Under the pieces are notes generated by a model that had not been told where the DNA came from, did not search any database, and saw only the letters and a list, made by a program, of their open reading frames with translations. Of a stretch of DNA of 64,000 bases, positions 1 to 64,000 are shown one piece after another. The DNA is from an uncultured Syntrophaceae bacterium (lineage in GTDB: Bacteria > Desulfobacterota > Syntrophia > Syntrophales > UBA2192). Position numbers and translations under genes: made by a program. Location of the stretch: NCBI GenBank assembly GCA_964619035.1, contig CAZUBX010000001.1, positions 13,089 through 77,088 of the forward strand, given 5' to 3'. Every line of letters starts with the position of its first letter. The stretch's first letter is position 1.

Positions 1-401
1 TCAGCACGGCCAAGAACGCCAACTCCCCGGCCATCTTCAACGAGAACATCAACAACGCGATCAATGAGTTCTCGAACGCCATCAAGAAAGACCCGGGTTA
101 CGCCACGGCCTATTCGAACCGCTCCGTCGCCTATATGATGCAGAAGAAGTACAACCTCGCTCTCGACGACCTCAAGAAGGCAAAAGAACTGAAGCCGAAC
201 GACCCGGCCATCCGGTACAACCTGGCCTCGTGCCACTCCCTCATGGGCAACGTTGATCTGGGCTTTGTCGAGCTCGATGCCGCCCTGGCCAACGGGTTCA
301 ACGACTACGACTCGCTCCGGAAGGACCCCGATATCGCGAATCTGCGCAAGAACCCGGATTGGAGAAAGACCCTGGAGAAGTACAAGGTTTTCCTCAACTA
401 G
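1..401 (+). CDS. TPR-repeat protein, C-terminal part (5' end outside window)
   Basis: Frame 3 is open from the window edge to TAG 399-401. The translation (...AIKKDPGYATAYSNRSVAYMMQKKYNLALDDLKKAKELKPNDPAIRYNLASCH...) shows 34-aa TPR-like units. A hairpin terminator follows. Confidence 0.7.
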   Translation, partial: STAKNANSPAIFNENINNAINEFSNAIKKDPGYATAYSNRSVAYMMQKKYNLALDDLKKAKELKPNDPAIRYNLASCHSLMGNVDLGFVELDAALANGFNDYDSLRKDPDIANLRKNPDWRKTLEKYKVFLN

Positions 402-481
402 GAAGAGGGTTGATTGCATCCGAGGATCGGTTCAAACGGTGAATCGGGAAATGTTTCTGCCTGCACATCTTGACTGACGGA

Positions 482-522
482 AATGCCTTGCCCGACGAAA
501 CTCTCGGGCAGGGCATTTTTTT
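482..522 (+). terminator. Rho-independent terminator after TPR gene
   Basis: AATGCCTTGCCCGA (482-495) pairs with TCGGGCAGGGCATT (504-517) with one wobble, followed by a T7 run. Confidence 0.7.
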
Positions 523-547
523 ACCTCACCCCAAGGGAGTGGCCGCC

Positions 548-1678
548 ATGTTCCGACGGATTGCCCTTATATCTTTAATCCTGCTGAGCCTCTCCGTTCC
601 CTGCGGCGCTTACGATGCCCAATCGGTCGTCATTCGCCTCGAGAGGGGCCCCTGCTACGGGAGTTGTCCCGTCTACGGGGTGACACTCTACGGTGACGGG
701 ACAGTTCGCTACGACGGAAAGGATCACGTGCGCATCAGGGGGAGCCAGACGGCCGTCATTGCACCTGATGCGGTGAAATCGCTCGTCGAGGAGATCGAAC
801 GCAGCGGTTTCTACTCCCTGAACGACGCCAATACCCAGGTCAGCATTACCGATGCCCCCTCGGCGCTCCTCTACGTCGCAACAGACGGGAAAAAGAAGCA
901 GGTGAGGCATTACCTGGGTGATTTCAAGGCACCGAAGATACTCCAGGTCCTGGAAAATCGGGTTGACGAGCTGGCGGGAACGAGTCGTTGGACGGCAGCA
1001 GCCGCCCCTTCAACCGGCCATACGGCCGCACCGAAACAGCTCGTTGCAGCCACCGCGGCCGGCCTTTCGGCCGCCGAGGGAAAAGCCGCGGCGGACGCAG
1101 CGGTCGTTTCGGATTCCACCATCGGCCTGGAGACGGAGCGCAGAAAGATCGTCATTCGCCGCACCGTTGCCACCAGCCTCAGGGATGAGGGGTATGCCCT
1201 CCAGCAAAAAGGCCAGCTTCGCGACGCCGTCATCCGCTATCGCCAGAGCCTGGTCTGGTGGCCCGATGTGGGCCTTGAATCCTACGTTGTGCCGCTGGAG
1301 AGCAAGGCGGGATTCACCGCGAGCCAGTACCGTCCGGAAACGGAACAGGGCGCAACCGTGCAGGCGGGTTCGGCAAATGCGGTGAAAAAGGCGGGAATGG
1401 TCATGGCCACGATCCGCAACCGTTCGACGCTCGATGTGACCATTCTGACACGCGGCGAATCAGCCGATGCGGGTACCCTGGTGAGGGCCGGGGAGATTCT
1501 CCTGAGGCCCGTTCAACTCGGGCCGAACGGGGAAGTGACGTTCCTGGCCGTACGGAACAGCCAAACCCTTGTGTCCAAGACCTGGCACGGCAACGCGGCC
1601 TCAGAGATCGTCGTGCCGACTCTTCTTTATGACGACAATCTTCAGGGCAGGCTGTTCGTGATGACGGGCCTGAAATAA
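548..1678 (+). CDS. Secreted protein with DUF6438-like Cys-motif N-domain
   Basis: ATG at 548 lies after the terminator, so the TTG at 470 is unlikely to be the start. Signal peptide MFRRIALISLILLSLSVPCGA. The motif RGPCYGSCPVYGVTLYGDGTVRYDG resembles DUF6438. Ala-rich linker. Confidence 0.6.
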   Translation: MFRRIALISLILLSLSVPCGAYDAQSVVIRLERGPCYGSCPVYGVTLYGDGTVRYDGKDHVRIRGSQTAVIAPDAVKSLVEEIERSGFYSLNDANTQVSITDAPSALLYVATDGKKKQVRHYLGDFKAPKILQVLENRVDELAGTSRWTAAAAPSTGHTAAPKQLVAATAAGLSAAEGKAAADAAVVSDSTIGLETERRKIVIRRTVATSLRDEGYALQQKGQLRDAVIRYRQSLVWWPDVGLESYVVPLESKAGFTASQYRPETEQGATVQAGSANAVKKAGMVMATIRNRSTLDVTILTRGESADAGTLVRAGEILLRPVQLGPNGEVTFLAVRNSQTLVSKTWHGNAASEIVVPTLLYDDNLQGRLFVMTGLK

Positions 1679-1685
1679 GGAAGAA

Positions 1686-1709
1686 GTTGATGAGTTGAGA
1701 AGTTGATGA
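1686..1709 (+). repeat. Tandem octamers GTTGATGA-GTTGAGAA-GTTGATGA
   Basis: Three contiguous 8-mers read directly. They lie between the stop codon at 1676-1678 and the start codons of the M48 gene. Confidence 0.8.
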
Positions 1710-3223
1710 GGGAAATGACAATGATTGAATCCCGATGGAAATCGCGTGCAGGGGAAATTGGAAGCTTCCGGGTGGCGTTGCATTTATTGTTGCTGACCCT
1801 GCTGTGCGCGTTTCTCGCCTCCTGTGCCGCGAACCCCGTAACCGGCAAGGACGAATTGATGCTGGTCTCCGAGGAGGAGGAGATCAAGATCGGCAACTCG
1901 GTCTACCGCGATGCCCTCTGGAGCGCCGAGGGGGGCGGCGGGGAATACCAGGATGCCCAGCTCAAGCGTTATCTCGAGGGCGTCGTCATGAGGCTGCACA
2001 AGACATCCCACAGGCCGAACCTGCCGCTGACCTTCAGTGTCCAGAACAGCTCCGTCCCCAATGCCTGGGCCATTCCGGGTCATGTGGTCATGACGCGGGG
2101 GCTGATCGCCGGGCTGGAAAACGAGGGGGAATTTGCCTACGTCATGGGGCACGAAATCGGCCACGTCTCGGCGAAACACTCTGCGAAGCAGATGTCGCAG
2201 AAAATGATGCTGGGCCTGGCCCTGGGCATCGCGGCCGCTGCCGTCGGCGGGGATGACTACGGTGAGGCCGTGGTGGGGCTTGGCGCCCTGGGTGGACAGC
2301 TCCTGCTGCTCAAATACAGCCGCGATGACGAACTCGAGGCGGACCGGCTCGGTGTTGCCTACATGAGCCGCCAGGGCTACGACCCGAACAACGCCCTGAG
2401 CGCTCACCGGAACCTGGACAAGGTCTTCAAGGAGTATGCCCGGTCCGTGGGACAGGAGCCCGGCGAACGGAACTTCTTCGAAGAGCTTCTGTCGACACAC
2501 CCCCGCACCTCCGTGCGGATCGACGAGATGCAGCAGATGATCAGCTCGACACCGCGATCCGCCCTGTCCGGAGACGGATCGAGCCGGGCGACGTACCAGT
2601 CCATGACGGCAAACATGCGCAGGACGCACCGGGTGTACACGGAATACTACGACAAGGCTGCGAGGGCCTTCGAGAAAAACCGTCTCGTGGAAGCGAACAA
2701 TTACCTGAGCAGGGCCATCACCGAGGACCGCTACCAGCCGCCTTTTTACGCCTTGGCGGGATTCATCTACCTCAAACAGAACAATCAGGCCGACGCGGAG
2801 CGATACTTCCGGGCAGCCCTTTCCCTGCAGGGAAACTACCAGCCCGCCGTTCGCGGCCTCGGGATGATGAACTACCGCAAGCAGAACTACGCCGGGAGCA
2901 TAGATTATATGAGACAGGCGGTTCAGATCTTCCCGGGGGATGTGACGGCTCAGCGGCTTTTGGGCTTGAGCTACTACAGGACAGGAAATTACCGGGCTGC
3001 CATCATGCCGCTGGAAACCGTTGCACAGGCCAGTCCGAAAAACAAGACGATCCACGGCATCCTCGGCCAGTGCTACGAGGGCATCAACGATCAAAAATCC
3101 GCCTACGGGCATTATAAACTGCAGCTACAGGCGGCCTCCGACAACGATGTCGGGCGCCTCGCGTCGGCGCGTGTCAAGGAGTGGAAACCCCGGTTCGAGC
3201 CGGAGCAACCGAAGAAGAAGTAA
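1703..3223 (+). CDS. M48-family Zn metalloprotease with C-terminal TPR domain (BepA-like), lipoprotein
   Basis: HEIGH zinc motif (YVMGHEIGHVSAKH). Lipobox LASC. C-terminal TPR-like repeats (YALAGFIYLKQNNQADAERYFRAALSL...). Alternative ATG starts at 1706, 1715 and 1721. Confidence 0.85.
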   Translation: MMREMTMIESRWKSRAGEIGSFRVALHLLLLTLLCAFLASCAANPVTGKDELMLVSEEEEIKIGNSVYRDALWSAEGGGGEYQDAQLKRYLEGVVMRLHKTSHRPNLPLTFSVQNSSVPNAWAIPGHVVMTRGLIAGLENEGEFAYVMGHEIGHVSAKHSAKQMSQKMMLGLALGIAAAAVGGDDYGEAVVGLGALGGQLLLLKYSRDDELEADRLGVAYMSRQGYDPNNALSAHRNLDKVFKEYARSVGQEPGERNFFEELLSTHPRTSVRIDEMQQMISSTPRSALSGDGSSRATYQSMTANMRRTHRVYTEYYDKAARAFEKNRLVEANNYLSRAITEDRYQPPFYALAGFIYLKQNNQADAERYFRAALSLQGNYQPAVRGLGMMNYRKQNYAGSIDYMRQAVQIFPGDVTAQRLLGLSYYRTGNYRAAIMPLETVAQASPKNKTIHGILGQCYEGINDQKSAYGHYKLQLQAASDNDVGRLASARVKEWKPRFEPEQPKKK

Positions 3224-3241
3224 AGGGCGGGGATGCTTTGT

Positions 3242-3958
3242 ATGAAGAATCTCAATCGATGGATCGTCGTCTGGCTTGCTGCGGTCGTTTTCGGGGCGGG
3301 GCTGTTTGTGCCGCAGGGCCGTGCGGCCGAGGTCCAGGGACAGCGCCCCATGATGATTGTGGGAGATGCTTTTCAGTTTACTCCCGGGGCCTGGTCGAGC
3401 TATTACGTCCATGACCGCGCGAAGAAGGAATACTATAGAATGTACATTGCCACACTGGAGAGGCTGACCCGGGACGGAAAGCCCTGTTCCTGGATGGAGG
3501 TCGGAATGACCCCGGAGAAGGACCCCTCCGTTGTGACCCGGTTCCTCGTCGAGGAGACCCCAAAAGGCCCCGGCGAAATGCTGGACGTAATCGTCCAGGT
3601 GCAGGGATATGCGCCGTTCACGGTCCCTGAGAGTTTTTACAAAGGCGAGGGGGAGGACAGGGAGGTAGGCAATTTCCAGGGCGCAGCGATCGCAAAACGG
3701 ATCGCCAGGCGGGTGATCCCGCTAGGTGGCCGGACCGTCAATGCCTGGGACGTGGAGGCCGTCGACGCCAAGGGCAGCACCCTGGGGGCCCTGGTCAGCG
3801 AGGAAGTGGCCCCGATCGGTGTCATCATGGCCGAGAGCCCGCTTATGGGCATGTATCTCTCAGACTGGGGAGGCGGGGCAAAGTCCAGGATTGAGGGGAC
3901 ACCGGTGAATTTCTATGTGTGGCTCATGATGCAGATGGGCGGAGCGTTAACAAAGTAG
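3242..3958 (+). CDS. Hypothetical secreted protein
   Basis: ORF with signal peptide MKNLNRWIVVWLAAVVFGAGLFVPQGRAAE. I recognise no family motif. Confidence 0.55.
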   Translation: MKNLNRWIVVWLAAVVFGAGLFVPQGRAAEVQGQRPMMIVGDAFQFTPGAWSSYYVHDRAKKEYYRMYIATLERLTRDGKPCSWMEVGMTPEKDPSVVTRFLVEETPKGPGEMLDVIVQVQGYAPFTVPESFYKGEGEDREVGNFQGAAIAKRIARRVIPLGGRTVNAWDVEAVDAKGSTLGALVSEEVAPIGVIMAESPLMGMYLSDWGGGAKSRIEGTPVNFYVWLMMQMGGALTK

Positions 3959-4028
3959 TGACTTGTGATCAGTGACTAGTGAAAAGAAACTTCCATAAAA
4001 CACTAGCCACAAGCCACTAACCACAAAT
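3957..4028. repeat. Two inverted arrays of four tandem heptamers flanking a 16-nt spacer
   Basis: Left array AGTGACT TGTGATC AGTGACT AGTGAAA (3957-3984). Right array CACTAGC CACAAGC CACTAAC CACAAAT (4001-4028). The arms are imperfectly complementary (about 17 of 26 positions, more with G-U on the minus strand). Confidence 0.8.
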
Positions 4029-4032
4029 TACT

Positions 4033-4308
4033 TTACAGGGGTCTTCGGTCGCGGCGGCGGTCGAGTACTTCGGCCATCACCGGCAGGAGCAAAGAGCCGA
4101 AGGGCAGCAGGAAGATAACCAGAAACGGCACGTAGTGGGCAAGGTGCCGAATGCAGGCCTTGATGGCCCTGATTTCCTTTTGGGTCCATGGCAGGCCCGT
4201 GTTCCTCGGCTTCATGATCAGGACCATGAAGCCCTTCATCGTTTCGGCTTCGGAATAGATCAGGTCTTTGTATTTTTCCATTTGCTTATTCAAAATCCTG
4301 CGAACCAT
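4033..4308 (-). CDS. Small membrane protein with LETM1-like segment
   Basis: ATG at 4308 is preceded by GGAAGGAAGGGAA as an SD. The sequence WTQKEIRAIKACIRHLAHYVPFLVIFLLPFGSLLLPVMAEVL resembles the LETM1 signature helix/TM. The longer 4440 start lacks an SD. Confidence 0.5.
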   Translation of the reverse strand: MVRRILNKQMEKYKDLIYSEAETMKGFMVLIMKPRNTGLPWTQKEIRAIKACIRHLAHYVPFLVIFLLPFGSLLLPVMAEVLDRRRDRRPL

Positions 4309-4473
4309 TTCCCTTCCTTCCGCAATGTGGGACACCAATCTATTCAATCGGACAGTTCGACCTTTTTCTGAAACGAAATCAACCGGAAACGCGGCGAGCG
4401 CAAAATGCGTCGATCTTGCTGGCCCCAAGCCAGCTGGCATGAAAATTGATCTATTCCGGGACAGGAGCGGTTT

Positions 4474-5289
4474 ATGAAAATACCAGCTGTCTTGGATGAA
4501 GTCGTACGTCGGGCCGGAAAGAGGGAGCCTCTTGAAACAGGCCGTGCCGCTTTGAATGGGACCGACGGGGTGGGGAACTTCAAAAAGATCTTGGAAACGC
4601 AGATGGCCGCCTCAGGCGAAAATGTGCCCCGGGGGGCGGCCTTCGGAATCGGCGATGAAAAGAAAATCACCCAACTCATAGAAATCGTACGGCTCCGAAT
4701 GATGCTGGACGAGCATCTGCTGGAATCCATGCGGGATAAAGGGGACGATCAGTCCCTCTATCAGCGTTTTTCCCGCTGGCAGCTGGGCGGGCTCAACGCC
4801 GTTTCCCCTCCTGCCGGGCAGGCAAAGCCCGGAGCTGAAAATCCAGCCCCGCTGGCCGTCGAAGAGGTGCCTTCCGTTGTAAGGGTCCGCAAGTCATCGG
4901 ACAGGGAACGGCAGTACGAGCCCATCATCCGTCAGGCATCGGAGACATACGGCGTCGATGCGGGACTCATCCGTGCTGTCATCCGCGCCGAAAGCAATTT
5001 CCGCAACGAGAGCACCTCACCGAAGGGGGCCATGGGCCTGATGCAGATCATGCCCGAAACGGCAAAGGACCTGGGGATCCGGGATGCCTATGACGCGCAA
5101 GAGAACATCATGGGCGGGACACGCTACCTGAAAGGCCTGTTGGACCGGTATCGGGGCGATGTGCCGACGGCACTTGCAGCCTACAACTGGGGGATGGGGA
5201 ATGTGGAGCGGCGTCCCGAAAAGCTGCCCCGGGAAACGCGGGTCTACATCAACCGGATCCAGCAGTTCATGGATCAAAGAAAAACTTGA
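4474..5289 (+). CDS. Lytic transglycosylase (SLT domain) protein
   Basis: SLT catalytic region AESNFRNESTSPKGAMGLMQIMPETAKDLG...AYNWGMGNV. No obvious signal peptide in the 130-aa N-terminal part. Confidence 0.85.
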   Translation: MKIPAVLDEVVRRAGKREPLETGRAALNGTDGVGNFKKILETQMAASGENVPRGAAFGIGDEKKITQLIEIVRLRMMLDEHLLESMRDKGDDQSLYQRFSRWQLGGLNAVSPPAGQAKPGAENPAPLAVEEVPSVVRVRKSSDRERQYEPIIRQASETYGVDAGLIRAVIRAESNFRNESTSPKGAMGLMQIMPETAKDLGIRDAYDAQENIMGGTRYLKGLLDRYRGDVPTALAAYNWGMGNVERRPEKLPRETRVYINRIQQFMDQRKT

Positions 5290-5296
5290 GGGAAAA

Positions 5297-5326
5297 CAAA
5301 AAACCCCGCCTCAAAGCGGGGTTTTC
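5297..5326. terminator. Bidirectional hairpin terminator
   Basis: AAAAAA-CCCCGC-ctcaaa-GCGGGG-TTTT lies between convergent genes. Confidence 0.75.
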
Positions 5327-5345
5327 TAATTGTCCTGGATCAGAC

Positions 5346-6005
5346 TCAGTTGATCCCCAGATACTCCCTGACGGTTTCCAGCAGGTAGCTCACCTTGAAG
5401 GGCTTTGACAGGGTGGGGTATTGGTAATGGGCCACCTCGTCGTCGAGCTCCTTCTTGAGTCGCTTAACGCCGAAAAAGCCGCTCATGTAAATGATCTTGA
5501 CGGCGGATTCGTCATTGCGGATCCGTCGAACGAGTTCGATGCCGTTCACGTTGGGCATGAGGACGTCGGTGAGGACCAAATCCGGCTTGAAGTCCTTGTA
5601 GACCTCGTACCCCGTGTCCCCATCGATGGCCACCCGGACTTCGAACCCCTCCATGGTGAAGATGTTGCGAAGGGTGTCCTGATAGCCAAATTCGTCTTCG
5701 ACGACGAGGACTTTCCACTTTTCTCTCGGTTTTTTGAGGGCACCGTTTTTGATGACTTCGATGAGCTCCTTGTCAGGCAGCGCATTGATGATATGCGCCA
5801 CTTCATTGATCTTCTGCTGCATCTTCTCGGCTTTTTCCCTGTTGTTCGGGTTCAGGTCCGGATGATAGATTTTTGACAAAAGCCTGTAATTGGACCTGAC
5901 ATAGGAAATGGCCGGTGCATCGCCGAGTTCGGAATAAATCTCGCGCGCCTTGTCCAGCATGCCGAGAACATTCAATTCGTTCGAGAGATCAATAGATTTT
6001 TTCAT
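5346..6005 (-). CDS. J-domain / response-regulator receiver fusion protein
   Basis: N-terminal J domain with the HPD tripeptide (LLSKIYHPDLNPNNREKAEKMQQKINEV). C-terminal REC domain with acidic pocket VVEDE, phospho-acceptor DLVLTD and conserved LSKPF. No output DNA-binding domain. Confidence 0.8.
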   Translation of the reverse strand: MKKSIDLSNELNVLGMLDKAREIYSELGDAPAISYVRSNYRLLSKIYHPDLNPNNREKAEKMQQKINEVAHIINALPDKELIEVIKNGALKKPREKWKVLVVEDEFGYQDTLRNIFTMEGFEVRVAIDGDTGYEVYKDFKPDLVLTDVLMPNVNGIELVRRIRNDESAVKIIYMSGFFGVKRLKKELDDEVAHYQYPTLSKPFKVSYLLETVREYLGIN

Positions 6006-6194
6006 CACCCTGTCCCTGGTTGAGGTCTTAATCCCGCCCCGCACGGCCTTTTTTCACCGCTCAGGGCTGTTGCCTGAGACGTCAATGCAAATCTCATGCA
6101 AAAACGCGGAAGAAGTCCAGATTTCGAGGCATGAAGTCGCAGGTGACATGAATCGTAAGGCGACCCGGACAGGCGGACGGACGGATTTTGAAAA

Positions 6195-7010
6195 TCAGCG
6201 AAGCCCCTCGACGAAGCCTGCGATGGCCTTCATGTAGTCGGAGAATCCGACCATGAAGATGTTGTTGTGATCCGCGCCGGGGATCTTGAGGAGTCTCTTC
6301 CGGACGGCACCCGACGCCTCGTAAAGGTCTTCGCCGTCTTTGAAGGGGAGGATTTGATCGAGCTCCGCGTGGATGATCAGCGTTGGCTTTCGGAAGTTCC
6401 CGATTTTCTCGATGTGCCGGAAGGCCTCACTTTCCAGGATGCCCGCCCGTTGCATGTCAACGCCGACGAGATTCAGGATCGTCTGGGAGTGTGCAAACCC
6501 GCTCTCGATGATGAGGCCCGCGACGTGGTCCGGGTAATTTTCGGCAAGTTCGAGGGCCGAGGCGCTGCCCAGGGAGCGCCCCATGACGATCAAGGGTCCC
6601 GAGCAGCCGTTGAGATTCAGCCATTTCCTCGTGTAATCGAAAACGACGTGGGCATCCCGCAGCATGGCGCTCACGGTCGGCTGACCCGTCGAGTGGCCGT
6701 ATCCCCTGTAATCGACTGGCAGAAAATTGAGACCGAGGCGGAAATAGAGAACGGCGATGTCCTCGTAGTCTTCGACGATCTCCCCGTTTCCGTGGAAAAA
6801 GAGGATGGAGGGGCCTTCCTTGTTTACGATGTGGTATCTCGCCCCGATGGATACGCCGGGCTCTGCAGGGATCAGGACGTCGCGCACTCCTTCCTGGGAC
6901 ACCGGGTTGCTCCAGGAGGCCCGGGGGTAGAAGAGGTACTGACTGATTTCGGGTCCGTCGAGCTTGGGACAACCGACACGACTGATATCCTTCATGGCAG
7001 GATCTCCCAT
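6195..7010 (-). CDS. Alpha/beta-fold hydrolase
   Basis: ILFFHGNGEIVEDY, VDYRGYGHSTG and nucleophile elbow GRSLGS. C-terminal D/H region (HAELDQILP...GADHNNI). Confidence 0.8.
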   Translation of the reverse strand: MGDPAMKDISRVGCPKLDGPEISQYLFYPRASWSNPVSQEGVRDVLIPAEPGVSIGARYHIVNKEGPSILFFHGNGEIVEDYEDIAVLYFRLGLNFLPVDYRGYGHSTGQPTVSAMLRDAHVVFDYTRKWLNLNGCSGPLIVMGRSLGSASALELAENYPDHVAGLIIESGFAHSQTILNLVGVDMQRAGILESEAFRHIEKIGNFRKPTLIIHAELDQILPFKDGEDLYEASGAVRKRLLKIPGADHNNIFMVGFSDYMKAIAGFVEGLR

Positions 7011-7041
7011 CGGGGGACATTAAGGGTTCTATCGAATTATT

Positions 7042-7081
7042 TTCTTACCGTCTTACCTTCCCAACTTCTTACCTTCTGTCG
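7042..7081 (-). repeat. Tandem octamer array (minus-strand GGTAAGAA GTTGGGAA GGTAAGAC GGTAAGAA)
   Basis: The plus strand reads TTCTTACC GTCTTACC TTCCCAAC TTCTTACC TTCTGTCG. Same unit family as 29328-29367. Confidence 0.8.
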
Positions 7082-7083
7082 CT

Positions 7084-8058
7084 TCAGGGTGCCCACAGGT
7101 ACATGAACTGCATACCCCTCGGCATCAAACTCTCCAAATCCTGTGGCAGGATGTTTACGATCGTGGTGTTTCCGCCCGCCTCCGAGTAGATGGTCCCCTT
7201 GAAGGACCCGGCGCGATGGTAAACTACGACGGAAGCCTTTTGGAGATTGAGCGAAGTCTTGACCCCTTCGATGGCGTTGTCCAGGTATCCCACGCGGTCG
7301 ATGAGCTTAAGCCCGAGCGCCTGGCCGGCCGTGTAGATGCGGCCGTCGGCCAGCTTCACAACGGCTTCCCGGGAAAGGGGCTTTCGCCCTTCGACGATGA
7401 CGTCGATGAAACGGCCGTTCATCTGATCGATGATCGTCTGTACGATCTTGATCTCTTCCGGCGTGGCGGGCCGGAACGGGGACATGATGTCCTTCATATC
7501 TCCGGATTTGATGGCTCGGGACTCCACGCCGATCTTATCGAAGAGCCCCTGGACGTTGAATCGCATGGCAATGACGCCGATGCTCCCCGTGATCGTGGTG
7601 GGGTGGGCCACGATCTCGTCGGCCGCCGTTGCCACGTAGTAACCACCGGAAGCCGCCACATCCATCATGCACGCGACCACCCTGACGCCGGTTTTCTTCT
7701 TATACTCGAGGATTTCGTGATGAAGGATATCGCTCGCCGTCACAGTGCCGCCGGGCGAATTGATCCGGATGACGAGAGCCGCAATCTTCTTGTCTCCGCT
7801 GGCCTTCTTCAGGGACTCCCTGAACTCATCGATCATGGAGATCTCTTCGCGAAGCCCCAGCTTGCGCCGCTTTTCCTCGGAGATGACTCCCGTGACGTCC
7901 ACGAGCAGGATTTTCCGGTCGCCTTCGCCATCGACCACCCTTTCCTGAAGGGGACCGGGCTCGGGCAGGAGTGCAAGGTTGACGTAGGCACAGCCGCTAT
8001 ACAGCAGGGACATCGCCGCAAGGAGGACCAGCAGGCTCAATCGCTTCATCGTGAACAT
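7084..8058 (-). CDS. sppA: Signal peptide peptidase SppA (36K type)
   Basis: INSPGGTVTASD and SGGYYVA motifs. ATG at 8058 follows AGGAAAGGAAG as an SD. N-terminal lipoprotein-like signal MFTMKRLSLLVLLAAMSLLYSGC. The 8286 start is an unlikely basic extension. Confidence 0.85.
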   Translation of the reverse strand: MFTMKRLSLLVLLAAMSLLYSGCAYVNLALLPEPGPLQERVVDGEGDRKILLVDVTGVISEEKRRKLGLREEISMIDEFRESLKKASGDKKIAALVIRINSPGGTVTASDILHHEILEYKKKTGVRVVACMMDVAASGGYYVATAADEIVAHPTTITGSIGVIAMRFNVQGLFDKIGVESRAIKSGDMKDIMSPFRPATPEEIKIVQTIIDQMNGRFIDVIVEGRKPLSREAVVKLADGRIYTAGQALGLKLIDRVGYLDNAIEGVKTSLNLQKASVVVYHRAGSFKGTIYSEAGGNTTIVNILPQDLESLMPRGMQFMYLWAP

Positions 8059-8068
8059 CTTCCTTTCC

Positions 8069-8176
8069 TCATTTCTTCTTTTCGGGGCGCCGAGGCTTCG
8101 GCTTTCCCGTTTTCTTCTGTTCCCGCAGCAGGCGCGAGATGTCTTTCTGGCGTCTCGTGACCCGTTCTTTTGCCAT
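8069..8176 (-). CDS. Candidate 35-aa basic mini-ORF upstream of sppA
   Basis: ATG at 8176 follows AAGAGGA plus a 5-nt spacer. It encodes MAKERVTRRQKDISRLLREQKKTGKPKPRRPEKKK. Its TGA overlaps the sppA SD. It is below the ORF-track size cutoff. Confidence 0.3.
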   Translation of the reverse strand: MAKERVTRRQKDISRLLREQKKTGKPKPRRPEKKK

Positions 8177-8226
8177 GGGCATCCTCTTTGGCAGGCGTGA
8201 AGCATCGGCCAACCCCGTTTTCGACG

Positions 8227-8255
8227 TTGACTCCGCAGGTCGATGCTCATATAAT
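8227..8255 (+). promoter_or_regulatory. Sigma70-type promoter for ytxH/DUF948 cluster
   Basis: TTGACT (8227-8232), 17-nt spacer, TATAAT (8250-8255). It lies 53 nt upstream of the ATG at 8308. Confidence 0.6.
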
Positions 8256-8307
8256 TCTGATTGCGTATCTTGCCAGTAAAAACCATTTCTGTAAAGGAGG
8301 TGTCATC

Positions 8308-8592
8308 ATGTCCGAAAACAAATGCGGCGATTGGGCCAAGGGCGTTCTCATTGGAGGACTCGTCGGTGTGATCATCGGGTTGCTCTATGCGCCCAAGAGC
8401 GGAAAGGAAACTCGTGACGAGCTGTCGGACAAGGCGAAGGACGTTGCGTCAAAGCTCAAGGATGAATACGATGTCGCCCTCGAGAAGAGCAAAAGCGCCT
8501 ACGAAAACCTGCTCAAGAAATTGAAGGAAGTGGAAGCCAAGGCGGAGAAAAAGGCACAGGAAATGGGCGGAGGGTCGGCATCGCAGTCCTAA
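8308..8592 (+). CDS. YtxH-domain protein (copy 1)
   Basis: AAAGGAGG SD 8 nt upstream. N-terminal TM followed by APKSGKETRDEL, the YtxH signature. Coiled-coil Lys/Glu tail. Confidence 0.8.
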   Translation: MSENKCGDWAKGVLIGGLVGVIIGLLYAPKSGKETRDELSDKAKDVASKLKDEYDVALEKSKSAYENLLKKLKEVEAKAEKKAQEMGGGSASQS

Positions 8593-8601
8593 GGAAGGAG
8601 A

Positions 8602-9081
8602 ATGAAGCCCATGAACTGGGAAACAAGCCTGTTCATCCTTTGCCTGGCCTTGGCGGTTCTCGTGGGGTTCACGATCCCCGTTCTCCTGCAGCTGAGGCGC
8701 ACGGTCCGGAATCTTGACGTGACGATTACGACGCTGAATCAGAATCTGCCCCAGATTCTGAAAAATGTCGATTACATCACGGACAACGTCCGGCAGAGTG
8801 TCCATGCCGTAAGGGCGACGGTGGAAGAGACGATCAACCGCTCCCTGCCCTCGATTCTGGAAAATGTGGACCGTCTCACCTCGACCGTCGGAAAATCCGT
8901 CGAAATGGTGAGAAACCGCGTGGAGGACCTCTCCCTCGGTGTCGAGCGATTCCGCGGCGGCATCGCACACATCGACGACCGCCTCAAGGACTCGACCCGC
9001 AGCCGGATGTCTCATTCCCTGACAACCTTTGCCGGTTTGGTGAAACGCGTCCGGACTGCCCTGGAATCCTTCAGGCCCTGA
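8602..9081 (+). CDS. DUF948-like membrane-anchored coiled-coil protein (copy 1)
   Basis: N-terminal TM helix followed by repeated LPxIL-N-(V/L)D segments (LNQNLPQILKNVDYITDNV, SLPSILENVDRLTSTV), typical of DUF948/YtxG. Confidence 0.65.
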   Translation: MKPMNWETSLFILCLALAVLVGFTIPVLLQLRRTVRNLDVTITTLNQNLPQILKNVDYITDNVRQSVHAVRATVEETINRSLPSILENVDRLTSTVGKSVEMVRNRVEDLSLGVERFRGGIAHIDDRLKDSTRSRMSHSLTTFAGLVKRVRTALESFRP

Positions 9082-9168
9082 CGGGCCTGACCCGGGAAGC
9101 CTGCCCGAATGGCCGACCTGCGCGGTCCATTTTTTAAAAACACAACGTCATGATCCCGGGAGGACCAG

Positions 9169-9453
9169 ATGAGCGAGAAAGACGATTTTGCGAAAGGGAT
9201 ACTCACAGGAGCCCTGATCGGGGGGCTGATCGGCGTCGTGGTCGGGATCCTGGTTGCGCCGAAAAGCGGTTCGGAGACAAGACAGGAGCTTGCCGGGAAG
9301 GCCAGGAATTTTTCCGACAAGGTCCAGGATGAGTATGATTCGTTTTATGACAAGGCGAGGCGCACCCAGGACAACCTGATCCATCGTCTCCAGGAGATCG
9401 AGGAGACCGCGCGCAAGAAAGCCGACGAACTGGCCGCCAAATTAAAATCCTAG
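9169..9453 (+). CDS. YtxH-domain protein (copy 2)
   Basis: MSEKDDFAKGILTGALIGGLIGVVVGILVAPKSGSETRQEL. Paralogous to the 8308-8592 gene. Confidence 0.8.
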   Translation: MSEKDDFAKGILTGALIGGLIGVVVGILVAPKSGSETRQELAGKARNFSDKVQDEYDSFYDKARRTQDNLIHRLQEIEETARKKADELAAKLKS

Positions 9454-9504
9454 ACCTTGGCCGATCCAGGCGATCGGCGGATCCCAACGAGGAGGCCTTT
9501 GCCC

Positions 9505-9921
9505 ATGCCGTGGGAGATCAGCGTTGCACTGGCTGCAGCGGCCCTGCTGGCGCTTGCCGCTGTCGCGACCATGACATTGGCTGAGATGCGAAGAGCGGGC
9601 AGAAATGTCACGGAACTCACCGCAACCATGGAGAGGCACCTGCCCGCCATTCTTCAAAACCTCGACGAAATCAACCGCAATGCCAATGCCTTGAAGTCCT
9701 CCATTCAGGCCCTTTCGGACAGGGCCGCCGAAACGGGCAAGGGATTCGAGAGAGTCGCCGGCGACGTCCACGCCGCAGCGCAATCCCTCGAGGAGAGCTT
9801 GATCGCTCCGGTCCTCAAGACCGTGAAAGGGGTGTCAACCCTTCTCGCCTTCGGTGCCGCCCTCCGGGGGCTGCGCCACCCTCTCAGGCTGTGGCTGTGG
9901 AGGGGGCAGGGCAGGGCGTGA
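9505..9921 (+). CDS. DUF948-like protein (copy 2)
   Basis: GAGGAGG SD 9 nt before the ATG at 9505. TM helix followed by HLPAILQNLDEINRNANALKSS. Its 3' end overlaps the convergent gene by 87 nt. Confidence 0.6.
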   Translation: MPWEISVALAAAALLALAAVATMTLAEMRRAGRNVTELTATMERHLPAILQNLDEINRNANALKSSIQALSDRAAETGKGFERVAGDVHAAAQSLEESLIAPVLKTVKGVSTLLAFGAALRGLRHPLRLWLWRGQGRA

Positions 9922-10599
9922 TCCCTTCCTCTTCTTGAAAAGCGATCTCAACCACCATCCCACGTGGAAATACCCCCCCAGGATGATCAGCGCGGTCACG
10001 CCGAGCAGGATGAAAAAAAGCACATCCTGATCGTTGCGCAGAGAGCTTCCCTGGAGCGACAGAAGGGTTGTACCGAGCAGGCGGCCCGTCGTGGAGATGA
10101 CCAGGAAATGCCGCTTTCGCATGTGGGAGAGCCCCAGGATGTAGCAAAGGGTGTCCTTGGGAAAGCCGGGAATCAGGAAGAAAATGAAAGAGATCACCAG
10201 CCCCTGGTGCTCCAGGAAGTAGTCGTATTTCCGGATCGTCGACGGACGGATGATCCTCTCGACGAAGGGAAGCCCCAGGTAGCGGGCAAGAACAAAAGCA
10301 ATCCAGGAGCCGATGGTGAGGCCGATCGTGGAGTAAATCGTCCCGAGAACGGGTCCGTAAAGATACCCGCCCATGAGCCCCGTCACGTCGCCCGGCAGGG
10401 GGGAAATGATCACCTGGGCAATCTGAAGTGCGACGAACAGGAGAACCGAAAGGGGACCGTGGGAAGTCAGAAACTCAGACAGGCGCTCCCGGTCCATGAA
10501 GAAGGAATGGATGTTGAAGTGCAGAATGAGAAAAATCCCGATGGCAACGGCCAGCGGGACGAGCAAAACCCTGGCAAAGGATCTTTCCACGCGGAACAA
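9835..10599 (-). CDS. TVP38/TMEM64 (DedA-related) family membrane protein
   Basis: Multi-TM protein with ISPLPGDVTGLMGGYLYG and FLIPGFPKDTLCYILG motifs typical of the family. Pro-rich C-terminal tail. Confidence 0.8.
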   Translation of the reverse strand: MFRVERSFARVLLVPLAVAIGIFLILHFNIHSFFMDRERLSEFLTSHGPLSVLLFVALQIAQVIISPLPGDVTGLMGGYLYGPVLGTIYSTIGLTIGSWIAFVLARYLGLPFVERIIRPSTIRKYDYFLEHQGLVISFIFFLIPGFPKDTLCYILGLSHMRKRHFLVISTTGRLLGTTLLSLQGSSLRNDQDVLFFILLGVTALIILGGYFHVGWWLRSLFKKRKGSRPALPPPQPQPERVAQPPEGGTEGEKG

Positions 10600-10807
10600 A
10601 CCCCGGTGATGGATCTGTGCAATCGATGAGCCGGGTATTTCGCGAATTCATCCTCCGATGCAAACCCCGGCCCGTGATCACTTAACCTAGCACATCTTCC
10701 CGCTCATGGCAAAGTGAATACGGTTGCGAGTAAGTCCTTTCGGCCTTTGCTTCATCTGTCAAAGGCCGCCGTTCCGATCGAAACAAGTCGTCGCGTCGTT
10801 ATACTCC

Positions 10808-10836
10808 TTGAATTTTTCTTGAATTTTCGCTAAAAA
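10808..10836 (+). promoter_or_regulatory. Possible sigma70 promoter for patatin gene
   Basis: TTGAAT (10808-10813), 17-nt spacer, TAAAAA (10831-10836). It lies inside the direct repeat CTTGAATTTTT/CTTGAATTTTC. Confidence 0.35.
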
Positions 10837-10936
10837 GGGTCATCGGGTGATCCAGGGTGGCTGCGGTCGTGTCCTGATTTCTCATCGACTGCCATCCCAG
10901 GTGAAGGGACGCCTCTCGAGTGCAGGAGGACCAACC

Positions 10937-12031
10937 ATGCCGGATAAAATGAGAAAAATCGGTCTTGCCCTCGGCAGCGGCTCTGCACGCGGCTGGTCCC
11001 ACATCGGGGTTATCCGGGGACTGCAGGAAGCGGATATCGCCATCGATATCGTCTGCGGCTCCTCGATCGGCGCCCTCGTGGGGGGGGCCTACGCGGCGGG
11101 AAAGCTCGATGAGGCGGAAAAGCTCATCCGCGGACTCGCCTGGTCGGATGTGCTGGGGTTCATGGAAGTGCCCGTACCCCGGTCCGGTCTCATCGACAGC
11201 GGGAAGATCGCCGATTACCTTCGGGAAAGGCTCGGGGACCCGAACATCGAGGATCTCCCCATACCCTTCGCAGCCGTGGCGACGGATCTGACATCGGGGC
11301 AAGAGGTCTGGATCCGCAAAGGATCCCTCATCGAGGCCATACGGGCAAGCCTCTCCATGCCGGGAATGTTTACACCATGCTTCCGGGACGGCAAGCTCCT
11401 CGTCGACGGGGGGCTCATCAATCCCGTTCCCGTGTCGCTTTGCCGTTCCCTTGGCGCCAACACCGTCATTGCCGTAAACCCCAACACGGACATCAAGATC
11501 CAGTACGAGATCACCAGGGAACCCATTCTCGGCGGACCCCCGAAAACGGAACCGGAGGAACAGGAACAGGGGCTTCGCCTCCGGGATCTCTTTTTTGCAG
11601 GCCTCACGCTCTATGTGTCGGAGCGGATTCACCGCGGGAAATCGGTCATGAAAGGGCCAGCCGGCGCGAAGAGTACCGATTCAGAGAACAAAGGCCTGAA
11701 GGATCACATGATCGATTATCTCTCCGACTACATCAACGCCACAATGAAACAAGGAAAGTCCCTGGCCCTGGGGCAGATCAGCCAGGACGGCGCGTTCCGG
11801 GAGCCCTCGCTCTTCGAGGTGCTTACAGCCTCCATCAACCTGATGGGAGATCGGATCGCCCGCCAGCGCCTTGCTGGCGACCCGCCCGACGTCCTGATCC
11901 TGCCCCATGTCTCCCATGTCGGGCCGCTCGAGTTCAACCGGGCCGACGAGGTCATCGAAGCGGGGCGCCGCGCGCTGAACCTCATGCTGCCCATGCTGAA
12001 GGATCAGATCGGCTTCGTCGTGACGATTTGA
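10937..12031 (+). CDS. Patatin-like phospholipase
   Basis: AGGAGGA SD before the ATG at 10937. GSGSARG oxyanion motif, GSSIG nucleophile elbow and DGG catalytic Asp motif (LLVDGGLINPVP). Confidence 0.85.
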   Translation: MPDKMRKIGLALGSGSARGWSHIGVIRGLQEADIAIDIVCGSSIGALVGGAYAAGKLDEAEKLIRGLAWSDVLGFMEVPVPRSGLIDSGKIADYLRERLGDPNIEDLPIPFAAVATDLTSGQEVWIRKGSLIEAIRASLSMPGMFTPCFRDGKLLVDGGLINPVPVSLCRSLGANTVIAVNPNTDIKIQYEITREPILGGPPKTEPEEQEQGLRLRDLFFAGLTLYVSERIHRGKSVMKGPAGAKSTDSENKGLKDHMIDYLSDYINATMKQGKSLALGQISQDGAFREPSLFEVLTASINLMGDRIARQRLAGDPPDVLILPHVSHVGPLEFNRADEVIEAGRRALNLMLPMLKDQIGFVVTI

Positions 12032-12090
12032 GAAGCATCTCCGGTCAGCTTGTCCTCGATAGAATATTCCTGCCTTCCGTGAAAAAGACC

Positions 12091-12152
12091 TTGACAATCA
12101 TCCTTGCCTCACGCACTATCGAACGCCGATTCATAATAATGAACGTTCGTTC
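12091..12152 (+). promoter_or_regulatory. Promoter plus palindromic operator upstream of tetR-efflux operon
   Basis: TTGACA (12091-12096), 17 nt, then CACTAT. Immediately downstream is the composite inverted repeat GAACG-ccga-TTCAT-aata-ATGAA-cgtt-CGTTC (12121-12152). Confidence 0.45.
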
Positions 12153-12161
12153 AGGAAGCGT

Positions 12162-12848
12162 ATGGGCATGACCGGGAAATTGCAGAGGAAGGAAAAGGAA
12201 TTTCTGTTTCGCCGCGCCGAGATTCTCGAGCAGGCGGTGAAGATCTTTTCCGCGAAGGGGTTCCATGAGACAACGATGGCGCAGATCGCGGAAGCCTCCG
12301 GCTTTTCGATCGGGAGTCTTTATCATTTCTTCCGCGGAAAAGAGGAGCTCTACTCCGTCATGGTGACGGAGAAGGTCCGTATGATGTACGACGAAATCAT
12401 GGGAGCCGTGAGCCGGGAGCCGGCCTTCCTGGGCAGGATCAATGCCCTCGTGATATCCCACTTCGCTTACGTGGAGCACCATATCGACTTCTACCGTCTG
12501 TTGGTCGGTCATGAAAGCGGCCTGAGATCGGAGGGTCTGAAGAAGCTGCGGGACAGCATTCTTGACGAGCACCGCAAGCATGTCGGATGGATCGAAGATC
12601 TCCTTCGCGAAGGAATCCGGCAACAGGTCCTCAGGGCTCTCGACACGAAGTCCCTGGCCAATGCCCTCGTGGGGATCATCGCCTACTCCAAGTTCGCCTG
12701 GATCATGAACCCCTCAGGGGCATCCCTGCTGGGAAAGGTGGACGACGTCCTGGACGTGTTCCTCCGGGGCGCCGCCGCGGGACAAGAAGTCGGGCAGGCG
12801 GTAACATCCGTCCTCGACCGGAAAAACAGGACTCAGGAGGCAGGATGA
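12162..12848 (+). CDS. TetR/AcrR-family transcriptional repressor
   Basis: N-terminal HTH FHETTMAQIAEASGFSIGSLYHFFRGKEELY. Its stop overlaps the next gene's start (ATGA). Confidence 0.85.
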   Translation: MGMTGKLQRKEKEFLFRRAEILEQAVKIFSAKGFHETTMAQIAEASGFSIGSLYHFFRGKEELYSVMVTEKVRMMYDEIMGAVSREPAFLGRINALVISHFAYVEHHIDFYRLLVGHESGLRSEGLKKLRDSILDEHRKHVGWIEDLLREGIRQQVLRALDTKSLANALVGIIAYSKFAWIMNPSGASLLGKVDDVLDVFLRGAAAGQEVGQAVTSVLDRKNRTQEAG

Positions 12849-14167
12849 AAATCTGCATGAAGTGGGTGGTCCCCCTTGGATTGCTGATCGTTATCGGATT
12901 CGGACCCGCTCAAGCCGGGGAATACACCCTGGAGGAGCTTTACATGATCGGGATGCAGAAATCCGAGAAGGTGAAGATCTCCGGCGAAAACGTGGAGATC
13001 GCCGACTCCGGGAAGTACAAGGCCCTGTCGGCGCTTCTGCCGAAAGCAACCGCATTCGGGGCCGGTACGCAATTCTCGGGGGAAAGAACGACTGCCACGG
13101 GAACCATCATCCAGCCACACACGCAAGGGAACTGGGGGGTTCGCGTCGACGAGACCCTGTCGTTGAGCGGGCGTGAATTCATGTCTTATTCCCAGTCCAA
13201 GGATAACGTGGAGAAAAGCAGGTTTGATAACCGGACGTTTCGGGAGGATTTTCTTCTCACCCTGTCCCTGGCCTACTTCGAATTCCTGAAGGCCAGGAAG
13301 GGCCTCGAGATCGCCGACTCCAACGTGGAGCGACTGACGAAATACCGGGAGGCCGCCAAGACCCGCTTGAAGGCGGGCGAGATCACGAAGACCACGGTCC
13401 TGCGGGCGGAAGGCGAACTCTCCGGGGCCCTCTCGGATCAGATCAAGGCAAGAAATTTCTACGAAAGCTCGCGGGTGAACCTGGCACGACTCGTGGGGAT
13501 CGAACGGGACTTCCAGATCCGGGAGATTCCCGTCACGGAGCGGGAAACGGTCTCACTCGATGTCTTGAAGGAAAAAGCGCTCAAGAACCGTCCCGATGTG
13601 AAGAGCATCGAGACACAGGTCCAGATTGCCGAAAAACAGGTTGACGTCACCAAGGGGGCGTACTGGCCCAGCGTTTCGCTCTCGGGGGTCTACGCCGGAA
13701 CGGACCAGAATCCGGCCACGCCGACGATCAACCGGGAGAGTACCTATGGTGTCCTCACCCTCAATTTCCCGTTATTCGAAGGCGGACTGAGGCGGGCGGA
13801 GGTGCAAGAATCGCAGTCGAAGTACCGCCAGGCCGAGTTCCAGTACCGGGACTTTGTGAAGTCCGTGAACGTGGAGGTGGAGAACACCTACCTCGATCTC
13901 ATCGCCCAGAAGGGCATCTACAAATCCGCCCAGGACCAGATGGCCTATGCCGAGGACAACATCCGGGCGGTGGCGAAACAGTTCGAGTTCGGGCTGGCCA
14001 GCAGTCTCGATGTCATCGACGCCAACAACCTGCTCATCTCGGCCCAGAAGCTTATGGCCGATGCCACCTATAACTACCAGTTCTTCATCCTCCGCCTGCA
14101 GCGTGTGACGGGTTTTCCCCTGATGGAATTTGTCGCCGGCAGGACGGGCGAAGAGAGAAAACCCTAG
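12845..14167 (+). CDS. TolC-family outer-membrane efflux protein
   Basis: Signal peptide MKICMKWVVPLGLLIVIGFGPAQA. Two OEP-type coiled-coil repeats (RAEGELSGALSDQIKARN... and QESQSKYRQAEFQYRD...). GGAGG SD precedes the start. Confidence 0.85.
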   Translation: MKICMKWVVPLGLLIVIGFGPAQAGEYTLEELYMIGMQKSEKVKISGENVEIADSGKYKALSALLPKATAFGAGTQFSGERTTATGTIIQPHTQGNWGVRVDETLSLSGREFMSYSQSKDNVEKSRFDNRTFREDFLLTLSLAYFEFLKARKGLEIADSNVERLTKYREAAKTRLKAGEITKTTVLRAEGELSGALSDQIKARNFYESSRVNLARLVGIERDFQIREIPVTERETVSLDVLKEKALKNRPDVKSIETQVQIAEKQVDVTKGAYWPSVSLSGVYAGTDQNPATPTINRESTYGVLTLNFPLFEGGLRRAEVQESQSKYRQAEFQYRDFVKSVNVEVENTYLDLIAQKGIYKSAQDQMAYAEDNIRAVAKQFEFGLASSLDVIDANNLLISAQKLMADATYNYQFFILRLQRVTGFPLMEFVAGRTGEERKP

Positions 14168-14190
14168 GGAAACCGGAGGAACCAAATCTG

Positions 14191-15300
14191 ATGCTCAACC
14201 GAGACGCGAACTCATTGACTGCGACCAGGCGATTCCGGGCAGCGGCGGCGACACTCTTTCTTCTCCCGTTCCTGCTCCTCGGTGCATGCGGGAAGAAGGA
14301 TGCCAAGGTGGCGGAGGAGAAAACGGTCAACATTCAGGTCAAGACCGTGGAGACAAAATCCCTGAGGCCCTTTATCGAAACCATCGGTTCGATGAAGGCC
14401 TTCGAGCAGGTGGTCGCATCGAGCGAGATCGAGGGAATTCTGCGCACGACGAACGTCGAAGAGGGCGCTTTCGTGTCCAAGGGGGCGCTGCTGGCCACGG
14501 TGGAGGACAGGGACTATGCCAGTGAACTGAGGCGTGTCGAATACGCCCTCAAACAGGCCGAAGCGACCCTTGTCAATACGAAGGCGGAGTTCGGCCGCAA
14601 AGAAACCCTGTATAAGGAAGAACTCGTCACCAAGCAGCAGTTCGACGATGTGGCCATGAGGATGGCTGTCGCCGATGCCGAGCTTGAGCGTTCCAGGGCC
14701 GCCCTGGCCATTGCCCGGGAACGTTTTGCCAAGACACGCATCCTCGCCCCCATGGCGGGATACATCAGCGAAAAGAAGATCTCCCAGGGGGAATACGTCC
14801 GCAACGGAACCCCGCTGTACACCCTCGTGCAGATCGATCCTCTCAAGCTGCTATTCACCGTATCGGAGAAGGACATCGGCCGGCTCAAGATCAACCAGGA
14901 CGTTCAGTTCAAGGTAGATGCCTATCCCGACCGGGAGTTCAAGGGGCGGGTCACGATCCTCTACCCGACGATCGACGAGAGGACCCGGAGCCTCATGGTC
15001 GAGGCGAGGGCCTCAAACCCGGAGCGCCTTCTGAAACCGGGGCTTTTCGCCAAGGTCATGCTCTACACGACCGAAGCGAGGGATACGGTCGTCATCCCCG
15101 TGACGTCCATGCTCTACGAGGGAAAAAACGTCAAGGTCTTTGTCGTGGAAGGAGACCGGGCCAAGGAACGGCTGGTGAAGGTGGGGAACAAGTACGACGA
15201 CCTGATGGAGGTCGTCGATGGCCTCAAGGGCGGTGAGACCCTCGTCGTCGTGGGCCAGCAGAACCTCGCGGAAGGGGTGAAGGTCAATGTGGCTCGCTGA
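14191..15300 (+). CDS. RND efflux periplasmic adaptor (MFP/HlyD family), lipoprotein
   Basis: Lipobox LLGAC. Lipoyl/hairpin/beta-barrel pattern (EIEGILRTTNVEEGAFVSKGALLATVE...ILAPMAGYISEKKISQGEYV). Confidence 0.85.
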   Translation: MLNRDANSLTATRRFRAAAATLFLLPFLLLGACGKKDAKVAEEKTVNIQVKTVETKSLRPFIETIGSMKAFEQVVASSEIEGILRTTNVEEGAFVSKGALLATVEDRDYASELRRVEYALKQAEATLVNTKAEFGRKETLYKEELVTKQQFDDVAMRMAVADAELERSRAALAIARERFAKTRILAPMAGYISEKKISQGEYVRNGTPLYTLVQIDPLKLLFTVSEKDIGRLKINQDVQFKVDAYPDREFKGRVTILYPTIDERTRSLMVEARASNPERLLKPGLFAKVMLYTTEARDTVVIPVTSMLYEGKNVKVFVVEGDRAKERLVKVGNKYDDLMEVVDGLKGGETLVVVGQQNLAEGVKVNVAR

Positions 15301-18300
15301 CACCTCCATCAAACGGCCCGTCACGGCGACGATGTTCCTCATGGCCCTCGTCGTCCTGGGCATCGTGAGCTACCCCAGTATCGGCGTCGATCTCTACCCC
15401 AAAGTCGATTTCCCCATTGTCAACGTCACGACGCGTCTGATCGGGGCAAGTCCCGAGATCATGGACATCGACGTGACGGACAAGATCGAGGAGTCGATCA
15501 ACACGATCAACGGCGTCAAGACGATCAGCTCCCAGAGCGTCGAGGGGGTGTCCGTCGTCACCGTGGAATTCGAGCTCGAGAAAAACATCGATCTCGCCGT
15601 GCAGGATGTGCGGGAGAAAATCTCCATCATCCGCTCGAAGCTCCCGACCGACATCGAAGAGCCCATCATTCAGAAGGTGGACCCCGATGCCACCCCAGTC
15701 CTGTGGCTGAGCCTCTCGGGCAGCCGCTCGATCGGTGAGCTGTCCACCTATGCCGATGAGGTCCTCCAGGAGAAACTGCAGAAGGTGACGGGGGTGGGGG
15801 CCGTCAACGTCACGGGGCTCAGGCTCCGGCAGGTGCGCATCTGGCTGAGCCGGGACAAGCTCCAGGCCTATCAGATCACGTCCAGCGACGTTGCACAGGC
15901 CCTGGCACGGGAGAACGTAGAGAAACCCGGGGGGAGGATCGAGAGCCTCTCCAAGGAGTACTCCATCAAGGTCAAGGGAGAATTCCCCCGGGTTTCCGAT
16001 TTCAACGATCTCATCGTGGCCTATTCCAAGGGAGCCCCCGTACGCATCAGAGACATCGGCCGCGCGGAAGACGGCCTCGAGGAGAGGCGATCCATTGCAC
16101 GCCTCAACGGGGAGACAGCCGTCGGCCTCGGCATCCAGAAGCAGTCGGGAACCAACACCGTCGAGGTCGTTGACCTGGTGAAAAAAGAGCTGGCGAAGGT
16201 CCAGAAGACCCTGCCGCCGGGGATGAATCTCAGCATCTCTTTCGACCAGTCCCGGTTCATCAAGACCTCCATCAACGAGGTGCAACACCACCTGATCATC
16301 GGCGGTTTGCTCGCCGTTTTCGCCGTCTTCCTTTTTCTGAAAAACGTCAGGACGACGCTCATCAGCGCCCTGGCCCTTCCGATTTCCGTTATTGCCACTT
16401 TTACCCTCATCCAGGCATTCGGTTTCACCTTCAACAACATGACGATGCTGGGCCTGACCCTGTCCATCGGGCTGCTCATCGATGATGCCATCATCGTCAT
16501 CGAGAACATCTACCGGAATATCGAGCTGGGGATGAAACCCCGGGAAGCGGCATCCTTTGCCACGGCCGAGATCGGGCTCGCCGTCATGGCGACCACGATG
16601 GCCATCGTGGCCATTTTTCTCCCCGTGGCGTTCATGAAGGGGATCATCGGGCGATTCTTCCTGCAGTTTGCCCTCACCGTGGTCTTTGCCGTTCTCGTGT
16701 CGCTCATCATTTCCTTCACCCTGACACCCATGATGTCTTCCCGTTTTCTGAAGCCCCACGGGCAGGAGACTCCCGGTCCTCGATGGAAGCCTCTGCGCAT
16801 GGTTTATCAACGGATACAGAGGATGGGTGACTGGCTGGAGAGGCGCTATGGCGAGATGGAGCGGGTCTATCGCCGATTCCTCGAGTTGTGCCTGGACAGG
16901 AGAAAGACCGTTCTTGTGCTTGCCCTTGTCATTTTTATCTTGAGTCTCATGATGACTCGGTTCATCGGCAAGGAATTCGTGCCGGCAGAGGACCAGAGCC
17001 AGTTCATCGTGCGGCTCGAGGCGCCCATCGATTATTCCGTCGATGCCACGGACGGGCTCTTTCAGAAGGCCGAGGCCATCGTCAAGGGGATCCCCGAGAT
17101 CACGAGATTGTACTATTCCCAGGGAGGAGGCCGATTCCGGGAGGTCAACAAAGCCGTTTTCATGGTCACCCTGACGCCGAAGAAGGAACGGAAAAGAAGC
17201 CAGCAGGATATCCAGGCAGTGATCCGTAAAGACCTGTCCCGGATCCCGGGCCTCAAGGCAAGCGCCGAAAACATATCCCTGATCGGGGGCGGGCAGCGAA
17301 ACGTGCCCATCCAGTACTCGATCCGGGGAACGGATCTGGATGCCCTCCAGAAGTATGCAAAACAGATCACCACAGAATTCGCCCGCCTCCCCGGAATTGT
17401 CGACGTGGACACCTCCCTGGAATCGGGCAAGCCGGAGGTCAAGGTCTACATCGACAGGGACAAGGCCGCCGACCTGGGGGTCAACATCGCTACGATCGCC
17501 GAGGCGGTCAACTTCCTGATCGGCGGAGAGGTCGACGTGACCAAGTACAAGGACGAGGCGCGGGGGAGACGCTATGACGTGAGGGCCAGACTCGATCCGG
17601 GCGACAGGTCGAGCCCCTCCGATATCGGGCGTATCTACGTGCGCTCAAAGGACGGACGTCTCGTGGAGCTGTCGAATGTCGTGCAGATTCAAGAGGGAGG
17701 CGGCCCCAGCATTATCAACCGGGTTGACCGGCAGCGGGCTGTGACCGTCTTTGCCAACCTGGAGAAGAAGCCGATGGGACAAGCCATGGCGGAGCTCGAC
17801 AGGATCACGGCCGGCGTGCTACCCTCCGATTTCACGGCGAGCTACAAGGGCCAGGCCAACGTGATGCAGGAGTCCTTTCAGTACCTGCTGTTTGCAATCC
17901 TGCTCGGCGTCATCATGGCCTATATGGTCCTGGCGGCACAGTTCGAGAGCTTCATCCATCCGTTCACGGTTCTGCTCTCCCTTCCCCTGTCGTTCATCGG
18001 GGCATTTGGCGCGCTCCTGATCACGGGAAAGACCCTCAACGTATTCAGCTATATCGGCCTCATCCTCCTGATGGGGCTCGTGAAAAAGAACGCTATTCTT
18101 CTCGTGGATTACACCAATACCCTGAGGGCCCGTGGGGTTGACCGAAGAAGCGCCATCCTGGAGGCGGGCCCCGTGCGGCTCAGGCCCATCCTCATGACGA
18201 CCGTTGCCATGATTTTCGGCATGCTTCCCGTCGCCTTCGGCGTCGGAGAGGGCGCCGAGACCCGCTCGCCCATGGGCGTATCCGTCATCGGCGGTCTTCT

Positions 18301-18604
18301 GACGTCGCTGTTCCTGACCCTTGCCGTGGTCCCTGCAGCCTACGATCTCTTCGACGACGGACAGGACTGGCTGAGGCGGGGCGAATTCAGAAAGCTTGTC
18401 ACCCCGGCTTACTGGAAGATGAGAATCAGGCAGGTTCCGGCTCTTCTGGGGAAAATCCGTCAGGCCCCGGGAGCCTTGATGTCCCTGTGGTCGAAAACGA
18501 AACAGGCGCCTCACGCCGCAACGACTCTGTGGCGGAAGATCTCGAGCCTGATCAAGAGAAAGCGAAGCGGGAGCCCGCCGGATGCAGGGGAGGGCGCCAC
18601 ATGA
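15287..18604 (+). CDS. RND inner-membrane efflux pump (AcrB/AcrD/AcrF family) with about 80-aa C-terminal extension
   Basis: 1105 aa. Typical AcrB N-terminus MWLADTSIKRPVTATMFLMALVVLGIVSY. 12-TM architecture with GLLIDDAIIVIENI and GLVKKNAILLVD motifs. Overlaps the adaptor gene by 14 nt. Confidence 0.9.
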   Translation: MWLADTSIKRPVTATMFLMALVVLGIVSYPSIGVDLYPKVDFPIVNVTTRLIGASPEIMDIDVTDKIEESINTINGVKTISSQSVEGVSVVTVEFELEKNIDLAVQDVREKISIIRSKLPTDIEEPIIQKVDPDATPVLWLSLSGSRSIGELSTYADEVLQEKLQKVTGVGAVNVTGLRLRQVRIWLSRDKLQAYQITSSDVAQALARENVEKPGGRIESLSKEYSIKVKGEFPRVSDFNDLIVAYSKGAPVRIRDIGRAEDGLEERRSIARLNGETAVGLGIQKQSGTNTVEVVDLVKKELAKVQKTLPPGMNLSISFDQSRFIKTSINEVQHHLIIGGLLAVFAVFLFLKNVRTTLISALALPISVIATFTLIQAFGFTFNNMTMLGLTLSIGLLIDDAIIVIENIYRNIELGMKPREAASFATAEIGLAVMATTMAIVAIFLPVAFMKGIIGRFFLQFALTVVFAVLVSLIISFTLTPMMSSRFLKPHGQETPGPRWKPLRMVYQRIQRMGDWLERRYGEMERVYRRFLELCLDRRKTVLVLALVIFILSLMMTRFIGKEFVPAEDQSQFIVRLEAPIDYSVDATDGLFQKAEAIVKGIPEITRLYYSQGGGRFREVNKAVFMVTLTPKKERKRSQQDIQAVIRKDLSRIPGLKASAENISLIGGGQRNVPIQYSIRGTDLDALQKYAKQITTEFARLPGIVDVDTSLESGKPEVKVYIDRDKAADLGVNIATIAEAVNFLIGGEVDVTKYKDEARGRRYDVRARLDPGDRSSPSDIGRIYVRSKDGRLVELSNVVQIQEGGGPSIINRVDRQRAVTVFANLEKKPMGQAMAELDRITAGVLPSDFTASYKGQANVMQESFQYLLFAILLGVIMAYMVLAAQFESFIHPFTVLLSLPLSFIGAFGALLITGKTLNVFSYIGLILLMGLVKKNAILLVDYTNTLRARGVDRRSAILEAGPVRLRPILMTTVAMIFGMLPVAFGVGEGAETRSPMGVSVIGGLLTSLFLTLAVVPAAYDLFDDGQDWLRRGEFRKLVTPAYWKMRIRQVPALLGKIRQAPGALMSLWSKTKQAPHAATTLWRKISSLIKRKRSGSPPDAGEGAT

Positions 18605-18620
18605 TCTGAAGGAGGGGGCC

Positions 18621-18911
18621 ATGAAGATGTTTCTGATCGTCTACTGTGATGCCGCCGATGAGGATGTGATCGAGGCCTTCAAGAAGAGCGGCGTCCGGGC
18701 CTACACGAAGATGAGCCAGGCCAGGGGAGAGGGGACGGACACGGTACCGAAACTCGGCACTCACTGCTGGCCGGGGAAGAACAACGCCCTGTTCATCGCC
18801 GCCAGCGACGACGAGGTGAGCCGCATCAAGGAGGCCATCCGCGAGATCCGGCGCGCGCACCCCCGCTCAGGTGTCAAGGGCTTCATCCTCCCCATGGAGG
18901 AGAGCGTTTGA
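18621..18911 (+). CDS. Small PII-like (ferredoxin-fold) protein downstream of RND pump
   Basis: GAAGGAGGG SD before the ATG at 18621. 96 aa with a beta-alpha-beta pattern (MKMFLIVYCDAADEDVIEAFKKSGVRAYTKM...ALFIAASDDEVSRIKEAIREIR...GFILPMEE). The family call is inference. Confidence 0.5.
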   Translation: MKMFLIVYCDAADEDVIEAFKKSGVRAYTKMSQARGEGTDTVPKLGTHCWPGKNNALFIAASDDEVSRIKEAIREIRRAHPRSGVKGFILPMEESV

Positions 18912-18918
18912 GCACGGT

Positions 18919-20310
18919 CTATCCGGCCTCGCGGGCAGGAATCGGCTTCGGGCAAAGGAACCGGAGCCACAGATACCCTGCAAGGGCGGAGAGGAGGGAT
19001 GCCAGCATAATTCCCGATTTGGCCATCACGAGCGCCTCCCGGCTGTCCGGGAAGGAAAGCTCTGCAATGAAGATCGACATGGTAAACCCGATTCCGCCCA
19101 GGAAACCAACCCCCAGCAGGTGACGCAAGGTCACGCCCGAGGGCAGAGACACCATTCCCAGCCGGATTCCCGCCCAGGAAAAAAGAAAAATCCCCACCAT
19201 CTTGCCCAGGAAGAGCCCCGAGACCACCCCGACCGTGACCGGGTGACGCAGTGTTGCCCCGATGCTTCCCCATTCCATCTCGATCCCGGCATTGGTCAGC
19301 GCGAAGATCGGGATGACCAGCAGCGCAACGGGCAGGTGCATCCGATCCTCCATGCGCCGCAGGGGCGAATCGGCGAGCCGGACCTCATCGTCGAGCCGGT
19401 TCAGGACGGACTGCAGCTCTGTACTCGTGAGCGCGCTCTCATCCTTCCCGCAACTGTTGCGGTAACGGGCGATCAACTCCTCCAGGTTGGACCGGAAATA
19501 ATCGGCGCTGTGCCGGGAGCGGGCTGGGATGCAGAAGGCGACGAGAATCCCCGTGATCGTGGCGTGAACACCGGAGTTGTAGATGAGGATCCAAAGGACC
19601 ACGCCGGCGAGAGCGTAAGGAAGGCTCCGTCGAACTCCGCTCAAGTTGAAGGCGACGAGGACGGCAAAAACGACAGCGGCCCACCCCAGTGAAGGCAGGT
19701 CGATGGACTGGGTGTAAAAGATGGCGATGACGATGACCGCCCCAATGTCGTCGACGATGGCCAGACTGACGAGAAAGATGGTCAATGCCTGGGGGATGCG
19801 ACGGCCCAGCAGGACCAGTGCGCTCACGCAGAAAGCGATGTCGGTGGCCATGGGGATTCCCCAGCCCCTGCCGAATTCGCCTGAATGGTTCAGGGACCAG
19901 TAGAAGAGCGCCGGTGTCAGCATCCCGCCCAGGGCAGCCATGATGGGAAGAAGGGCCTTTCTCGGTTCGGAGAGCTCGCCAACCCGGATCTCCCGCTTGA
20001 TCTCGAGGCCGACGACGAAAAAGAAAAAGACCATGAGCCCTTCGTTGACCAGGTGCAGCCAGGACATCTGCAGTGCCATCCCGCCCACCCTGAAAGCGAC
20101 AGGGGCGTGCGTCAGGTGCAGGTAGGTGTCACGAAAGGGGGAGTTGGCCAGCACGACAGCCACGACGGATGTGGCCAGCAGGATCATCCCGCTTGTCGTC
20201 TGACGGTGGATAAATTCCTCGAAGGGCGTCACGAGGCGGTCGAGCGACCGCTCCCAGGGGTAGAAGAATCTCCCCTCCCGGCTATCCTTTCCGGGGGGCT
20301 GTCCGCTCAT
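18919..20310 (-). CDS. nhaA: Na+/H+ antiporter NhaA
   Basis: FFFVVGLEIKREI and LAIVDDIGAVIVIAIFY are hallmark NhaA motifs. Confidence 0.9.
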   Translation of the reverse strand: MSGQPPGKDSREGRFFYPWERSLDRLVTPFEEFIHRQTTSGMILLATSVVAVVLANSPFRDTYLHLTHAPVAFRVGGMALQMSWLHLVNEGLMVFFFFVVGLEIKREIRVGELSEPRKALLPIMAALGGMLTPALFYWSLNHSGEFGRGWGIPMATDIAFCVSALVLLGRRIPQALTIFLVSLAIVDDIGAVIVIAIFYTQSIDLPSLGWAAVVFAVLVAFNLSGVRRSLPYALAGVVLWILIYNSGVHATITGILVAFCIPARSRHSADYFRSNLEELIARYRNSCGKDESALTSTELQSVLNRLDDEVRLADSPLRRMEDRMHLPVALLVIPIFALTNAGIEMEWGSIGATLRHPVTVGVVSGLFLGKMVGIFLFSWAGIRLGMVSLPSGVTLRHLLGVGFLGGIGFTMSIFIAELSFPDSREALVMAKSGIMLASLLSALAGYLWLRFLCPKPIPAREAG

Positions 20311-20347
20311 GATCGGCCTCGCGGCGATCGATGCCTGGCGATTCCGG

Positions 20348-21115
20348 TCATTCCTTTTCCACCAAGGCGTAGGCGCTGTGGTTGTGGATGCTCTCGATGT
20401 TCTCGGCCTCCACGCTGTACCAGGTGAAGTTGCTGTCGCGGTTCAATTTCACGGCTACGGAGCGCACCACGTCCTCTACGAACATGGGGTTTGCGTGGGC
20501 TGTCTCCGTCACATGCTTTTCGTCGACCCGCTTGAGCAGGGAGTAGACCTCGCCGCTTGCCGAGCCCTCCACGAGGCTGATGACATCCTCGATCCAGAAG
20601 AACTTCCTGAACCGGACCTGGACCCGCACGATGCTGCGCTGGTTGTGGGCCCCGATGCAGCTCATCTCCTTGGAACAGGGACAGACAGTCGTCACGGGCA
20701 CCGACACGCCCACCAGGAAGTCCGACCTCTCGCCGTCATTTTCTCCCGTAAACCAGCATCGGTAATCCATCAGGCTCTTCGCCCCCGAGACGGGGGCGCG
20801 CTTCTCGATGAAATAAGGGAACTCGATCTCCATGTGGGCCGAACGGGCGTTGAGCTTTTCGCGCATCTTGAGGAGGATCTTCTCGAAGCTGCGGATGTTG
20901 ATCTGTCCCCGGTATTCGTTGAGGATCTCGATGAACCGGCTCATGTGGGTGCCCTTGAAACGGTGGGGCAGGTTCACGTACATGTTGATGGCGGCATTCA
21001 CATGCTGGACCCCGTTTGCGCGGTCCTGCACGATGATCGGGTACTGAATGCCCTTGACGCCCACCTTCTTGATGTCGATCTTCCGGCGGTCCCTCCGGCT
21101 CTGAACGTCGATCAT
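20348..21115 (-). CDS. folE2: GTP cyclohydrolase FolE2 (GCYH-IB)
   Basis: MIDVQSRRDRRKIDIKKVGVKGIQYPIIV...HMSRFIEILNEY...CPCSKE is typical FolE2/MptA. The ATG at 21115 overlaps the queD stop by 4 nt. Confidence 0.85.
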   Translation of the reverse strand: MIDVQSRRDRRKIDIKKVGVKGIQYPIIVQDRANGVQHVNAAINMYVNLPHRFKGTHMSRFIEILNEYRGQINIRSFEKILLKMREKLNARSAHMEIEFPYFIEKRAPVSGAKSLMDYRCWFTGENDGERSDFLVGVSVPVTTVCPCSKEMSCIGAHNQRSIVRVQVRFRKFFWIEDVISLVEGSASGEVYSLLKRVDEKHVTETAHANPMFVEDVVRSVAVKLNRDSNFTWYSVEAENIESIHNHSAYALVEKE

Positions 21116-21486
21116 CGGCCCTCTCCCGTGTAGCTTACGCGGGCATTGTCGGATTCCCAGACCGTCACCTCGGCAAGGCGGGCGGTGAGCCCCTGCATCT
21201 TTGCGGATACTTTCTCGAAGATGAAACGCGCCACGCGCTCCGAAGTCGCGCAATCCCCGGAAAAGGAGACCAGTTCGTTCAGGTACTTGTGATCCAGCTC
21301 GTCGAGCACCTCGTCCGTCCACTTCTTGAGGTCCCGAAAATCGATGAGGATCTCCTCCGGGCCGAGTTCCCGACCCTCCACGGTAACGTCCACCTTGAAG
21401 TTGTGGCCATGGAGATTCTCGCACTTGCCGCCGATCTTCAAGGCATGGGCGGCTGAAAAGCTTTTTGTGACGGTCACTCTGAACAT
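21112..21486 (-). CDS. queD: 6-carboxytetrahydropterin synthase QueD (PTPS family)
   Basis: FSAAHAL...CENLHGHNFKV contains the Cx3HGH motif. 124 aa from the ATG at 21486. Confidence 0.85.
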   Translation of the reverse strand: MFRVTVTKSFSAAHALKIGGKCENLHGHNFKVDVTVEGRELGPEEILIDFRDLKKWTDEVLDELDHKYLNELVSFSGDCATSERVARFIFEKVSAKMQGLTARLAEVTVWESDNARVSYTGEGR

Positions 21487-21767
21487 GTCTGCTCCCTGCA
21501 ATGACTCCGTTTTTGAATGATCAAAATATATCATACTTTTCAATCGCGATGGGCAAAAGTTGGGCAGGGCGCCCCTCGTCCTGTCCAATCCGGTGAAGCG
21601 AACCCGGCCGGATCATCTACGAATATTTTGGTATAGGTTCTCATGAATCCTTCTTAGGCGAAGTCGCGAAAAAATCATCTCTTCGTCGTATTGTCATTTT
21701 CGCAGTTGCGGGGTAAGGTTTATCCCAAGAGAGTACCATCGAATCGGTTTGACGAAGGAGGGGAAAC

Positions 21768-22052
21768 GTGAAACCGGACAAGACCATCGACGATTTGATA
21801 CGGGAGAAGAATCTGTCACCGGAAGAGCTCAAACGGCATCGGGAGCTGATCGAGGAGTGCCGGATCCGGGAAGCCCAGATCAGGGAATACTCACGGGCAG
21901 CCCACGAAAGCATGAAACGCATGACGGTGGAACTGGACAAGCTGAACCGGACGGCGGAGGAACTGTGGCAGGAGGCCCAGACGCTCTCGCAGCGGGTCAG
22001 CGGGATCTGTCTGCGCCTGGCTCCGGCGCCGACGCGGAAGGTCTACCACTAG
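21768..22052 (+). CDS. Hypothetical coiled-coil protein
   Basis: GTG start follows a GAAGGAGGGG SD. Charged heptad-like sequence. Preferred over the antisense ORF 21641-21940, which is Ser/Arg-rich and has no SD. Confidence 0.45.
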   Translation: MKPDKTIDDLIREKNLSPEELKRHRELIEECRIREAQIREYSRAAHESMKRMTVELDKLNRTAEELWQEAQTLSQRVSGICLRLAPAPTRKVYH

Positions 22053-22098
22053 CCGCTTCGCGGCCGGCTTCGGGCATCCGGATTCCGGAATCTTGCAG

Positions 22099-22764
22099 CT
22101 ATTCGAGACAATCCGTGATATCCGACGCCCGCTCCAGAATCAGGTCGGCCCCGGCGGCCTTCAAGTCGGCGATGCCGGAGTAACCCGTCAGCACCCCGAT
22201 GGACAGTGCGCCGACCTCTTTCCCCACGAGAATGTCCATGGGGTGATCGCCGACCATGGCGGAGTGCGCAGGCTCCTCGTTCAGGATCCACAGCACGGCA
22301 CGGATGTGATCGGGGTGGGGCTTCACCCGCTCCGCCTCGTCCCGGGTCACGATGGCATCGCTGTAGTCCCGGATGTCGGGAAAGATCGCCGTAACCGCAT
22401 CGAGGCAATTGCGGGTGAGGATTCCCGTCTTGATCCCGCGACGCCTCAATTCCACGAGCATCTCCTTCACACCCGGAAACAGGTGGCTGTTGACGGCACC
22501 CGCCAGCTCCCGGTCGCTCACCAGCCTCAAGGCGCGACCGGAGAAGGCCCCCTCTTGCCCGGGAATTCTTCGGCCGATCCGGTCCCGAATCTCTGCGATC
22601 ATCTCGAGTACAAACAGCCGCTCCATGCCGTCTTCCGAGATCCCGTAGGTTGCCGCAAGATCGAGGATATCCTTGCGCATCTCCTTGAAATCGATGTTCA
22701 GGAGGGCCAGCGTGCCGTCAAAGTCGAAGACAACGGCGTTGAGGTTCAGAGAGAGGTTATTCAT
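22099..22764 (-). CDS. HAD-superfamily phosphatase (phosphoglycolate phosphatase-like)
   Basis: Motif I VVFDFDGTLA, motif II ILTRN, motif IV MVGDHPMD. Confidence 0.8.
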   Translation of the reverse strand: MNNLSLNLNAVVFDFDGTLALLNIDFKEMRKDILDLAATYGISEDGMERLFVLEMIAEIRDRIGRRIPGQEGAFSGRALRLVSDRELAGAVNSHLFPGVKEMLVELRRRGIKTGILTRNCLDAVTAIFPDIRDYSDAIVTRDEAERVKPHPDHIRAVLWILNEEPAHSAMVGDHPMDILVGKEVGALSIGVLTGYSGIADLKAAGADLILERASDITDCLE

Positions 22765-22779
22765 GACGGCTGCCTTGCC

Positions 22780-23736
22780 TCACGGGGAGGACGGTCCATG
22801 ATTGCCCGTCGCGTAGTCGGGACGAAGGGATTTGCGGACCACGCGGTTCGAGTTCTTTTCGGGCAGGGTGAACCCGAAGACGATCTCCAGGAAGTTCATG
22901 ACGATGGACATCGTGGCCCCCCAGAGGACCTCCTCATGACCTCCGGGCGGCGTGTAGAGAAAACAGGGGAAGTTGCGCACCGGCTCCACCTCGTGGCGGA
23001 AAGGGAGTGTCGACTCGATCTCTACGGTCAGAGTACCGTACCGGTTCCGGTCGAAAAGGGCCTTCAGCGGGATTTCGATGACCCGCTCCACCTCACGGTT
23101 GGGCTGAAACGTCCAGTCCCGCTTGACAAGTCCCACGACGGGAAAGATGATGCGTGAAAAGACGTAGAGCTCCCGTGAGGGAAGGGCTCCCAGGAATTGG
23201 ACGTTGAGCGGGTTGACCCGGATCTCTTCCCAGGCTTCCCTCAGGGCATTCGTCAGAAACAGGGAGATGTGCTCCAGGGTCTTTACACCTTTCGCTCTTG
23301 CCATCGATCGGGCTTTGCCTTGCATAATCGGTGTGAGCCCCGTCGAGATCAGGTGTCTCAGCAGGCGATCCGCCACGGGGTGGAGCATGCCGCCGGGGCA
23401 GCTGATATCCCCGGGCTGGGGGACCACGGAGGAGCGCTTGATGAGTTGCAGGACGAACCCGCCCTCCTTTCCGGTTCCCTCGTGATAGTGCAGCAGGAGG
23501 ATCACGCCTGCCGCGAGCCAGCGTTCGGCACTTCCGTTCTTACTTCGGATGAACTCGACCCGTTCCTCGTAGTCGATGGAAACGCTGCCCAGGTGCTCGA
23601 TGATTTGTTCGATGACCCCCTTGGGGGCCGAAAGATCGGGTAACTGCATTCCATGCTCCAATCGTTTGACCATTATACCCATTTCGGACGCGGCATCAAG
23701 GTGTTCATCGGCCGGAAGTCTAAAACGGTCAGACAA
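22780..23736 (-). CDS. NUDIX hydrolase, CoA-pyrophosphatase-like
   Basis: LIKRSSVVPQPGDISCPGG resembles the NudL/Nudt7 upstream motif. Nudix-box remnant ALREAWEEIRV. The start is uncertain, with several in-frame Met codons. Confidence 0.65.
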   Translation of the reverse strand: MSDRFRLPADEHLDAASEMGIMVKRLEHGMQLPDLSAPKGVIEQIIEHLGSVSIDYEERVEFIRSKNGSAERWLAAGVILLLHYHEGTGKEGGFVLQLIKRSSVVPQPGDISCPGGMLHPVADRLLRHLISTGLTPIMQGKARSMARAKGVKTLEHISLFLTNALREAWEEIRVNPLNVQFLGALPSRELYVFSRIIFPVVGLVKRDWTFQPNREVERVIEIPLKALFDRNRYGTLTVEIESTLPFRHEVEPVRNFPCFLYTPPGGHEEVLWGATMSIVMNFLEIVFGFTLPEKNSNRVVRKSLRPDYATGNHGPSSP

Positions 23737-23741
23737 AAGCG

Positions 23742-24746
23742 TCAGGCATCGCGCGTACCATCGTGGATGCTCCTCTCAATGAGGTCCTCGAACCACACCC
23801 GGAGGCGGAGGTCCTGGAGGAAACCGCAGTGCCCGCCGAAGCGTTCGATGAACACACGAAGACGGTCGTTTCCCCTGAGGGTGCGGAAATCGTCGACGGG
23901 GATGACGGGGTCGTCCTCGGCGGCGACGATGGTGACCGGCAGGGCTAGGCGGGAGAAGTCGGCTCCGGTCAGTGTATAGGTCCGAAAATATTCGAAGACG
24001 TCCGCGTACGGGGTGTAGCGAGGGATCGCGCGTTGGGTGATCTCCATGCAGCTCTTGAGCGCCATGACATCGGAGAAATCGTATTGATCGGGAAAGAGCT
24101 GCTGCTTGAGGCTCAGGGAGCGCTTCCATTTCCTCACGAAGTAGTCGCGATAGACGAAAAACCCCCCGTCAATGGCGTAGGTGGCCTTCACGGGATCCAG
24201 GACCGGACTGATGGCGATGATGTTCCTGAGGTTTCCGACCGTTGCGGCGGTCAACCGAAGGGCAATCCGGAGGCCGAAATTACCCCCCAGCGAAAACCCG
24301 ACGAGATGGCAGGGCTTGCCGCCAGACTCGGAAACGATGTTCATGACGGCCGAGAAGACTTCCTCGATCCGGGCGCTGTGAAAGACCCCTTCATTGAGGT
24401 GATGGCTCTTGCCGTGGTCTCGAAGGTTGAGGCGGAAGACGTCGTATCCGCTGCGGTAGAGCCGGCGTCCCGTCGTCAGCATATAGGTGGACTCCGAGCT
24501 GCCCTCCCAGCCGTGGAGCAGGATGACAAGACCCAGGCTCCGACCGTCGGGCTGAACGGTTCGGTAGCCCAGTAGCCGGATTCCTGAGCCTGCGTCGACG
24601 AGTGCTTCCTCGGACCGTTCCCTCAGGGGGTTTGCCCCCAGGGCCCGGATTTTCAGACTTGCAAGAATCGTCTGCACGTGCGGGTTTTTCAGTGGAAATC
24701 CCGGCTTGAACGGCGCCGGGAGGAGCGGGCTATCGGATGATCTCAT
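23742..24746 (-). CDS. Alpha/beta hydrolase, YheT/ABHD1-3-like
   Basis: VILLHGWEGSSESTYM and nucleophile elbow GFSLGGN. C-terminal GGHCGF. Confidence 0.8.
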   Translation of the reverse strand: MRSSDSPLLPAPFKPGFPLKNPHVQTILASLKIRALGANPLRERSEEALVDAGSGIRLLGYRTVQPDGRSLGLVILLHGWEGSSESTYMLTTGRRLYRSGYDVFRLNLRDHGKSHHLNEGVFHSARIEEVFSAVMNIVSESGGKPCHLVGFSLGGNFGLRIALRLTAATVGNLRNIIAISPVLDPVKATYAIDGGFFVYRDYFVRKWKRSLSLKQQLFPDQYDFSDVMALKSCMEITQRAIPRYTPYADVFEYFRTYTLTGADFSRLALPVTIVAAEDDPVIPVDDFRTLRGNDRLRVFIERFGGHCGFLQDLRLRVWFEDLIERSIHDGTRDA

Positions 24747-24833
24747 GGAAGAATGGATAACAAATATGGAGAACGTTTAAAATCATTATTTCATGATATA
24801 GTAAGATTAGAAGCAAGAGTGAAGGGATGAACC

Positions 24834-25091
24834 ATGAGCGGTGACGGCAAGTCGGGCAGACCCTATTGGCGGCATCTTGTGGGGTGGCCCCTTCTGATTC
24901 TGGGGATTATCGGCCTCGCGCTTCCTTTCCTGCAGGGAATCCTATTCATTGTGGTCGCACTGACCCTGTTGGCCCCCGAAATCCCCCTTTTCGGGCGAGT
25001 GATCGAAGCGCTGAAAAAAAGGGTTCCCTCCGTCTTCGAGAAGGTCGCCGAGATGAAAGCTTCCCTGAAAAGACGATTCGGTCAACCCTGA
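24834..25091 (+). CDS. Small two-TM membrane protein
   Basis: 85 aa with two hydrophobic helices (WPLLILGIIGLALPFLQGILFIVVALTLLAP). No family assigned. Confidence 0.5.
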   Translation: MSGDGKSGRPYWRHLVGWPLLILGIIGLALPFLQGILFIVVALTLLAPEIPLFGRVIEALKKRVPSVFEKVAEMKASLKRRFGQP

Positions 25092-25186
25092 CGGTCGTCG
25101 GGCGTTACAATAAAAGGTCCTTGAATCATAGGGCATTCGATGCTAAAGGATCAGGGCCATTAAGCAAGACGGTAAGGAGAGACCTG

Positions 25187-26938
25187 ATGAAAAAAACGAT
25201 CCTGATTGCACTGGGGATTCTTATTTTGACCGCGGCATTTTCCACCCCGGAGGCTCAACAGCAGAAAAAGATCGCCATTCTGCCTTTTTCCGTCAACAGC
25301 AGCGAAAATATCGGCTACATCCGCGACGGCATATGGGACATGCTCATCTCCCGCGTGACGGTGGGAGGGAAGACGGACGTGCTGAGCAAGTCAAGCGTCC
25401 TGGAGGCCATGGACAAGAATCAGAAAAAGGATCTCTCCGAGGCCGATGCTTCCGCCATCGGCAAGCGGCTCAAGGCCGACTTCGTCGTATGGGGTAGCAT
25501 CACCAAGATCGGCGACAGCCTGAGCCTGGACGGGAAACTGCTCGATGTGGCCTCGAGTCAGTCGCCGGTCACCCTGTTCGAGCAGACCCGCGGGATGAAC
25601 GAGGTGATTCCCAAGATCAACGATTTCTCCCAGAGGATCCGCTCCCACGTCACGGGGGAGGCCCTGGTGGTGAGCGCTGCGCCAGCCACTGCGGCTCCGG
25701 CAGCGCCGGCGGCGAGCGCGGCGGCAGCCGGTGCAATTGCCGGGGCAGGGGCAGGGTCCACGGCGGCGACCGGCAAATCCCAGGAGACGGACATCGTCAC
25801 GGGCATGCGGAAGGGAAAAACGACCTACACGGGAATCATCAACCCGGATTTCATTACGACTCCTGATTCCCCCGGCAAGAAAGGGTTCTGGATGAGCTCG
25901 AAATTCGGGACCGAATTCAAGGGCATGGATATCGGCGATGTCAACGGCGACGGCCTCAACGAAGTGGTGATCGTCGACAACAACAATGTTTACATCTATC
26001 AGAAAAAAGAAAACGAATTCAAGCTTTTGAAGAAGATCTCGGGGGGAACGTTCAATAGATACTTGGGGGTGGATATCGCCGATGTCAACGGCAATGGGAT
26101 TCCCGAGATCTTCGTGACCAGCATCAACCGCCAGATGATCGATTCGTTCGTCCTCGAATACCGGAACGGAGACTACGAGGTGATCGCGAGGGGACTTCCC
26201 TACATGATGCGGGCGATCAACTTGACAGGGACCCCGAGGCTGCTGGGGCAGATCCTCTCCAATGACCGGCAGAACGTTTTCATCAATCCGATCCATACCT
26301 TAGCCTGGGAAAACGGGAAGTACGTCCTGGGCGAGAAATTGCAGATCCCACAAGGCTTGTCCGTTTACGGGCTCACAATGGATGCCGTGGATGGAACGGG
26401 AATCGAGCGGGTGATCACGTTCGACACGAATGACTTCCTCCGAATCTATGAGAAGACCAACAAGCTGCTGATCCATCTCCAGACGGTCATGGGCGCCCCT
26501 GAACTGCTCTGGAGGAGCGATGAAGTGTACGGGGGCAGCAACAATTTTTTCACGCCCGCCTTTGCTGAAGGCACACGGAGCATGGTGGATGCCCCGGACT
26601 CGATTTACATGAACCCCAGGATTCTGACCTATGATCTCAACAAGGACGGCAAGAAGGAGGTCATCGTGATCAAGAACCTCTCTGCCATGGGGAGGGTCTT
26701 GAAGAACATGCCGCTCTTCACGTCGTCGGAGGTCTACAATCTCGAGTGGGACGGGATCGGACTGGCCGAGGTGTGGCGCACGAAAAAAATCAGCGGCTAC
26801 GTGGCCGATTACCAGATCCGGGACATCGACAACGACGGCCAGGATGAAATCGTGATGGCCATGGTGCTCTCCGTCGGTCCGAGCATCAAGACGAACAGCT
26901 GCATCGTGGCCTACAAGCTGAACATCCCGTCAAAATAG
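25187..26938 (+). CDS. Secreted FG-GAP/VCBS-repeat protein with N-terminal TolB-N/LpoB-like module
   Basis: AAGGAGA SD. Signal peptide MKKTILIALGILILTAAFS. Four Ca-binding-like D-x-N/D-x-D-G repeats (DVNGDGLNEVVIVD, DVNGNGIPEIFV, DLNKDGKKEVIVI, DIDNDGQDEIVMA). Ala-rich linker. Confidence 0.8.
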   Translation: MKKTILIALGILILTAAFSTPEAQQQKKIAILPFSVNSSENIGYIRDGIWDMLISRVTVGGKTDVLSKSSVLEAMDKNQKKDLSEADASAIGKRLKADFVVWGSITKIGDSLSLDGKLLDVASSQSPVTLFEQTRGMNEVIPKINDFSQRIRSHVTGEALVVSAAPATAAPAAPAASAAAAGAIAGAGAGSTAATGKSQETDIVTGMRKGKTTYTGIINPDFITTPDSPGKKGFWMSSKFGTEFKGMDIGDVNGDGLNEVVIVDNNNVYIYQKKENEFKLLKKISGGTFNRYLGVDIADVNGNGIPEIFVTSINRQMIDSFVLEYRNGDYEVIARGLPYMMRAINLTGTPRLLGQILSNDRQNVFINPIHTLAWENGKYVLGEKLQIPQGLSVYGLTMDAVDGTGIERVITFDTNDFLRIYEKTNKLLIHLQTVMGAPELLWRSDEVYGGSNNFFTPAFAEGTRSMVDAPDSIYMNPRILTYDLNKDGKKEVIVIKNLSAMGRVLKNMPLFTSSEVYNLEWDGIGLAEVWRTKKISGYVADYQIRDIDNDGQDEIVMAMVLSVGPSIKTNSCIVAYKLNIPSK

Positions 26939-27014
26939 GTATTTTCAGGGGCCCGACCTGAGGACGGGAACGAAAACGAGCGCATGGAGGGGCATTGGTA
27001 CGGCATGGAGAAGC

Positions 27015-27043
27015 TTGACATTTCATAAAAAGTGGGATAGAGA
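27015..27043 (+). promoter_or_regulatory. Possible tRNA promoter
   Basis: TTGACA (27015-27020), 17 nt, TAGAGA (27038-27043). It lies about 19 nt upstream of the tRNA 5' end. Confidence 0.4.
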
Positions 27044-27061
27044 AAATCCCTTATTTTTCAA

Positions 27062-27138
27062 GGCGGCGTAGCTCAGTCGGTTAGAGCATGCGGCTCATAT
27101 CCGCAGTGTCCGGGGTTCAAGTCCCTGCGCCGCCACCA
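27062..27138 (+). tRNA. tRNA with CAU anticodon (elongator Met, or Ile2 if lysidinylated)
   Basis: Cloverleaf: acceptor GGCGGCG/CGCCGCC, D-arm TAGCTCAGTCGGTTAGAGC, anticodon stem GCGG/CCGC with loop CTCATAT, T-arm CCGGGGTTCAAGTCCCTG (as written), encoded CCA. Confidence 0.9.
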
Positions 27139-27144
27139 GAAACA

Positions 27145-27174
27145 AAAGGCCCGGCCATCTGCCGGGCTTTTTTG
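27145..27174 (+). terminator. Rho-independent terminator after tRNA
   Basis: GCCCGGC-catct-GCCGGGC followed by TTTTTT. Confidence 0.75.
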
Positions 27175-27228
27175 TAGAATACCGTGCACCCCGGCACTTC
27201 GATACGGGTGAGACAGGAAAGGAAAGAC

Positions 27229-27879
27229 ATGCCTTCTGACTCGAAGTTCAGGACAGTCAACACGGTTCTCTTCGATTTTGGGGGAGTCCTTGCCGACGAG
27301 GGGTTTCGGGATGGCCTGGCCGCCATCGGGAGGCTGAGCGGGTTGCCTGAGCCGGACTTCATTCTGAAGGGGCACGAGCTGGTTCTCAGGACAGGTTATG
27401 TCACGGGAAGGACGGGGGAGGGGTACTGGTGGGATACCCTTCGCGGCGAGGCGCATGTGCGCGGAACGGACGAGGCCCTGCGGCTCGAGATCCTCGAGCG
27501 TTTCACCTTGCGCCCAGAGATGCTTGGCCTGGTGGAACAACTCAAGAACCGGGGGCTCACCGTGGGCGTCCTGAGCGACCAGACGAACTGGCTGGACGAA
27601 CTCGACGCCCGGTTCGGCTTTTACGGCAGCTTTGACTACATCTTCAACAGCTTTCACATGGGAAAGAGCAAAAACGACGCTAGCCATTTCGACGACGTCC
27701 TGAGACTGTTGAACCGGAAGGGGCAGGAGGTACTTTTTATCGACGACAATGCCGGTCATGTCGGCCGTGCGGTCGAAAGGGGCTGGAAGGCCATCCTGTT
27801 CAGGGATCTGGACGGCTTCCTGCAGGAACTGTCCGGGCATCTGCCCCCCGAGCTTCCCACTACATCCATCACCCGGTGA
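27229..27879 (+). CDS. HAD-superfamily hydrolase (FDxGGV variant)
   Basis: Motif I VLFDFGGVLADEG, motif II VLSDQTN, motif IV FIDDNAGHV. Confidence 0.75.
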   Translation: MPSDSKFRTVNTVLFDFGGVLADEGFRDGLAAIGRLSGLPEPDFILKGHELVLRTGYVTGRTGEGYWWDTLRGEAHVRGTDEALRLEILERFTLRPEMLGLVEQLKNRGLTVGVLSDQTNWLDELDARFGFYGSFDYIFNSFHMGKSKNDASHFDDVLRLLNRKGQEVLFIDDNAGHVGRAVERGWKAILFRDLDGFLQELSGHLPPELPTTSITR

Positions 27880-27967
27880 GCAGGGAGAAAAATCTGGATT
27901 CCTTTCGTTCGGGCATGGTAGTATTCCCCCACGATTTCAGCAACGATCAACCCATCACAGAGGCATC

Positions 27968-29278
27968 ATGATCCCGAGATATTCGCGCAAGGAAATGGAG
28001 GCCATCTGGAGCCCTCAGAACCGGTTCCAGAAGTGGCTGGACATCGAGATCCTCGCCTGTGAGGCTTTGGCACAAAAGGGGGACATTCCCCGAAAGGCGC
28101 TCAGGACGATCAAGGAGAAGGCGCGTTTCGACGTCGACCGCATCGACGAGATCGAGCGGACCGTCAAGCACGACGTAATCGCTTTCCTCACCAGCGTGTC
28201 TGAATTCGTAGGGCCCGATTCGCGCTTCATTCACATGGGGCTTACGTCCTCGGATATCCTCGACACCTCCCTTGCCCTGCTTTTGAAAGAGGCCGCGGAC
28301 ATCCTCCTGGCCGATATCGACAAGCTGCTGTCCATCCTGAAAAAAAAGGCCTCGCGGTACAAGAAGACCCTGATGATCGGCCGGACCCACGGCATCCATG
28401 CCGAACCGATCACCTTCGGCCTCAAGATGGCCCTGTGGCATCAGGAAATGGTGAGAAATCGCGAGCGGCTCATCCGGGCGCGCGATGCGATCGCCTGCGG
28501 CAAGATATCGGGGGCCGTGGGGACCTTTGCCTTCATCGAACCCTCTGTGGAGGAGTACGTCTGCCGAAAGCTGGGGCTCAAGCCGGAACCGGTGGCCACA
28601 CAGATCGTCCAGCGAGACCGCCATGCCGAGTATTTTTCGGTTCTTGCCCTCATCGCCTCATCCCTGGAAAAGTTCGCCACCGAGATCCGCCACCTCCAGC
28701 GCACCGAGGTGCGCGAGGCCGAGGAATATTTTTCGCCGGGTCAGAAAGGCTCCTCGGCGATGCCGCACAAGCGCAACCCCATCCTGTCCGAAAATATCTC
28801 GGGGCTCGCGCGGCTGATGCGGGGGTATGCCCTGGCAGCCATGGAAAACGTGGCCCTCTGGCACGAGCGGGACATCAGCCACTCCTCCGTCGAGCGGGTC
28901 ATCGGCCCCGACGCGACGATCCTCCTTGACTTCATGCTGAGCCGCTTCACGCGCCTTGTCGACGAACTCGTGGTTTACCCCGAACGCATGCTGGAGAACC
29001 TCAACCTCACACGCGGGGTCATCTTCTCGCAGATGGTTCTCCTGAAGATGGTGGAAAAGGGGATGACGAGAGAGCAGGCCTACGCCGTGGTACAGGATAA
29101 CGCCATGCGAGCCTGGTTGGAGGGGATCGAGTTCAAGGACCTGCTGCTTTCCGACAGGCGGGTGAAGTCTCATCTCGACCCCAGGGAAATCGACGGGGTA
29201 TTCAAGCTGGAAAATTTCCTCGGGAATGTGGACTACATCTTCAAGAGAACCTTCGCAGGGAAGAGGGTGAGAAAGTGA
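27968..29278 (+). CDS. purB: Adenylosuccinate lyase
   Basis: MIPRYSRKEMEAIWSPQNRFQKWLDIEILACEAL...GSSAMPHKRNP is the fumarate-lyase signature. Confidence 0.9.
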   Translation: MIPRYSRKEMEAIWSPQNRFQKWLDIEILACEALAQKGDIPRKALRTIKEKARFDVDRIDEIERTVKHDVIAFLTSVSEFVGPDSRFIHMGLTSSDILDTSLALLLKEAADILLADIDKLLSILKKKASRYKKTLMIGRTHGIHAEPITFGLKMALWHQEMVRNRERLIRARDAIACGKISGAVGTFAFIEPSVEEYVCRKLGLKPEPVATQIVQRDRHAEYFSVLALIASSLEKFATEIRHLQRTEVREAEEYFSPGQKGSSAMPHKRNPILSENISGLARLMRGYALAAMENVALWHERDISHSSVERVIGPDATILLDFMLSRFTRLVDELVVYPERMLENLNLTRGVIFSQMVLLKMVEKGMTREQAYAVVQDNAMRAWLEGIEFKDLLLSDRRVKSHLDPREIDGVFKLENFLGNVDYIFKRTFAGKRVRK

Positions 29279-29367
29279 GAAGGTTGGGGATGCCATGAAT
29301 CTGAGTTAACCCGGTGCTTCTCCGGATTTCTTACCTTCTTACCTTCTCAACCTCTCACCTTCTTCTT
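29266..29367. repeat. Inverted octamer arrays (GGTGAGAA family) around purB/nadB stops
   Basis: Plus-orientation units GGTGAGAA AGTGAGAA GGTTGGGG (29266-29289, covering the purB stop). Inverse-orientation units TTCTTACC TTCTTACC TTCTCAAC CTCTCACC TTCTTCTT (29328-29367, abutting the nadB stop). Confidence 0.8.
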
Positions 29368-30977
29368 CACCGTCTGACAATCGTGTCCCGGTGCCAGTAC
29401 CGGTCGTCCCGATCGGGATAATCCAGGTTGTAGTGAAGCCCGCGACTCTCCTTGCGCATCATGGCGCAGGTGACAATGAGGTTCGCCACGACGGAGATAT
29501 TGCGAAGTTCGAGCAGATCCCGGGTGATCTTGAAGCTCCAGTAGTAATCCTGGATTTCCTGGCTGACGAGCTCCATCCTTTTTTTGGCCCGTTCCAGCCG
29601 TTTGTTGGACCTCACGATCCCCACGTAATTCCACATGCAGCGCCGGATCTCGTCCCAGTTGTGCTCGATGACGATGGATTCGTCGCTCTCCGTGGCCTGT
29701 CCCGACTGCCAGGGGGGAATGGACAGTTCCTCCCCGGTTGCCTCGCTCATGCGCTCCCGGATCCTCTCACACACCCTGTGCGCAAAGACGACGCATTCCA
29801 GAAGGGAGTTGCTGGCCAGGCGGTTGGCCCCGTGTAGGCCCGTACAGGCCACTTCTCCGGCCGCAAAGAGCCGGTCTATGCTGGTCTCGCCGTTGCCGTT
29901 CACCACCACTCCGCCGCAGAGGTAATGGGCGGCAGGTACTACGGGGATGGGCTCTTTGGCCATGTCGATGCCGTAACGGAGGCAGCGGTTGTAGATGGTG
30001 GGGAAGCGATCCATCAGATAACCGCGGTCGCGGTGGCTGATGTCGAGAACCACGCAATCGTCGCCGGATTTCTTCAGTTCAATGTCGATGGCTCTCGCCA
30101 CGACGTCCCTGGGCGCAAGGCTTCCGAGCGGGTGATACTTTTCCATGAAGGGGTCACCGCTCTTGAGTTTCAGGATGCCGCCTTCGCCGCGGACGGCCTC
30201 GCTGATCAGGAAGGATTTGGCCTCGGGGTGGAAGAGGCAGGTGGGGTGAAACTGGATGAATTCCATGTTGGCGATATGCGCCCCGGCCCGCCAGGCCATG
30301 GCGATGCCGTCACCCGTGGCGATGTCGGGGTTAGTCGTGATGAGGTAGACTTTGCCCGCCCCTCCCGTGGCCAGGATCGTGAACCGCGACCTGAACGTAT
30401 AGATCTGGTCGTTCTCGATATCAAAAACGTAGGCGCCCAGGCAACGATCCTGTTCTTCCCGGGGAAGCGATTTGCGGCCCAGAACCTTGGATTCGCGGAT
30501 GAGGTCTATGGCGAGGAAGTTCTCGTAGATCTGGATATTCTCGATGGACTGCACCTTGTCGATGAGGGCCCGCTCGATTTCTTTTCCGGTCGAATCGGCT
30601 GCGTGAAGGACCCTCCGCATGGAATGGCCTCCCTCTTTTCCGAGATCGAAACTCGCCCCCGTCCCGGCCTTCCGGGAGAATTCGACACCCCAATCGATGA
30701 GTTCGGCGATCCGCTCAGGCCCCTCGCTGACGACGAAACGGACCACGTCTTCGCGGCAAAGTCCTGCGCCCGCCTTCAGGGTGTCCCCGATGTGGAGATC
30801 GAAGCTGTCCTCGGCATCCATTACGGCTGCAATGCCGCCCTGGGCATAGTTCGTCGACGACTCCGTGGTATTTTTCTTCGTGATGATGGCCACGGAGCCG
30901 AAGCGGGATGCCTTGATGGCAAAGCTCAGACCGGCGAGGCCGCTTCCGATGACGAGAAAGTCCGTTCTGATCTCCAT
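29367..30977 (-). CDS. nadB: L-aspartate oxidase
   Basis: FAD fold DFLVIGSGLAGLS. Succinate dehydrogenase/fumarate reductase flavoprotein-like core (AQGGIAA...HPTC...RGEGG). An alternative start at 31001 adds 8 aa. Confidence 0.9.
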   Translation of the reverse strand: MEIRTDFLVIGSGLAGLSFAIKASRFGSVAIITKKNTTESSTNYAQGGIAAVMDAEDSFDLHIGDTLKAGAGLCREDVVRFVVSEGPERIAELIDWGVEFSRKAGTGASFDLGKEGGHSMRRVLHAADSTGKEIERALIDKVQSIENIQIYENFLAIDLIRESKVLGRKSLPREEQDRCLGAYVFDIENDQIYTFRSRFTILATGGAGKVYLITTNPDIATGDGIAMAWRAGAHIANMEFIQFHPTCLFHPEAKSFLISEAVRGEGGILKLKSGDPFMEKYHPLGSLAPRDVVARAIDIELKKSGDDCVVLDISHRDRGYLMDRFPTIYNRCLRYGIDMAKEPIPVVPAAHYLCGGVVVNGNGETSIDRLFAAGEVACTGLHGANRLASNSLLECVVFAHRVCERIRERMSEATGEELSIPPWQSGQATESDESIVIEHNWDEIRRCMWNYVGIVRSNKRLERAKKRMELVSQEIQDYYWSFKITRDLLELRNISVVANLIVTCAMMRKESRGLHYNLDYPDRDDRYWHRDTIVRR

Positions 30978-31056
30978 CGTCTTTTCTGCCTTTCGTGCCA
31001 ACTATATACGCGTTTCGGGCTTTAAATAAAAGCGGAAATGTGCTAGACGACTGTCC

Positions 31057-32061
31057 ATGTTGGTACTGGGCATAGAATCCTCCTGCGACGAGACGGCAGC
31101 GGCCGTTTTGCAGGATGGCAATCAATTATTGTCGAACGTCATTGCCTCACAGATCCGGATCCATGAGAAGTACGGCGGTGTCGTCCCCGAGATCGCGTCC
31201 CGCAAGCATGTCGAGGTGATCGTTCCCGTCGTCCTGGAAGCCCTTGAGCGAGCGGGGGTCACCCTCGACGCGATCGAAGGCATTTCCGTCACGAGGGGGC
31301 CGGGCCTTGTGGGCTCCCTGCTCGTCGGCCTCTCCATGGCCAAGGCCCTGGCGCTGGCGCGAAACATTCCCTTCGTAGGGGTCAATCACCTGGAGGGCCA
31401 TGTCGCCTCGGCCTTTCTGGCCGAGGACAAGCCTGCATTTCCCTTTGTCGCCCTCGTCGTCTCCGGCGGCCACACGAACATCTATGTCGTCGAGGATTTC
31501 GGCCGGATGCATCTTGTCGGTCAGACGCGAGACGACGCGGCAGGCGAGGCCTTCGACAAAGCGGCTAAGCTTCTGGACATCGGTTATCCCGGAGGCGTCG
31601 TCATTGACCGCCTGGCAAAAACCGGAAACCCCTCGGCCGTGAGTTTTCCGAGATCCATGAAGGACAGCCTGGAGTTCAGTTTCAGCGGCGTCAAGACGGC
31701 GCTGCTGACCTACACGAAAAAGCTCGGCAGGCCGCTGGCAGAGGGCGAAATCCCGGATGTCGTGGCAAGCTACCAGGAAGCCATCGTGGACGTCCTTGTC
31801 GAGAAGACGCTGCGTGCAGCCGAGATGCACTCCATCGGGCGGGTGGCCGTCGTCGGTGGTGTGGCCGCCAACAGCCGCTTGAGGACACGATTTCGCGAGG
31901 ATGCCGAAAAGAAAGGGATCCAGGTCACCATCCCGCCGCCCGTATTCTGCACGGACAATGCCGCCATGATCGCCGTCGTGGGTCATCATTTCCTCACCCG
32001 CGGCATGAAAGACCCCTTCGATCTGAATGCCCTTTCCCGCTGGCCGATCGACTCGCAATAG
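31057..32061 (+). CDS. tsaD: tRNA N6-adenosine threonylcarbamoyltransferase TsaD
   Basis: MLVLGIESSCDETAAAV...VNHLEGH...SGGHT are Kae1/TsaD hallmark motifs. Confidence 0.9.
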   Translation: MLVLGIESSCDETAAAVLQDGNQLLSNVIASQIRIHEKYGGVVPEIASRKHVEVIVPVVLEALERAGVTLDAIEGISVTRGPGLVGSLLVGLSMAKALALARNIPFVGVNHLEGHVASAFLAEDKPAFPFVALVVSGGHTNIYVVEDFGRMHLVGQTRDDAAGEAFDKAAKLLDIGYPGGVVIDRLAKTGNPSAVSFPRSMKDSLEFSFSGVKTALLTYTKKLGRPLAEGEIPDVVASYQEAIVDVLVEKTLRAAEMHSIGRVAVVGGVAANSRLRTRFREDAEKKGIQVTIPPPVFCTDNAAMIAVVGHHFLTRGMKDPFDLNALSRWPIDSQ

Positions 32062-32167
32062 AAAAAGGCAAGCGGTTGAAGGGCAACGGTGAAAGCTCAA
32101 GAGGAAATGTCCTTGATACCGCAGGCGGCGAAAGCAGGACAGGGGTCATCAGGACCGTCGGACATTC

Positions 32168-32635
32168 ATGACGATAAAGGACAGGATCAACGATTTCTAC
32201 AGCCGGTTCCTGAGCCTGAACGGGAAACCGGAGGAGATCGCCCGTGCCATGGCCCTGGGCGTCTTCATCGGGGTGACACCCACCATCCCGCTCCACACGG
32301 CCGTGGTCATGGTCAGCTGTCTGATCTTTCGTCAGAATATCACGGCGGCTATGTTGGGAGCCACGATCATCTCGAACCCCCTCACGATCCCCTTTCTCTA
32401 CCTGGCCGCATACGAACTCGGCGTCCTCGTGTTGGGCCTGGGCGCAAATCCTTTCGTCCTGGCGGACTACGATGTCCGCTCGATCCTGGAGATCGGCTGG
32501 CACATCCTTTACCCGCTGATGGTGGGGGGCATGATCCTGGCCGTTCTCTTTACCGTTCCAACCTACTTCATCACCCGTCATGTCGTCGTCAAGTTGAGAA
32601 ACCGCAATGCCGAGCCCGCTGAGCCTTCTCCGTAA
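32168..32635 (+). CDS. DUF2062-family membrane protein
   Basis: GKPEEIARAMALGVFIGVTPTIPLHTAVVM...NPLTIPFLY is a typical DUF2062 pattern. Confidence 0.7.
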   Translation: MTIKDRINDFYSRFLSLNGKPEEIARAMALGVFIGVTPTIPLHTAVVMVSCLIFRQNITAAMLGATIISNPLTIPFLYLAAYELGVLVLGLGANPFVLADYDVRSILEIGWHILYPLMVGGMILAVLFTVPTYFITRHVVVKLRNRNAEPAEPSP

Positions 32636-33467
32636 ATACGGGATCCGGCCGCGCAAGCGGCTCGGTCAGTGCTTCCTCTGCGATCCGAACATCCTGGAGA
32701 AGATTGTCCGGATCGCCGGGGTGCGGGAAACGGACACCGTCGTCGAGATCGGTTCAGGCATCGGGGTCCTCACGGCCATGATCGCCCGCATGGCACGCCG
32801 CGTCGTTGCAGTGGAGGTGGATCGCTTCCTCGTGGAGGTCCTCCAAAATGAGCTCGGGGATTTCACGAATGTCGAGATCGTGCAGACCGACGTGCTCCAG
32901 TTCGACTTTTCGTCGGTGTGCCCGGGCGCGGGGCCGGGAGGCCAGAGGGAAAGGATCCAGGTCATCGGGAATGTCCCGTACAACATTTCGAGCCAGATCG
33001 TGCTGAGGCTGCTCGGATACCGCGACTGTCTCGACCGGGTCGTGCTGATGCTCCAGCGAGAGGTGGCCGAAAGGCTTGCGGCCCCCCCCGGCACGAAGGA
33101 TTACGGACCCCTGTCCGTCTATGTTGCCCTCTACACGGAGGCGTCACTGGAGATGAAGGTCCCCGCAGGCTGTTTCCACCCCCGGCCCGACGTGGAGTCC
33201 CGGATCATCCGGCTGGACTTCCGGAAAGAGCCCCTCTGCAGGGTCGACGACGTCGCTTTTTTCCAGCGCCTCGTGCGAACCTCCTTCTCGAAGCGACGAA
33301 AGACCCTCCTGAACAATCTCAAGACCTCACAACTTCCCGTCACGGGGGACCAGATCAGCGTCGCCCTGTCCGCCCTCGGCATCGACGGGGTCCGACGTGC
33401 CGAGACGCTGTCCGTCCACGAGTTTGCCGCCCTTAGCAATTTTCTCGGCAAGGCACAAAACCCTTGA
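32607..33467 (+). CDS. rsmA: 16S rRNA (adenine1518/1519-N6)-dimethyltransferase
   Basis: RKRLGQCFL, SAM motif VVEIGSGIGVLT and GNVPYNISS. Confidence 0.9.
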   Translation: MPSPLSLLRKYGIRPRKRLGQCFLCDPNILEKIVRIAGVRETDTVVEIGSGIGVLTAMIARMARRVVAVEVDRFLVEVLQNELGDFTNVEIVQTDVLQFDFSSVCPGAGPGGQRERIQVIGNVPYNISSQIVLRLLGYRDCLDRVVLMLQREVAERLAAPPGTKDYGPLSVYVALYTEASLEMKVPAGCFHPRPDVESRIIRLDFRKEPLCRVDDVAFFQRLVRTSFSKRRKTLLNNLKTSQLPVTGDQISVALSALGIDGVRRAETLSVHEFAALSNFLGKAQNP

Positions 33468-33492
33468 CAGCCCATAGGCCTTCTGTTATTAG
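33464..33492 (+). promoter_or_regulatory. Sigma70-type promoter preceding a structured panC leader
   Basis: TTGACA (33464-33469, overlapping the rsmA stop), 17 nt, TATTAG (33487-33492). Confidence 0.4.
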
Positions 33493-33617
33493 GGGGCCGA
33501 ACCGCTTGGATCCCCTTTTGCGGGACTGGGACGGAGGCTAAAGTTCTAGAAGTGTTCTGCTTTTAACGGCCTCCCGTCCTGTGCGGTGAGGCTTTTTGCA
33601 TTTTGGGGGCAGATGCC

Positions 33618-34475
33618 ATGATTGTCATCGAAAAAGCGAAGGAAATGCAGCGGTTTTCAGAATCCCTGAGGAACCAGGGCAAGAAGGTCGCCTTCGTCCC
33701 TACGATGGGTTATCTCCACCGGGGCCACCTCCTTCTCATGGAAGAAGGCCGCAAGCTCGGAGATTGCCTCGTAACGAGCATCTATGTCAACCCGACCCAG
33801 TTCGGGCCGACGGAGGACTTGGCCAAGTACCCCCGGGATTTCGACATGGATTACAAGAACTGCGAAGGCGTTGGCGTGGACGCCATCTACTTTCCGTCCA
33901 ACGAGGAGATGTACCCGCCGCATTACCAGACCTACGTGGATCTGCAGGAGGTAACGCAAAACCTCTGCGGTCTCTCCAGACCCGGCCACTTCCGCGGCGT
34001 GGCCACCGTTTGCGCGAAGCTCTTCAACCTGGTGAAGCCCCACGTGGCCATCTTCGGCAAGAAGGACTTCCAGCAGCTCGTCGTCATCAAGCGGATGGTC
34101 ACCGACCTGAACATGGACCTGGAGATCGTCGGCCTGGACACGGTCCGGGAAGGCGACGGGCTCGCCATGAGCTCCCGGAACATCTACCTGAAGCCCGAGG
34201 AGCGGGATTCGGCCCTGAGCCTCAGCCGGGGCCTGAAGATGGCCAAAGGGATGTACGACAAAGGCGAGAGGGATGCGACGGCGATCATCGACGCCGTCAG
34301 CCGCTTCATCAGCGGGCATCCCCACGCGAAGATCGATTACGTGAAAATCTGCGACACGACGACGATGAAGGACGCGGCCAGGCTCGACGGGGAGTCTGTC
34401 ATGGCGCTGGCCGTCCGTGTCGGTGTTGCCAGGCTCATCGATAACTACGTCTTCGGGGAGACGTTGAATCTTTAA
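33618..34475 (+). CDS. panC: Pantoate-beta-alanine ligase
   Basis: FVPTMGYLHRGHLLLM (HIGH-type motif), QFGPTEDL, AMSSRN. Confidence 0.9.
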   Translation: MIVIEKAKEMQRFSESLRNQGKKVAFVPTMGYLHRGHLLLMEEGRKLGDCLVTSIYVNPTQFGPTEDLAKYPRDFDMDYKNCEGVGVDAIYFPSNEEMYPPHYQTYVDLQEVTQNLCGLSRPGHFRGVATVCAKLFNLVKPHVAIFGKKDFQQLVVIKRMVTDLNMDLEIVGLDTVREGDGLAMSSRNIYLKPEERDSALSLSRGLKMAKGMYDKGERDATAIIDAVSRFISGHPHAKIDYVKICDTTTMKDAARLDGESVMALAVRVGVARLIDNYVFGETLNL

Positions 34476-34521
34476 CATGGCCGTGTGAAGGGAATACGGG
34501 AAAAGACAGGGGGAAACAGCC

Positions 34522-34872
34522 ATGCAGCGCATCATGCTCAAATCCAAGATCCACCGCGCGACGGTGACGGATGCCAACCTGAACTACGAGGGAAGCATCA
34601 CCATCGACGAGGGCCTCATGAAATCGGCCGATCTCGTTCCCTTTGAAAAGGTTGCGATCTACAACGTGTCAAACGGCGAGCGCTTTTCGACGTACGCGAT
34701 CAAGGGCAAAAAGGGCTCCGGCGTCATCTGTCTCAACGGCGCGGCGGCCCGGAAAGTCTCGAAGGGCGATCTCATCATCATTGCGAGCTACGTCATGGTG
34801 GGCGATGCCGAGTCGAAAAAGTGGGCCCCGAAGTGCGTCCACGTGGACGGAAAGAACAAAAAGAAAAAATAG
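34522..34872 (+). CDS. panD: Aspartate 1-decarboxylase (pyruvoyl)
   Basis: [25 protein letters not shown] contains the G-S self-cleavage site. Confidence 0.9.
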
Positions 34873-34899
34873 CGTCGGGAGAGATTCCGCCGCGGATCC

Positions 34900-34932
34900 G
34901 GGCAAAGTGTGACGAACCTTTGCCCTTTTTTA
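34900..34932 (+). terminator. Rho-independent terminator after panD
   Basis: GGGCAAAG-10 nt-CTTTGCCC followed by TTTTTT. Confidence 0.75.
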
Positions 34933-34950
34933 TTAGAGGGCTCCCATCCC

Positions 34951-35592
34951 GTGAAGCCGAAACTTAAAAACGTCTTTCTCGCCGGACTCGCCGTTACGGT
35001 GCCCGTCGGACTGACGATCTACATCCTGATCTTCCTGATCGACCTCATGGATGGCCTGCTACGGGTCATCCCGGCAGCGATCCATCCCGAGACGCTCCTG
35101 GGGTTTCGCATCCCCGGGCTGGGCGTCATCGCAACACTCGTCCTGATCTTCATCGCCGGCCTGCTCGCAACGAGCTACGTGGGCGGGAAGCTCTTCCGTC
35201 TGGCCGAGTCACTCGTTGACCGGATTCCGCTGGTCCGCGGGATCTACCAGGCCATCAAACAGATCGTTCAGACCATGGTGAGCAAGGAAGGGCAGAGCTT
35301 CAAGAAGGTTGTCCTCGTCGAGTTTCCCCGGGAGGGCCTCTACACGGTCGCCTTCGTGACGGGAACCACAACCGGCGAGCTGCGGGAAAAGACCGGCGGA
35401 CGCTGTATCAACCTCTTCATCCCCACCACCCCGAACCCCACGTCGGGGTACTACATCATAGTCCCGGAAGACAGCGTCACCAGCCTGGAGATGTCCGTCG
35501 AGGAGGCCTTCAAGCTCATCATCTCGGGCGGCATGATTGCGCCGACGGAAAACAATAAGCAGTTGAGAAACAAATCAAACTCTGTTAAATAG
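34951..35592 (+). CDS. DUF502-family membrane protein
   Basis: The GTG at 34951 is chosen because the 34909 start lies inside the terminator hairpin. GLGVIATLVLIFIAGLLATSYVGGKLF...IPLVRGIYQAIKQI is typical DUF502. Confidence 0.7.
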   Translation: MKPKLKNVFLAGLAVTVPVGLTIYILIFLIDLMDGLLRVIPAAIHPETLLGFRIPGLGVIATLVLIFIAGLLATSYVGGKLFRLAESLVDRIPLVRGIYQAIKQIVQTMVSKEGQSFKKVVLVEFPREGLYTVAFVTGTTTGELREKTGGRCINLFIPTTPNPTSGYYIIVPEDSVTSLEMSVEEAFKLIISGGMIAPTENNKQLRNKSNSVK

Positions 35593-35660
35593 ATACGTTT
35601 TTTATTGAAAACAGAGCCGGCAGAAAAGCCGAACAAAACCCCATCAATCATGGAGGGTAC

Positions 35661-36842
35661 ATGCAGATCACATCGGAAAGCATCAAGGTCGGTCACCCGG
35701 ATATCGTTGCCGACGCCATCGCCGCCAATATCATCGCCGCCATTCTCGACGAGGAGAAGAAACTCGGCCTGACCGTATACAACATGCCGCATTGCGGGAT
35801 CGAGGTTTTTCTCGGCAAGGGATTCTGCGTGGTCGGGGGAGAAGTGGCAACCCGTGCCTACGTGGACGTGGAAAAGATCGTCCGGGACACGGTCCTCGGG
35901 ATCGGCTACAACGACTTCTGTCTCGGCCTCGACGGAGGCTCCATGGGCGTGCTCAACGCCATCATTCCGCAGTCTCCGGACATCAACATCGGCACGAGGG
36001 CCCATCTCGGGAAGCACAAAGAGATCGGAGCGGGTGACCAGGGGATCATGTACGGGTATGCCTGCTCGGACACCCCCGAGCTGCTGCCGCTGCCCTACGT
36101 TCTGTGCAATCGCATGATGCGCGTCTTCGAGGATACGAAACACCCCTACTTTGCGCCGGACGGCAAGGGCCAAGTCAGCGTCGAGTACGACGAAAAGACC
36201 GGCCGGCCGCTGCGGGTGGTCAAAGTCCTCATGTCCAACGCCGTCGACTACCGGCACGTCGGCAAAGGGAAGAAGAAAGACGTCGAGACGGTTGCGAGGA
36301 AAATGTGTTTTGACGTTCTCGGCGACTGGGTCGACAAGAAGACGGAGTTCCTCTTCAACCCCACGGGCGAGTGGCAGGCCATCCATTCCTGCAGCGCCGC
36401 CGATTCCGGTGTCACGGGACGCAAGCTCGTTGTCCAGTTCTACGGCGGTTTCCCGGGCGCCCAGCTCGGGGGCGGGTCCGTCATGAACAAATCCCCCGAG
36501 AAAGTCGACTGCTCCGCCGCCTTCGGCGCGCGCTACGCGGCCAAAAACGTCGTCGCCTCGGGGCTGGCCGAGAAGTGTTCGATCCAGCTCTCCTACGCCA
36601 TCGGCGTGGCGCGGCCCTTCTCGATTTATGTCAACACGTTCGGCACGGGAAAACTGTCGGATCGCAAGCTCGAACAGATCATCACGAAGGTTTTCGACTT
36701 CACCCCGGCCGGCATGATCAAGCAGTTCAGCCTGCTGGACGGAAACGTATACCGCAAGCTCCCGAGGACCTTTTTCATGGACAAATTCGCCTGGGAGAAA
36801 ACGGACAAGGTCAAAGAGCTCCGGCAGCTCATCAAGGCCTGA
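35661..36842 (+). CDS. metK: S-adenosylmethionine synthetase (divergent MetK)
   Basis: [27 protein letters not shown] and [16 protein letters not shown] match MetK signature blocks. The N-terminus is shorter than in enterobacterial MetK. Confidence 0.85.
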
Positions 36843-36912
36843 CGGGAGGACCCGGTCACCGAAAGACAAGCCGGGCGCCGAGGTAAGCACCGTTAAACGT
36901 GAAAGGAAACAC

Positions 36913-38169
36913 ATGAATTACGACGTCAAGGACATCAAACTCGCGGAGCAGGGAAAATTGAGCGTGGAATGGGCCTACAAGAGCATGCCTGTTCTGGCCC
37001 TGATCCGGAAGCGTTTTGCCAAAGAGAAACCCCTCAAGGGGCTCCGGCTGGGTGCATGCCTCCATGTCACCACGGAGACGGCGAGCCTCATGGAAACCCT
37101 CAAGGTAGGTGGCGCCGAGGTGTGCCTCTGTGCATCGAACCCCCTGAGTACGCAGGATTACGTGTCCGCCTATCTGGTCAAGTACCACGACATCCCCGTC
37201 TATGCCATCAAGGGCGAGGACAGGTCAACCTATTACCAGCACATCACATCCGTGCTCGACATGAAACCGCACATGACGATGGACGACGGCGCGGATCTCG
37301 TTTCGATGATCCACTCAAAGCGCAAGGATCTCATCAAGGGCATTCTCGGGGGGACGGAAGAGACGACGACGGGCGTCATCCGGCTCCGGGCCATGGCGAA
37401 AAGCGGGGTTCTTCGGTTCCCCATCATCGCCGTCAACGACGCCCAGACAAAGTACATGTTCGACAACCGCTACGGTACGGGCCAGAGCACACTCGACGGG
37501 ATCATCCGCGCCACGAACCGGCTGGTGGCAGGCTCGGTCTTCGTCATCTGCGGTTACGGCTGGTGCTCCCGGGGGCTGGCGATGAGGGCTCACGGCATGG
37601 GGGCCAGCGTGGTCGTGACGGAGGTGGACCCGCTAAAGGCCCTTGAGGCGGTCATGGACGGATACCGCGTCATGCCCATCGCCGAGGCCGCCGAGATCGG
37701 CGACTTCTTCTGCACACTGACCGGCGATATCAACGTGATCCGCCGGGAGCATTTCGTCCGGATGAAGGACGGGGCCATCGTGTCCAACTCGGGCCACTTC
37801 AACGTGGAGTTGGATCTGGAGGGTCTCAAGGGGGTCACAAAGAAGACGAGAAAGCTCCGCGAATTTGTCGAGGAGTTCACCCTGAAGAGCGGCAGGCGGG
37901 TCTATATTCTCGGCGAGGGGCGTCTCATCAACCTGGCCGCCGCCGAGGGTCACCCCTCAAGCGTCATGGACATGAGCTTCGCCAATCAGGCCCTTTCGGC
38001 GGAATACCTGGCCAAGAACGTCAAGTCGCTGAAAAAGCAGGTTTATGCCGTTCCCCAGGATATTGACAGTGAAATCGCCCGCCTGAAACTGGCCGCGATG
38101 GGCGTCCGGATCGACACCCTGACCCCGGAGCAGGAGAAATACCTGCACTCGTGGGAGATGGGCACGTAA
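36913..38169 (+). CDS. ahcY: Adenosylhomocysteinase (short form)
   Basis: [32 protein letters not shown] fold and [10 protein letters not shown]. Confidence 0.9.
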
Positions 38170-38206
38170 CGCGCTGCGCGCGAGGCATCAGGCTACAGGC
38201 TGCAGG

Positions 38207-38255
38207 CAAAAAAGGACGGGATCGTCGAGGCAACTCGCGATCCCGTTTTCTTATT
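38207..38255. terminator. Bidirectional hairpin terminator with GCAA tetraloop
   Basis: A6 run, then ACGGGATCG(T)CGAG-gcaa-CTCGCGATCCCGT, then TTTTCTTATT. It lies between convergent ahcY and lptG. Confidence 0.8.
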
Positions 38256-38305
38256 CTCTTCCGGAAGCCCGATTCCCGAGTCCCGAATCCAACGGTCTCC
38301 GACCG

Positions 38306-39385
38306 TCAGGTGTTGACCCGCCGGAACATGACAACGGCTACCACACCCAGGATGACATTGGTCGCCCACGCTGCCACGGCGGGCGGGAGCGTGCCGGAAC
38401 GGCCCAGGGAAAGGGTGAAGGCAAAGACGATCCAGTAGGAAAACCCGATGATGACCCCGATGCCGATCCCCTGGGCAATCCCGCCGCTTCGCTCTGAGCG
38501 CATCGGGAAGACCACCCCGATCAGTGCAAGGATCAAGCTCGCGAAGACAAAAGCGATTTTCCCGTGCAAATCCGTCTCATATCGCGTTGCGTCGTAGCCC
38601 TCCTGCCGGAGCTTCTGGATGTATTTTCTCAACTCCCGGAAGCCCATCTGGTCGGCGCTTTTCTGTACGACCAGGAAATCTTCGGGCTTCTCGGCGATAT
38701 CAACGGCGAGCGTTGGCAGGCGTTCGATAACCGGGAAGTCCTTGCCGGCAAAGGTCGTCCGCAGGACATCCCTCAGTTCCCAGCGATCCCCTTTCCAGAG
38801 GGCCTCGCGCGCGTCGATCCTTGAAAGCAGGTTGAATCGGGCATCGAGGTAGCTGATCGTGACCCCCTTCAGCCGATTCTCTGCCGGAGCGAAGAGCTTG
38901 AAATTGTAGATGGCATTCTGACTCTTGTACCAGATCTGGTTCTCCTTAAAGGCCCCCCATTCCTTCTTCTTCTGGACCTCGACGTACTTGATGTATTCGG
39001 CCTGCCAGTTGGCCGCCGGGGTCACGAATTCGTTGAGCACGAAATTCAGCCCGCAGGCGAGCAGTGCGAAGGCAAGCACGGGACGGGCGATGCGGTAAAG
39101 ACTGATCCCGTTGGCCTTCATGGCGACGATCTCGTGGTTGCGCGAGAAGAGCCCGAAAGTGATGAGCGCGGCAAGCAGAACACAGGCGGGCATCATCGTG
39201 GCCACGACGGAAGGCACGGTGTAGAGGTGGTAGGAGACGATCTGGGCGAGGCTGGCGTTGTTGCTGAGGAACATCCGGATCCGCTCGAAGAAGTCGACCA
39301 CCAGATAGAGGCAAAGAAACGCCAGGAGGACGAAGAAGAATGTCAGGATGAATTCACGCGCGATGTAGCGATCGAGGACCGACAT
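38306..39385 (-). CDS. lptG: LPS export ABC permease LptG (YjgP/YjgQ family)
   Basis: LDRYIAREFILTFFFVLLAF N-terminus. Six-TM architecture with a periplasmic beta-jellyroll insert. Confidence 0.8.
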   Translation of the reverse strand: MSVLDRYIAREFILTFFFVLLAFLCLYLVVDFFERIRMFLSNNASLAQIVSYHLYTVPSVVATMMPACVLLAALITFGLFSRNHEIVAMKANGISLYRIARPVLAFALLACGLNFVLNEFVTPAANWQAEYIKYVEVQKKKEWGAFKENQIWYKSQNAIYNFKLFAPAENRLKGVTISYLDARFNLLSRIDAREALWKGDRWELRDVLRTTFAGKDFPVIERLPTLAVDIAEKPEDFLVVQKSADQMGFRELRKYIQKLRQEGYDATRYETDLHGKIAFVFASLILALIGVVFPMRSERSGGIAQGIGIGVIIGFSYWIVFAFTLSLGRSGTLPPAVAAWATNVILGVVAVVMFRRVNT

Positions 39386-39389
39386 GGCG

Positions 39390-40541
39390 TCACTGCTCCC
39401 GCTTTCCGACGGGCAGCCACTTCGGGATGATCTCGCGCTCCCTGGCCTTCATGAAGTAGACATAGAGGCCTGCCGCCATGAACAGGACATTGGGCGTCCA
39501 GACCCCGATGACGGGCGGGATGCTCCCGGTTTCTCCGAGTGCCTTCCCGTAGAGCAAAAACACGTAATACACCATGACCAGCGAAAGGCCGATGGTGAAC
39601 CCCATCATCTTTCCCGAACGGCTCGACTGGATCCCCAGCGGGATGCCGAGAATCGCGAAGATGAGGCAGGTGAAGGGGCTTGCCAGGCGCTGGTTGAGCT
39701 CGATGATCAACTCGCGCCTCGATGGGCCCTGGGGGTCGGGGTTGTCGATTTGATCCCGGAGATCCCCCAGTGTCATTTCGTCGATTTTGCTGAACTTGAC
39801 GCGCTTTTCGTCGGCGGCAGATCCCTTGAAGTCGAGACGCACGTCATAGGTGCTGAAGTCCACTTTCTTGTAGTTCTTGAACCCGGCATCGACGGTGTGG
39901 ATGCTGCCGTTCTCCAGACGCAGCGTGACCGTCATTGATTGGGGGTTCGAGACCAGCGTGCCCTTCGTGGCGATGATCGTGCTGGGTTCGTCGACCGTCG
40001 TCTCCTCGTACAGCAGCACCCCTTCCATGGAATCGCCGTTCATGGGGATCCGGTCTGCGTAGATGACGATGCCCCGGAAATCGTCGTTGAAGACCTTTTC
40101 CTTGATCCCCACGCTGGCCTTCTGCTTTACGACACGGAAGAGGAGGTTCTTGGCCTCCAGGTTGCCTTTCGGGATGAGAAAAAAGCTCGTCAGGGCCGCC
40201 AAGCAGAAGGCGATCAGGGCCGCCACCAGAACGGGGGCGGCGATCTGGTGGAGGCTCAACCCGCAGGCCTTGAGAACGGTGTACTCGTTGTCCCGCGACA
40301 GCCGGCCGATCCCGATCAGAATGGCGATGATGAGGGCGAGCGGAATCGTGAAGAGCAAAAGCGCAGGCATGAGGTAGAGGATCAGCTTCAGGATGTCCGT
40401 AAAGTCGACCCCCTTGTTGATCATGAGGTCGACGAGGCTGAGGATGCGCCCCATGATCAGCACGAAGGTAAAGACAAAGAGGGTCATGAGAAAGGGGTAG
40501 AGGACCTCTTTGAATATGTAGCGGTTCAGGATGCTGAACAT
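39390..40541 (-). CDS. lptF: LPS export ABC permease LptF (YjgP/YjgQ family)
   Basis: MFSILNRYIFKEVLYPFLMTLFVF from the ATG at 40541. Paralogous to and directly upstream of lptG. Confidence 0.8.
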   Translation of the reverse strand: MFSILNRYIFKEVLYPFLMTLFVFTFVLIMGRILSLVDLMINKGVDFTDILKLILYLMPALLLFTIPLALIIAILIGIGRLSRDNEYTVLKACGLSLHQIAAPVLVAALIAFCLAALTSFFLIPKGNLEAKNLLFRVVKQKASVGIKEKVFNDDFRGIVIYADRIPMNGDSMEGVLLYEETTVDEPSTIIATKGTLVSNPQSMTVTLRLENGSIHTVDAGFKNYKKVDFSTYDVRLDFKGSAADEKRVKFSKIDEMTLGDLRDQIDNPDPQGPSRRELIIELNQRLASPFTCLIFAILGIPLGIQSSRSGKMMGFTIGLSLVMVYYVFLLYGKALGETGSIPPVIGVWTPNVLFMAAGLYVYFMKAREREIIPKWLPVGKREQ

Positions 40542-40718
40542 GCCTTCATGCCGTCCCGGGCGATGAGCCCGACCCGGCGGGCTGGAATCCCGCGGATCGA
40601 ATCTGTTCAAGTATCAGTTTTATCTTTATTAATCCAACATAATCCTGTAAATCAACGATTACTTTTGTGCCCGTTGTGGAATCCATCTCAGGACAGCTCG
40701 TCCGGCAGGAGAAGAGCC

Positions 40719-41405
40719 ATGATTGATCTGCACATGCATTCCCTTTTCAGCGACGGGGAGCTGATCCCGTCGGAACTGGCCAGGCGTGCGGCCGTGGCGG
40801 GGTATCGCGCCATGGCCATCACGGATCATGCCGATCACTCCAATTTCGATTTCATCCTCTCGAGGGTCTCCAAGGTCTGCGGAAAGCTTTCCGCGTCCTA
40901 TGGACTCTTTGTCCTCCCGGGGATCGAGATCACCCATGTCCCGCCCCGCTGGATTTCTGTCCTGGCGAAAGAAGCGAGAAAGGCCGGGGCAAAGATCATC
41001 GTCGTGCACGGGGAAACCCTGGTGGAACCCGTCGCGGAAGGGACGAACCTCGCCGCCGTCCAGTCGGACATCGACATCCTGGCCCACCCGGGCCTCATCG
41101 ATGAAGACTCCGTGAGGCTTGCAGCCAAAGCGGGCATCTGCCTGGAGATCTCCACCCGTAAGGGGCACAGCCTCGGCAACGGTCACGTGGCGGTCCTGGC
41201 ACGCAAGCATGGCGCAGCCCTGGTAATCAACACGGACACCCATTCGCCGGGCGATCTCGTGAGCCGCGAGTTTGCCCGCCGGGTCGCACACGGCGCCGGG
41301 CTGACGGAGGCGGAGACGGCAAAAGCATTCAGGAATTCTGAGGAGATTGTTCGCAGGGTCACATCGACCCCGGCAATAACCGGCAAACCGCGGAAGAGGG
41401 GATGA
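40719..41405 (+). CDS. PHP-family metal-dependent phosphoesterase
   Basis: MIDLHMHSLFSDGE...ITDHADH...VVHGE...NTDTH are PHP His/Asp motifs. Confidence 0.75.
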   Translation: MIDLHMHSLFSDGELIPSELARRAAVAGYRAMAITDHADHSNFDFILSRVSKVCGKLSASYGLFVLPGIEITHVPPRWISVLAKEARKAGAKIIVVHGETLVEPVAEGTNLAAVQSDIDILAHPGLIDEDSVRLAAKAGICLEISTRKGHSLGNGHVAVLARKHGAALVINTDTHSPGDLVSREFARRVAHGAGLTEAETAKAFRNSEEIVRRVTSTPAITGKPRKRG

Positions 41406-42133
41406 GGGCCGTCTTTTTTTCCGATGCTCACCTCCGAGGAGCCGACGACGAGGGTTGCGCCCTGCTGCTGAGCTTTCTCCGGGATGCGTCGCGAAACCTG
41501 GACCATCTGTTTATCGTGGGCGACCTGTTCGATTTCTGGTTCTCGAAGGGCGGAGTCGTCTACCCCGGCTTTGAGCCCGTCATCGAGGAACTGGCGGCGA
41601 TTCAGGGCAGGGGCGTTCAGGTTCATCTCTTCGAGGGGAACCACGACTTCTACCTGGCCGACTATTTCACCCGGTTCCACGGCATCGAGGTCTTCCCGGA
41701 CACGGCGCAGATACGGCTGGACGGCAAAACCATCTTTATTGCCCATGGCGATCTGGTGGACGAGACGGACAGGGGCTACCGGATCCTCCGGAGGCTGCTG
41801 AGGAGCCCCGTTTTTTACGGGATCCAGAAGAGGCTGCCGCTGCCGTGGCTTTGGAGAATTGCGCTGCGGAGCTCGGAGGCGAGCAAGGAGTACCTCGCTA
41901 AACCCCAGGCGGGGCTGTCCGAAAAGATGGAGGCCTTTGCCCGGGATAAATTCGAGGAAGGGATCGACACGGTCATCCTCGGTCACTGTCACCTGCCCGT
42001 CGTAAAGACACAAGAGATCCGGGGCAGACAGCGCCACTTCATCCTGCTGGGCGACTGGCTCGTTCACCGGTCTTATGTCATCCTGGAAGATGGGCAATTC
42101 GTGCTCAGCCGCTACGACGGCAGGCCCATTTAG
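41402..42133 (+). CDS. lpxH: UDP-2,3-diacylglucosamine diphosphatase-like metallophosphoesterase
   Basis: FFSDAHL, IVGDLFDFWF, GNHDF and GHCH calcineurin-like motifs in LpxH order. 4-nt overlap with the PHP gene. Confidence 0.7.
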   Translation: MRAVFFSDAHLRGADDEGCALLLSFLRDASRNLDHLFIVGDLFDFWFSKGGVVYPGFEPVIEELAAIQGRGVQVHLFEGNHDFYLADYFTRFHGIEVFPDTAQIRLDGKTIFIAHGDLVDETDRGYRILRRLLRSPVFYGIQKRLPLPWLWRIALRSSEASKEYLAKPQAGLSEKMEAFARDKFEEGIDTVILGHCHLPVVKTQEIRGRQRHFILLGDWLVHRSYVILEDGQFVLSRYDGRPI

Positions 42134-42237
42134 TCTTCCTTTGCACCGTTCGTACACCTGCCGGGCAAAGACAATAAATATGGACAGCGGGTCCGGAATA
42201 TGTTAGCAAGTTCTCTTTGATTTTGGGGAAAACGTCT

Positions 42238-43092
42238 ATGAATTTCGGCGGGATCGATCCAGAATACGAAGCACTCGAAAAGGCGGCCTTTGTGGTCGTT
42301 CCTGTTCCCTATGATCTGACGACAACTTACCAGGGCGGGGCCCGCAAGGGGCCTTCGGCCATCCTCGAGGCCTCCTGCAATATGGAGCTCTACGACGAGG
42401 AACTCGAGGCGGAGATTTACAAAGCGGGAATCCATACCTTGGCGCCCCTGGAGGCAGTCGCAGCAGGGCCGGAAGGTATGCTTGCGCGAGTAGAGGAAGC
42501 CGTGGCGGACGTTCTCGAGACGGGAAAAATTCCCGTCATGCTGGGCGGCGAGCACAGCATCACGCTCGGGGCCGTAAGGGCAGCAAAGAAGCGTTATCCG
42601 AAGCTCTCGGTGCTCCATCTGGACGCGCATGCCGACATGCGGGCCGCCTATCAGGGGACCCCTTACAGCCATGCCTGTATCGGCAGAAGGATGAAGGAGC
42701 TCTGCCCGGTCGTGCAGGTCGGTATCCGGAGCATGAGCGTCGAGGAAGCCGCCTTTATCCGGAAGGAACGCATCCCCGTTTTCACGGCGGCGGCCATACG
42801 GAAGGACCGCTCATGGGTCGGCAAGGTCCTTCGCCACCTCTCGAGGGATGTCTACATCAGTGTAGACCTGGACGCCTTCGACCCCTCGGTGATGCCGGCA
42901 ACAGGCACTCCCGAGCCAGGGGGAATGCTGTGGCATGACGTTCTCGATGTGATCCGGGAGGTCTGTCGAAAGCGACGCATCGTCGGGTTCGACCTGGTCG
43001 AACTGGCGCCCATCCCCGGCATGGTGGCCCCGGACTTCCTGGCGGCCAGGCTTGCTTACCGAATGATGGGCTATTTGTCGAAAAAATCCTGA
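42238..43092 (+). CDS. speB: Agmatinase
   Basis: Ureohydrolase motifs GGEHSIT, HLDAHADM and SVDLDAFDPS. Confidence 0.85.
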   Translation: MNFGGIDPEYEALEKAAFVVVPVPYDLTTTYQGGARKGPSAILEASCNMELYDEELEAEIYKAGIHTLAPLEAVAAGPEGMLARVEEAVADVLETGKIPVMLGGEHSITLGAVRAAKKRYPKLSVLHLDAHADMRAAYQGTPYSHACIGRRMKELCPVVQVGIRSMSVEEAAFIRKERIPVFTAAAIRKDRSWVGKVLRHLSRDVYISVDLDAFDPSVMPATGTPEPGGMLWHDVLDVIREVCRKRRIVGFDLVELAPIPGMVAPDFLAARLAYRMMGYLSKKS

Positions 43093-43107
43093 TAAAGGAG
43101 AGGATAC

Positions 43108-43659
43108 GTGAATATCTGGGTACCCAAAAAGATCTTTTTCACCAAGGGCGTAGGGAACCACAAGGAAGAGCTGCACTCTTTCGAACTGGCCCTCCGGAAC
43201 GCGGGGATCGAGAAATTCAACCTGGTTTACGTATCGAGCATTTTCCCCCCGGGCTGCAGGATGATCTCCAAGGCGAAGGGGCTGCAGGAAAAACACCCCG
43301 GCGAGATCACCTACTGCGTCATGAGCCGCTGCTCCAGCAACGAGCCCTATCGTATGCTGGCCGCTTCCGTCGGTTGTGCCATCCCGGCCGATACGTCACA
43401 GTACGGATACATCAGCGAGCATCACGCCTACGGACAGCCTGAAAAACCGGCCGGTGACTACGCGGAGGACCTGGCCGCCGCCATGCTGGCCTCGACGCTG
43501 GGCATCGATTTCGACGTCGACAAAAGCTGGGATGAGAACAAGGAGATCTTCAAGATCAGCGGCAAGATCGTTCGGACGCGAAACGTGACCCAGTCCGCCA
43601 TCGTCCCGAGAAAGGGCGGGTGGACGACCGTCGTTGCCGCCGCGGTATTTGTCTTCTAG
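43108..43659 (+). CDS. pdaD: Pyruvoyl-dependent arginine decarboxylase
   Basis: [43 protein letters not shown] is the PdaD signature and includes the SS cleavage site. GTG start. Confidence 0.85.
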
Positions 43660-43704
43660 CCGAGATCAAAAACCTCATCCATTGCTGGTTTTTGCAAAAA
43701 GGTC

Positions 43705-43733
43705 TTGACTTATAGGTCCTCTACGCATAATTT
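43705..43733 (+). promoter_or_regulatory. Sigma70-type promoter for initiator tRNA
   Basis: TTGACT (43705-43710), 17 nt, TAATTT (43728-43733). The tRNA starts 13 nt downstream. Confidence 0.5.
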
Positions 43734-43745
43734 AATTAGATACGA

Positions 43746-43822
<77 letters not shown>

Positions 43823-43832
43823 GAAAACAAAA

Positions 43833-43862
43833 GGGGCCGAGAGAAATCTCGGTCCCTTTTTT
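43833..43862 (+). terminator. Rho-independent terminator after tRNA-fMet
   Basis: GGGGCCGAGA-gaaa-TCTCGGTCCC followed by TTTTTT. Confidence 0.8.
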
Positions 43863-43885
43863 AATTCAGGATGGATCGGCAATGC

Positions 43886-44716
43886 TCACCGGGCTTTGTA
43901 AACCTGCATGGCCTCGGGGATCAGGGACTCGATGTTACGGATTCTGGAATCCGGGGCAGGGTGAGTGGACAGAAACTCCGGCGGGCGTGCTCCCCCTTTG
44001 GCGTTCATGCGTTGCCACAGGACAACGGCCCCTCTGGGGTCATAGCCCGCCTTGGCCATCAGGATCAACCCGATGTGGTCGGCTTCAGACTCTTGGATGC
44101 GGCTGTAGGGAAGCAGGAAGCCGACCTGGGCCCCCACTCCGTAGGCCTGCATGAAGATGTCCGAGGTGACTCCGGGATTTCCGGCCAGTGCCACGGACAG
44201 CCCGATGGCCCCGAACTGGGCAAGCAGACCCTGGCTCATCCTCTCATTGCCGTGCTTGGCGATGGCGTGGGCGACCTCGTGCCCCATGACGACGGCAAGT
44301 CCGTTCTCGTCCTGTGAGATGGGAAGCAGGCCCGTGTACACGGCCACCTTGCCTCCCGGCATGCACCAGGCGTTGACCGTCTTGTCGTCCTCGATCAGGT
44401 TGAATTCCCACTTGTAATTCCGGATATCGTCCCCATGGCCCTTTTCAAACAGCAGCTGCTCGGAGGCCGTCGCGATCCGTTGCCCTGCGCGGCGCACCAT
44501 GCTCACCTTTGCCATGTCCGTCGAGAGTTTCGACTTTTTGAGTACGTTATTATACTCTTGGTAGCTCATCGATGTGAGTTCGGAATCCGGGACAAGATGC
44601 AAACCCCTGCGTTCCGTCACGGGGACGGAGGCACAGGAAAACAGAAAGAAGGAAAGGATCAGAAGGAAGCCGAGTTGCCGGAAATGCCTGACAGGTGCGT
44701 GCGGGACGGCTTTCAT
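43886..44716 (-). CDS. M48-family metalloprotease lipoprotein (LoiP/YcaL-like)
   Basis: Lipobox LFSCAS. HEVAH zinc motif (VVMGHEVAHAIAKHGNERM). Downstream ESEADHIG. Confidence 0.85.
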   Translation of the reverse strand: MKAVPHAPVRHFRQLGFLLILSFFLFSCASVPVTERRGLHLVPDSELTSMSYQEYNNVLKKSKLSTDMAKVSMVRRAGQRIATASEQLLFEKGHGDDIRNYKWEFNLIEDDKTVNAWCMPGGKVAVYTGLLPISQDENGLAVVMGHEVAHAIAKHGNERMSQGLLAQFGAIGLSVALAGNPGVTSDIFMQAYGVGAQVGFLLPYSRIQESEADHIGLILMAKAGYDPRGAVVLWQRMNAKGGARPPEFLSTHPAPDSRIRNIESLIPEAMQVYKAR

Positions 44717-44821
44717 GAGTACACCTCCGGATCGCGCAAGAGTGCTTGAGTCTCTATCCTAATACAAAAGACAGGGAATCGGAAGCTCTAGATCGGAGGA
44801 GGAATCGAAAGGAAGGCACCC

Positions 44822-45292
44822 TCACGCGCTGCAGGGAAGGGGACTCTCCGCGCGAGGAGCATCTTGTTTCGCAGAATTGCGGAAGAATGATTGGGGGGAA
44901 CCCTCTTTTTTTTCAGCCGTCTCCGTCGAGATAAAAATCCCCTTGGCAATATGCTGACCTTTTCGTTCGATATATTTCACGGTTGCTCGGGCGCCCAGGG
45001 GAATCTCGGAGGGCTTCACGGAATCCAAGTCTATCTTGACAACGGTGCTGTCGTCAAATGTCAGGTAAACATCCTCATCCTTGAATCTCACAGTGATTGT
45101 CCTGGTCCTGGCATTGACGGCGAGGACTTCGCCGGAAAGGTGCTTGACCCGAACCGTCTTCTGCTGCTCGACAGATTTCTTTTGCGCTGTGCCGCCCGGC
45201 TTCACGGGCGCCTTTTCGGGAGACTGCACGCATGCCCCATACATCAAGACGATCGAGATGAAAGCAGCTATGAAAAGGGTTCGGATCTTCAC
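44822..45292 (-). CDS. Hypothetical lipoprotein
   Basis: The GTG at 45292 follows an AGGAGA SD. VKIRTLFIAAFISIVLMYGAC is a lipoprotein signal. Beta-rich body with no recognised family. Confidence 0.55.
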   Translation of the reverse strand: MKIRTLFIAAFISIVLMYGACVQSPEKAPVKPGGTAQKKSVEQQKTVRVKHLSGEVLAVNARTRTITVRFKDEDVYLTFDDSTVVKIDLDSVKPSEIPLGARATVKYIERKGQHIAKGIFISTETAEKKEGSPQSFFRNSAKQDAPRAESPLPCSA

Positions 45293-45459
45293 CGGCTCTC
45301 CTGATAACAAAGGTGATGCGTGGAAAACTGAAAAGGTGTTTCACTTTTTTCGGTTCGTGCGGTTTGATCGTGATCCAGCGAACGGTTAAGCTACCCGAGG
45401 GGCATCGTATCTACGATGCCCCTCCGGTCAGCCTGTCTTGATGTGATAGATCGGGTAGC

Positions 45460-45750
45460 TTACTTCTTTTCGGGTGCCTTCTTCTCTTCGGCCTTCGGAG
45501 CCGGAGCAGCTTCCTTCTTGGGGGCGTCCTTCTTGGCGTCTTTCTTGGGGGCCTTCTTCTCGGCCTTCTTCTTGTCAGCCTTCTTGGCGTCCTTCTTGGG
45601 CTCGGCCTTCTTGTCGTCAGCCTTCTTCTCGGGAGCCGGAGCAGCCTCCTTCTTCTCGGGTGCCTTTGCAGGAGCTGCCTGGGCGAAGCACAGACCCGTC
45701 GTCGCCACCGCGAAAATCATGGCAAACAGAATTGCGAGAACCTTCTTCAT
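45460..45750 (-). CDS. Secreted Lys/Ala/Pro/Glu/Asp-rich mini-protein (paralog A, 96 aa)
   Basis: GGAGGTGA SD. Signal peptide MKKVLAILFAMIFAVATTGLCFA/QAAP. The mature part consists only of K, A, P, E, D and Q (PEKK, KKDAKK, KKADKK repeats). Confidence 0.7.
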   Translation of the reverse strand: MKKVLAILFAMIFAVATTGLCFAQAAPAKAPEKKEAAPAPEKKADDKKAEPKKDAKKADKKKAEKKAPKKDAKKDAPKKEAAPAPKAEEKKAPEKK

Positions 45751-45790
45751 TTGTTTTCACCTCCTTTCTGTTGAACTTGATAGATGCTAT

Positions 45791-45806
45791 ATCAAAGAGC
45801 ATGCCA
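45791..45806 (-). promoter_or_regulatory. Sigma54-type -24/-12 promoter candidate for paralog A
   Basis: The minus strand reads TGGCAT-gctct-TTGA, against the consensus TGGCAC-N5-TTGC. The -12 element lies 42 nt upstream of the ATG. Confidence 0.5.
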
Positions 45807-46123
45807 TTCAGCGCATTAACATATTAACGTATAATTACAACATGTTACAATAAAGCTGCTTTTGCGTAGGATCCTCTATTTTTACGTTTTCCCAAGGCGG
45901 TATCCTAATTTTGGATTATCATGACATATTTAGGAGAATAACCTGTTCTCTTTCAAAGCCAAGTTACGTATTTAAATTTCGATGACAGCATCGTTACGGC
46001 TTAGCGACGGGGAATCTGATATCGGAGCTGCCTTATTATCTCAATGATTATGATAATTTGTAGAAATTCGGGCGGGAATGATCAACGCGGAAACATCTTC
46101 CGGCGAGATGGCATACAGACAAC

Positions 46124-46156
46124 AAAAAAAAAGGGATACCGGCTTACCGGTACCCC
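46124..46156 (-). terminator. Rho-independent terminator after paralog B
   Basis: The minus strand reads GGGGTACCGG-taag-CCGGTATCCC followed by T9. Confidence 0.8.
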
Positions 46157-46191
46157 TTTTCGATACTGACTTGTATAATAAAGCCAGTTGC

Positions 46192-46497
46192 TTACTTCTT
46201 TTCGGGTGCAGGAGCGGGAGCAGCAGGCTTCTTCTCGTCGGCCTTGGGAGCCTCCTTCTTCGCGTCCTTCTTGGGCTCGGCCTTCTTCTTGTCAGCCTTC
46301 TTCTTGTCGGCCTTCTTGGCGTCCTTCTTGGGCTCGGCCTTCTTCTCGGGTGCCTTTGCCTTGTCGTCAGCCTTCTTCTCGGGAGCCGGAGCAGCCTTTT
46401 CGGCCGGCTTCGCTGCCGGAGCTGCCTGGGCGAAGCACAGACCCGTCGTCGCCACCACGAAAATCATTGCAAACAGGATTGCGAGAACCTTCTTCAT
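46192..46497 (-). CDS. Secreted Lys/Ala/Pro/Glu/Asp-rich mini-protein (paralog B, 101 aa)
   Basis: GGAGGTGA SD. Signal peptide MKKVLAILFAMIFVVATTGLCFA/QAAP. The mature part has the same composition as paralog A. The first ~100 nt and the last ~18 nt are nearly identical to paralog A. Confidence 0.7.
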   Translation of the reverse strand: MKKVLAILFAMIFVVATTGLCFAQAAPAAKPAEKAAPAPEKKADDKAKAPEKKAEPKKDAKKADKKKADKKKAEPKKDAKKEAPKADEKKPAAPAPAPEKK

Positions 46498-46538
46498 TTG
46501 TTGTCACCTCCCTTTCGTTTGTTTTGAAGCAGACACTT

Positions 46539-46554
46539 TACAAGGACCGTGCCA
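46539..46554 (-). promoter_or_regulatory. Sigma54-type -24/-12 promoter candidate for paralog B
   Basis: The minus strand reads CTGGCACGGTCCTTGTA, against the consensus YTGGCACGR-N3-TTGCW (one mismatch at -12). The -12 element lies 43 nt upstream of the ATG. Confidence 0.6.
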
Positions 46555-46733
46555 GAAGTCTTCTTATACATATCTGTCATAATATCAACTAGTTGAAAAT
46601 GACGCGCGGTTTAGACTTCGAGCGGAATTTACAATTACAGGAACAACCTTACCATTTCGGGAAAGTGAAAACTAATTTAGGAAAGATGTTACATTATTTG
46701 GAAGGAGGGTTACGTTATTGAAAAACAGCAAGG

Positions 46734-48296
46734 CTAGTCATGGGCCGGCCGGTTCATGCCATATTTATCCCAGCGATATGCAAAGGCCCGGTAGCTCATG
46801 TTCAGGAGACGGGCGGCCCGGGCTCCGACGTTGTTTGCCTTTTCCATCGCCTTTTTGAGCAGATCCCGCTCGAGCTCCTCATGGCTGATCCCTCCATCGG
46901 GAATGCCCTCCTTGAGGATACTCTTGAGAGAATCCCGCTTTGCAGGGTCATCGAGCTCATACTTTTTCCAGCTGTACCAGAAGGCGTCATAGTTCATATC
47001 CAGCAGCCGTGCGGCTTTTGCCAGCACATGGCTGGACTTCGCCATGGCCTTCACGAGAAGCTCCTTTTCCAGCTCCTCGAGGTCGATCCCCTCGTCGGGG
47101 ATCTCGATGCCCATGGCAGGCCTTGGCGCCGTTCTCAGTTCCCCCCGAATGTCACCGAGGCCGATCGTGTCGGACTCACACATCAAAACGGCCTTTTCCA
47201 GGACGGATTGGAGCTCGCGGACATTGCCCGGCCAGTTGTAATGAATGATCGCCTTCATCGCCCCGTCATCGATTTTTACAATATTTTTAGCGACATTGTG
47301 ATTCAACTTCTGCAGAAAGAAGTTTACGAGCTCGGGGAGATCTTCCCTTCGATCCCGGAGCGGGGGCATCTGGATGGTTACAACCTTCAGGCGATAAAAC
47401 AGGTCTTCCCTGAAGTGACCGTTTTTCATCTCTACCTGGAGATCCTTGTTCGTGGCGGAGAGGATCCGGACGTCGACCTTGATGGACTCGCGGCCCCCGA
47501 CACGCATGATCTCACGTTCCTGCAGGACCCTGAGGATCTTGGCCTGGGTCATCATGGGGAGATCGCCGACTTCATCGAGGAAGATCGTGCCGCTGTTCGC
47601 TGCCTCGAAGAGCCCTTTCTTGCGCTGTGTGGCGCCGGTAAAGGCGCCGGGCTCGTAACCGAAGAGCTCGCTCTCGAGAAGCGTCTCCGGAATGGCGGCG
47701 CAGTTGATGGCCATGAAGGCCTTCTCGCGGCGTCCGCTGTTGTAGTGGATGGCCTTGGCGATCAGTTCCTTGCCCGTGCCGCTTTCGCCCAGGATGAGAA
47801 CCGTGGCGGGGCTGTCGGCCACTTTCCGGATGATGTGGATGACGTCCTTGATCGCCCTGGAGTGGCCGATGATCCCCTGGATGCTGAACATATCGTTCAG
47901 GGCCTTGCGCAGTTCGAGGTTGCGCTGCATCAGCTCCTTGCGCTCCGTGGCGCGCCGGATGGCAAGGAGCACGACCTCCTTGTCGAGCGGTTTCGTCAGG
48001 TAGTCGAAGGCGCCTTTCTTCATGGCATCGACTGCCGAGTCGATAGTCCCGAAGGCGGTCATGATCAGCACCGTCGGGGCCTGCTTTAGCCCCTTGAGCT
48101 TTTCGAGGAGATCGATGCCGTCCATCTTTCCCATCTTGAGGTCCGAGAGCACCACGTCCGGCTCGTATGTCCTGGCCAGCTTCAAGGCTTCCTCGCCGGA
48201 AGCGGCCGAGTAGGTCTCATATCCCTCATCGGAAAGGATGGTCTTGAGGATCTCGCGCTGGAGGGGTTCGTCGTCTACGATCAGGATGACCGCCAT
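46734..48296 (-). CDS. Sigma54-dependent response regulator (NtrC family) with two tandem Fis-type HTH domains
   Basis: REC domain (LIVDDE...VVLSDLKM). AAA+ domain with Walker A GESGTGKE, GAFTGA loop and Walker B IFLDEVGD. Two C-terminal copies of IPDxGIxxEELExxLLxKAMxK...AARLLxMxYxAFxYxWxKY. Confidence 0.9.
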   Translation of the reverse strand: MAVILIVDDEPLQREILKTILSDEGYETYSAASGEEALKLARTYEPDVVLSDLKMGKMDGIDLLEKLKGLKQAPTVLIMTAFGTIDSAVDAMKKGAFDYLTKPLDKEVVLLAIRRATERKELMQRNLELRKALNDMFSIQGIIGHSRAIKDVIHIIRKVADSPATVLILGESGTGKELIAKAIHYNSGRREKAFMAINCAAIPETLLESELFGYEPGAFTGATQRKKGLFEAANSGTIFLDEVGDLPMMTQAKILRVLQEREIMRVGGRESIKVDVRILSATNKDLQVEMKNGHFREDLFYRLKVVTIQMPPLRDRREDLPELVNFFLQKLNHNVAKNIVKIDDGAMKAIIHYNWPGNVRELQSVLEKAVLMCESDTIGLGDIRGELRTAPRPAMGIEIPDEGIDLEELEKELLVKAMAKSSHVLAKAARLLDMNYDAFWYSWKKYELDDPAKRDSLKSILKEGIPDGGISHEELERDLLKKAMEKANNVGARAARLLNMSYRAFAYRWDKYGMNRPAHD

Positions 48297-48310
48297 GAAT
48301 TGTCGTCTCC

Positions 48311-49762
48311 TTATACTACCGATGTCCGATCCGTGTCCGTTTCAGAAAGGGGGAGGCTGATCGTCACCTCGCTGCCCTGACCCTCGGCGCTCACGAATTC
48401 GATCTTTCCGCCGTGCTCCTCGATGACCCGCTTCGTCATGGCAAGGCCGAGGCCGAGCCCCTGGCTCTTGGTCGTGAAGAAAGGCTCGAAGATCCGCGTG
48501 AGATTTTCCTTCGACACACCGATTCCCGTGTCGCTCAGGTGAAGGACAAACCAGCCGTTCTGTCTTTCCGTCGCGATCGTCAGCGATCCACCGCCCGGCA
48601 TGGCCTGGAAGGCATTGTTGACCACGTTGAAGAGGCAGCTTTTCATGAGTTCCGCATCCATCCGGAGCTGCGGCAGGGCATCATAGCGCTCAAGGATCTG
48701 GATATGGTCGGATTCCGCCTTTGCCTTCACGATCTCGACGACATCGGCGAGCAACTCCTGCGTCTGAACGGGCTGAAGATCGAGTTTCAGAGGCTTTCCG
48801 TAGTCGAGGAAATCACGGACGAGCCGGTCGAGCCGATGAATCTCCCCTTTCATGCTCTCCACGAGCTTTACAAACCCCTCGGCCTGGGCGCCGTCCAGGG
48901 GACGGTATTTCGTCTTGATGTGATCGATGCTGAGGCTGATGAAGTTCAGCGGGTTACGGATTTCGTGAGCGATCCCCCGTGCGAGCTGCCCCACAGCGGA
49001 GAGGTGCTCCGCTTCCCGGAGCCGCTCCTCTAGACGCCGCTGCTCCCGGAGCTTTTGGACCATGTCGTTGAAGCTCCGGGTCAGATCCCCGATCTCATCT
49101 TTGCGGTCCACCGGCAGGTTCTGGTCGAGATCGCCGGCCGCCACCTTGCGGGCTGCCGCTACGACATTGTGAATGGGCCCTGTATACCACAAGGACAGGA
49201 ACGTCGAGATCACGATGCCGATGGCGAAAACGCACAGGGCCGCTACGATTCGCATGGTCGTGTTCTGCCTCATGGTCTCCTGGAGGCTCTCGACATTGAT
49301 CTGCAGATGGATGTAGCCGTAATGGGCCTGGCCGGCGATGACGGGGATGATGACATTGTAGGCCTTGCCCTCCCGATCTACGGCGGGTTCCCCGAGTTCG
49401 GCCTTGATGATGAGTTCCTTCTTTTTCTGGCTCACCGATGTACCGACCTGGTTGGGGTTCGTACTGGCAATGATCTCGTCGGCGTTGCTGATGATGGAGA
49501 TCTCCTTGATCCCCTTGGTCTTGAGCGAGGTCAGATACTGCTCCAGGCGCGTCTCGCTTGTTGCCCCCCCGGTCACCTCCTCGACGCCCACCTGTACGGC
49601 CTGGGCCAGTTCGGCCGTCTGGCTTTCGATCTGGGCCATCATGTTCTTTTCGGACTTCCAGTAGATGGTGATCAGGGTGACCAGCAGGATTGCGGTCAGG
49701 AAGAGCATCATACTGATGAGCTTCTTGGTGAGGGATAGATTGAGGAAAAAGGTCTTGAACAT
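48311..49762 (-). CDS. Sensor histidine kinase (TM-periplasmic sensor-TM-HAMP-HisKA-HATPase)
   Basis: ATG at 49762. Two TM helices flank a domain of about 150 aa. HAMP domain (AAGDLDQNLPVDRKDEIGDLTRSFNDMV). H-box IAHEIRNPLNF. N, G1 and G2 boxes (NNAFQAM, DTGIGV, GLGLGLA). Confidence 0.85.
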   Translation of the reverse strand: MFKTFFLNLSLTKKLISMMLFLTAILLVTLITIYWKSEKNMMAQIESQTAELAQAVQVGVEEVTGGATSETRLEQYLTSLKTKGIKEISIISNADEIIASTNPNQVGTSVSQKKKELIIKAELGEPAVDREGKAYNVIIPVIAGQAHYGYIHLQINVESLQETMRQNTTMRIVAALCVFAIGIVISTFLSLWYTGPIHNVVAAARKVAAGDLDQNLPVDRKDEIGDLTRSFNDMVQKLREQRRLEERLREAEHLSAVGQLARGIAHEIRNPLNFISLSIDHIKTKYRPLDGAQAEGFVKLVESMKGEIHRLDRLVRDFLDYGKPLKLDLQPVQTQELLADVVEIVKAKAESDHIQILERYDALPQLRMDAELMKSCLFNVVNNAFQAMPGGGSLTIATERQNGWFVLHLSDTGIGVSKENLTRIFEPFFTTKSQGLGLGLAMTKRVIEEHGGKIEFVSAEGQGSEVTISLPLSETDTDRTSVV

Positions 49763-49922
49763 CCTTCTGAATCCGTCATCCTCCTGGTTGATGATCCGGT
49801 CAACGGGTTGGACCCAAGAGTTGGTGCCCCTGCGTCCTGCCGGCCTCACCCTTAGCATCAATGGAGGGCGCGTGTCAACGCCGCAACGCAGGCGCCGGTC
49901 TGACAAGAGGCGGACTCTTCGA

Positions 49923-49951
49923 TTGATTTTTCCCCGGGGGCCTTCTATAAT
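49923..49951 (+). promoter_or_regulatory. Sigma70-type promoter for yihY-cNMP gene
   Basis: TTGATT (49923-49928), 17 nt, TATAAT (49946-49951). Confidence 0.5.
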
Positions 49952-50001
49952 CGGGACCCGCTTCGGTTGATGTTTCCCGCTTCCAGGCAGGAGAAGCCGC
50001 C

Positions 50002-51270
50002 GTGACCCTTCTTTCGACGAGTCCTTTCCAGAGACATCGGGACCGGTGGATCACCCCCATCGTGGTGGTGCGATTCTCCGTCCTGTCCTTCCTTCGAAAC
50101 CGGGATCTTCACACAGCCGCCACGCTGGCCTTCTATGGCGTGTTCGCCCTGATTCCCCTGTGCCTGGCCGTCATGTTTCTTCTCAGCCAGTTCTTCGTTT
50201 CCTCTCAGCGGGTGAGCCGGGCAATCGAGCACCTGATCATCCAGATCGTTCCGCAGTACTACGAGATCATTCTCCGCGAGGTCTTCATCCTGGCGGAAAC
50301 GATAACCTTCGGCTTTATCGGCTTTATTCTGCTGCTCTGGTCCATCGTCCCCCTGGTCAGCACGATCCGGACCGGTTTCATCAACGTCTTCAAGACGGAA
50401 CGCACGGCAGGATTTGTCCGGGAAAAACTCATCGACTTCGGTTCCGTCCTGCTCTTTCTGCTGCTGTTCATCGGGCTCGTGGGGGCCGAGATTCTCTACG
50501 CCACGGCCCTGGGCGACTACCTCGACCAGAAGAGCGGCCTCCCGATCCTGCTGAACGCGGCGGTGCCCCCGCTTGCAGCGGCTCTGTTCCTCGCGATTTT
50601 TTTCCTGGTCTTTTCCCCGGTCCGTCTCGAGGGATGGAATATCCTCGTGAGCGCGATTTTCACCGCCGGACTCTGGTCGGTCGTGCGCCCGCTTTTCGTG
50701 GCGTTTTTGCAGTACAATCCCGACTACGGTCTCACGTTCGGCTCTCTCAAGGCGATCTTCGTCCTGATCGTCTGGGTCTACTATACCTTTGCCGTGATCC
50801 TGTTCGGAACGGAGCTCCTGGCCAATATCCGCCGCAGGGAGGCCCTTTTGCTGTCGCGGTTTTTCGAGGACAGAAAATCCGATGAGGCCCCGTTTCCCGT
50901 GGTTCCTTCCCGCTTCATCCGATCGCACGAACCCGGTGAAGTCATTTTCGAGGAAGACAGCACGGGCCGGGAAATGTTTTACATCCTGTCAGGCTCTGTC
51001 CGCATCCTCAAGAAGGGTCACCTGCTCAGGGAGATGGTTCCCGGAGACTATTTCGGGGAGATGGCCATGCTGATCCAGGCCCCAAGAACGGCGGCGGCCG
51101 TGGCAGCCGCCCCGGACACCCGGCTCGTGGCCATTTCGGAGTCCAATCTCGAAACCATCCTGAGGGAGAATCCAAAGATCGTGGTCTCTTTTCTCAAGGA
51201 GATGTCCGGCCGACTCCGGTCGGTCAATGAAAAGGTTGACGATTGTTCAGAAAGGAAGGAAATCCCATGA
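50002..51270 (+). CDS. YihY/BrkB-family membrane protein fused to cyclic-nucleotide-binding domain
   Basis: YihY pattern AATLAFYGVFALIPL plus six TM helices. C-terminal cNMP-binding fold (EMFYILSGSVRILKKG...GDYFGEMAMLIQAPRTAAAVA). GTG start. Confidence 0.8.
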   Translation: MTLLSTSPFQRHRDRWITPIVVVRFSVLSFLRNRDLHTAATLAFYGVFALIPLCLAVMFLLSQFFVSSQRVSRAIEHLIIQIVPQYYEIILREVFILAETITFGFIGFILLLWSIVPLVSTIRTGFINVFKTERTAGFVREKLIDFGSVLLFLLLFIGLVGAEILYATALGDYLDQKSGLPILLNAAVPPLAAALFLAIFFLVFSPVRLEGWNILVSAIFTAGLWSVVRPLFVAFLQYNPDYGLTFGSLKAIFVLIVWVYYTFAVILFGTELLANIRRREALLLSRFFEDRKSDEAPFPVVPSRFIRSHEPGEVIFEEDSTGREMFYILSGSVRILKKGHLLREMVPGDYFGEMAMLIQAPRTAAAVAAAPDTRLVAISESNLETILRENPKIVVSFLKEMSGRLRSVNEKVDDCSERKEIP

Positions 51271-51599
51271 AAATCGCCATTTCCTCGACGGGGCCCGAGC
51301 TGAGCGACCTCGTGGACCCCCGTTTTGGCCGCTGTCGTTATTACATCTTCTACGACGTCAGCACGGGCTTGCACGCGTCAAAAGAAAATACAGCCGGCAT
51401 GCATTGAATCACCCGCGGAACGGCTACCGGGAATCTCGTGGCCGGTGAAAACGTGGATTGTGTCATCACGGGGCACATCGGGCGGAAAGCGACGGCCTTA
51501 CTCAACGGGGCAGGGGTGAGGATCTTCCTTGGCGCCTCGGGACCGGTGAAGTCCGCCCTCGAGTCCTTCAAGAACGGCAAATTGGAAGAGAAGCTTTGA
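51267..51599 (+). CDS. NifX/NifB-type (Nitro_FeMo-Co fold) small protein interrupted by one in-frame TGA: candidate selenoprotein or pseudogene
   Basis: The ATG at 51267 overlaps the upstream stop (ATGA). Translation: MKIAISSTGPELSDLVDPRFGRCRYYIFYD...AGMH-TGA(51405-51407)-ITRGTATGNLVAGENVDCVITGHIGRKATALLNGAGVRIFLGASGPVKSALESFKNGKLEEKL. Family-typical sequence continues in the same frame on both sides of the TGA. Confidence 0.5.
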
Positions 51600-51610
51600 T
51601 CCCTCTCAAA

Positions 51611-51668
51611 AGAAAAGCCCCATCCATCTGCCGAAACGGCAGTCCCTGGGATGGGGCTCTTGTATTTC
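51611..51668. terminator. Two-tier hairpin between convergent genes
   Basis: Outer stem GCCCCATCC (51617-51625) pairs with GGATGGGGC (51649-57). It encloses CTGCCG-aaa-CGGCAG. Flanked by an A-rich tract on the 5' side and a T-rich tract on the 3' side. Confidence 0.6.
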
Positions 51669-51692
51669 CTGATGCCTGCGGCCTATAGGCCG

Positions 51693-52508
51693 CTAGAAGG
51701 AGTGTTCCGGTCCGGGGAACGTCCCCTTTTTGACCTCGTCGATATACTGCGTGACGGCGTCCTTGATTTGCACATTCAGGTTCGTATACTTCTTGACGAA
51801 CTTCGGCGTAAAGCGCTCGAAGAGCCCCAGCATGTCGTGAACCACGAGGACCTGGCCGTCACAGTGCAACCCGCCGCCGATCCCGATCGTGGACATGGAG
51901 AGAGAAGCCGTGATCTTCTCCGCGAGCTGAGCGGGGACACACTCCAGCACGATGGAGAACGCGCCGGCATCCTCGAGGATCTTGGCATCCTCCAGGAGCT
52001 TCGTGGCCGAGGGATGATCCTTGCCCTGGACCTTGTAACCGCCGAGCTGATGCACGGACTGCGGCGTGAGTCCGATGTGGCCCATGACGGGAATGCCCGC
52101 CTGGGCGATCCTCCGGGTGGCTTCGGCGACCTCGCGGCCGCCTTCGAGCTTCACCCCGTGAGCGCCGGCTTCCTGCATGAAGCGCCCTGCATTGCGGACG
52201 GCCTCCTCTGCGGAAACCTGATAGGACATGAACGGCATGTCGCCGATCACCATGGCCCGGTTCACGGCCCGCGTGACGGCCTTCGTGTGATGGATCATGT
52301 CCTCCATCGTCACGGGCAGGGTGCTGTCGTAGCCCAAAACCACCATCCCCAGCGAATCCCCCACGAGGATGACATCGATCCCGGCCTCGTCCATGACGGC
52401 CGCCGTCGGGTAGTCATAGGCCGTCAGCATGGAGATCTTCTCTCCCTTCTTTTTCATGTCCCGAACCGTCGCCGTGGTGACCCGCGTGATCTTCACCTGT
52501 GTGCTCAT
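51693..52508 (-). CDS. panB: 3-methyl-2-oxobutanoate hydroxymethyltransferase
   Basis: [13 protein letters not shown]...[14 protein letters not shown]...KLEGG are PanB motifs. Confidence 0.9.
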
Positions 52509-53401
52509 TCTCCCTTGCCTCCCTTCAGTATCGAGCGGATTTCCGCCAGTTGTTCCTCCTTCAAGGTCCCTTGACGGGCAGCCACGTCCACCGTCAAGAG
52601 CCCCATCTCGCGATAGAGCTTCAGCAGTGCGGGAAAGCGCGTCCGGAATCCGCGGACATGCTTTCGGATGGTTCCCCCGTCGCCCCTCGCGATCGGTCCG
52701 GTCAGCGACGCAATCGTGCCCTTGCTTTCGATGTTTCCGATCGTTCCTTTGACCAGGGGCCAGAAGGCCCGGATGGCCTCCTCACGGTTGAGCCCCATCC
52801 GCCCGTAGATCTCCTCCACGAGAACCATGAGCGTCACGAGGTAATTGGAGGCCATGCAGGCCGCCGCATGGTAGAGGGCCTTGTCCTCATCGGGGACGCG
52901 AAAAGGCCTGCCGCCCAGATCTTCGACGATCCGGAAGGCCCAGGGCTCAATCTCCTCATCGGCCGTGATCCCGAAGGTGCTGCCCGGGATCTTCCCTATG
53001 GCGCTCTCCACATCGGCGAACGTCTGAAGAGGGTGGATGCAGGCGGTCAGGGCCCCTCGAAACCTTGCCGCCCGGAGCAGATCGAGTCCCCCGGCCCCGC
53101 TTGTGTGAATTACCTTGTCTCCCTTTCCGAACCCGCCTCCTTCCGCGACGGTCTCGCAGGCAGCTGAAATCGCGTCGTCATTGGTTGTGATCAGTATGCA
53201 GTTGGCTCCGCGTGCCGCACGTACCAGCTCCGTCGTTGGCTCGCCCCCCGTGTAGGCGACGGCCCGCTGCGCCTCTTCCAGGATAAGGTCAGCGACGAAC
53301 ACGATGTCATGGCCGGCGCGTTTCAGCAGACAGCCCACGGCCGTCCCGACTTTGCCAGACCCGATAATGGCAATGCGCTCCTTTTCCGACATATTGATCA
53401 T
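52505..53401 (-). CDS. Rossmann-fold oxidoreductase with DUF2520 C-domain (possible ketopantoate reductase)
   Basis: [17 protein letters not shown](P) fold. C-terminal [17 protein letters not shown] is typical of DUF2520. 4-nt overlap with panB. Confidence 0.7.
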
Positions 53402-53607
53402 CGGTACCCCCAAACGAACAAAGCCTTCCCGGCTGCGCAGGGAAGGCTTGTACACGTCTCATCCGTAGTTGATGGCTGTCCGTCCCCGTCCCAGTCCTGC
53501 AAATGGATCCAAGCGGTTGAGCCCTGTTAGCACGGCCGTGGCCTGCTGTCAAGCACCGCTTCCGACGGGATGGAGGACATCTGCCCATGACCTGCAGTCT
53601 AAATTGC

Positions 53608-53636
53608 TTGTCAACGGGGTCATGATTTCCTATAGT
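53608..53636 (+). promoter_or_regulatory. Sigma70-type promoter
   Basis: TTGTCA (53608-53613), 17 nt, TATAGT (53631-53636). Confidence 0.45.
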
Positions 53637-53664
53637 GATCTCAATTCAAATCAAGGAACCCGAA

Positions 53665-54309
53665 ATGATCCCTGTGAAACTGATGGTCTTCGATCTCGAC
53701 GGCACACTGGCCGATACGGGGGCCGACCTGGCCGGTTCCGTGAATCGAACCCTCCAGTCCCTGGGAATCCCGACACGCCCCGATCCGGAGATTCTTGGAT
53801 TTGTCGGGGATGGCGTCCGCAAGCTCATGGAACGGTCTCTGGGGGATGCGTACGGGGAGCGCCTCGAGGAGGCGCTGAAGCGATTCGAAGGAATCTATGC
53901 CGAACACCTTCTCGATCAAACAACCCTTTACCCCGGAGTGCTGGATGTCCTTCGCCACTTCGGAGTAAAGGAGAAGGTACTCATAACGAACAAGACCCGG
54001 GATTTCACCCTGACCATCTGCAGCGGGTTGGGGATTGCCGGATTTTTCAAAGATATCATCGCCGGCGATTCCCATGAGTTCATGAAACCGGACCCCCGGC
54101 TGCTGCTGCCGCTTTTAGAGAAATTCGGGGCCGGACCCGCAGAAACCCTTGTCATTGGCGACGGAGTGAACGACATCCTGCTTGCCCGAAACACGGGCGC
54201 CCGGAGCTGTGCATTCCTGAACGGTCTCGGAAACCGCGAAAAGCTGCTGCGCCTGGGTCCGGATTTCATCATCGAAAAAATGATCGATCTCAAAGAAATC
54301 GCCTGTTAG
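53665..54309 (+). CDS. HAD phosphatase (phosphoglycolate phosphatase-like)
   Basis: LMVFDLDGTLADT, LITNK and VIGDGVNDI motifs. Confidence 0.8.
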   Translation: MIPVKLMVFDLDGTLADTGADLAGSVNRTLQSLGIPTRPDPEILGFVGDGVRKLMERSLGDAYGERLEEALKRFEGIYAEHLLDQTTLYPGVLDVLRHFGVKEKVLITNKTRDFTLTICSGLGIAGFFKDIIAGDSHEFMKPDPRLLLPLLEKFGAGPAETLVIGDGVNDILLARNTGARSCAFLNGLGNREKLLRLGPDFIIEKMIDLKEIAC

Positions 54310-54322
54310 CCGCAACAGAGCC

Positions 54323-55765
54323 ATGCTGACCCAGGACATGCTAACCCAAGACATGCTCACCAAGGTCCGGAAAACGATCAAAAAGCACGACATGCTCCGA
54401 AAGGGGGATCACGTCCTTGTCGGGGTGTCGGGCGGCGCCGACTCGGTGGCCCTACTTGCGGTGCTGAACCATCTGCGTCCCGCCTGGAGGCTCACCCTCA
54501 CGGCAGCCCATTTCAACCACAAAACCAGGGCCGCCGAATCCGATCGGGACGAGGCCTTCGTTCGGACCCTCTGTCAATCCATCGGGATCGCCGTTGTCTG
54601 CGGCTCGCTCAAGGAGGGGACGAGGCCCCGCGGTCTCTCCATCGAGGATTTCCTCAGGCGGAGCCGCTACAGCTTCTTCGAGAAAATGCTACGGAAAGCG
54701 GGGGCCAACCGGATTGCACTGGGCCACCATCAGGGCGACCAGGCTGAGACGGTCCTCATGAACGTCATCCGGGGCGCGGGGCTTGCCGGGATTTCGGGTA
54801 TGCCCCCCGTGCGCAACGCAGGCACCATCATCCGCCCGCTCATCGACTGCACGCGACGCGAGATCCTTGATTACCTTGCTGCCGTTGGGTTGTCCTTCGT
54901 CGACGACAGTTCCAACACCGACGAGCGCTTCCTGCGCAACCGTATCCGCGCGCACCTGATGCCGGAGCTGCAGAAGAGCTACAACCCGGCCATCCATGAA
55001 ACGCTCTGCCGTCTGGCCGATGTCCTTCGGACGGAAAATGACTATATGACCCGTGAAGCTCAGCTTCGACTGACACGCTGGAGGGACGGCCGTAAACAGG
55101 AGAATCCCCTGGAGGTGCCCATCGCAGAGCTCAAGATCCTCCATCCGGCCTTGCAGCGCAGGGCGATTCTGGAAATTGCCCGGGAGGTCTGCGCCGAGGA
55201 TGCCGCCATCGGGTTCGAACATGTCCAGGCCGTGCTGGCTCTTGCAGGCGGCACAAACCCCGGAGGCTCGCTGGATCTACCGGGAGGGATTCTGGTCCGG
55301 AGAAAGTACGGAATGCTTGAATTTTGCCAGGTCGCGCGGCCCGGAGGGCGGCCCCGTAAAGGCATGGCTCCACGAGACGCGACAGAAACATTCAGCCACG
55401 AAGTCTCCATTCCGGGCACGGTCCGAATCGCGAGCCTCGGGATAAGCATCCGCTTCCGGGAGCTCGGGCGGGTGCCCTCGGTTTTGTCGGCCCAGCGGAA
55501 GGCATACCTGGATCTGGACCGGATTGCCCTCCCGCTCGTTGTCCGCAGCGTGTCAGCGGGAGACCGGATTCAGCCCCTGGGAATGAAAGGGACCCGGAAG
55601 CTCAAATCGGTTTTCATCGACGAGAAGATCCCGAGGGAACAAAGGCGCGCGATCCCCGTGCTGGCCGACGGCATTTCCGTCCTCTGGGTTCCGGGCGTGC
55701 GTCTTTCTGAAAGGGTTCGCGTCGGAAAGGGGACGAAGCGCGTCTTGAGCGCAGAAATCGTTTGA
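54323..55765 (+). CDS. tilS: tRNA(Ile)-lysidine synthetase
   Basis: PP-loop VGVSGGADSVAL, GHHQGDQAET and the C-terminal TilS domain. The 5' end consists of three 15-nt repeats, each beginning with ATG. Confidence 0.85.
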   Translation: MLTQDMLTQDMLTKVRKTIKKHDMLRKGDHVLVGVSGGADSVALLAVLNHLRPAWRLTLTAAHFNHKTRAAESDRDEAFVRTLCQSIGIAVVCGSLKEGTRPRGLSIEDFLRRSRYSFFEKMLRKAGANRIALGHHQGDQAETVLMNVIRGAGLAGISGMPPVRNAGTIIRPLIDCTRREILDYLAAVGLSFVDDSSNTDERFLRNRIRAHLMPELQKSYNPAIHETLCRLADVLRTENDYMTREAQLRLTRWRDGRKQENPLEVPIAELKILHPALQRRAILEIAREVCAEDAAIGFEHVQAVLALAGGTNPGGSLDLPGGILVRRKYGMLEFCQVARPGGRPRKGMAPRDATETFSHEVSIPGTVRIASLGISIRFRELGRVPSVLSAQRKAYLDLDRIALPLVVRSVSAGDRIQPLGMKGTRKLKSVFIDEKIPREQRRAIPVLADGISVLWVPGVRLSERVRVGKGTKRVLSAEIV

Positions 55766-55912
55766 AAATTTAGTGATGTTGGTATAATTAACAGTCCTTA
55801 CTCCCGGGTGACAGGAAATAGGCATCTTGAGAGCCCTTTTTTCTGCCGCACGATCCTGTGATCCGGTTTTGGCGTTCAGGACCAATACCCAACTCATGGA
55901 GGAATTCGAGGA

Positions 55913-57742
<1,830 letters not shown>

Positions 57743-57806
57743 GATGAGTCAAGCATCGGGGGCCTGCCGGCCCTGTCATCAGGCACCCGATGCGTAAGCC
57801 CGACAA

Positions 57807-57845
57807 GGTGCGTTTCCTTCAGATTGGGAGCGCACCCTTTTTTTA
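57807..57845 (+). terminator. Rho-independent terminator after ftsH
   Basis: GGTGCG-18 nt-CGCACC followed by CTTTTTTTT. Confidence 0.6.
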
Positions 57846-57855
57846 AAGGCAACCC

Positions 57856-59067
57856 TTGAAGAACCGCATCCGCATCCTTGCTGTGACCTCGCTTTCCGAG
57901 GCCGAGGATTGCCTGAAAAAGATCGGTGTCGAGCCCTACGGGATTGCGTCCATGGGGACCAAGATGAGCCATTTGAACCTGCTCATCGAGGGACTGAAAC
58001 CGAAGGTGGCCAACATCATCAAGCAGGAAATGCTCTCGCTGGGCGGCGATGCCGCCGTGTCGCGCGGCTCCGTCGACTGCAGCATCGAGAAGACGGACGT
58101 GCTCATCATGGGCACCGGGAAGCAGGTGCTGCGCTTCATCGAAAAGCTCGCTCTCCAGCCCTTCGGGTTGAAGGCCATCGCCTTCGATCTCCGGGAGCTT
58201 CTTAGCAACCTCTCGAAGGAGTCTTTTCAGCTGAAAACACCCCGGCGCTCAATCGAGCTCTCGAGTCGGACCCTTGTCATGGGGGTGATCAACGCAACGC
58301 CCGATTCCTTCTCAGACGGCGGCACGATCAACAGCGAGGAAGAAGGGTTGCGGCAGGCCATGAAATTGCTCGGCGAGGGGGCGGATATCCTCGACGTGGG
58401 AGGGGAATCCTCCCGTCCGGGCGCAGAACCGGTCCCGCTCCGGGAAGAGCTCCGAAGGGTGGTGCCGCTGATCCGCCGGATCGCCCGGGAGACAGGGATC
58501 CCCGTATCCGTCGACACAACCAAGGCCGAGGTGGCGCGGCAGGCCATCGATGCGGGGGCCGAAATCATCAACGACATCACGGCGCTCCGGGGGGACGGCA
58601 GAATGGCCCGGGTTGCCGCCTCGGCGGGCGTGCCGGTGATCCTCATGCACATGAGGGGGACCCCCTCGACCATGCAGAAAGAGGATCTCGCCTACGCATC
58701 GCTCATCGGGGAGATTCGCGATTTCCTCGAAAACCGGATCGAAAAGGCCTCTTCTTCCGGAATCCAAACCGACAACCTGGTCATCGATCCGGGGATCGGT
58801 TTCGGCAAGAACGTCGACGACAACCTCCGGCTTCTGCGTCATCTCGGGGAGTTCAAGGCCCTGGGCAGGCCGATCTGCGTCGGGGTTTCCCGCAAACACT
58901 TCACGGGAAAGATCACGGGAGTCACACGCCCGGCAGAGAGGATCGAGGGAACTGCCGCAGCGGTGACCGCGGCCATCCTGAACGGCGCAAACATCATCCG
59001 GGTGCACGACGTCGGGACCATGAAGCGGGTGGCAGCCATGGCCGACGCCATCAGGAGGGTCCGATGA
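57856..59067 (+). CDS. folP: Dihydropteroate synthase with about 135-aa N-terminal extra domain
   Basis: The pterin-binding domain starts at LVMGVINATPDSFSDGG. DVGGESSRPG and GVSRK motifs. TTG start at 57856, so the N-terminal boundary is uncertain. Confidence 0.85.
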   Translation: MKNRIRILAVTSLSEAEDCLKKIGVEPYGIASMGTKMSHLNLLIEGLKPKVANIIKQEMLSLGGDAAVSRGSVDCSIEKTDVLIMGTGKQVLRFIEKLALQPFGLKAIAFDLRELLSNLSKESFQLKTPRRSIELSSRTLVMGVINATPDSFSDGGTINSEEEGLRQAMKLLGEGADILDVGGESSRPGAEPVPLREELRRVVPLIRRIARETGIPVSVDTTKAEVARQAIDAGAEIINDITALRGDGRMARVAASAGVPVILMHMRGTPSTMQKEDLAYASLIGEIRDFLENRIEKASSSGIQTDNLVIDPGIGFGKNVDDNLRLLRHLGEFKALGRPICVGVSRKHFTGKITGVTRPAERIEGTAAAVTAAILNGANIIRVHDVGTMKRVAAMADAIRRVR

Positions 59068-59471
59068 TCGATGCCGTTGGAGTTGACATCGCCGATGTGA
59101 AAAGGATAAAAGCCTCTCTCGATCGATGGGGGGAGCGGTTCGTAACGAGGATCTTTTCCTCCCGCGAAGCCCAATACTGCCGGCGGCACCGCGACGAGGC
59201 GCTGCGCTTTGCCGCCCGCTTTGCCGCCAAGGAAGCCTTCATCAAGTGCATGGGCTCCGCCCGGGGCCTCCTCTGGCATGAGATCGAACTGCTCAACGAC
59301 CGAAAGGGAAAACCGGTATTCCGGTTTTCCGATAGCATTCGGAAAAAACTGAACGGCAAAAAAATCCAAAAGGTCCATGTCAGCATCTCCCACACGGCCG
59401 AATACGCCGTGGCGTTCGTCGTCTTCGAGACGGGACGGGACAAAGGTGAAAAGCCGGCAGAGAGGATTTGA
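59064..59471 (+). CDS. acpS: Holo-[acyl-carrier-protein] synthase
   Basis: GVDIADVKRI...FAAKEAFIKC...ISHTAEYAVA are AcpS motifs. ATGA overlap with folP. Confidence 0.85.
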   Translation: MIDAVGVDIADVKRIKASLDRWGERFVTRIFSSREAQYCRRHRDEALRFAARFAAKEAFIKCMGSARGLLWHEIELLNDRKGKPVFRFSDSIRKKLNGKKIQKVHVSISHTAEYAVAFVVFETGRDKGEKPAERI

Positions 59472-59929
59472 TTTTGAAGCTGATTTCTGATAGTCGGGAG
59501 AGGACTCTGGAGATGGGCCGGCTCATCGGAGCGATCCTCGAGAGAGGGGACATCGTGGCCCTCATCGGGGAGCTGGGCTCCGGGAAGACCTGCCTCACCC
59601 AGGGCATGGCGAAGGGGATGGGTGTCGCGGAAAACGTGCCCGTGGTGAGTCCCACCTTCACCCTGATCAACGAGTACCCCGGGAAGATTCCTCTCATTCA
59701 TCTGGATGTCTACCGGCTTTCGGGGCCCCGGGACCTAGAGGACATGGGCTACGAGGAGTATTTCTACGGCGGCGGGATCATCGTGATCGAATGGGCCGAG
59801 AAGATCCGGGACATCCTGCCGGCAAAGACCCTTTTTGTCAGCATGCGATACCTGGACGAAAACACCCGGGAAATGATCCTGGAGGGACCCGAGGGAAAGA
59901 TCAGAAGACTTGAGGAACTTCTGAGTTGA
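59468..59929 (+). CDS. tsaE: tRNA t6A biosynthesis ATPase TsaE
   Basis: P-loop GELGSGKT, SPTFTLINEY and HLDVYRL. Confidence 0.85.
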   Translation: MILKLISDSRERTLEMGRLIGAILERGDIVALIGELGSGKTCLTQGMAKGMGVAENVPVVSPTFTLINEYPGKIPLIHLDVYRLSGPRDLEDMGYEEYFYGGGIIVIEWAEKIRDILPAKTLFVSMRYLDENTREMILEGPEGKIRRLEELLS

Positions 59930-60079
59930 AATGCCTTGCACCCAGGTGCCAGGTATTTAGAAACATAAGGACGTGAATGATCTGTCATTATGCCCGCAAC
60001 CCCCGCAGCAACGTTCGACTGGCTCACGTCAGGTGCTGAGGGGACTGCGCGTGCAATCGTTTTCAGGAGGATCGATTTC

Positions 60080-61300
60080 ATGGCGTTGATCGTGCAGAAA
60101 TACGGCGGGACGTCCGTCGCCAACCTGGAGAAGATCCGGAATGTGGCGGAGCGCGTCATCCGCGCAAAAGAAGGGGGCAACAACCTGGTCGTCGTGCTGT
60201 CGGCCATGGCGGGTGAGACGGACCGCCTCATCGGGCTCGCCAACCAGGCATCGGAGAGCAAGCCGGACGAGCGGGAGTACGATGCCCTTGTCGCCACGGG
60301 CGAACAGGTCACGGTCACGCTGCTTGCCCTCACCCTCAACCGGATGGGGCACAAGGCCAGATCCTTCCTGGCCCATCAGGTCAAGATTCACACGGACCGT
60401 GCCCACACGAAAGCGCGGATCCTCAAGGTGGATACCCGGGAAATCGAAAAGGAGCTGAAGAAGGGGCACATCGTCGTGGTGGCCGGTTTCCAGGGTGTCG
60501 ATACGGAAAATCATGTCACGACGCTGGGCCGAGGGGGTTCCGACACGAGTGCCGTGGCGCTGGCGGCCTCCCTGAAGGCCGATATGTGCGAGATCTACAC
60601 CGACGTGGACGGGGTCTACACAACGGACCCGAACCTCTGCCGGTCGGCCCGCAAACTGGCCAAGGTCTCCTACGACGAGATGTTGGAGATGGCCAGCGCA
60701 GGGGCCAAGGTCCTTCACCCTCGCTCGGTGGAACTGGCAAAGAAATACGATGTCCCCGTTTACGTAAAGTCATCGTTCACCGATGACGAAGGCACTCTGG
60801 TCACGAAGGAGGATGAGGAAATGGAAGCAGTCGTTGTGTCGGGAGTCACCTATGACAGGGATCAGGCAAAGGTTACCGTCGTTCATGTGCCGGACCGGCC
60901 CGGCATCGCGGCCCGCCTTTTCACGACGTTGTCGGATCGCAATATTCCCGTCGACATGATCATCCAGAATGCCAGCGTCGAGGCTTTGACGGATCTCTCC
61001 TTCACCGTTTCCAAGAAAGACATGAAAGAGGTGGAGCGCTTGATCGGTACCGTTGCCGCGGAGATCGGGGCTCAAGGGGTCCAGTATGACCAGAACATCT
61101 CCAAGGTATCCATCATCGGGGTGGGCATGCGCAGCCACGCCGGTGTGGCCTCCAGGATGTTTGCGGCGCTGGCCAAGGAAGGCATCAACATCCTCATGAT
61201 CAGCACCTCGGAGATCAAGATCTCCTGTGTCATCGAGTCCAAGTACACGGAGCTGGCCGTCATGGTCCTCCACGAAACCTTCGGGCTGGACCGGAAGTGA
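60080..61300 (+). CDS. lysC: Aspartate kinase (two ACT domains)
   Basis: [37 protein letters not shown] and C-terminal ACT repeats. Confidence 0.9.
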
Positions 61301-61382
61301 AATCGAGCGCCTTCTGAAACCGGGGCCGGGACGATCTGTCTGCACCGATCCGTCCAGTCTTTCACCAAGAGGGCAGGGGATC

Positions 61383-61952
61383 ATGAAAGCAGGCAGGGAG
61401 AAGGTTTTCGGAAGCTTCGCCCTTTTCGCCGTAACGGCCTTACTCATTTTTATCACCCTCCCTTCACGGAACCCGCGCGAACCGGTCGCCCCGGATATCC
61501 CTTTCACCATCGAGAAGCCCGGAACGATCGCCGTGGAGATCGCCGGCGAGTCAGGCCGCAACGGTGTCTACTTCATCCCGAAGGAGACCCCGTTGACCGG
61601 GTTTCTGGACATGGCCGGCATCACGGCTGCAGGCGTCAACGGGGAGGCCAACCGAGCCCCCACGCTCCGGTCGGCGACGACGGTTACCCTGATGTCGAGG
61701 CCCCCCGGAATTTCCGTTGAGCCCATGGCTGCAGACAAGCGCCTGGCCCTCGGCATCCCCATCGACCTCAACCGTTCATCTCTAAATGATCTCGTCCTCG
61801 TCCCCGGAATCGGGGAGAAAACCGCCGAGAAGATCGTTGAGGAGCTCGGTCTCAACGGGAGGTTCGGCAAGCTCGAGGAGCTCATGCGGGTCAAGGGGAT
61901 CAAGGAAAAACGCCTCGAGAAGCTCCGGAGATATTTCTGCATCGGGTGCTGA
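61383..61952 (+). CDS. ComEA-like helix-hairpin-helix DNA-binding protein
   Basis: N-terminal TM helix. SLBB-like middle region. C-terminal HhH motifs LVLVPGIGEKTAEKIV and LMRVKGIKEKRLEKL. Confidence 0.7.
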   Translation: MKAGREKVFGSFALFAVTALLIFITLPSRNPREPVAPDIPFTIEKPGTIAVEIAGESGRNGVYFIPKETPLTGFLDMAGITAAGVNGEANRAPTLRSATTVTLMSRPPGISVEPMAADKRLALGIPIDLNRSSLNDLVLVPGIGEKTAEKIVEELGLNGRFGKLEELMRVKGIKEKRLEKLRRYFCIGC

Positions 61953-62027
61953 GCCTCCGTTACGGCTGTGCAACCTTTCGATATCTGTTCCCTTCTTCAT
62001 TATTTCCCTCGCGCGCTGAGTTTTGCC

Positions 62028-62057
62028 TTGACACTAACGGTCGTCTCCCTTTATAGT
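62028..62057 (+). promoter_or_regulatory. Sigma70-type promoter for carB
   Basis: TTGACA (62028-62033), 18 nt, TATAGT (62052-62057). Confidence 0.4.
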
Positions 62058-62143
62058 GCGTGCGCCTTAATATCCAGTGTTCAAGGGAACTTACGGACGA
62101 CATTGGCTTCCGTTTCACCATAGAAAACGAGGGGGATCACAAC

Positions 62144-64000
62144 ATGCCAAAACGGACAGACATCAAGAAGGTGATGATCATCGGATCAGGCCCGATCGTC
62201 ATCGGACAGGCCTGCGAGTTCGACTATTCCGGCACTCAGGCCTGCAAGGCCTTGAGAAAGCTCGGTTACGAAATCGTTCTCGTCAACTCGAACCCGGCCA
62301 CGATCATGACGGATCCGGGAATGGCCGATGTAACCTACATCGAGCCTCTGAATGTCCAGAGCATGATCGAGATCATCGAAAACGAGCGTCCCGACGCCAT
62401 CCTGCCCAACCTCGGCGGCCAGACGGGCCTCAATCTGACCTCGGAGCTTCACAAGAAGGGCATCCTCGAAAAATACGGAGTGAAGGTCATCGGCGTGCAG
62501 GTCGACGCCATTGAACGCGGCGAGGACCGTATGGCGTTCAAGGAGACCATGAACCGCCTCGGCATCGAGATGCCGGAAAGCGAAATCGCATACCGTATCG
62601 AAGAGGCCGAGGCCGTGGCGGCAAAACTGGGCTATCCCGTCGTGATCCGTCCAGCCTATACCATGGGAGGCACGGGCGGAGGGCTTGTCTACAACCCCGA
62701 GGAGCTTCGGGTCGTGGCGGCCAGGGGTCTGGCGGCGAGCCTGGTAGGCCAGATCCTCGTGGAGGAGTCCGTACTCGGCTGGGAGGAGCTGGAGCTTGAG
62801 GTTGTTCGAGATGCCAAGAACCAGATGATCACCGTCTGCTTCATCGAGAACGTGGACGCCATGGGGGTCCACACGGGCGACTCGTACTGCACAGCGCCCA
62901 TGCTCACCATTTCCCCGGAGCTCCAGAAGAGGCTCCAGAAATACTCCTATGATATCGTCGAGGCAATCCAGGTCATCGGCGGGACCAACGTCCAGTTCGC
63001 CCACGACCCGAAGACGGGCCGCGTCGTCGTCATCGAGATCAATCCCCGCACATCACGCTCGTCGGCCCTGGCCTCCAAGGCGACGGGATTTCCCATCGCC
63101 CTCATCTCGGCCATCCTGGCGGGGGGGCTCACCCTGGACGAGATCCCGTACTGGCGGGAAGGGACCCTCGAAAAGTACACCCCCTCGGGTGACTACGTGG
63201 TCGTGAAGTTCGCCCGGTGGGACTTCGAGAAATTTCCAGGCGCCGAGGACAAACTGGGCACCCAGATGCGCGCCGTGGGCGAGGTGATGAGCATCGGCAA
63301 GAACTATAAGGAGGCCCTTCAGAAGTCGATCCGTTCATTGGAAAAGGGCCGGTACGGCCTCGGGTTTGCCCGGGATTACCACCAGAAAAGCCTGGAAGAG
63401 TTGATGGATCTCCTCGTTGAGCCCTCCAGCGAGCGCCAGTTCATCCTGTATGAGGCCCTGAGAAAAGGAGCCGCCGTGGATGCGCTCTTCCGCAAGACCT
63501 ACATCAAACACTGGTTCATCGAACAGATGAAGGAACTTGTCGAACTTGAGGAAAAGATTCTGAAAACCAAGGGCAAGGAGATCCCCGATTCGCTTCTCGC
63601 CCAAGCCAAGAAAGACGGCTTTGCCGACCGCTATCTCTCTCAGATCCTGAGCATTCCCGAGGAGAAAATCCGAAAGCGCCGCACCGAACTGGGTATTGTC
63701 GAGTGCTGGGACGCCGTACCCGTCTCCGGAGTCGAGAACGCGGCTTATTATTACTCCACGTACAACGCCCCCGACAAGGTCACGACGACGGGCAACCGCA
63801 AGGTGATGGTGCTTGGCGGAGGCCCGAACCGGATCGGGCAGGGGATCGAGTTCGATTACTGCTGCGTCCACGCCGCCTTCACGCTGCGTGACGAAGGCTT
63901 CGAATCCGTCATGGTGAACTGCAACCCCGAAACGGTCTCCACGGACTATGACACGTCGGACAAGCTCTACTTCGAGCCTCTGACTGTGGAGGACGTGCTC
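62144..64000 (+). CDS. carB: Carbamoyl-phosphate synthase large subunit (3' end outside window)
   Basis: MPKRTDIKKVMIIGSGPIVIGQACEFDYSGTQACKALRKLGYEIVLVNSNPATIMTD... The frame is open to the window end. It is not in the ORF track because it has no stop. Confidence 0.95.
   Translation, partial: MPKRTDIKKVMIIGSGPIVIGQACEFDYSGTQACKALRKLGYEIVLVNSNPATIMTDPGMADVTYIEPLNVQSMIEIIENERPDAILPNLGGQTGLNLTSELHKKGILEKYGVKVIGVQVDAIERGEDRMAFKETMNRLGIEMPESEIAYRIEEAEAVAAKLGYPVVIRPAYTMGGTGGGLVYNPEELRVVAARGLAASLVGQILVEESVLGWEELELEVVRDAKNQMITVCFIENVDAMGVHTGDSYCTAPMLTISPELQKRLQKYSYDIVEAIQVIGGTNVQFAHDPKTGRVVVIEINPRTSRSSALASKATGFPIALISAILAGGLTLDEIPYWREGTLEKYTPSGDYVVVKFARWDFEKFPGAEDKLGTQMRAVGEVMSIGKNYKEALQKSIRSLEKGRYGLGFARDYHQKSLEELMDLLVEPSSERQFILYEALRKGAAVDALFRKTYIKHWFIEQMKELVELEEKILKTKGKEIPDSLLAQAKKDGFADRYLSQILSIPEEKIRKRRTELGIVECWDAVPVSGVENAAYYYSTYNAPDKVTTTGNRKVMVLGGGPNRIGQGIEFDYCCVHAAFTLRDEGFESVMVNCNPETVSTDYDTSDKLYFEPLTVEDVL

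What the first reader, a model, noticed from the sequence alone, without database searches (positions are those of the whole stretch)
45460..49762. Candidate new module: HK + sigma54 activator controlling two tandem secreted polycationic disordered mini-proteins
The minus-strand order is sensor kinase (48311-49762), a 14-nt gap, the NtrC-type activator (46734-48296), mini-gene B (46192-46497) and mini-gene A (45460-45750).

The two mini-proteins share an almost identical Sec signal peptide (MKKVLAILFAMIF[A/V]VATTGLCFA|QAAP). Their ~73-78-aa mature parts are made solely of K, A, P, E, D and Q. Paralog A has about 27 Lys against 15 acidic residues by my count. The repeats are PEKK, KKDAKK and KKADKK, resembling a histone-H1 tail or a TonB spacer, but exported.

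Each gene has the same SD (GGAGGTGA) and a -24/-12-like element at the same distance from its ATG: TGGCACGGTCCTTGT at 43 nt and TGGCATGCTCTTTGA at 42 nt. Gene B has its own strong terminator. The surrounding 45.75-46.73 kb intergenic DNA is conspicuously AT-rich. Signal-peptide DNA (45671-45775 versus 46418-46520) is about 95% identical, suggesting gene conversion or recent duplication.

I do not recognise this protein type as a described family. A periplasmic or secreted polycation under enhancer-dependent control could act on LPS, eDNA, polyphosphate or minerals, or as an envelope stress buffer. An M48 lipoprotein protease and an unknown lipoprotein lie just downstream.
Basis: partly seen in the sequence, partly recalled or inferred. 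Interest (0 to 1): 0.75.

Follow-up and report, generated by a model that had tools for sequence, protein, structure and literature searches.

The report
Sigma-54 switch driving secreted polylysine-like mini-proteins
A sensor kinase and its sigma-54 activator sit next to two tiny genes for exported, lysine-rich, disordered proteins of an unnamed family; the same wiring recurs in about 30 uncultured Syntrophales genomes, and what the proteins do is still unknown.

Summary

**What the locus contains**
- The minus strand carries a histidine kinase, an NtrC-type sigma-54 activator, two monocistronic mini-genes, a lipoprotein and an M48 protease.
- Both mini-proteins have a signal peptide followed by a tail of about 75 residues made only of K, A, P, E, D and Q. 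Each tail has 27 Lys and a net charge of +12, and AlphaFold predicts it as coil.

**What comparison adds**
- The family occurs in 29 species-level genome loci, almost all labelled Syntrophales/Syntrophaceae, and fades into a wider class of similar mini-proteins.
- All 49 upstream regions examined carry a -24/-12 element about 41-45 nt before the ATG.
- Kinase-activator-mini-gene synteny holds in about 18 loci.
- I found an enhancer: five phased TTCC-N7-GTAA sites before gene B and three before gene A, at fixed distances from the promoter in 12 species.
- The activator has two Fis-type HTH domains, and this is conserved in two distant orthologues checked.
- Codon-position statistics show the minus-strand frame is under protein-level selection.

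**Classification**
- No Pfam or NCBIfam family matches, and every source calls these proteins hypothetical.
- The closest functional analogue is E. coli Asr, a periplasmic disordered polycationic chaperone. It is not homologous.

Regulation and export are well supported. The molecular function is inferred only.

The parts
48311..49762 (-). Sensor histidine kinase, 483 aa. It has two TM segments (residues 9-37 and 167-195) enclosing a periplasmic loop of about 130 aa that is weakly Cache-like, followed by HAMP, HisKA (H-box at 266) and HATPase_c.
   Evidence: Orthologues are 60-98% identical and syntenic.
46734..48296 (-). NtrC-type sigma-54 enhancer-binding response regulator, 520 aa. It has REC, an AAA+ domain (Walker A at 170, GAFTGA at 217), an AAA lid and two tandem Fis-type HTH_8 domains.
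   Evidence: The dual HTH_8 is also present in the orthologues of L012 and L031.
46629..46724 (-). Enhancer (UAS-B): five same-strand sites matching TTCCnAAAwwnGTAA. They lie at 46710-46724, 46689-46703, 46669-46683, 46649-46663 and 46629-46643, spaced 20-21 bp, and begin 10 bp after the RR stop codon.
   Evidence: The offsets of -170/-149/-129/-109/-89 from the -24 element recur in all 12 species (two lack one detected site). Three of the four exact TTCC-N7-GTAA matches in the 64-kb window lie here.
46555..46628 (-). AT-rich spacer between the enhancer and promoter B, with an IHF-like TTTCAActagTTG.
   Evidence: The IHF assignment is inference only.
46540..46554 (-). Sigma-54 promoter of gene B, TGGCACGGTCCTTGT. 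The predicted transcription start is near 46528, giving a 5' UTR of about 31 nt.
   Evidence: The transcription start is inferred from the canonical -24/-12 geometry.
46504..46511 (-). Shine-Dalgarno GGAGGTGA of gene B.
   Evidence: It is conserved in nearly all family members.
46192..46497 (-). Mini-gene B, 101 aa. The signal peptide is MKKVLAILFAMIFVVATTGLCFA|QA and the mature tail is 78 aa (K27 A23 P12 E8 D7, net +12).
46120..46161 (-). Intrinsic terminator of gene B: a 15-bp stem followed by a T-run.
   Evidence: It is conserved in orthologues, with occasional base differences in the stem.
45882..45936 (-). Enhancer (UAS-A): three phased sites of the same type at 45922-45936, 45902-45916 and 45882-45896. 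They are more degenerate than those of UAS-B.
   Evidence: The offsets are -130, -110 and -90 from the -24 element; six of the eight other species with a second gene have sites within 3 bp of these, L015 is shifted and L020/L026 lack one.
45792..45806 (-). Sigma-54 promoter of gene A, TGGCATGCTCTTTGA. The predicted transcription start is near 45780.
45757..45764 (-). Shine-Dalgarno GGAGGTGA of gene A.
45460..45750 (-). Mini-gene A, 96 aa. It has the same signal peptide as B apart from one residue, and a mature tail of 73 aa (K27 A20 P10 E9 D6, net +12).
45385..45462 (-). Conserved 3' RNA structure after gene A. An outer stem includes the stop codon and encloses a conserved loop and a GC-rich hairpin (45395-45428). 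There is no U-tract.
   Evidence: There are 24 consensus pairs at -34 kcal/mol across 9 species.
44822..45292 (-). Lipoprotein-like 156-aa protein with a confidently predicted OB-fold barrel (residues 48-122). It is conserved downstream of the mini-genes. Whether it belongs to the regulon is uncertain.
43886..44716 (-). M48 metalloprotease lipoprotein, LoiP/BepA-like. It is syntenic in 7 related loci. Any link to the module is by position only.

Best explanation
This is a self-contained enhancer-dependent output module.

**Proposed sequence of events**
1. The membrane kinase senses an extracytoplasmic cue through its periplasmic loop of about 130 aa. This step is inferred.
2. It phosphorylates the NtrC-type regulator.
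3. The regulator assembles on a phased, same-orientation array of TTCC-N7-GTAA sites: five before gene B and three before gene A, spaced 20-21 bp. The sites and their conservation are shown; binding is inferred.
4. Across an AT-rich, probably bent spacer, it activates sigma-54 holoenzyme at two separate -24/-12 promoters. The promoters are shown to be conserved; their activity is inferred.
5. Each promoter drives one very short, probably highly expressed gene. Lys is encoded by AAG in 57 of 58 codons, and the SD is strong.
6. The products are exported by Sec and probably cleaved after CFA. The first five mature residues carry no charge, as Sec export requires.
7. This releases disordered polycations of about 75 residues, with about 37% Lys (27 of 73-78 mature residues) and a net charge of +12.

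**Most likely function (inferred by analogy only)**
The proteins act as bulk periplasmic or cell-surface polycations in the manner of E. coli Asr. They would bind anionic envelope or matrix polymers (outer membrane/LPS, exopolysaccharide, eDNA) or anionic client proteins, to protect or remodel the cell exterior under a specific envelope condition.
For: **Gene and domain content.** Established.

**Family and distribution.**
- The family spans 29 species-level genome loci, 27 of them labelled Syntrophales/Syntrophaceae or Deltaproteobacteria.
- A profile search of 1.84 billion representatives finds 212 clusters.

**Sigma-54 promoters.**
- A -24/-12 element lies 41-45 nt before the ATG in all 43 non-redundant genes. 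Of these, 33 match a strict regular expression and 10 were read by eye.
- The two GTG-start genes and four remote members also carry it.

**Synteny and enhancer.**
- HK-RR-mini-gene synteny holds in about 18 loci with RR identity of 64-98%.
- The phased site array sits at the same offsets in 12 species (two lack one detected site).
- In the window, 7 of 22 matrix hits cluster in the two enhancers and the rest are isolated.
- Three of four exact matches lie within 75 bp.
- More distant orthologous loci carry arrays of similar layout but different site sequence.

**Coding and export.**
- Protein-level selection is shown by differences of 0.007, 0.007 and 0.349 at codon positions 1, 2 and 3 in the TGLCFAQA codons.
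- Across 42 proteins the mature N-terminus is neutral (K+R 0.01 in residues 1-5, rising to 0.5 in the core), and 39 of 42 end in KK.
- AlphaFold predicts only the signal-peptide helix; the tail is coil with pLDDT about 50-55.

**Context from the literature.**
- Asr is an abundant, acid-induced, periplasmic disordered chaperone that supports outer-membrane integrity (PMC10746267).
- Sigma-54 regulons centre on the cell exterior (PMC3162934).
Against: - No expression, export or binding data exist for any member, and all carriers are uncultured.
- rpoN was not seen in the window (one search covered only part of it).
- The -12 element is TTGT or TTGA rather than the consensus TTGC in this clade.
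- About half the family's loci have no adjacent kinase and regulator. One such clade has a different upstream element, so this particular two-component system is not the universal regulator.
- The mini-proteins are not homologous to Asr. They lack its histidines, so Asr's pH-tuned charge mechanism cannot simply be transferred.
- The invariant TGLCFAQA stretch is unusual for a disposable signal-peptide end and may mean something I have not explained.
Confidence: 0.6

Rival explanations
1. The N-terminal hydrophobic segment is not removed, or is cut earlier at TTG|LC so that the invariant Leu-Cys-Phe stays on the protein. The polycation would then be tethered to the inner membrane, forming a periplasmic brush or spacer in the manner of the TonB or TolA linker regions rather than a soluble secreted protein.
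For: - TGLCFAQA is invariant at the protein level across the family, while the hydrophobic core and the tail vary freely. This is atypical for a cleaved signal peptide.
- The single Cys is always kept.
- The tail's composition resembles known periplasm-spanning linkers; this rests on my own knowledge of those proteins.
Against: - C-F-A|Q fits the -3/-1 rule for signal peptidase I. This is from established knowledge; SignalP was not available.
- T-G-L-C does not fit the lipobox rule, which needs A, G or S at -1.
- The charge-free early mature region is what a cleaved Sec substrate needs.
Confidence: 0.15
2. The mini-proteins act outside the cell as a polylysine-like adhesive. They would bridge negatively charged surfaces so that the syntroph aggregates with partner cells, or they would coat minerals, humic material or eDNA.
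For: - The family is largely confined to genomes labelled Syntrophales/Syntrophaceae or Deltaproteobacteria, a group known for obligate partnerships; the latter point is from general knowledge.
- Net charge is +8 to +19 with no hydrophobic residues.
- Tandem copies and codon bias suggest bulk production.
Against: - There is no evidence that the proteins cross the outer membrane, and no secretion system is encoded next to them in the TCS-linked clade.
- The 15 acidic residues weaken polylysine-like adhesion.
- This idea is entirely speculative.
Confidence: 0.12
3. The mini-proteins are feedback partners of the kinase. In the way ZraP or CpxP act on ZraS or CpxA, they would bind the kinase's periplasmic loop or its ligand and tune signalling, rather than acting on the envelope in bulk.
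For: - The layout matches ZraPSR: a kinase, a sigma-54 regulator and an adjacent small periplasmic protein gene under a sigma-54 promoter.
- ZraS and ZraR are among the better NCBIfam matches.
Against: - Many family members have no adjacent kinase.
- Two copies, strong SD and extreme codon bias point to bulk rather than regulatory amounts.
- The tails vary freely in length and repeat number, which is unlike a specific binding partner.
Confidence: 0.08
4. The mini-proteins are secreted cationic antimicrobial or competition peptides.
For: They are small, cationic, secreted, tandemly duplicated and fast-evolving.
Against: - The mature part has no hydrophobic or aromatic residues, so no amphipathic membrane-active face is possible.
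- Acidic content is high.
- No immunity or export genes are nearby.
Confidence: 0.04
5. The minus-strand ORFs are not translated. The signal would then be a low-complexity artefact, a plus-strand gene or a non-coding RNA.
For: Long plus-strand ORFs overlap both genes.
Against: - Third-position variation is 50 times that of positions 1 and 2 in the conserved codons.
- All 48 unique homologous sequences keep the start, SD, frame and C-terminal KK despite many indels.
- The antisense ORFs are an automatic by-product of AAG/GCC/GAC/CCC codons, whose complements contain no stop codons.
- There is no Rfam match.
Confidence: 0.01

Closest known systems
E. coli Asr (acid shock protein, Pfam PF06392), a periplasmic intrinsically disordered polycationic chaperone
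   Same: - Both have a Sec signal peptide beginning MKKVLA.
- Both have a mature part of about 80 residues that is rich in Lys, Ala and Pro, lacks hydrophobic residues, is disordered and is strongly cationic.
- Both are monocistronic.
[quoted passage not shown]
- A protease gene lies just downstream in both loci: ydgD in E. coli and M48 here.
   Different: - There is no detectable homology. BLASTP gives E = 0.27, hhalign aligns only the signal peptide, and PF06392 hits Asr but not the mini-proteins.
- Asr is rich in His, Gln and Thr with few acidic residues, so its charge is tuned by pH. The mini-proteins have no His and 15 Asp/Glu.
- By my recollection asr is not sigma-54 dependent; this was not checked here.
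- Here there are two tandem copies, each with its own enhancer.
ZraPSR envelope stress system (ZraS kinase, ZraR sigma-54 activator, ZraP periplasmic protein)
   Same: - A membrane kinase and an NtrC-type sigma-54 regulator sit next to a small periplasmic effector gene with a sigma-54 promoter.
- ZraS and ZraR are among the better matches to this kinase and regulator (the ZraR structure appears).
   Different: - Scores are far below the NCBIfam equivalog cut-offs: 197 against 479 for ZraS and 387 against 760 for ZraR.
- ZraP is a folded helical protein of the CpxP/Spy type and is divergently transcribed; this is from general knowledge.
- The effector here is disordered, duplicated and co-directional.
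- The regulator has a second HTH_8.
Lys/Ala/Pro-rich polyanion-binding tails: histone H1 C-terminus, Pseudomonas AlgP, mycobacterial HBHA
   Same: The composition and repeat style (KKxAKK, PEKK, AAPAP) are similar, and a polyanion-binding function is expected. This comparison rests on my own knowledge, not on a test here.
   Different: - H1 and AlgP are cytoplasmic or nuclear DNA binders without signal peptides.
- In HBHA the lysine repeats are an appendage to a folded coiled-coil domain.
- Here the tail is the whole mature protein and it is exported.
- No sequence-family link was found.
PilS-PilR-pilA
   Same: A kinase and a sigma-54 regulator sit directly upstream of a short, highly expressed gene for an exported structural protein.
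   Different: The mini-proteins have a standard signal peptide, not the type IV prepilin leader (G|FTLIE), and have no hydrophobic pilin core.

Membership tests
NtrC-type sigma-54 enhancer-binding response regulators | REC domain, AAA+ sigma-54 interaction domain with GAFTGA, and a C-terminal Fis-type HTH | tested here: met
   - Pfam gives Response_reg at 1.6e-31, Sigma54_activat at 2.1e-73 and HTH_8 at 5.9e-19.
- GAFTGA lies at residue 217 and Walker A at 170.
- The best solved relatives are NtrC-family regulators.
- An unusual extra is that HTH_8 occurs twice.
AtoC / ZraR / NtrC equivalogs (specific named regulators) | Score above the NCBIfam equivalog cut-off | tested here: not met
   AtoC scores 480 against 714, NtrC 428 against 559 and ZraR 387 against 760. 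The protein belongs to the superfamily but is none of the named orthologue groups.
Sigma-54 promoter | GG at -24 and GC at -12 with exact 10-nt spacing (TGGCAC-N5-TTGCW), upstream of a gene near an enhancer-binding protein | tested here: inconclusive
   - GG and the spacing are exact, and the -24 half (TGGCAC/TGGCAT) is consensus.
- The -12 half is TTGT or TTGA here, but TTGC, ATGC or GTGC in other family members.
- Position is conserved in 49 of 49 genes.
- Activity and the transcription start were not testable.
Sigma-54 promoter | rpoN present in the genome | not testable with these tools
   - Only 64 kb is available.
- The ten large ORFs scanned are not RpoN.
- An intact GAFTGA regulator implies rpoN only indirectly.
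Sec-exported proteins with a signal peptidase I site | Basic n-region, hydrophobic h-region of 10-20 residues, small residues at -3 and -1, and no positive charge just after the cut | tested here: met
   - The n-region is MKK, the hydrophobic stretch covers residues 1-23, and the cut site is C-F-A|Q.
- K+R is 0.01 in mature residues 1-5 over 42 proteins.
- AlphaFold predicts a helix at residues 2-19.
- SignalP was not available, and cleavage has not been shown experimentally.
Bacterial lipoproteins (for the mini-proteins) | Lipobox [LVI][ASTVI][GAS]C | tested here: not met
   The sequence T-G-L-C has Leu at -1, seen in all members.
Asr (PF06392) | Match to the Asr profile or significant similarity to E. 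coli Asr in the mature part | tested here: not met
   - There is no PF06392 hit at E <= 0.01, whereas Asr itself hits at 2.2e-12.
- BLASTP gives E = 0.27.
- hhalign aligns only residues 1-20.
Asr-like function (disordered periplasmic polycation) | Exported, disordered, strongly cationic, and induced by an envelope signal | tested here: inconclusive
   - Export signals, predicted disorder and charge are met.
- Induction and chaperone or membrane activity were not testable.
Plant arabinogalactan peptide (PF27998, precomputed weak hit on two homologues) | Real homology rather than shared Ala/Pro/Lys composition | tested here: inconclusive
   - The hit is marked 'weak' on P0037 and P0039 only.
- The model is absent from the local Pfam copy.
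- The phyletic gap and low complexity make a compositional match the likely reading.
CusF/SilF metallochaperones (for the downstream lipoprotein) | OB-fold barrel plus the Met/Met/His(/Trp) Cu(I)/Ag(I) site | tested here: not met
   - The fold matches, with Foldseek E = 4.7e-5 and TM 0.74-0.78 on the target.
- The barrel has no conserved Met or Trp; only His51 is invariant.
- There is no Pfam hit.

The most novel reading that the evidence does not exclude
These mini-proteins would define a previously unrecognised class of bacterial effectors: genetically encoded, Sec-exported, polylysine-like disordered polyampholytes. Their synthesis would be hard-wired to sigma-54 enhancers throughout a lineage of obligate syntrophs. 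They would act outside the cytoplasm as charge-based material, either as adhesive between partner cells or as a coat on envelope, eDNA or mineral surfaces, rather than as folded enzymes or chaperones. Coupled to this, the regulator's duplicated HTH would let a single protomer read one directional TTCC-N7-GTAA site. The phased array would then template the activator ring one protomer per site, a DNA-binding mode not described for NtrC-type activators.
Probability: 0.15. Interest if true: 0.8.

Novelty: new variant of a known kind. Interest (0 to 1): 0.58.

Why it matters
- **Syntroph biology.** Syntrophales are key players in methanogenic carbon turnover, are almost entirely uncultured, and their cell-surface biology is essentially unknown. 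A conserved, dedicated signalling pathway whose only evident output is bulk production of exported polycations points to a specific envelope or cell-contact adaptation in these organisms.
- **Disordered envelope proteins.** The family adds an independent, non-homologous example to the very short list of disordered periplasmic polycations, of which Asr is the only studied case. This suggests that charge-based disordered proteins are a recurrent solution for the bacterial exterior.
- **Sigma-54 regulation.** The rigidly phased, directional five-site enhancer paired with a dual-HTH activator is a clean natural system for studying how enhancer-binding proteins assemble on DNA.

Tried and rejected
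**Searches that found nothing useful**
- Pfam and NCBIfam scans of both mini-proteins gave only sub-threshold compositional hits: tRNA_anti-like at 17.5 bits and EbpS at 21.6 bits against a cut-off of 300.
- An Rfam scan of the whole window found only two tRNAs and nothing in the AT-rich intergenic DNA.
- Five of the six literature searches found no description of such proteins; they covered lysine-rich, sigma-54, Syntrophus, Smithella, polycationic periplasmic disordered proteins and tandem-HTH enhancer-binding proteins. The sixth search located the Asr literature.
- The primary Asr papers were not available.
- rpoN is not among the ten large window ORFs scanned.

**Ideas tested and rejected**
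- Homology to Asr is rejected.
- A lipoprotein reading of the mini-proteins is rejected, because Leu sits at -1.
- A type IV pilin reading is rejected, because there is no prepilin leader.
- A metal-chaperone reading of the downstream lipoprotein is rejected; it has the fold only, with no Met/Trp site.

**Negative results on regulation**
- There is no matrix hit or -24/-12 match upstream of the kinase, so autoregulation of the kinase-regulator operon by the same enhancer is not indicated.
- A sigma-54 promoter for the lipoprotein gene was not seen in the conserved intergenic region. Its membership of the regulon would require read-through of the U-less hairpin.

Full report
**1.

On the minus strand the window carries the following genes:
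- a histidine kinase at 48311-49762;
- a 14-nt gap;
- an NtrC-type response regulator at 46734-48296;
- mini-gene B at 46192-46497 (101 aa);
- mini-gene A at 45460-45750 (96 aa);
- a lipoprotein-like gene at 44822-45292;
- an M48 protease gene at 43886-44716.

Pfam confirms HAMP, HisKA and HATPase_c in the kinase. In the regulator it confirms REC, Sigma54_activat, an AAA lid and HTH_8, and HTH_8 is found twice. The kinase has two membrane segments around a periplasmic loop of about 130 residues. The regulator has Walker A and GAFTGA motifs.

Mature A has 27 Lys, 9 Glu and 6 Asp; mature B has 27 Lys, 8 Glu and 7 Asp. Both have a net charge of +12 and contain only K, A, P, E, D and one Q.

The SD GGAGGTGA, the two -24/-12-like elements, the terminator after B and the AT-rich intergenic DNA are all present.

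**2. The minus-strand frame is the translated one**

The long plus-strand ORFs are an automatic by-product, because the complements of AAG, GCC, GAC, CCC and GAG contain no stop codons. I compared 37 distinct signal-peptide coding sequences from homologues.
- In the eight codons for TGLCFAQA, differences are 0.007 at position 1, 0.007 at position 2 and 0.349 at position 3.
- In the hydrophobic core, position 2 is constrained (0.094) while positions 1 and 3 vary (0.415 and 0.528).

This is the signature of selection on the encoded protein. All 48 unique homologous sequences also keep the start, SD and frame despite many repeat-number changes, and 39 of 42 proteins end in Lys-Lys.

**3. It is a family, not a one-off**

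- A protein search found 41 relatives, all small, none with a name other than 'hypothetical' or an obviously wrong automatic label.
- A scan of one genome per species found 29 loci. Of these, 27 are labelled Syntrophales, Syntrophaceae, Syntrophobacterales or Deltaproteobacteria. One 'Nitrospirota' bin and one 'archaeon' bin may be mis-binned.
- The motif TGLCFAQA at the end of the signal peptide is invariant, whereas the tails differ freely in length (51-92 mature residues) and repeat pattern.
- A profile search of 1.84 billion representative proteins found 212 clusters at E <= 0.001. Nearly all are 45-150 residues and match from residue 1. The family therefore grades into a wider class of 'signal peptide plus Lys-rich tail' mini-proteins with slightly different signal-peptide ends.
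- Tandem pairs are common.

**4. Sigma-54 dependence is the most conserved feature of the family**

- All 43 non-redundant genes have TGG-N9-[T/A]TG-N with the -12 G lying 41-45 nt before the ATG, followed by a strong SD. Thirty-three match a strict pattern. The other ten read TGGAAT...TTGCT, TGGCTC...TTGCT or TGGCAC...TTGG at the same place.
- The two GTG-start genes found later have TGGCAT-N5-ATGC.
- Four remote members drawn from the profile search also have TGGCAC or TGGCAT with TTGG, GTGC, ATGC or TTGA.
- In the window's clade the -12 half is TTGT before the first gene and TTGA before the second. This difference is conserved by position across species. The departure from TTGC is therefore a stable property and not decay.

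**5. The kinase and regulator are linked to the mini-genes by synteny and by an enhancer**

The order kinase-regulator-mini-gene(s) recurs in about 18 loci, with regulator identity from 98% down to 64%.

Aligning the DNA between the regulator's stop codon and the first mini-gene revealed repeated units. An iteratively refined matrix gives the site TTCCnAAAwwnGTAA.
- Before the first gene, sites sit at -170, -149, -129, -109 and -89 from the first base of the -24 element. Twelve species share these offsets with 20-21 bp spacing, always on the coding strand; ten show all five sites and two lack one.
- Before the second gene, three sites sit near -129, -109 and -89; six of the eight other species match within 3 bp, L015 is shifted and L020/L026 lack one.
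- In the window the sites begin at 46724, 46703, 46683, 46663 and 46643, and at 45936, 45916 and 45896.
- Seven of the 22 matrix hits in the whole 64 kb fall in these two clusters, and the others are isolated.
- Three of the four exact TTCC-N7-GTAA matches lie within 75 bp.
- More distant orthologous loci have arrays of similar layout (four or five repeats roughly 20 bp apart by eye) but with altered site sequence, for example ACCCTAAAAnGAGGAAT in L012 and TTTGYnAAnnnGGAAAA in L034. This is what co-evolution of a regulator with its sites would produce.
- An AT-rich stretch with an IHF-like sequence lies between the array and the promoter. I did not test it further.

**6. Not every member uses this regulator**

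- One clade (L006, L033, L035-L043) and another (L009, L029, L032) have no kinase or regulator within the flanks.
- The first of these has a different, highly conserved upstream element, GTTAGGGAATTATTCCCCAAAGGAAGGGGAATACTTCCTCA.
- L009 and L032 have arrays of TCCTnAAAnnnGGAT-like repeats.
- L027 and L028 have window-type sites.

The constant features are therefore the sigma-54 promoter and an upstream site cluster. The activator may be encoded elsewhere or may be a different protein.

**7. Properties of the proteins**

- AlphaFold, given the family alignment, predicts a helix only for residues 2-19. The rest is coil with pLDDT about 50-55.
- Across 42 proteins, mature residues 1-5 carry no charge (K+R fraction 0.01). 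Charge rises gradually to a core with about 50% Lys and +0.3 net charge per residue. Absence of positive charge just after the cleavage site is a known requirement for Sec export.
- The cut site C-F-A|Q fits the -3/-1 rule, and T-G-L-C does not fit a lipobox. SignalP was not available, so cleavage is inferred.
- Lys is encoded by AAG in 57 of 58 codons, against 74-79% in the neighbouring regulator and kinase. GCT is enriched among Ala codons. Together with the strong SD this suggests high expression, but repeat homogenisation could contribute.

**8. Concerted evolution**

- Within a genome the two copies are 0.92-1.0 identical over the signal-peptide codons in nine of ten loci (0.81 in L024). 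In L016 they are 100% identical over the first 150 nt.
- Identity falls to about 0.7 in the 5' UTR and about 0.55 in the promoter and enhancer.
- Promoter type follows gene position across species, whereas tail type does not.

Gene conversion therefore homogenises the coding regions while each copy keeps its own control region.

**9. Neighbours**

- The downstream 156-aa protein has a lipoprotein-type signal and a confidently modelled OB-fold barrel (pLDDT above 90 for residues 48-122).
- Its best structural matches are CusF and SilF (E = 4.7e-5), but it lacks their Met/Trp metal site.
- It follows the mini-genes in all close relatives. At about 30% identity it also follows them in three loci without the kinase and regulator.
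- No sigma-54 promoter precedes it.
- Gene A is followed by a conserved RNA structure that includes its stop codon and has no U-tract. Read-through into the lipoprotein gene is therefore possible but unproven.
- The M48 protease is syntenic in seven loci.
- In the more distant kinase-linked loci the downstream genes are different.

**10. Comparison with what is known**

The regulator is a bona fide NtrC-family activator but falls below the cut-offs for AtoC, NtrC and ZraR.

The closest system by layout is ZraPSR. The closest protein by nature is E. coli Asr. [quoted passage not shown] 2022).

I fetched asr from MG1655 and compared it directly.
- Asr matches PF06392, but the mini-proteins do not.
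- BLASTP gives E = 0.27.
- Profile comparison aligns only the signal peptide.

The mini-proteins are analogues of Asr and not members of its family. They differ in having no His and many acidic residues.

The general view that sigma-54 regulons centre on the cell exterior (PMC3162934) fits an exported product.

**11. Verdict**

- The regulatory architecture (kinase, dual-HTH sigma-54 activator, phased enhancer, two -24/-12 promoters, two monocistronic genes) is well supported by sequence conservation. I put it at about 0.85.
- Export and disorder are likely, at about 0.8.
- The molecular role, an Asr-like bulk polycation acting on anionic envelope or matrix components, is an inference by analogy, at about 0.3.
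- It is a new, unnamed protein family attached to a known kind of control system.
- The duplicated HTH together with directional, phased sites is an additional feature worth testing.

Noticed in passing
window 46734-47120 (-), C-terminal 128 residues of the regulator: The regulator carries two tandem Fis-type HTH_8 domains, at about residues 405-447 and 473-512. The duplication is kept in orthologues that are only 64-65% identical (L012, L031). The enhancer sites are directional and not palindromic, with half-sites about 11 bp apart. One protomer might therefore read one site.
   Followed up: partly
window 45385-45462 (-): A conserved RNA structure lies directly after gene A. Its outer stem pairs the stop codon region (UAAGCUACCC) with GGGUAGCUUA and encloses a conserved loop (UCAAGACAGGCU) and a GC-rich hairpin. 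There is no U-tract. It has 24 consensus pairs in 9 species, and only 2 pairs show covariation. There is no Rfam match.
   Followed up: partly
L006 7100-7260 and 7780-7940; also L033, L035, L037, L038, L041-L043: Mini-genes without an adjacent kinase and regulator share a different, nearly invariant upstream element containing two inverted repeats: GTTAGGGAATTATTCCCCAAAGGAAGGGGAATACTTCCTCA. It is presumably the site of another activator.
   Followed up: no
window 4435-4449 (+) and 9671-9685 (-): These are the only two other matches to TGGCAY-N5-TTGH in the window. The first lies 25 nt upstream of an SLT-domain lytic transglycosylase ORF (4474-5289), which is too close for a typical sigma-54 5' UTR.
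   Followed up: partly
P0001, P0002, P0016, P0030, P0031, P0035, P0038 (metagenome homologues): Several database homologues are frameshifted within the Lys-codon repeats and read on as Arg-rich nonsense. These may be assembly errors in the repeats or real slippage, and they show the repeats are error-prone.
   Followed up: no
L015, L016 and window (paralogue pairs): Tandem copies are identical or nearly so in the 5' coding region (L016: 100% over 150 nt), while their promoters and enhancers are only about 55% identical. Gene conversion is confined to the coding sequence.
   Followed up: yes
window 44822-45292 (-): The downstream lipoprotein has a CusF/SilF-like OB-fold barrel but none of the Met/Trp metal ligands. 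The family has no Pfam model, and its JGI names (GroES, FlaF, and others) are plainly spurious.
   Followed up: yes
window 42217-43659 (+): An arginase-family gene (probably agmatinase) and a pyruvoyl-dependent arginine decarboxylase gene, which together make polyamines, lie just beyond the M48 gene and a tRNA (43746-43819). The same arrangement occurs on contig L001. A polyamine pathway lies next to polycation genes, and I did not establish any link between them.
   Followed up: no
window 1703-3223 (+): A second M48 protease with TPR repeats (BepA-like architecture) is encoded elsewhere in the window.
   Followed up: no
L012 8287-9231, L034 6428-7278, L040 6457-7275: In the more distant kinase-linked loci the mini-gene is followed not by the OB-fold lipoprotein but by a conserved protein of about 270-314 aa. 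The L012 copy has no Pfam hit. In L012 and L034 this protein is followed by a DUF362 protein and a multi-4Fe-4S membrane protein.
   Followed up: no
P0037, P0039 (L006-L008): A precomputed weak hit to PF27998 'ArabinogalactanP', a plant Ala/Pro/Lys-rich peptide family. It is probably compositional, and the model is absent from the local Pfam copy.
   Followed up: partly
L048 (E. coli MG1655 1671376-1672781): In E. coli, asr is followed by the small gene ydgU and the putative serine protease gene ydgD. This is a positional parallel to mini-gene, small gene and protease here.
   Followed up: no

Follow-up and report, generated by a model that had tools for sequence, protein, structure and literature searches.

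An in-frame UGA that almost certainly encodes selenocysteine in a NifX/ORP-like gene of Syntrophales

The locus described here raises one question: is the TGA at codon 47 of a small NifX-like gene a stop codon, or is it translated, and in that case as which amino acid? The gene lies in a window of 64 kb (the whole stretch of DNA that was analysed). A first examination of the letters, called here the sequence-only reading, had proposed a selenoprotein of the NifX/NifB type with a SECIS-like hairpin behind the TGA. From the comparison of sequences presented below, we conclude that this TGA almost certainly encodes selenocysteine (Sec). The features of the gene itself are the following:

51267..51599, + strand: candidate selenoprotein gene, single-domain NifX/ORP-like (Nitro_FeMo-Co), 110 codons (translation, Pfam, orthologs, dN/dS)
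51405..51407, + strand: in-frame TGA, codon 47, read as Sec (ortholog codon column, Cys relatives)
51253..51259, + strand: putative Shine-Dalgarno-like motif AGGAAGG, 7 nt before the ATG (read from the sequence)

The coordinates given by the sequence-only reading for the ORF and for codon 47 were all correct when the sequence was read again. The start ATG is located at 51267-51269, the final TGA stop at 51597-51599, and the translation is MKIAISS...NTAGMH*ITRGTATGNLVAGENVDCVITGHIG...KLEEKL* (where the first asterisk is the TGA of codon 47). The read-through product matches the Pfam family PF02579 (Nitro_FeMo-Co) over positions 3-93 of the 94 positions of the profile, with an E-value of 2.3e-18 and a score of 66.7 bits for a gathering threshold of 26.3. 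This end-to-end match agrees with the NifX/NifB type proposed earlier. Positions 3-31 of the profile are matched before the TGA and positions 43-93 after it; since both halves match in one frame, with the profile followed across the TGA, a frameshift is ruled out, as had been argued from the family-typical sequence on the two sides. The genetic codes 4 and 25 are also ruled out because TGA is the main stop codon of the window, where it ends 24 of the 40 genes (the final stop of the present gene included).

The codon column was then compared in 115 related loci that display 55-95% protein identity; all those with an organism name are Syntrophales-type MAGs. The expectation that homologs carry Cys or Sec at this column was borne out: the codon is TGA in 113 loci, TGC in one and TGT in one, and never TAA or TAG. 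Cys is found at the column in the natural full-length database relatives P0001 and P0003-P0009, and the proteins P0002 and P0010, which display a 'W', have a TGA at the DNA level. By locus, the Cys codon is TGC in L032 and TGT in L145, L167, L168 and L170. In a neighbour-joining tree without support values, Sec appears to be ancestral in the Syntrophales subfamily and to have been replaced by Cys about three times independently.

These observations bear on the two alternatives raised by the sequence-only reading. In the first one, a recent nonsense mutation has produced a pseudogene, and translation ends at codon 47. TGA is indeed the commonest ordinary stop here, and both the gene callers and NCBI PGAP terminate the protein at this codon. 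However, a nonsense mutation does not account for a TGA maintained down to 55% protein identity, nor for the Cys orthologs, nor for the selection acting on the protein. The median dN/dS is 0.19 upstream of the TGA (codons 1-40) and 0.24 downstream (codons 61-107, dS about 1.1), so that the 63 codons past the TGA are under purifying selection and are not neutral. The pseudogene reading is already refuted by this comparison of sequences and we leave it practically no chance. The second alternative, a sequencing or assembly error at a codon that is really TGG, TGC or TGT, has a chance just as close to nil. Two independent Logan assemblies from separate runs, SRR13723393 (4.4 kb) and SRR13723397 (3.0 kb), are identical to the window over these lengths and contain the TGA, which is also present at the column in more than 100 other assemblies. 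Both alternatives are excluded because the TGA recurs over deep divergence and the two independent assemblies agree.

If the codon is translated as Sec, a bacterial SECIS element is expected just behind it, and two features were found there:

51421..51444, + strand: predicted SECIS upper stem-loop, 7-bp stem and 10-nt loop (comparative pairing, RNAalifold, synonymous-site entropy)
51413..51456, + strand: possible lower stem CCGCG (51413-51417) / CGUGG (51452-51456) enclosing the upper stem-loop (seen in the MFE folds computed for the window and for several close relatives; tentative)

The hairpin begins 13 nt past the TGA. Its stem is formed by CGGCUAC (51421-51427) and GUGGCCG (51438-51444), and its loop is CGGGAAUCUC (51428-51437, 10 nt), in which positions 2-3 are invariant G. 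The 7-bp stem, the 13-nt spacing and the 10-nt loop described by the sequence-only reading are thus all present, and the stem is part of the MFE fold. Folded alone, the single sequence gives no significant structure (z = -1.59; 12 of 200 shuffles do equally well). The hairpin exceeds chance only through comparison.

The comparison reveals selection at the RNA level. The stem is paired in 99.8% of cells in 68 distinct orthologous sequences (5-58% in shifted-register controls), and the same stem is independently predicted by RNAalifold. A U-A pair is replaced by C-G in three sequences, and wobble changes are observed at three pairs. Only one pair is altered on both sides, and this covariation is modest because the stem overlaps a conserved peptide. 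The entropy at fourfold-degenerate sites is of 0-0.6 bits in codons 52-55, 58 and 59, and reaches 1.5-1.9 bits in codons 50, 51 and 60, which flank them. The freezing of synonymous sites is confined to the hairpin: Thr52 is ACG in 88 of 88 genes, Ala53 is encoded by GCT in 80 of 84 and Val58 by GTA in 77 of 88, while elsewhere in the gene most Ala and Val codons have a C or G in third position. Over the hairpin, dS is reduced to half. Among the Cys forms, L032 keeps 4 of the 7 stem pairs, L145 keeps 5 and L167 keeps all 7; judging from these sequences, the hairpin is relaxed or lost in L032 and L145, and is probably retained as a fossil in L167.

The published criteria for bacterial SECIS elements ask for 4-16 bp in the upper stem, 3-9 nt in the apical loop with at least one G among its first two nucleotides, a distance of 16-37 nt from the UGA to the loop and an MFE of at most -7.5 kcal/mol (PMC13188914). 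In the present case the stem has 7 bp, all 88 unique genes have a G within the first two loop positions, and 20 nt lead from the UGA to the first loop base. The hairpin alone reaches an MFE of -7.5 kcal/mol or lower in 86 of 88 genes, with a mean of -10.8. The loop of 10 nt, as drawn, is one nucleotide over the limit of 3-9 nt; 75 of 88 sequences allow a pair between G25 and C/U33, and with this pair the loop is shortened to 7 nt. The likeness in shape and position that the sequence-only reading had seen, with G residues near the 5' side of the loop, holds, leaving aside the length of the loop, which depends on the G25 pair. A permissive Rfam scan of positions 51200-51700 gave no family match, the sole hit being a meaningless snoRNA (E-value 1.1), and no curated SECIS model covers the hairpin.

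Two other readings keep the gene functional. In a split gene, translation would stop at the UGA and restart, a 46-aa chain and a chain of about 63 aa would form one domain together, and the hairpin would serve in termination-reinitiation. Directly behind the TGA, 18 of 88 unique genes have a GTG codon, which is why the gene callers report a second ORF of 63 aa, and a hairpin might in principle stall ribosomes. On the other hand, in the 70 remaining genes this codon is none of the standard starts ATG, GTG and TTG (it is ATC, GTC, ATA, ATT, ACC, ACG, GTT or GTA; ATC in the window), and no Shine-Dalgarno motif is evident ahead of it. The TGT/TGC orthologs are single continuous chains, the break would fall in the pocket loop of a compact domain of 110 residues, and the G-rich loop and the spacing of the hairpin agree with the SECIS model. 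We consider a split gene very improbable. The other reading, improbable to a slightly lesser degree, is that the UGA is recoded to a standard amino acid, either Cys or Trp by near-cognate or suppressor decoding, or Cys carried by tRNA(Sec) at low selenium. The natural Cys orthologs indicate that Cys is tolerated at the site. Against this reading stand the strongly selected SECIS-type hairpin at the canonical distance, the use of TGA as a genuine stop elsewhere in the window, and a lineage known as a heavy user of Sec. Moreover, a UGA in most sequences and a Cys in few, with a hairpin that decays in the Cys forms, is the classic signature of Sec/Cys exchange.

The selenoprotein interpretation of the sequence-only reading is therefore supported by the TGA/Cys column, by the agreement with the SECIS model and by the selection on the hairpin. 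Taken as a whole, we hold it highly probable that the gene encodes a 110-residue selenoprotein of the NifX/ORP fold, with an apparently ancestral Sec inserted at UGA 47 by means of a bacterial SECIS and with a probable function linked to metal clusters. During translation, the UGA of codon 47 would be recoded to Sec. The hairpin located 13 nt downstream, with its G+C-rich stem of 7 bp and its loop starting by CGGG, would be the bacterial SECIS and would bring SelB-GTP-Sec-tRNA(Sec) to a ribosome that pauses at this codon; both SelB binding and selenium incorporation are inferred here. As the sequence-only reading had noted, sel genes are absent from the 64-kb window, with no tRNA-Sec and no SelA, SelB or SelD domains among the ORFs scanned. 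No tRNA-Sec was detected in about 1.3 Mb of orthologous loci with their flanks. A tblastn search of the same DNA with the E. coli SelD and SelB proteins gave no match, an expected result because this DNA consists of scattered flanks, and one that is uninformative on the genomes. The related Syntrophus aciditrophicus is a Sec user rich in selenoproteins, with 19 of them including SelD (PMC1794560), which lends indirect support to the presence of sel genes in the present genome.

The features that neighbour the gene are:

49923-49951: promoter-like site (consensus scan)
50002..51270, + strand: upstream gene, fusion of a YihY/BrkB membrane domain and a cNMP-binding domain (Pfam PF03631 and PF00027)
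51641..51668, + strand: terminator-like hairpin ending in a T-rich tail, located between the selenoprotein gene and panB (a consensus match alone, which is not functional evidence)
51693-52508, - strand: panB, convergent (Pfam)

The BrkB/cNMP gene ends with a TGA that shares bases with the start codon of the selenoprotein gene (ATGA), and the two genes are probably co-transcribed. The BrkB/cNMP gene is the upstream neighbour on the same strand in 64 of 96 loci, corresponding to 48 of 75 unique proteins. Because panB is convergent, it is ruled out as a member of a tight operon with the gene. The other neighbours in the window are a two-component system, TilS and FtsH; apart from the BrkB/cNMP membrane protein, the neighbours are housekeeping genes and not Fe-S genes. 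In other lineages, 8 unique proteins have an IscU-like NifU_N gene immediately upstream and 11 have a divergent FeoB gene, which hints at the handling of metal clusters. No nif genes were found in the window, beside the gene in the annotated loci or among the tallied recurring upstream contexts, and no orp-type neighbours were found in the window or in the tallied contexts of the loci.

The fold was analyzed on an AF2 model of the natural Cys form P0001, which is 72-74% identical to the window protein (pLDDT 87.4). This model displays the alpha/beta (RNase-H-like) fold of the family PF02579. A Foldseek comparison with the orange protein (ORP) structure 2WFB gave a TM-score of 0.94 and an rmsd of 1.2 Å, and the TM-scores are of 0.85 with 1RDU and 0.90 with 1T3V; by HMM, ORP 2WFB is matched with an E-value of 3.5e-29. 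In the model, the Cys/Sec position is located in the loop ahead of the helix 50-60, at the N-terminus of the first long helix. The sequence at the site is U-I-T-R-G-T, and the alignment places the Sec column beside the column of ORP His53. In ordinary members of the family, the Gly-rich GGxGAG loop begins at this position. The idea of the sequence-only reading that the TGA lies where cofactor-liganding His/Cys residues occur is thus upheld in part: His53 of ORP and a His of TM1290 are at or beside the column, but most members of the family have a Gly. The residues Cys23 (in RFGRC), Arg50 and His70 (in TGHIG) are invariant in the subfamily.

The product would be a small single-domain protein that binds or carries metal-sulfur clusters, of the type of the orange protein, TM1290 and MTH1175. 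This putative metal-cluster function is deduced from the fold, the pattern of conservation and the IscU-like and FeoB neighbours observed elsewhere. Sec47 would most likely hold an iron-sulfur or thiometallate species as a selenolate ligand, or react with the bound species as a nucleophile, and Cys23, Arg50 and His70 probably act with it. Di-Nase domains of the NifX/ORP fold bind Fe-S or Mo/Cu-S clusters, and an HFGHC motif is their proposed ligand (PMC6345978). We suggest only tentatively that Sec47 may be, in the NifX/ORP pocket, a direct selenolate ligand of the cluster or its carrier of the persulfide/perselenide type, the protein being a selenium-dependent carrier that works together with an IscU-like scaffold and Feo iron uptake in syntrophs. 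If so, the NifX/NafY/ORP superfamily would have its first selenoprotein, and Sec would mark the functional site of the 'NifB/NifX-like' proteins of non-diazotrophic anaerobes.

The TGA form would define an uncatalogued selenoprotein family of syntrophic anaerobes of the order Syntrophales. This family is missing from a catalogue of May 2026, which lists 119 families of prokaryotic selenoproteins, and the terms 'Nif', 'molybd' and 'FeMo' do not occur in the main texts of deep-Sep 2025 and BSepDB 2026. Our literature search returned no relevant paper linking selenoproteins or selenocysteine to NifX, NifB or the iron-molybdenum cofactor. In public databases the gene is present solely as fragments of 46 aa and 63 aa; in more than 100 public assemblies it appears as two fragments or as a 'Trp' protein derived from code-4 gene calling, an annotation error to be corrected. 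Selenocysteine is rare and costly, and is almost always located at the chemically active site of a protein. Small stand-alone NifX/NifB-like proteins, such as ORP, TM1290, MTH1175 and their relatives, are widespread among non-nitrogen-fixing anaerobes, and several have been solved by structural genomics. The presence of Sec in one subfamily therefore points to the residue and to the loop where the chemistry would take place, a concrete target for mutational and spectroscopic work. Most of the selenoprotein families known so far consist of redox proteins of the thioredoxin-like type, and the set would gain a metal-cluster-carrier fold. The selenoproteome of the syntrophic degraders of fatty acids and aromatics in digesters and sediments, and with it their selenium requirement, would exceed what is catalogued.

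Among the known systems, the ORP of Desulfovibrio gigas (2WFB) is the best match of the window protein both by sequence and by fold. Both are single-domain Nitro_FeMo-Co proteins (ORP has about 110-120 residues) from anaerobic deltaproteobacterial lineages, and the motif DPRFGR is common to them. However, ORP has no Sec or Cys at the site and keeps a Gly-rich HGAGI loop, whereas the window protein displays U-I-T-R-G-T and the invariant Cys23, and their identity is only of about 29-31%. ORP holds its Mo/Cu-sulfide cluster non-covalently (PMC6345978). Its gene lies in the orp cluster together with Mrp/MinD-type ATPases, in contrast to the present gene; this difference in neighbours and the low identity speak against an ORP ortholog. 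The uncharacterised single-domain NifB/NifX-like proteins TM1290 (1RDU), MTH1175 (1EO1), TM1816 and PH0822 have the Pfam family and the fold in common with the window protein (TM-scores 0.79-0.90). They share the size and the N-terminal motif, and likewise occur in organisms and contexts without nitrogenase genes, but they have Gly, Ser or His at the Sec column and none of them is a selenoprotein. With the model of P0001, the TM-scores of NifX (9IAN_F, 0.70) and NafY (1P90, 0.73), with E-values of about 2e-3, are behind those of ORP, TM1290 and TM1816. A His in the HFG motif has a role in NifX/NafY proteins, and the motif of the window protein is RFG, not HFG. A true NifX or NafY is ruled out by this distant similarity and by the lack of nif context.

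The NCBIfam scan gave no selenoprotein-specific or equivalog model for the window protein, the sole match being the C-terminal Di-Nase domain of NF041136 (MrpORP), with an E-value of 7.7e-8 but a score far short of the curated cutoff. This domain of MrpORP binds a [3Fe-4S] cluster, for which the motif CxHFGHC is the proposed ligand (PMC6345978). The motif corresponds to RFGRC of the window protein, with its invariant Cys23. MrpORP is nevertheless a two-domain fusion with an Mrp/NBP35 ATPase, whereas the window protein is free-standing, has no CDH motif and has its Sec in another loop. At the RNA level, the hairpin can be compared to the SECIS element of E. coli fdhF and to the bSECISearch consensus, which also consist of a stem-loop in the coding region just past the UGA with G residues on the 5' side of the loop. 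The minimal fdhF element has a spacer of 11 nt, similar to the 13 nt observed here, but the two hairpins display no likeness in sequence and the loop, as drawn, has 10 nt instead of the 3-9 nt of the consensus model. Finally, the HesB-like (IscA-type) selenoprotein TIGR01911, which occurs in organisms of a similar kind, Syntrophus aciditrophicus among them, is a small Fe-S carrier with a Sec in place of a cluster-ligating Cys (PMC1794560, PMC13188914). Its fold and family are unrelated to those of the window protein and its motif is UxGP, so that the two are comparable by analogy and not by homology; in this sense it is the nearest functional analogy for a putative metal-cluster carrier bearing a Sec.

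The TGA that interrupts the NifX/ORP-like gene of the window very probably encodes selenocysteine, as judged by comparison of the gene with its relatives. The features concerned are the following.

51267-51599, + strand: candidate selenoprotein gene, with ATG at 51267, a frame of 110 codons and the final stop TGA at 51597-51599
7 nt 5' of the ATG at 51267, + strand: Shine-Dalgarno-like AGGAAGG, read from the sequence
51405-51407, + strand: in-frame TGA, codon 47
51421-51444, + strand: hairpin CGGCUAC / loop CGGGAAUCUC / GUGGCCG, part of the minimum-free-energy fold
50002-51270, + strand: fusion of a YihY/BrkB membrane domain and a C-terminal cNMP-binding domain, directly upstream of the selenoprotein gene

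The open reading frame, the TGA at codon 47 and the hairpin were checked on the sequence and lie where the sequence-only reading had placed them. The read-through product aligns with positions 3-93 of the 94 positions of the Pfam profile PF02579 (Nitro_FeMo-Co; E 2.3e-18), the 46 N-terminal residues covering positions 3-31 and the 63 C-terminal residues positions 43-93, without change of frame. Since both halves match in one frame, the interruption is a point feature and a frameshift at codon 47 is ruled out, as had already been argued from the sequence on either side of the TGA. An assembly-specific error is excluded by two Logan assemblies, each from its own sequencing run, that show no difference from the window along 4.4 kb and 3.0 kb and carry the TGA. 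A genetic code with TGA as a sense codon was also rejected, since 24 of the 40 Pfam-supported genes of the window end in TGA, among them the selenoprotein gene itself and its upstream neighbour.

The protein search recovered full-length close relatives of 110 to 118 residues (56-74% identity) and many closer relatives called as fragments, which are either N-terminal pieces ending in NTAGMH or 63-residue C-terminal pieces starting with M/V-TRGTATGN. In the alignment, the database proteins P0001 and P0003 to P0009 display a Cys in precisely this TGA column, and the fragment breaks coincide with this same column. Three other proteins (P0002, P0010 and P0103) have a Trp there. The fetched DNA of two of them (P0002 and P0010) contains TGA at this codon, thus the gene caller had used genetic code 4 on short contigs. 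These public metagenome calls (L003:140-490 and L004:247-579 for P0002, P0010 and P0103) give a full-length protein with Trp at the Sec column, a database artefact able to hide or misreport selenoproteins.

The subfamily alignment was scanned against GTDB (one genome per species) and JGI metagenomes, and the gene was taken from every locus. Among the 115 loci with the subfamily motif, the codon at this column is TGA in 113, TGC in one and TGT in one, and never TAA or TAG; the alignment of homologs for Cys or Sec, suggested from the sequence alone, thus returned TGA or a Cys codon. The named source genomes at 57% identity or more are all MAGs of Syntrophales, Syntrophaceae, Syntrophus or "delta proteobacterium", and the matches below about 42% identity belong to the ordinary family, come from many phyla and have the Gly-rich loop GGxGAG at the Sec site. 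Pairwise comparison of 88 unique TGA-form genes gives a median dN/dS of 0.19 over codons 1-40 and of 0.24 over codons 61-107 (dS about 1.1-1.2), which indicates that both halves are maintained as protein. A split gene, where translation would stop at the UGA and restart just after it, is unlikely, since a standard start (GTG) directly follows the TGA in only 18 of 88 genes; the window has ATC at this codon.

The hairpin is the candidate SECIS of the selenocysteine reading. Folded as a single sequence, it is not significant (z = -1.59). From an alignment of 68 distinct 48-nt segments, each beginning at the TGA, we observe that 99.8% of cells are paired in the 7-bp stem, that both partners of one U-A pair are exchanged (three sequences have C-G, one has G-U) and that wobble changes occur at three stem pairs. 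As a register control, the 3' arm was slid by 1-3 columns, giving a pairing of 5-58%, and RNAalifold recovered the same stem and loop unprompted. Because the stem overlaps the conserved peptide T-A-T-G-N-L-V-A-G, selection on the RNA was tested separately, by the entropy at fourfold-degenerate third positions. This entropy is of 1.1-1.9 bits over most of the gene (0.8-1.0 at a few sites). At codons 52, 53, 54, 55, 58 and 59, which make up both arms of the stem and the 5' portion of its loop, the values are of 0.00, 0.31, 0.11, 0.09, 0.60 and 0.18 bits, respectively, and just outside the hairpin, at codons 50, 51 and 60, of 1.5, 1.6 and 1.9 bits. Among the fixed codons are GCU for Ala53 and GUA for Val58, whereas elsewhere in the gene Ala and Val are mostly encoded by codons ending in C or G; the third positions of these two residues are pairing partners (alignment columns 21 and 36). 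In the hairpin segment, dS is half of its value elsewhere in the gene.

The consensus bSECIS model quoted in a 2026 review (stem 4-16 bp, UGA-to-loop distance 16-37 nt, loop of at most 9 nt) was used as yardstick. The stem of 7 bp and the UGA-to-loop distance of 20 nt fall inside these ranges, a G is found within the first two loop positions in 88 of 88 genes, and the hairpin-only MFE is at or below -7.5 kcal/mol in 86 of 88. The loop as drawn has 10 nt against the 9 of the model; a pair between G25 and C/U33, which 75 of 88 sequences allow, would shorten it to 7 nt. The SECIS-like hairpin seen by the sequence-only reading is present, with its stem, loop G and distance within the model.

Although the peptide is similar, only 4 of the 7 hairpin pairs are kept in the Cys form L032 and 5 of 7 in L145; L170 keeps 6. 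This behaviour is as expected for relaxed constraint. The entire hairpin is kept in L167, a Cys form nested among Sec forms (L167:385-717, the TGT ortholog corresponding to P0001, 7 of 7 pairs), where it is apparently a fossil SECIS left over from a recent replacement of Sec by Cys. In a neighbour-joining tree without support values, rooted on Gly-type outgroups, the Sec/Cys subfamily is monophyletic, all deep branches are Sec forms and the Cys forms occur at three separate places. This suggests that Sec is ancestral in the subfamily and was repeatedly replaced by Cys.

The profile search of solved structures gave the Desulfovibrio gigas orange protein (ORP, 2WFB; E 3.5e-29) as the closest, followed by TM1290, MTH1175, PH0822 and TM1816. 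The AlphaFold model was made on P0001, a natural Cys form of 72-74% identity, and has a mean pLDDT of 87.4. This model matches 2WFB with a TM-score of 0.94 and an rmsd of 1.2 Å, and is much more distant from NifX (9IAN_F, 0.70) and NafY (1P90, 0.73). No nif genes are present in the window and none were seen adjoining the gene in the related loci examined. On both grounds, the protein was judged not to be a cofactor chaperone of nitrogenase sensu stricto.

In the model, the Sec/Cys site is localized in a loop that connects a short helical turn (43-46) to the N-terminal end of helix 50-60, the least confident region (block mean pLDDT 66). In the family alignment, the Sec column corresponds to the Gly that opens the GGxGAG loop in ordinary members, to Ser52 of ORP, directly adjoining His53, and to the single His of TM1290. 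Studies on how the Mo/Cu cluster is assembled in the protein pocket of ORP took His53 as the residue to monitor (PMC7701195). The invariant residues of the subfamily include Cys23 (RFGRC), Arg50, Thr52, Gly55, Asn56 and His70 (TGHIG). The homologous domain of MrpORP binds a [3Fe-4S] cluster, the motif CxHFGHC being proposed by the authors as ligand set (PMC6345978); this motif corresponds to RFGRC in the window protein. We infer that Sec47 may be part of the ligand pocket of a protein binding or carrying a metal-sulfur cluster, and the Sec position would mark the functional site of an enigmatic family. That Sec47 itself acts as cluster ligand or carrier residue is plausible, unproven and proposed here tentatively.

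The stop of the BrkB/cNMP gene overlaps the start of the selenoprotein gene by 4 nt (ATGA, 51267-51270). A promoter-like site precedes the pair, a terminator-like hairpin is found 3' of it, and panB is convergent to it in the window. Of 96 loci, 64 have BrkB as upstream neighbour, and panB lies downstream in 71 of 85 loci. The YihY/BrkB and cyclic-nucleotide-binding fusion is unusual, and its pairing with the selenoprotein gene is kept in about two thirds of loci. The upstream neighbours of the 75 unique proteins with enough flank are distributed as follows.

BrkB/cNMP: 48 of 75, two of these with an IscU-like gene inserted between
Divergent FeoB: 11 of 75
IscU-like NifU_N on the same strand, 21-120 nt before the gene: 8 of 75 in all, four Pfam-confirmed
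FKBP gene: 2 of 75
Other: 8 of 75

The recurring partners outside the BrkB clade are thus iron or Fe-S genes, which fits metal-cluster handling without being proof of it. In a number of subfamily lineages, the IscU-like (NifU_N) Fe-S scaffold gene is immediately upstream on the same strand, at L034:5511-5981, L027:5517-5996, L028:5597-6004, L123:2457-2987 and L168:5390-5884. One IscU-bearing locus, 93% identical to the window, has it between the BrkB and selenoprotein genes; in the window no IscU-like gene adjoins the selenoprotein gene. The divergent FeoB ferrous-iron transporter gene belongs to one clade of 11 unique loci (L030:3794-5500, minus strand, with L031, L033, L035, L037, L153, L155, L158, L161, L162 and L163), several of which have a small minus-strand ORF adjoining.

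Elsewhere in the window, a P-II-like ORF (18582-18911, +, 109 aa; Pfam P-II, E 4e-7) directly follows, with slight overlap, an AcrB-type RND efflux pump gene (15287-18604) of an OEP-HlyD-AcrB operon (12587-18604). Three consecutive ORFs of 144, 354 and 148 aa (21749-23643, +) have no Pfam match at E 1e-5, as is the case of ORFs at 3233-3958, 8449-9320 and 62186-63871. Two genes of polyamine synthesis, an agmatinase-type arginase-family gene and, after it, one for a pyruvoyl-dependent arginine decarboxylase, occupy 42217-43659 (+), and the window also holds panD (34522-34872) and panB (51693-52508, -).

The absence of sel genes from the window, stated from the sequence alone, was confirmed: there is no tRNA-Sec in the 64 kb and no SelA, SelB or SelD domain among the ORFs scanned. 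The fetched flanks of related loci contain no Sec machinery either. The only two tRNAs of the window are both tRNA-Met (CAT), at 27062-27138 and 43746-43822 (+). The lineage lends indirect support: Zhang et al. 2006 (PMC1794560) list 19 selenoproteins for Syntrophus aciditrophicus, among them SelD and one of HesB-like type. A MAG assigned to this species is the source of one TGA-form locus, L025.

New bacterial selenoprotein families are reported regularly. The 119 prokaryotic families tabulated with domain identifiers in a May 2026 review (Zhang et al.) include no PF02579, NifX-like or ORP-like entry, the sole nitrogenase-related family ("Nitrogenase component I subunit alpha") being unrelated. 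A full-text search for literature linking selenoproteins or selenocysteine with NifX, NifB or the iron-molybdenum cofactor gave nothing relevant, and NCBIfam release 20 has no model for this family. In a collection of 15 billion proteins, close relatives are recorded solely in fragmentary form (HSD95362.1 and HTZ41519.1, for example), the pieces of 46 aa bearing the name "predicted Fe-Mo cluster-binding NifX family protein" and those of 63 aa "NifB/NifX family molybdenum-iron cluster-binding protein", a widespread annotation error that the selenoprotein reading corrects. The interpretation as a candidate selenoprotein, already made by the sequence-only reading, is supported by the TGA column, the Cys relatives and the hairpin constraint. 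As far as these sources show, the NifX/ORP-like family was not previously described as a selenoprotein: the mechanism itself, a UGA with a bacterial SECIS, is standard, and the candidate would place selenocysteine in a fold not previously linked to it.
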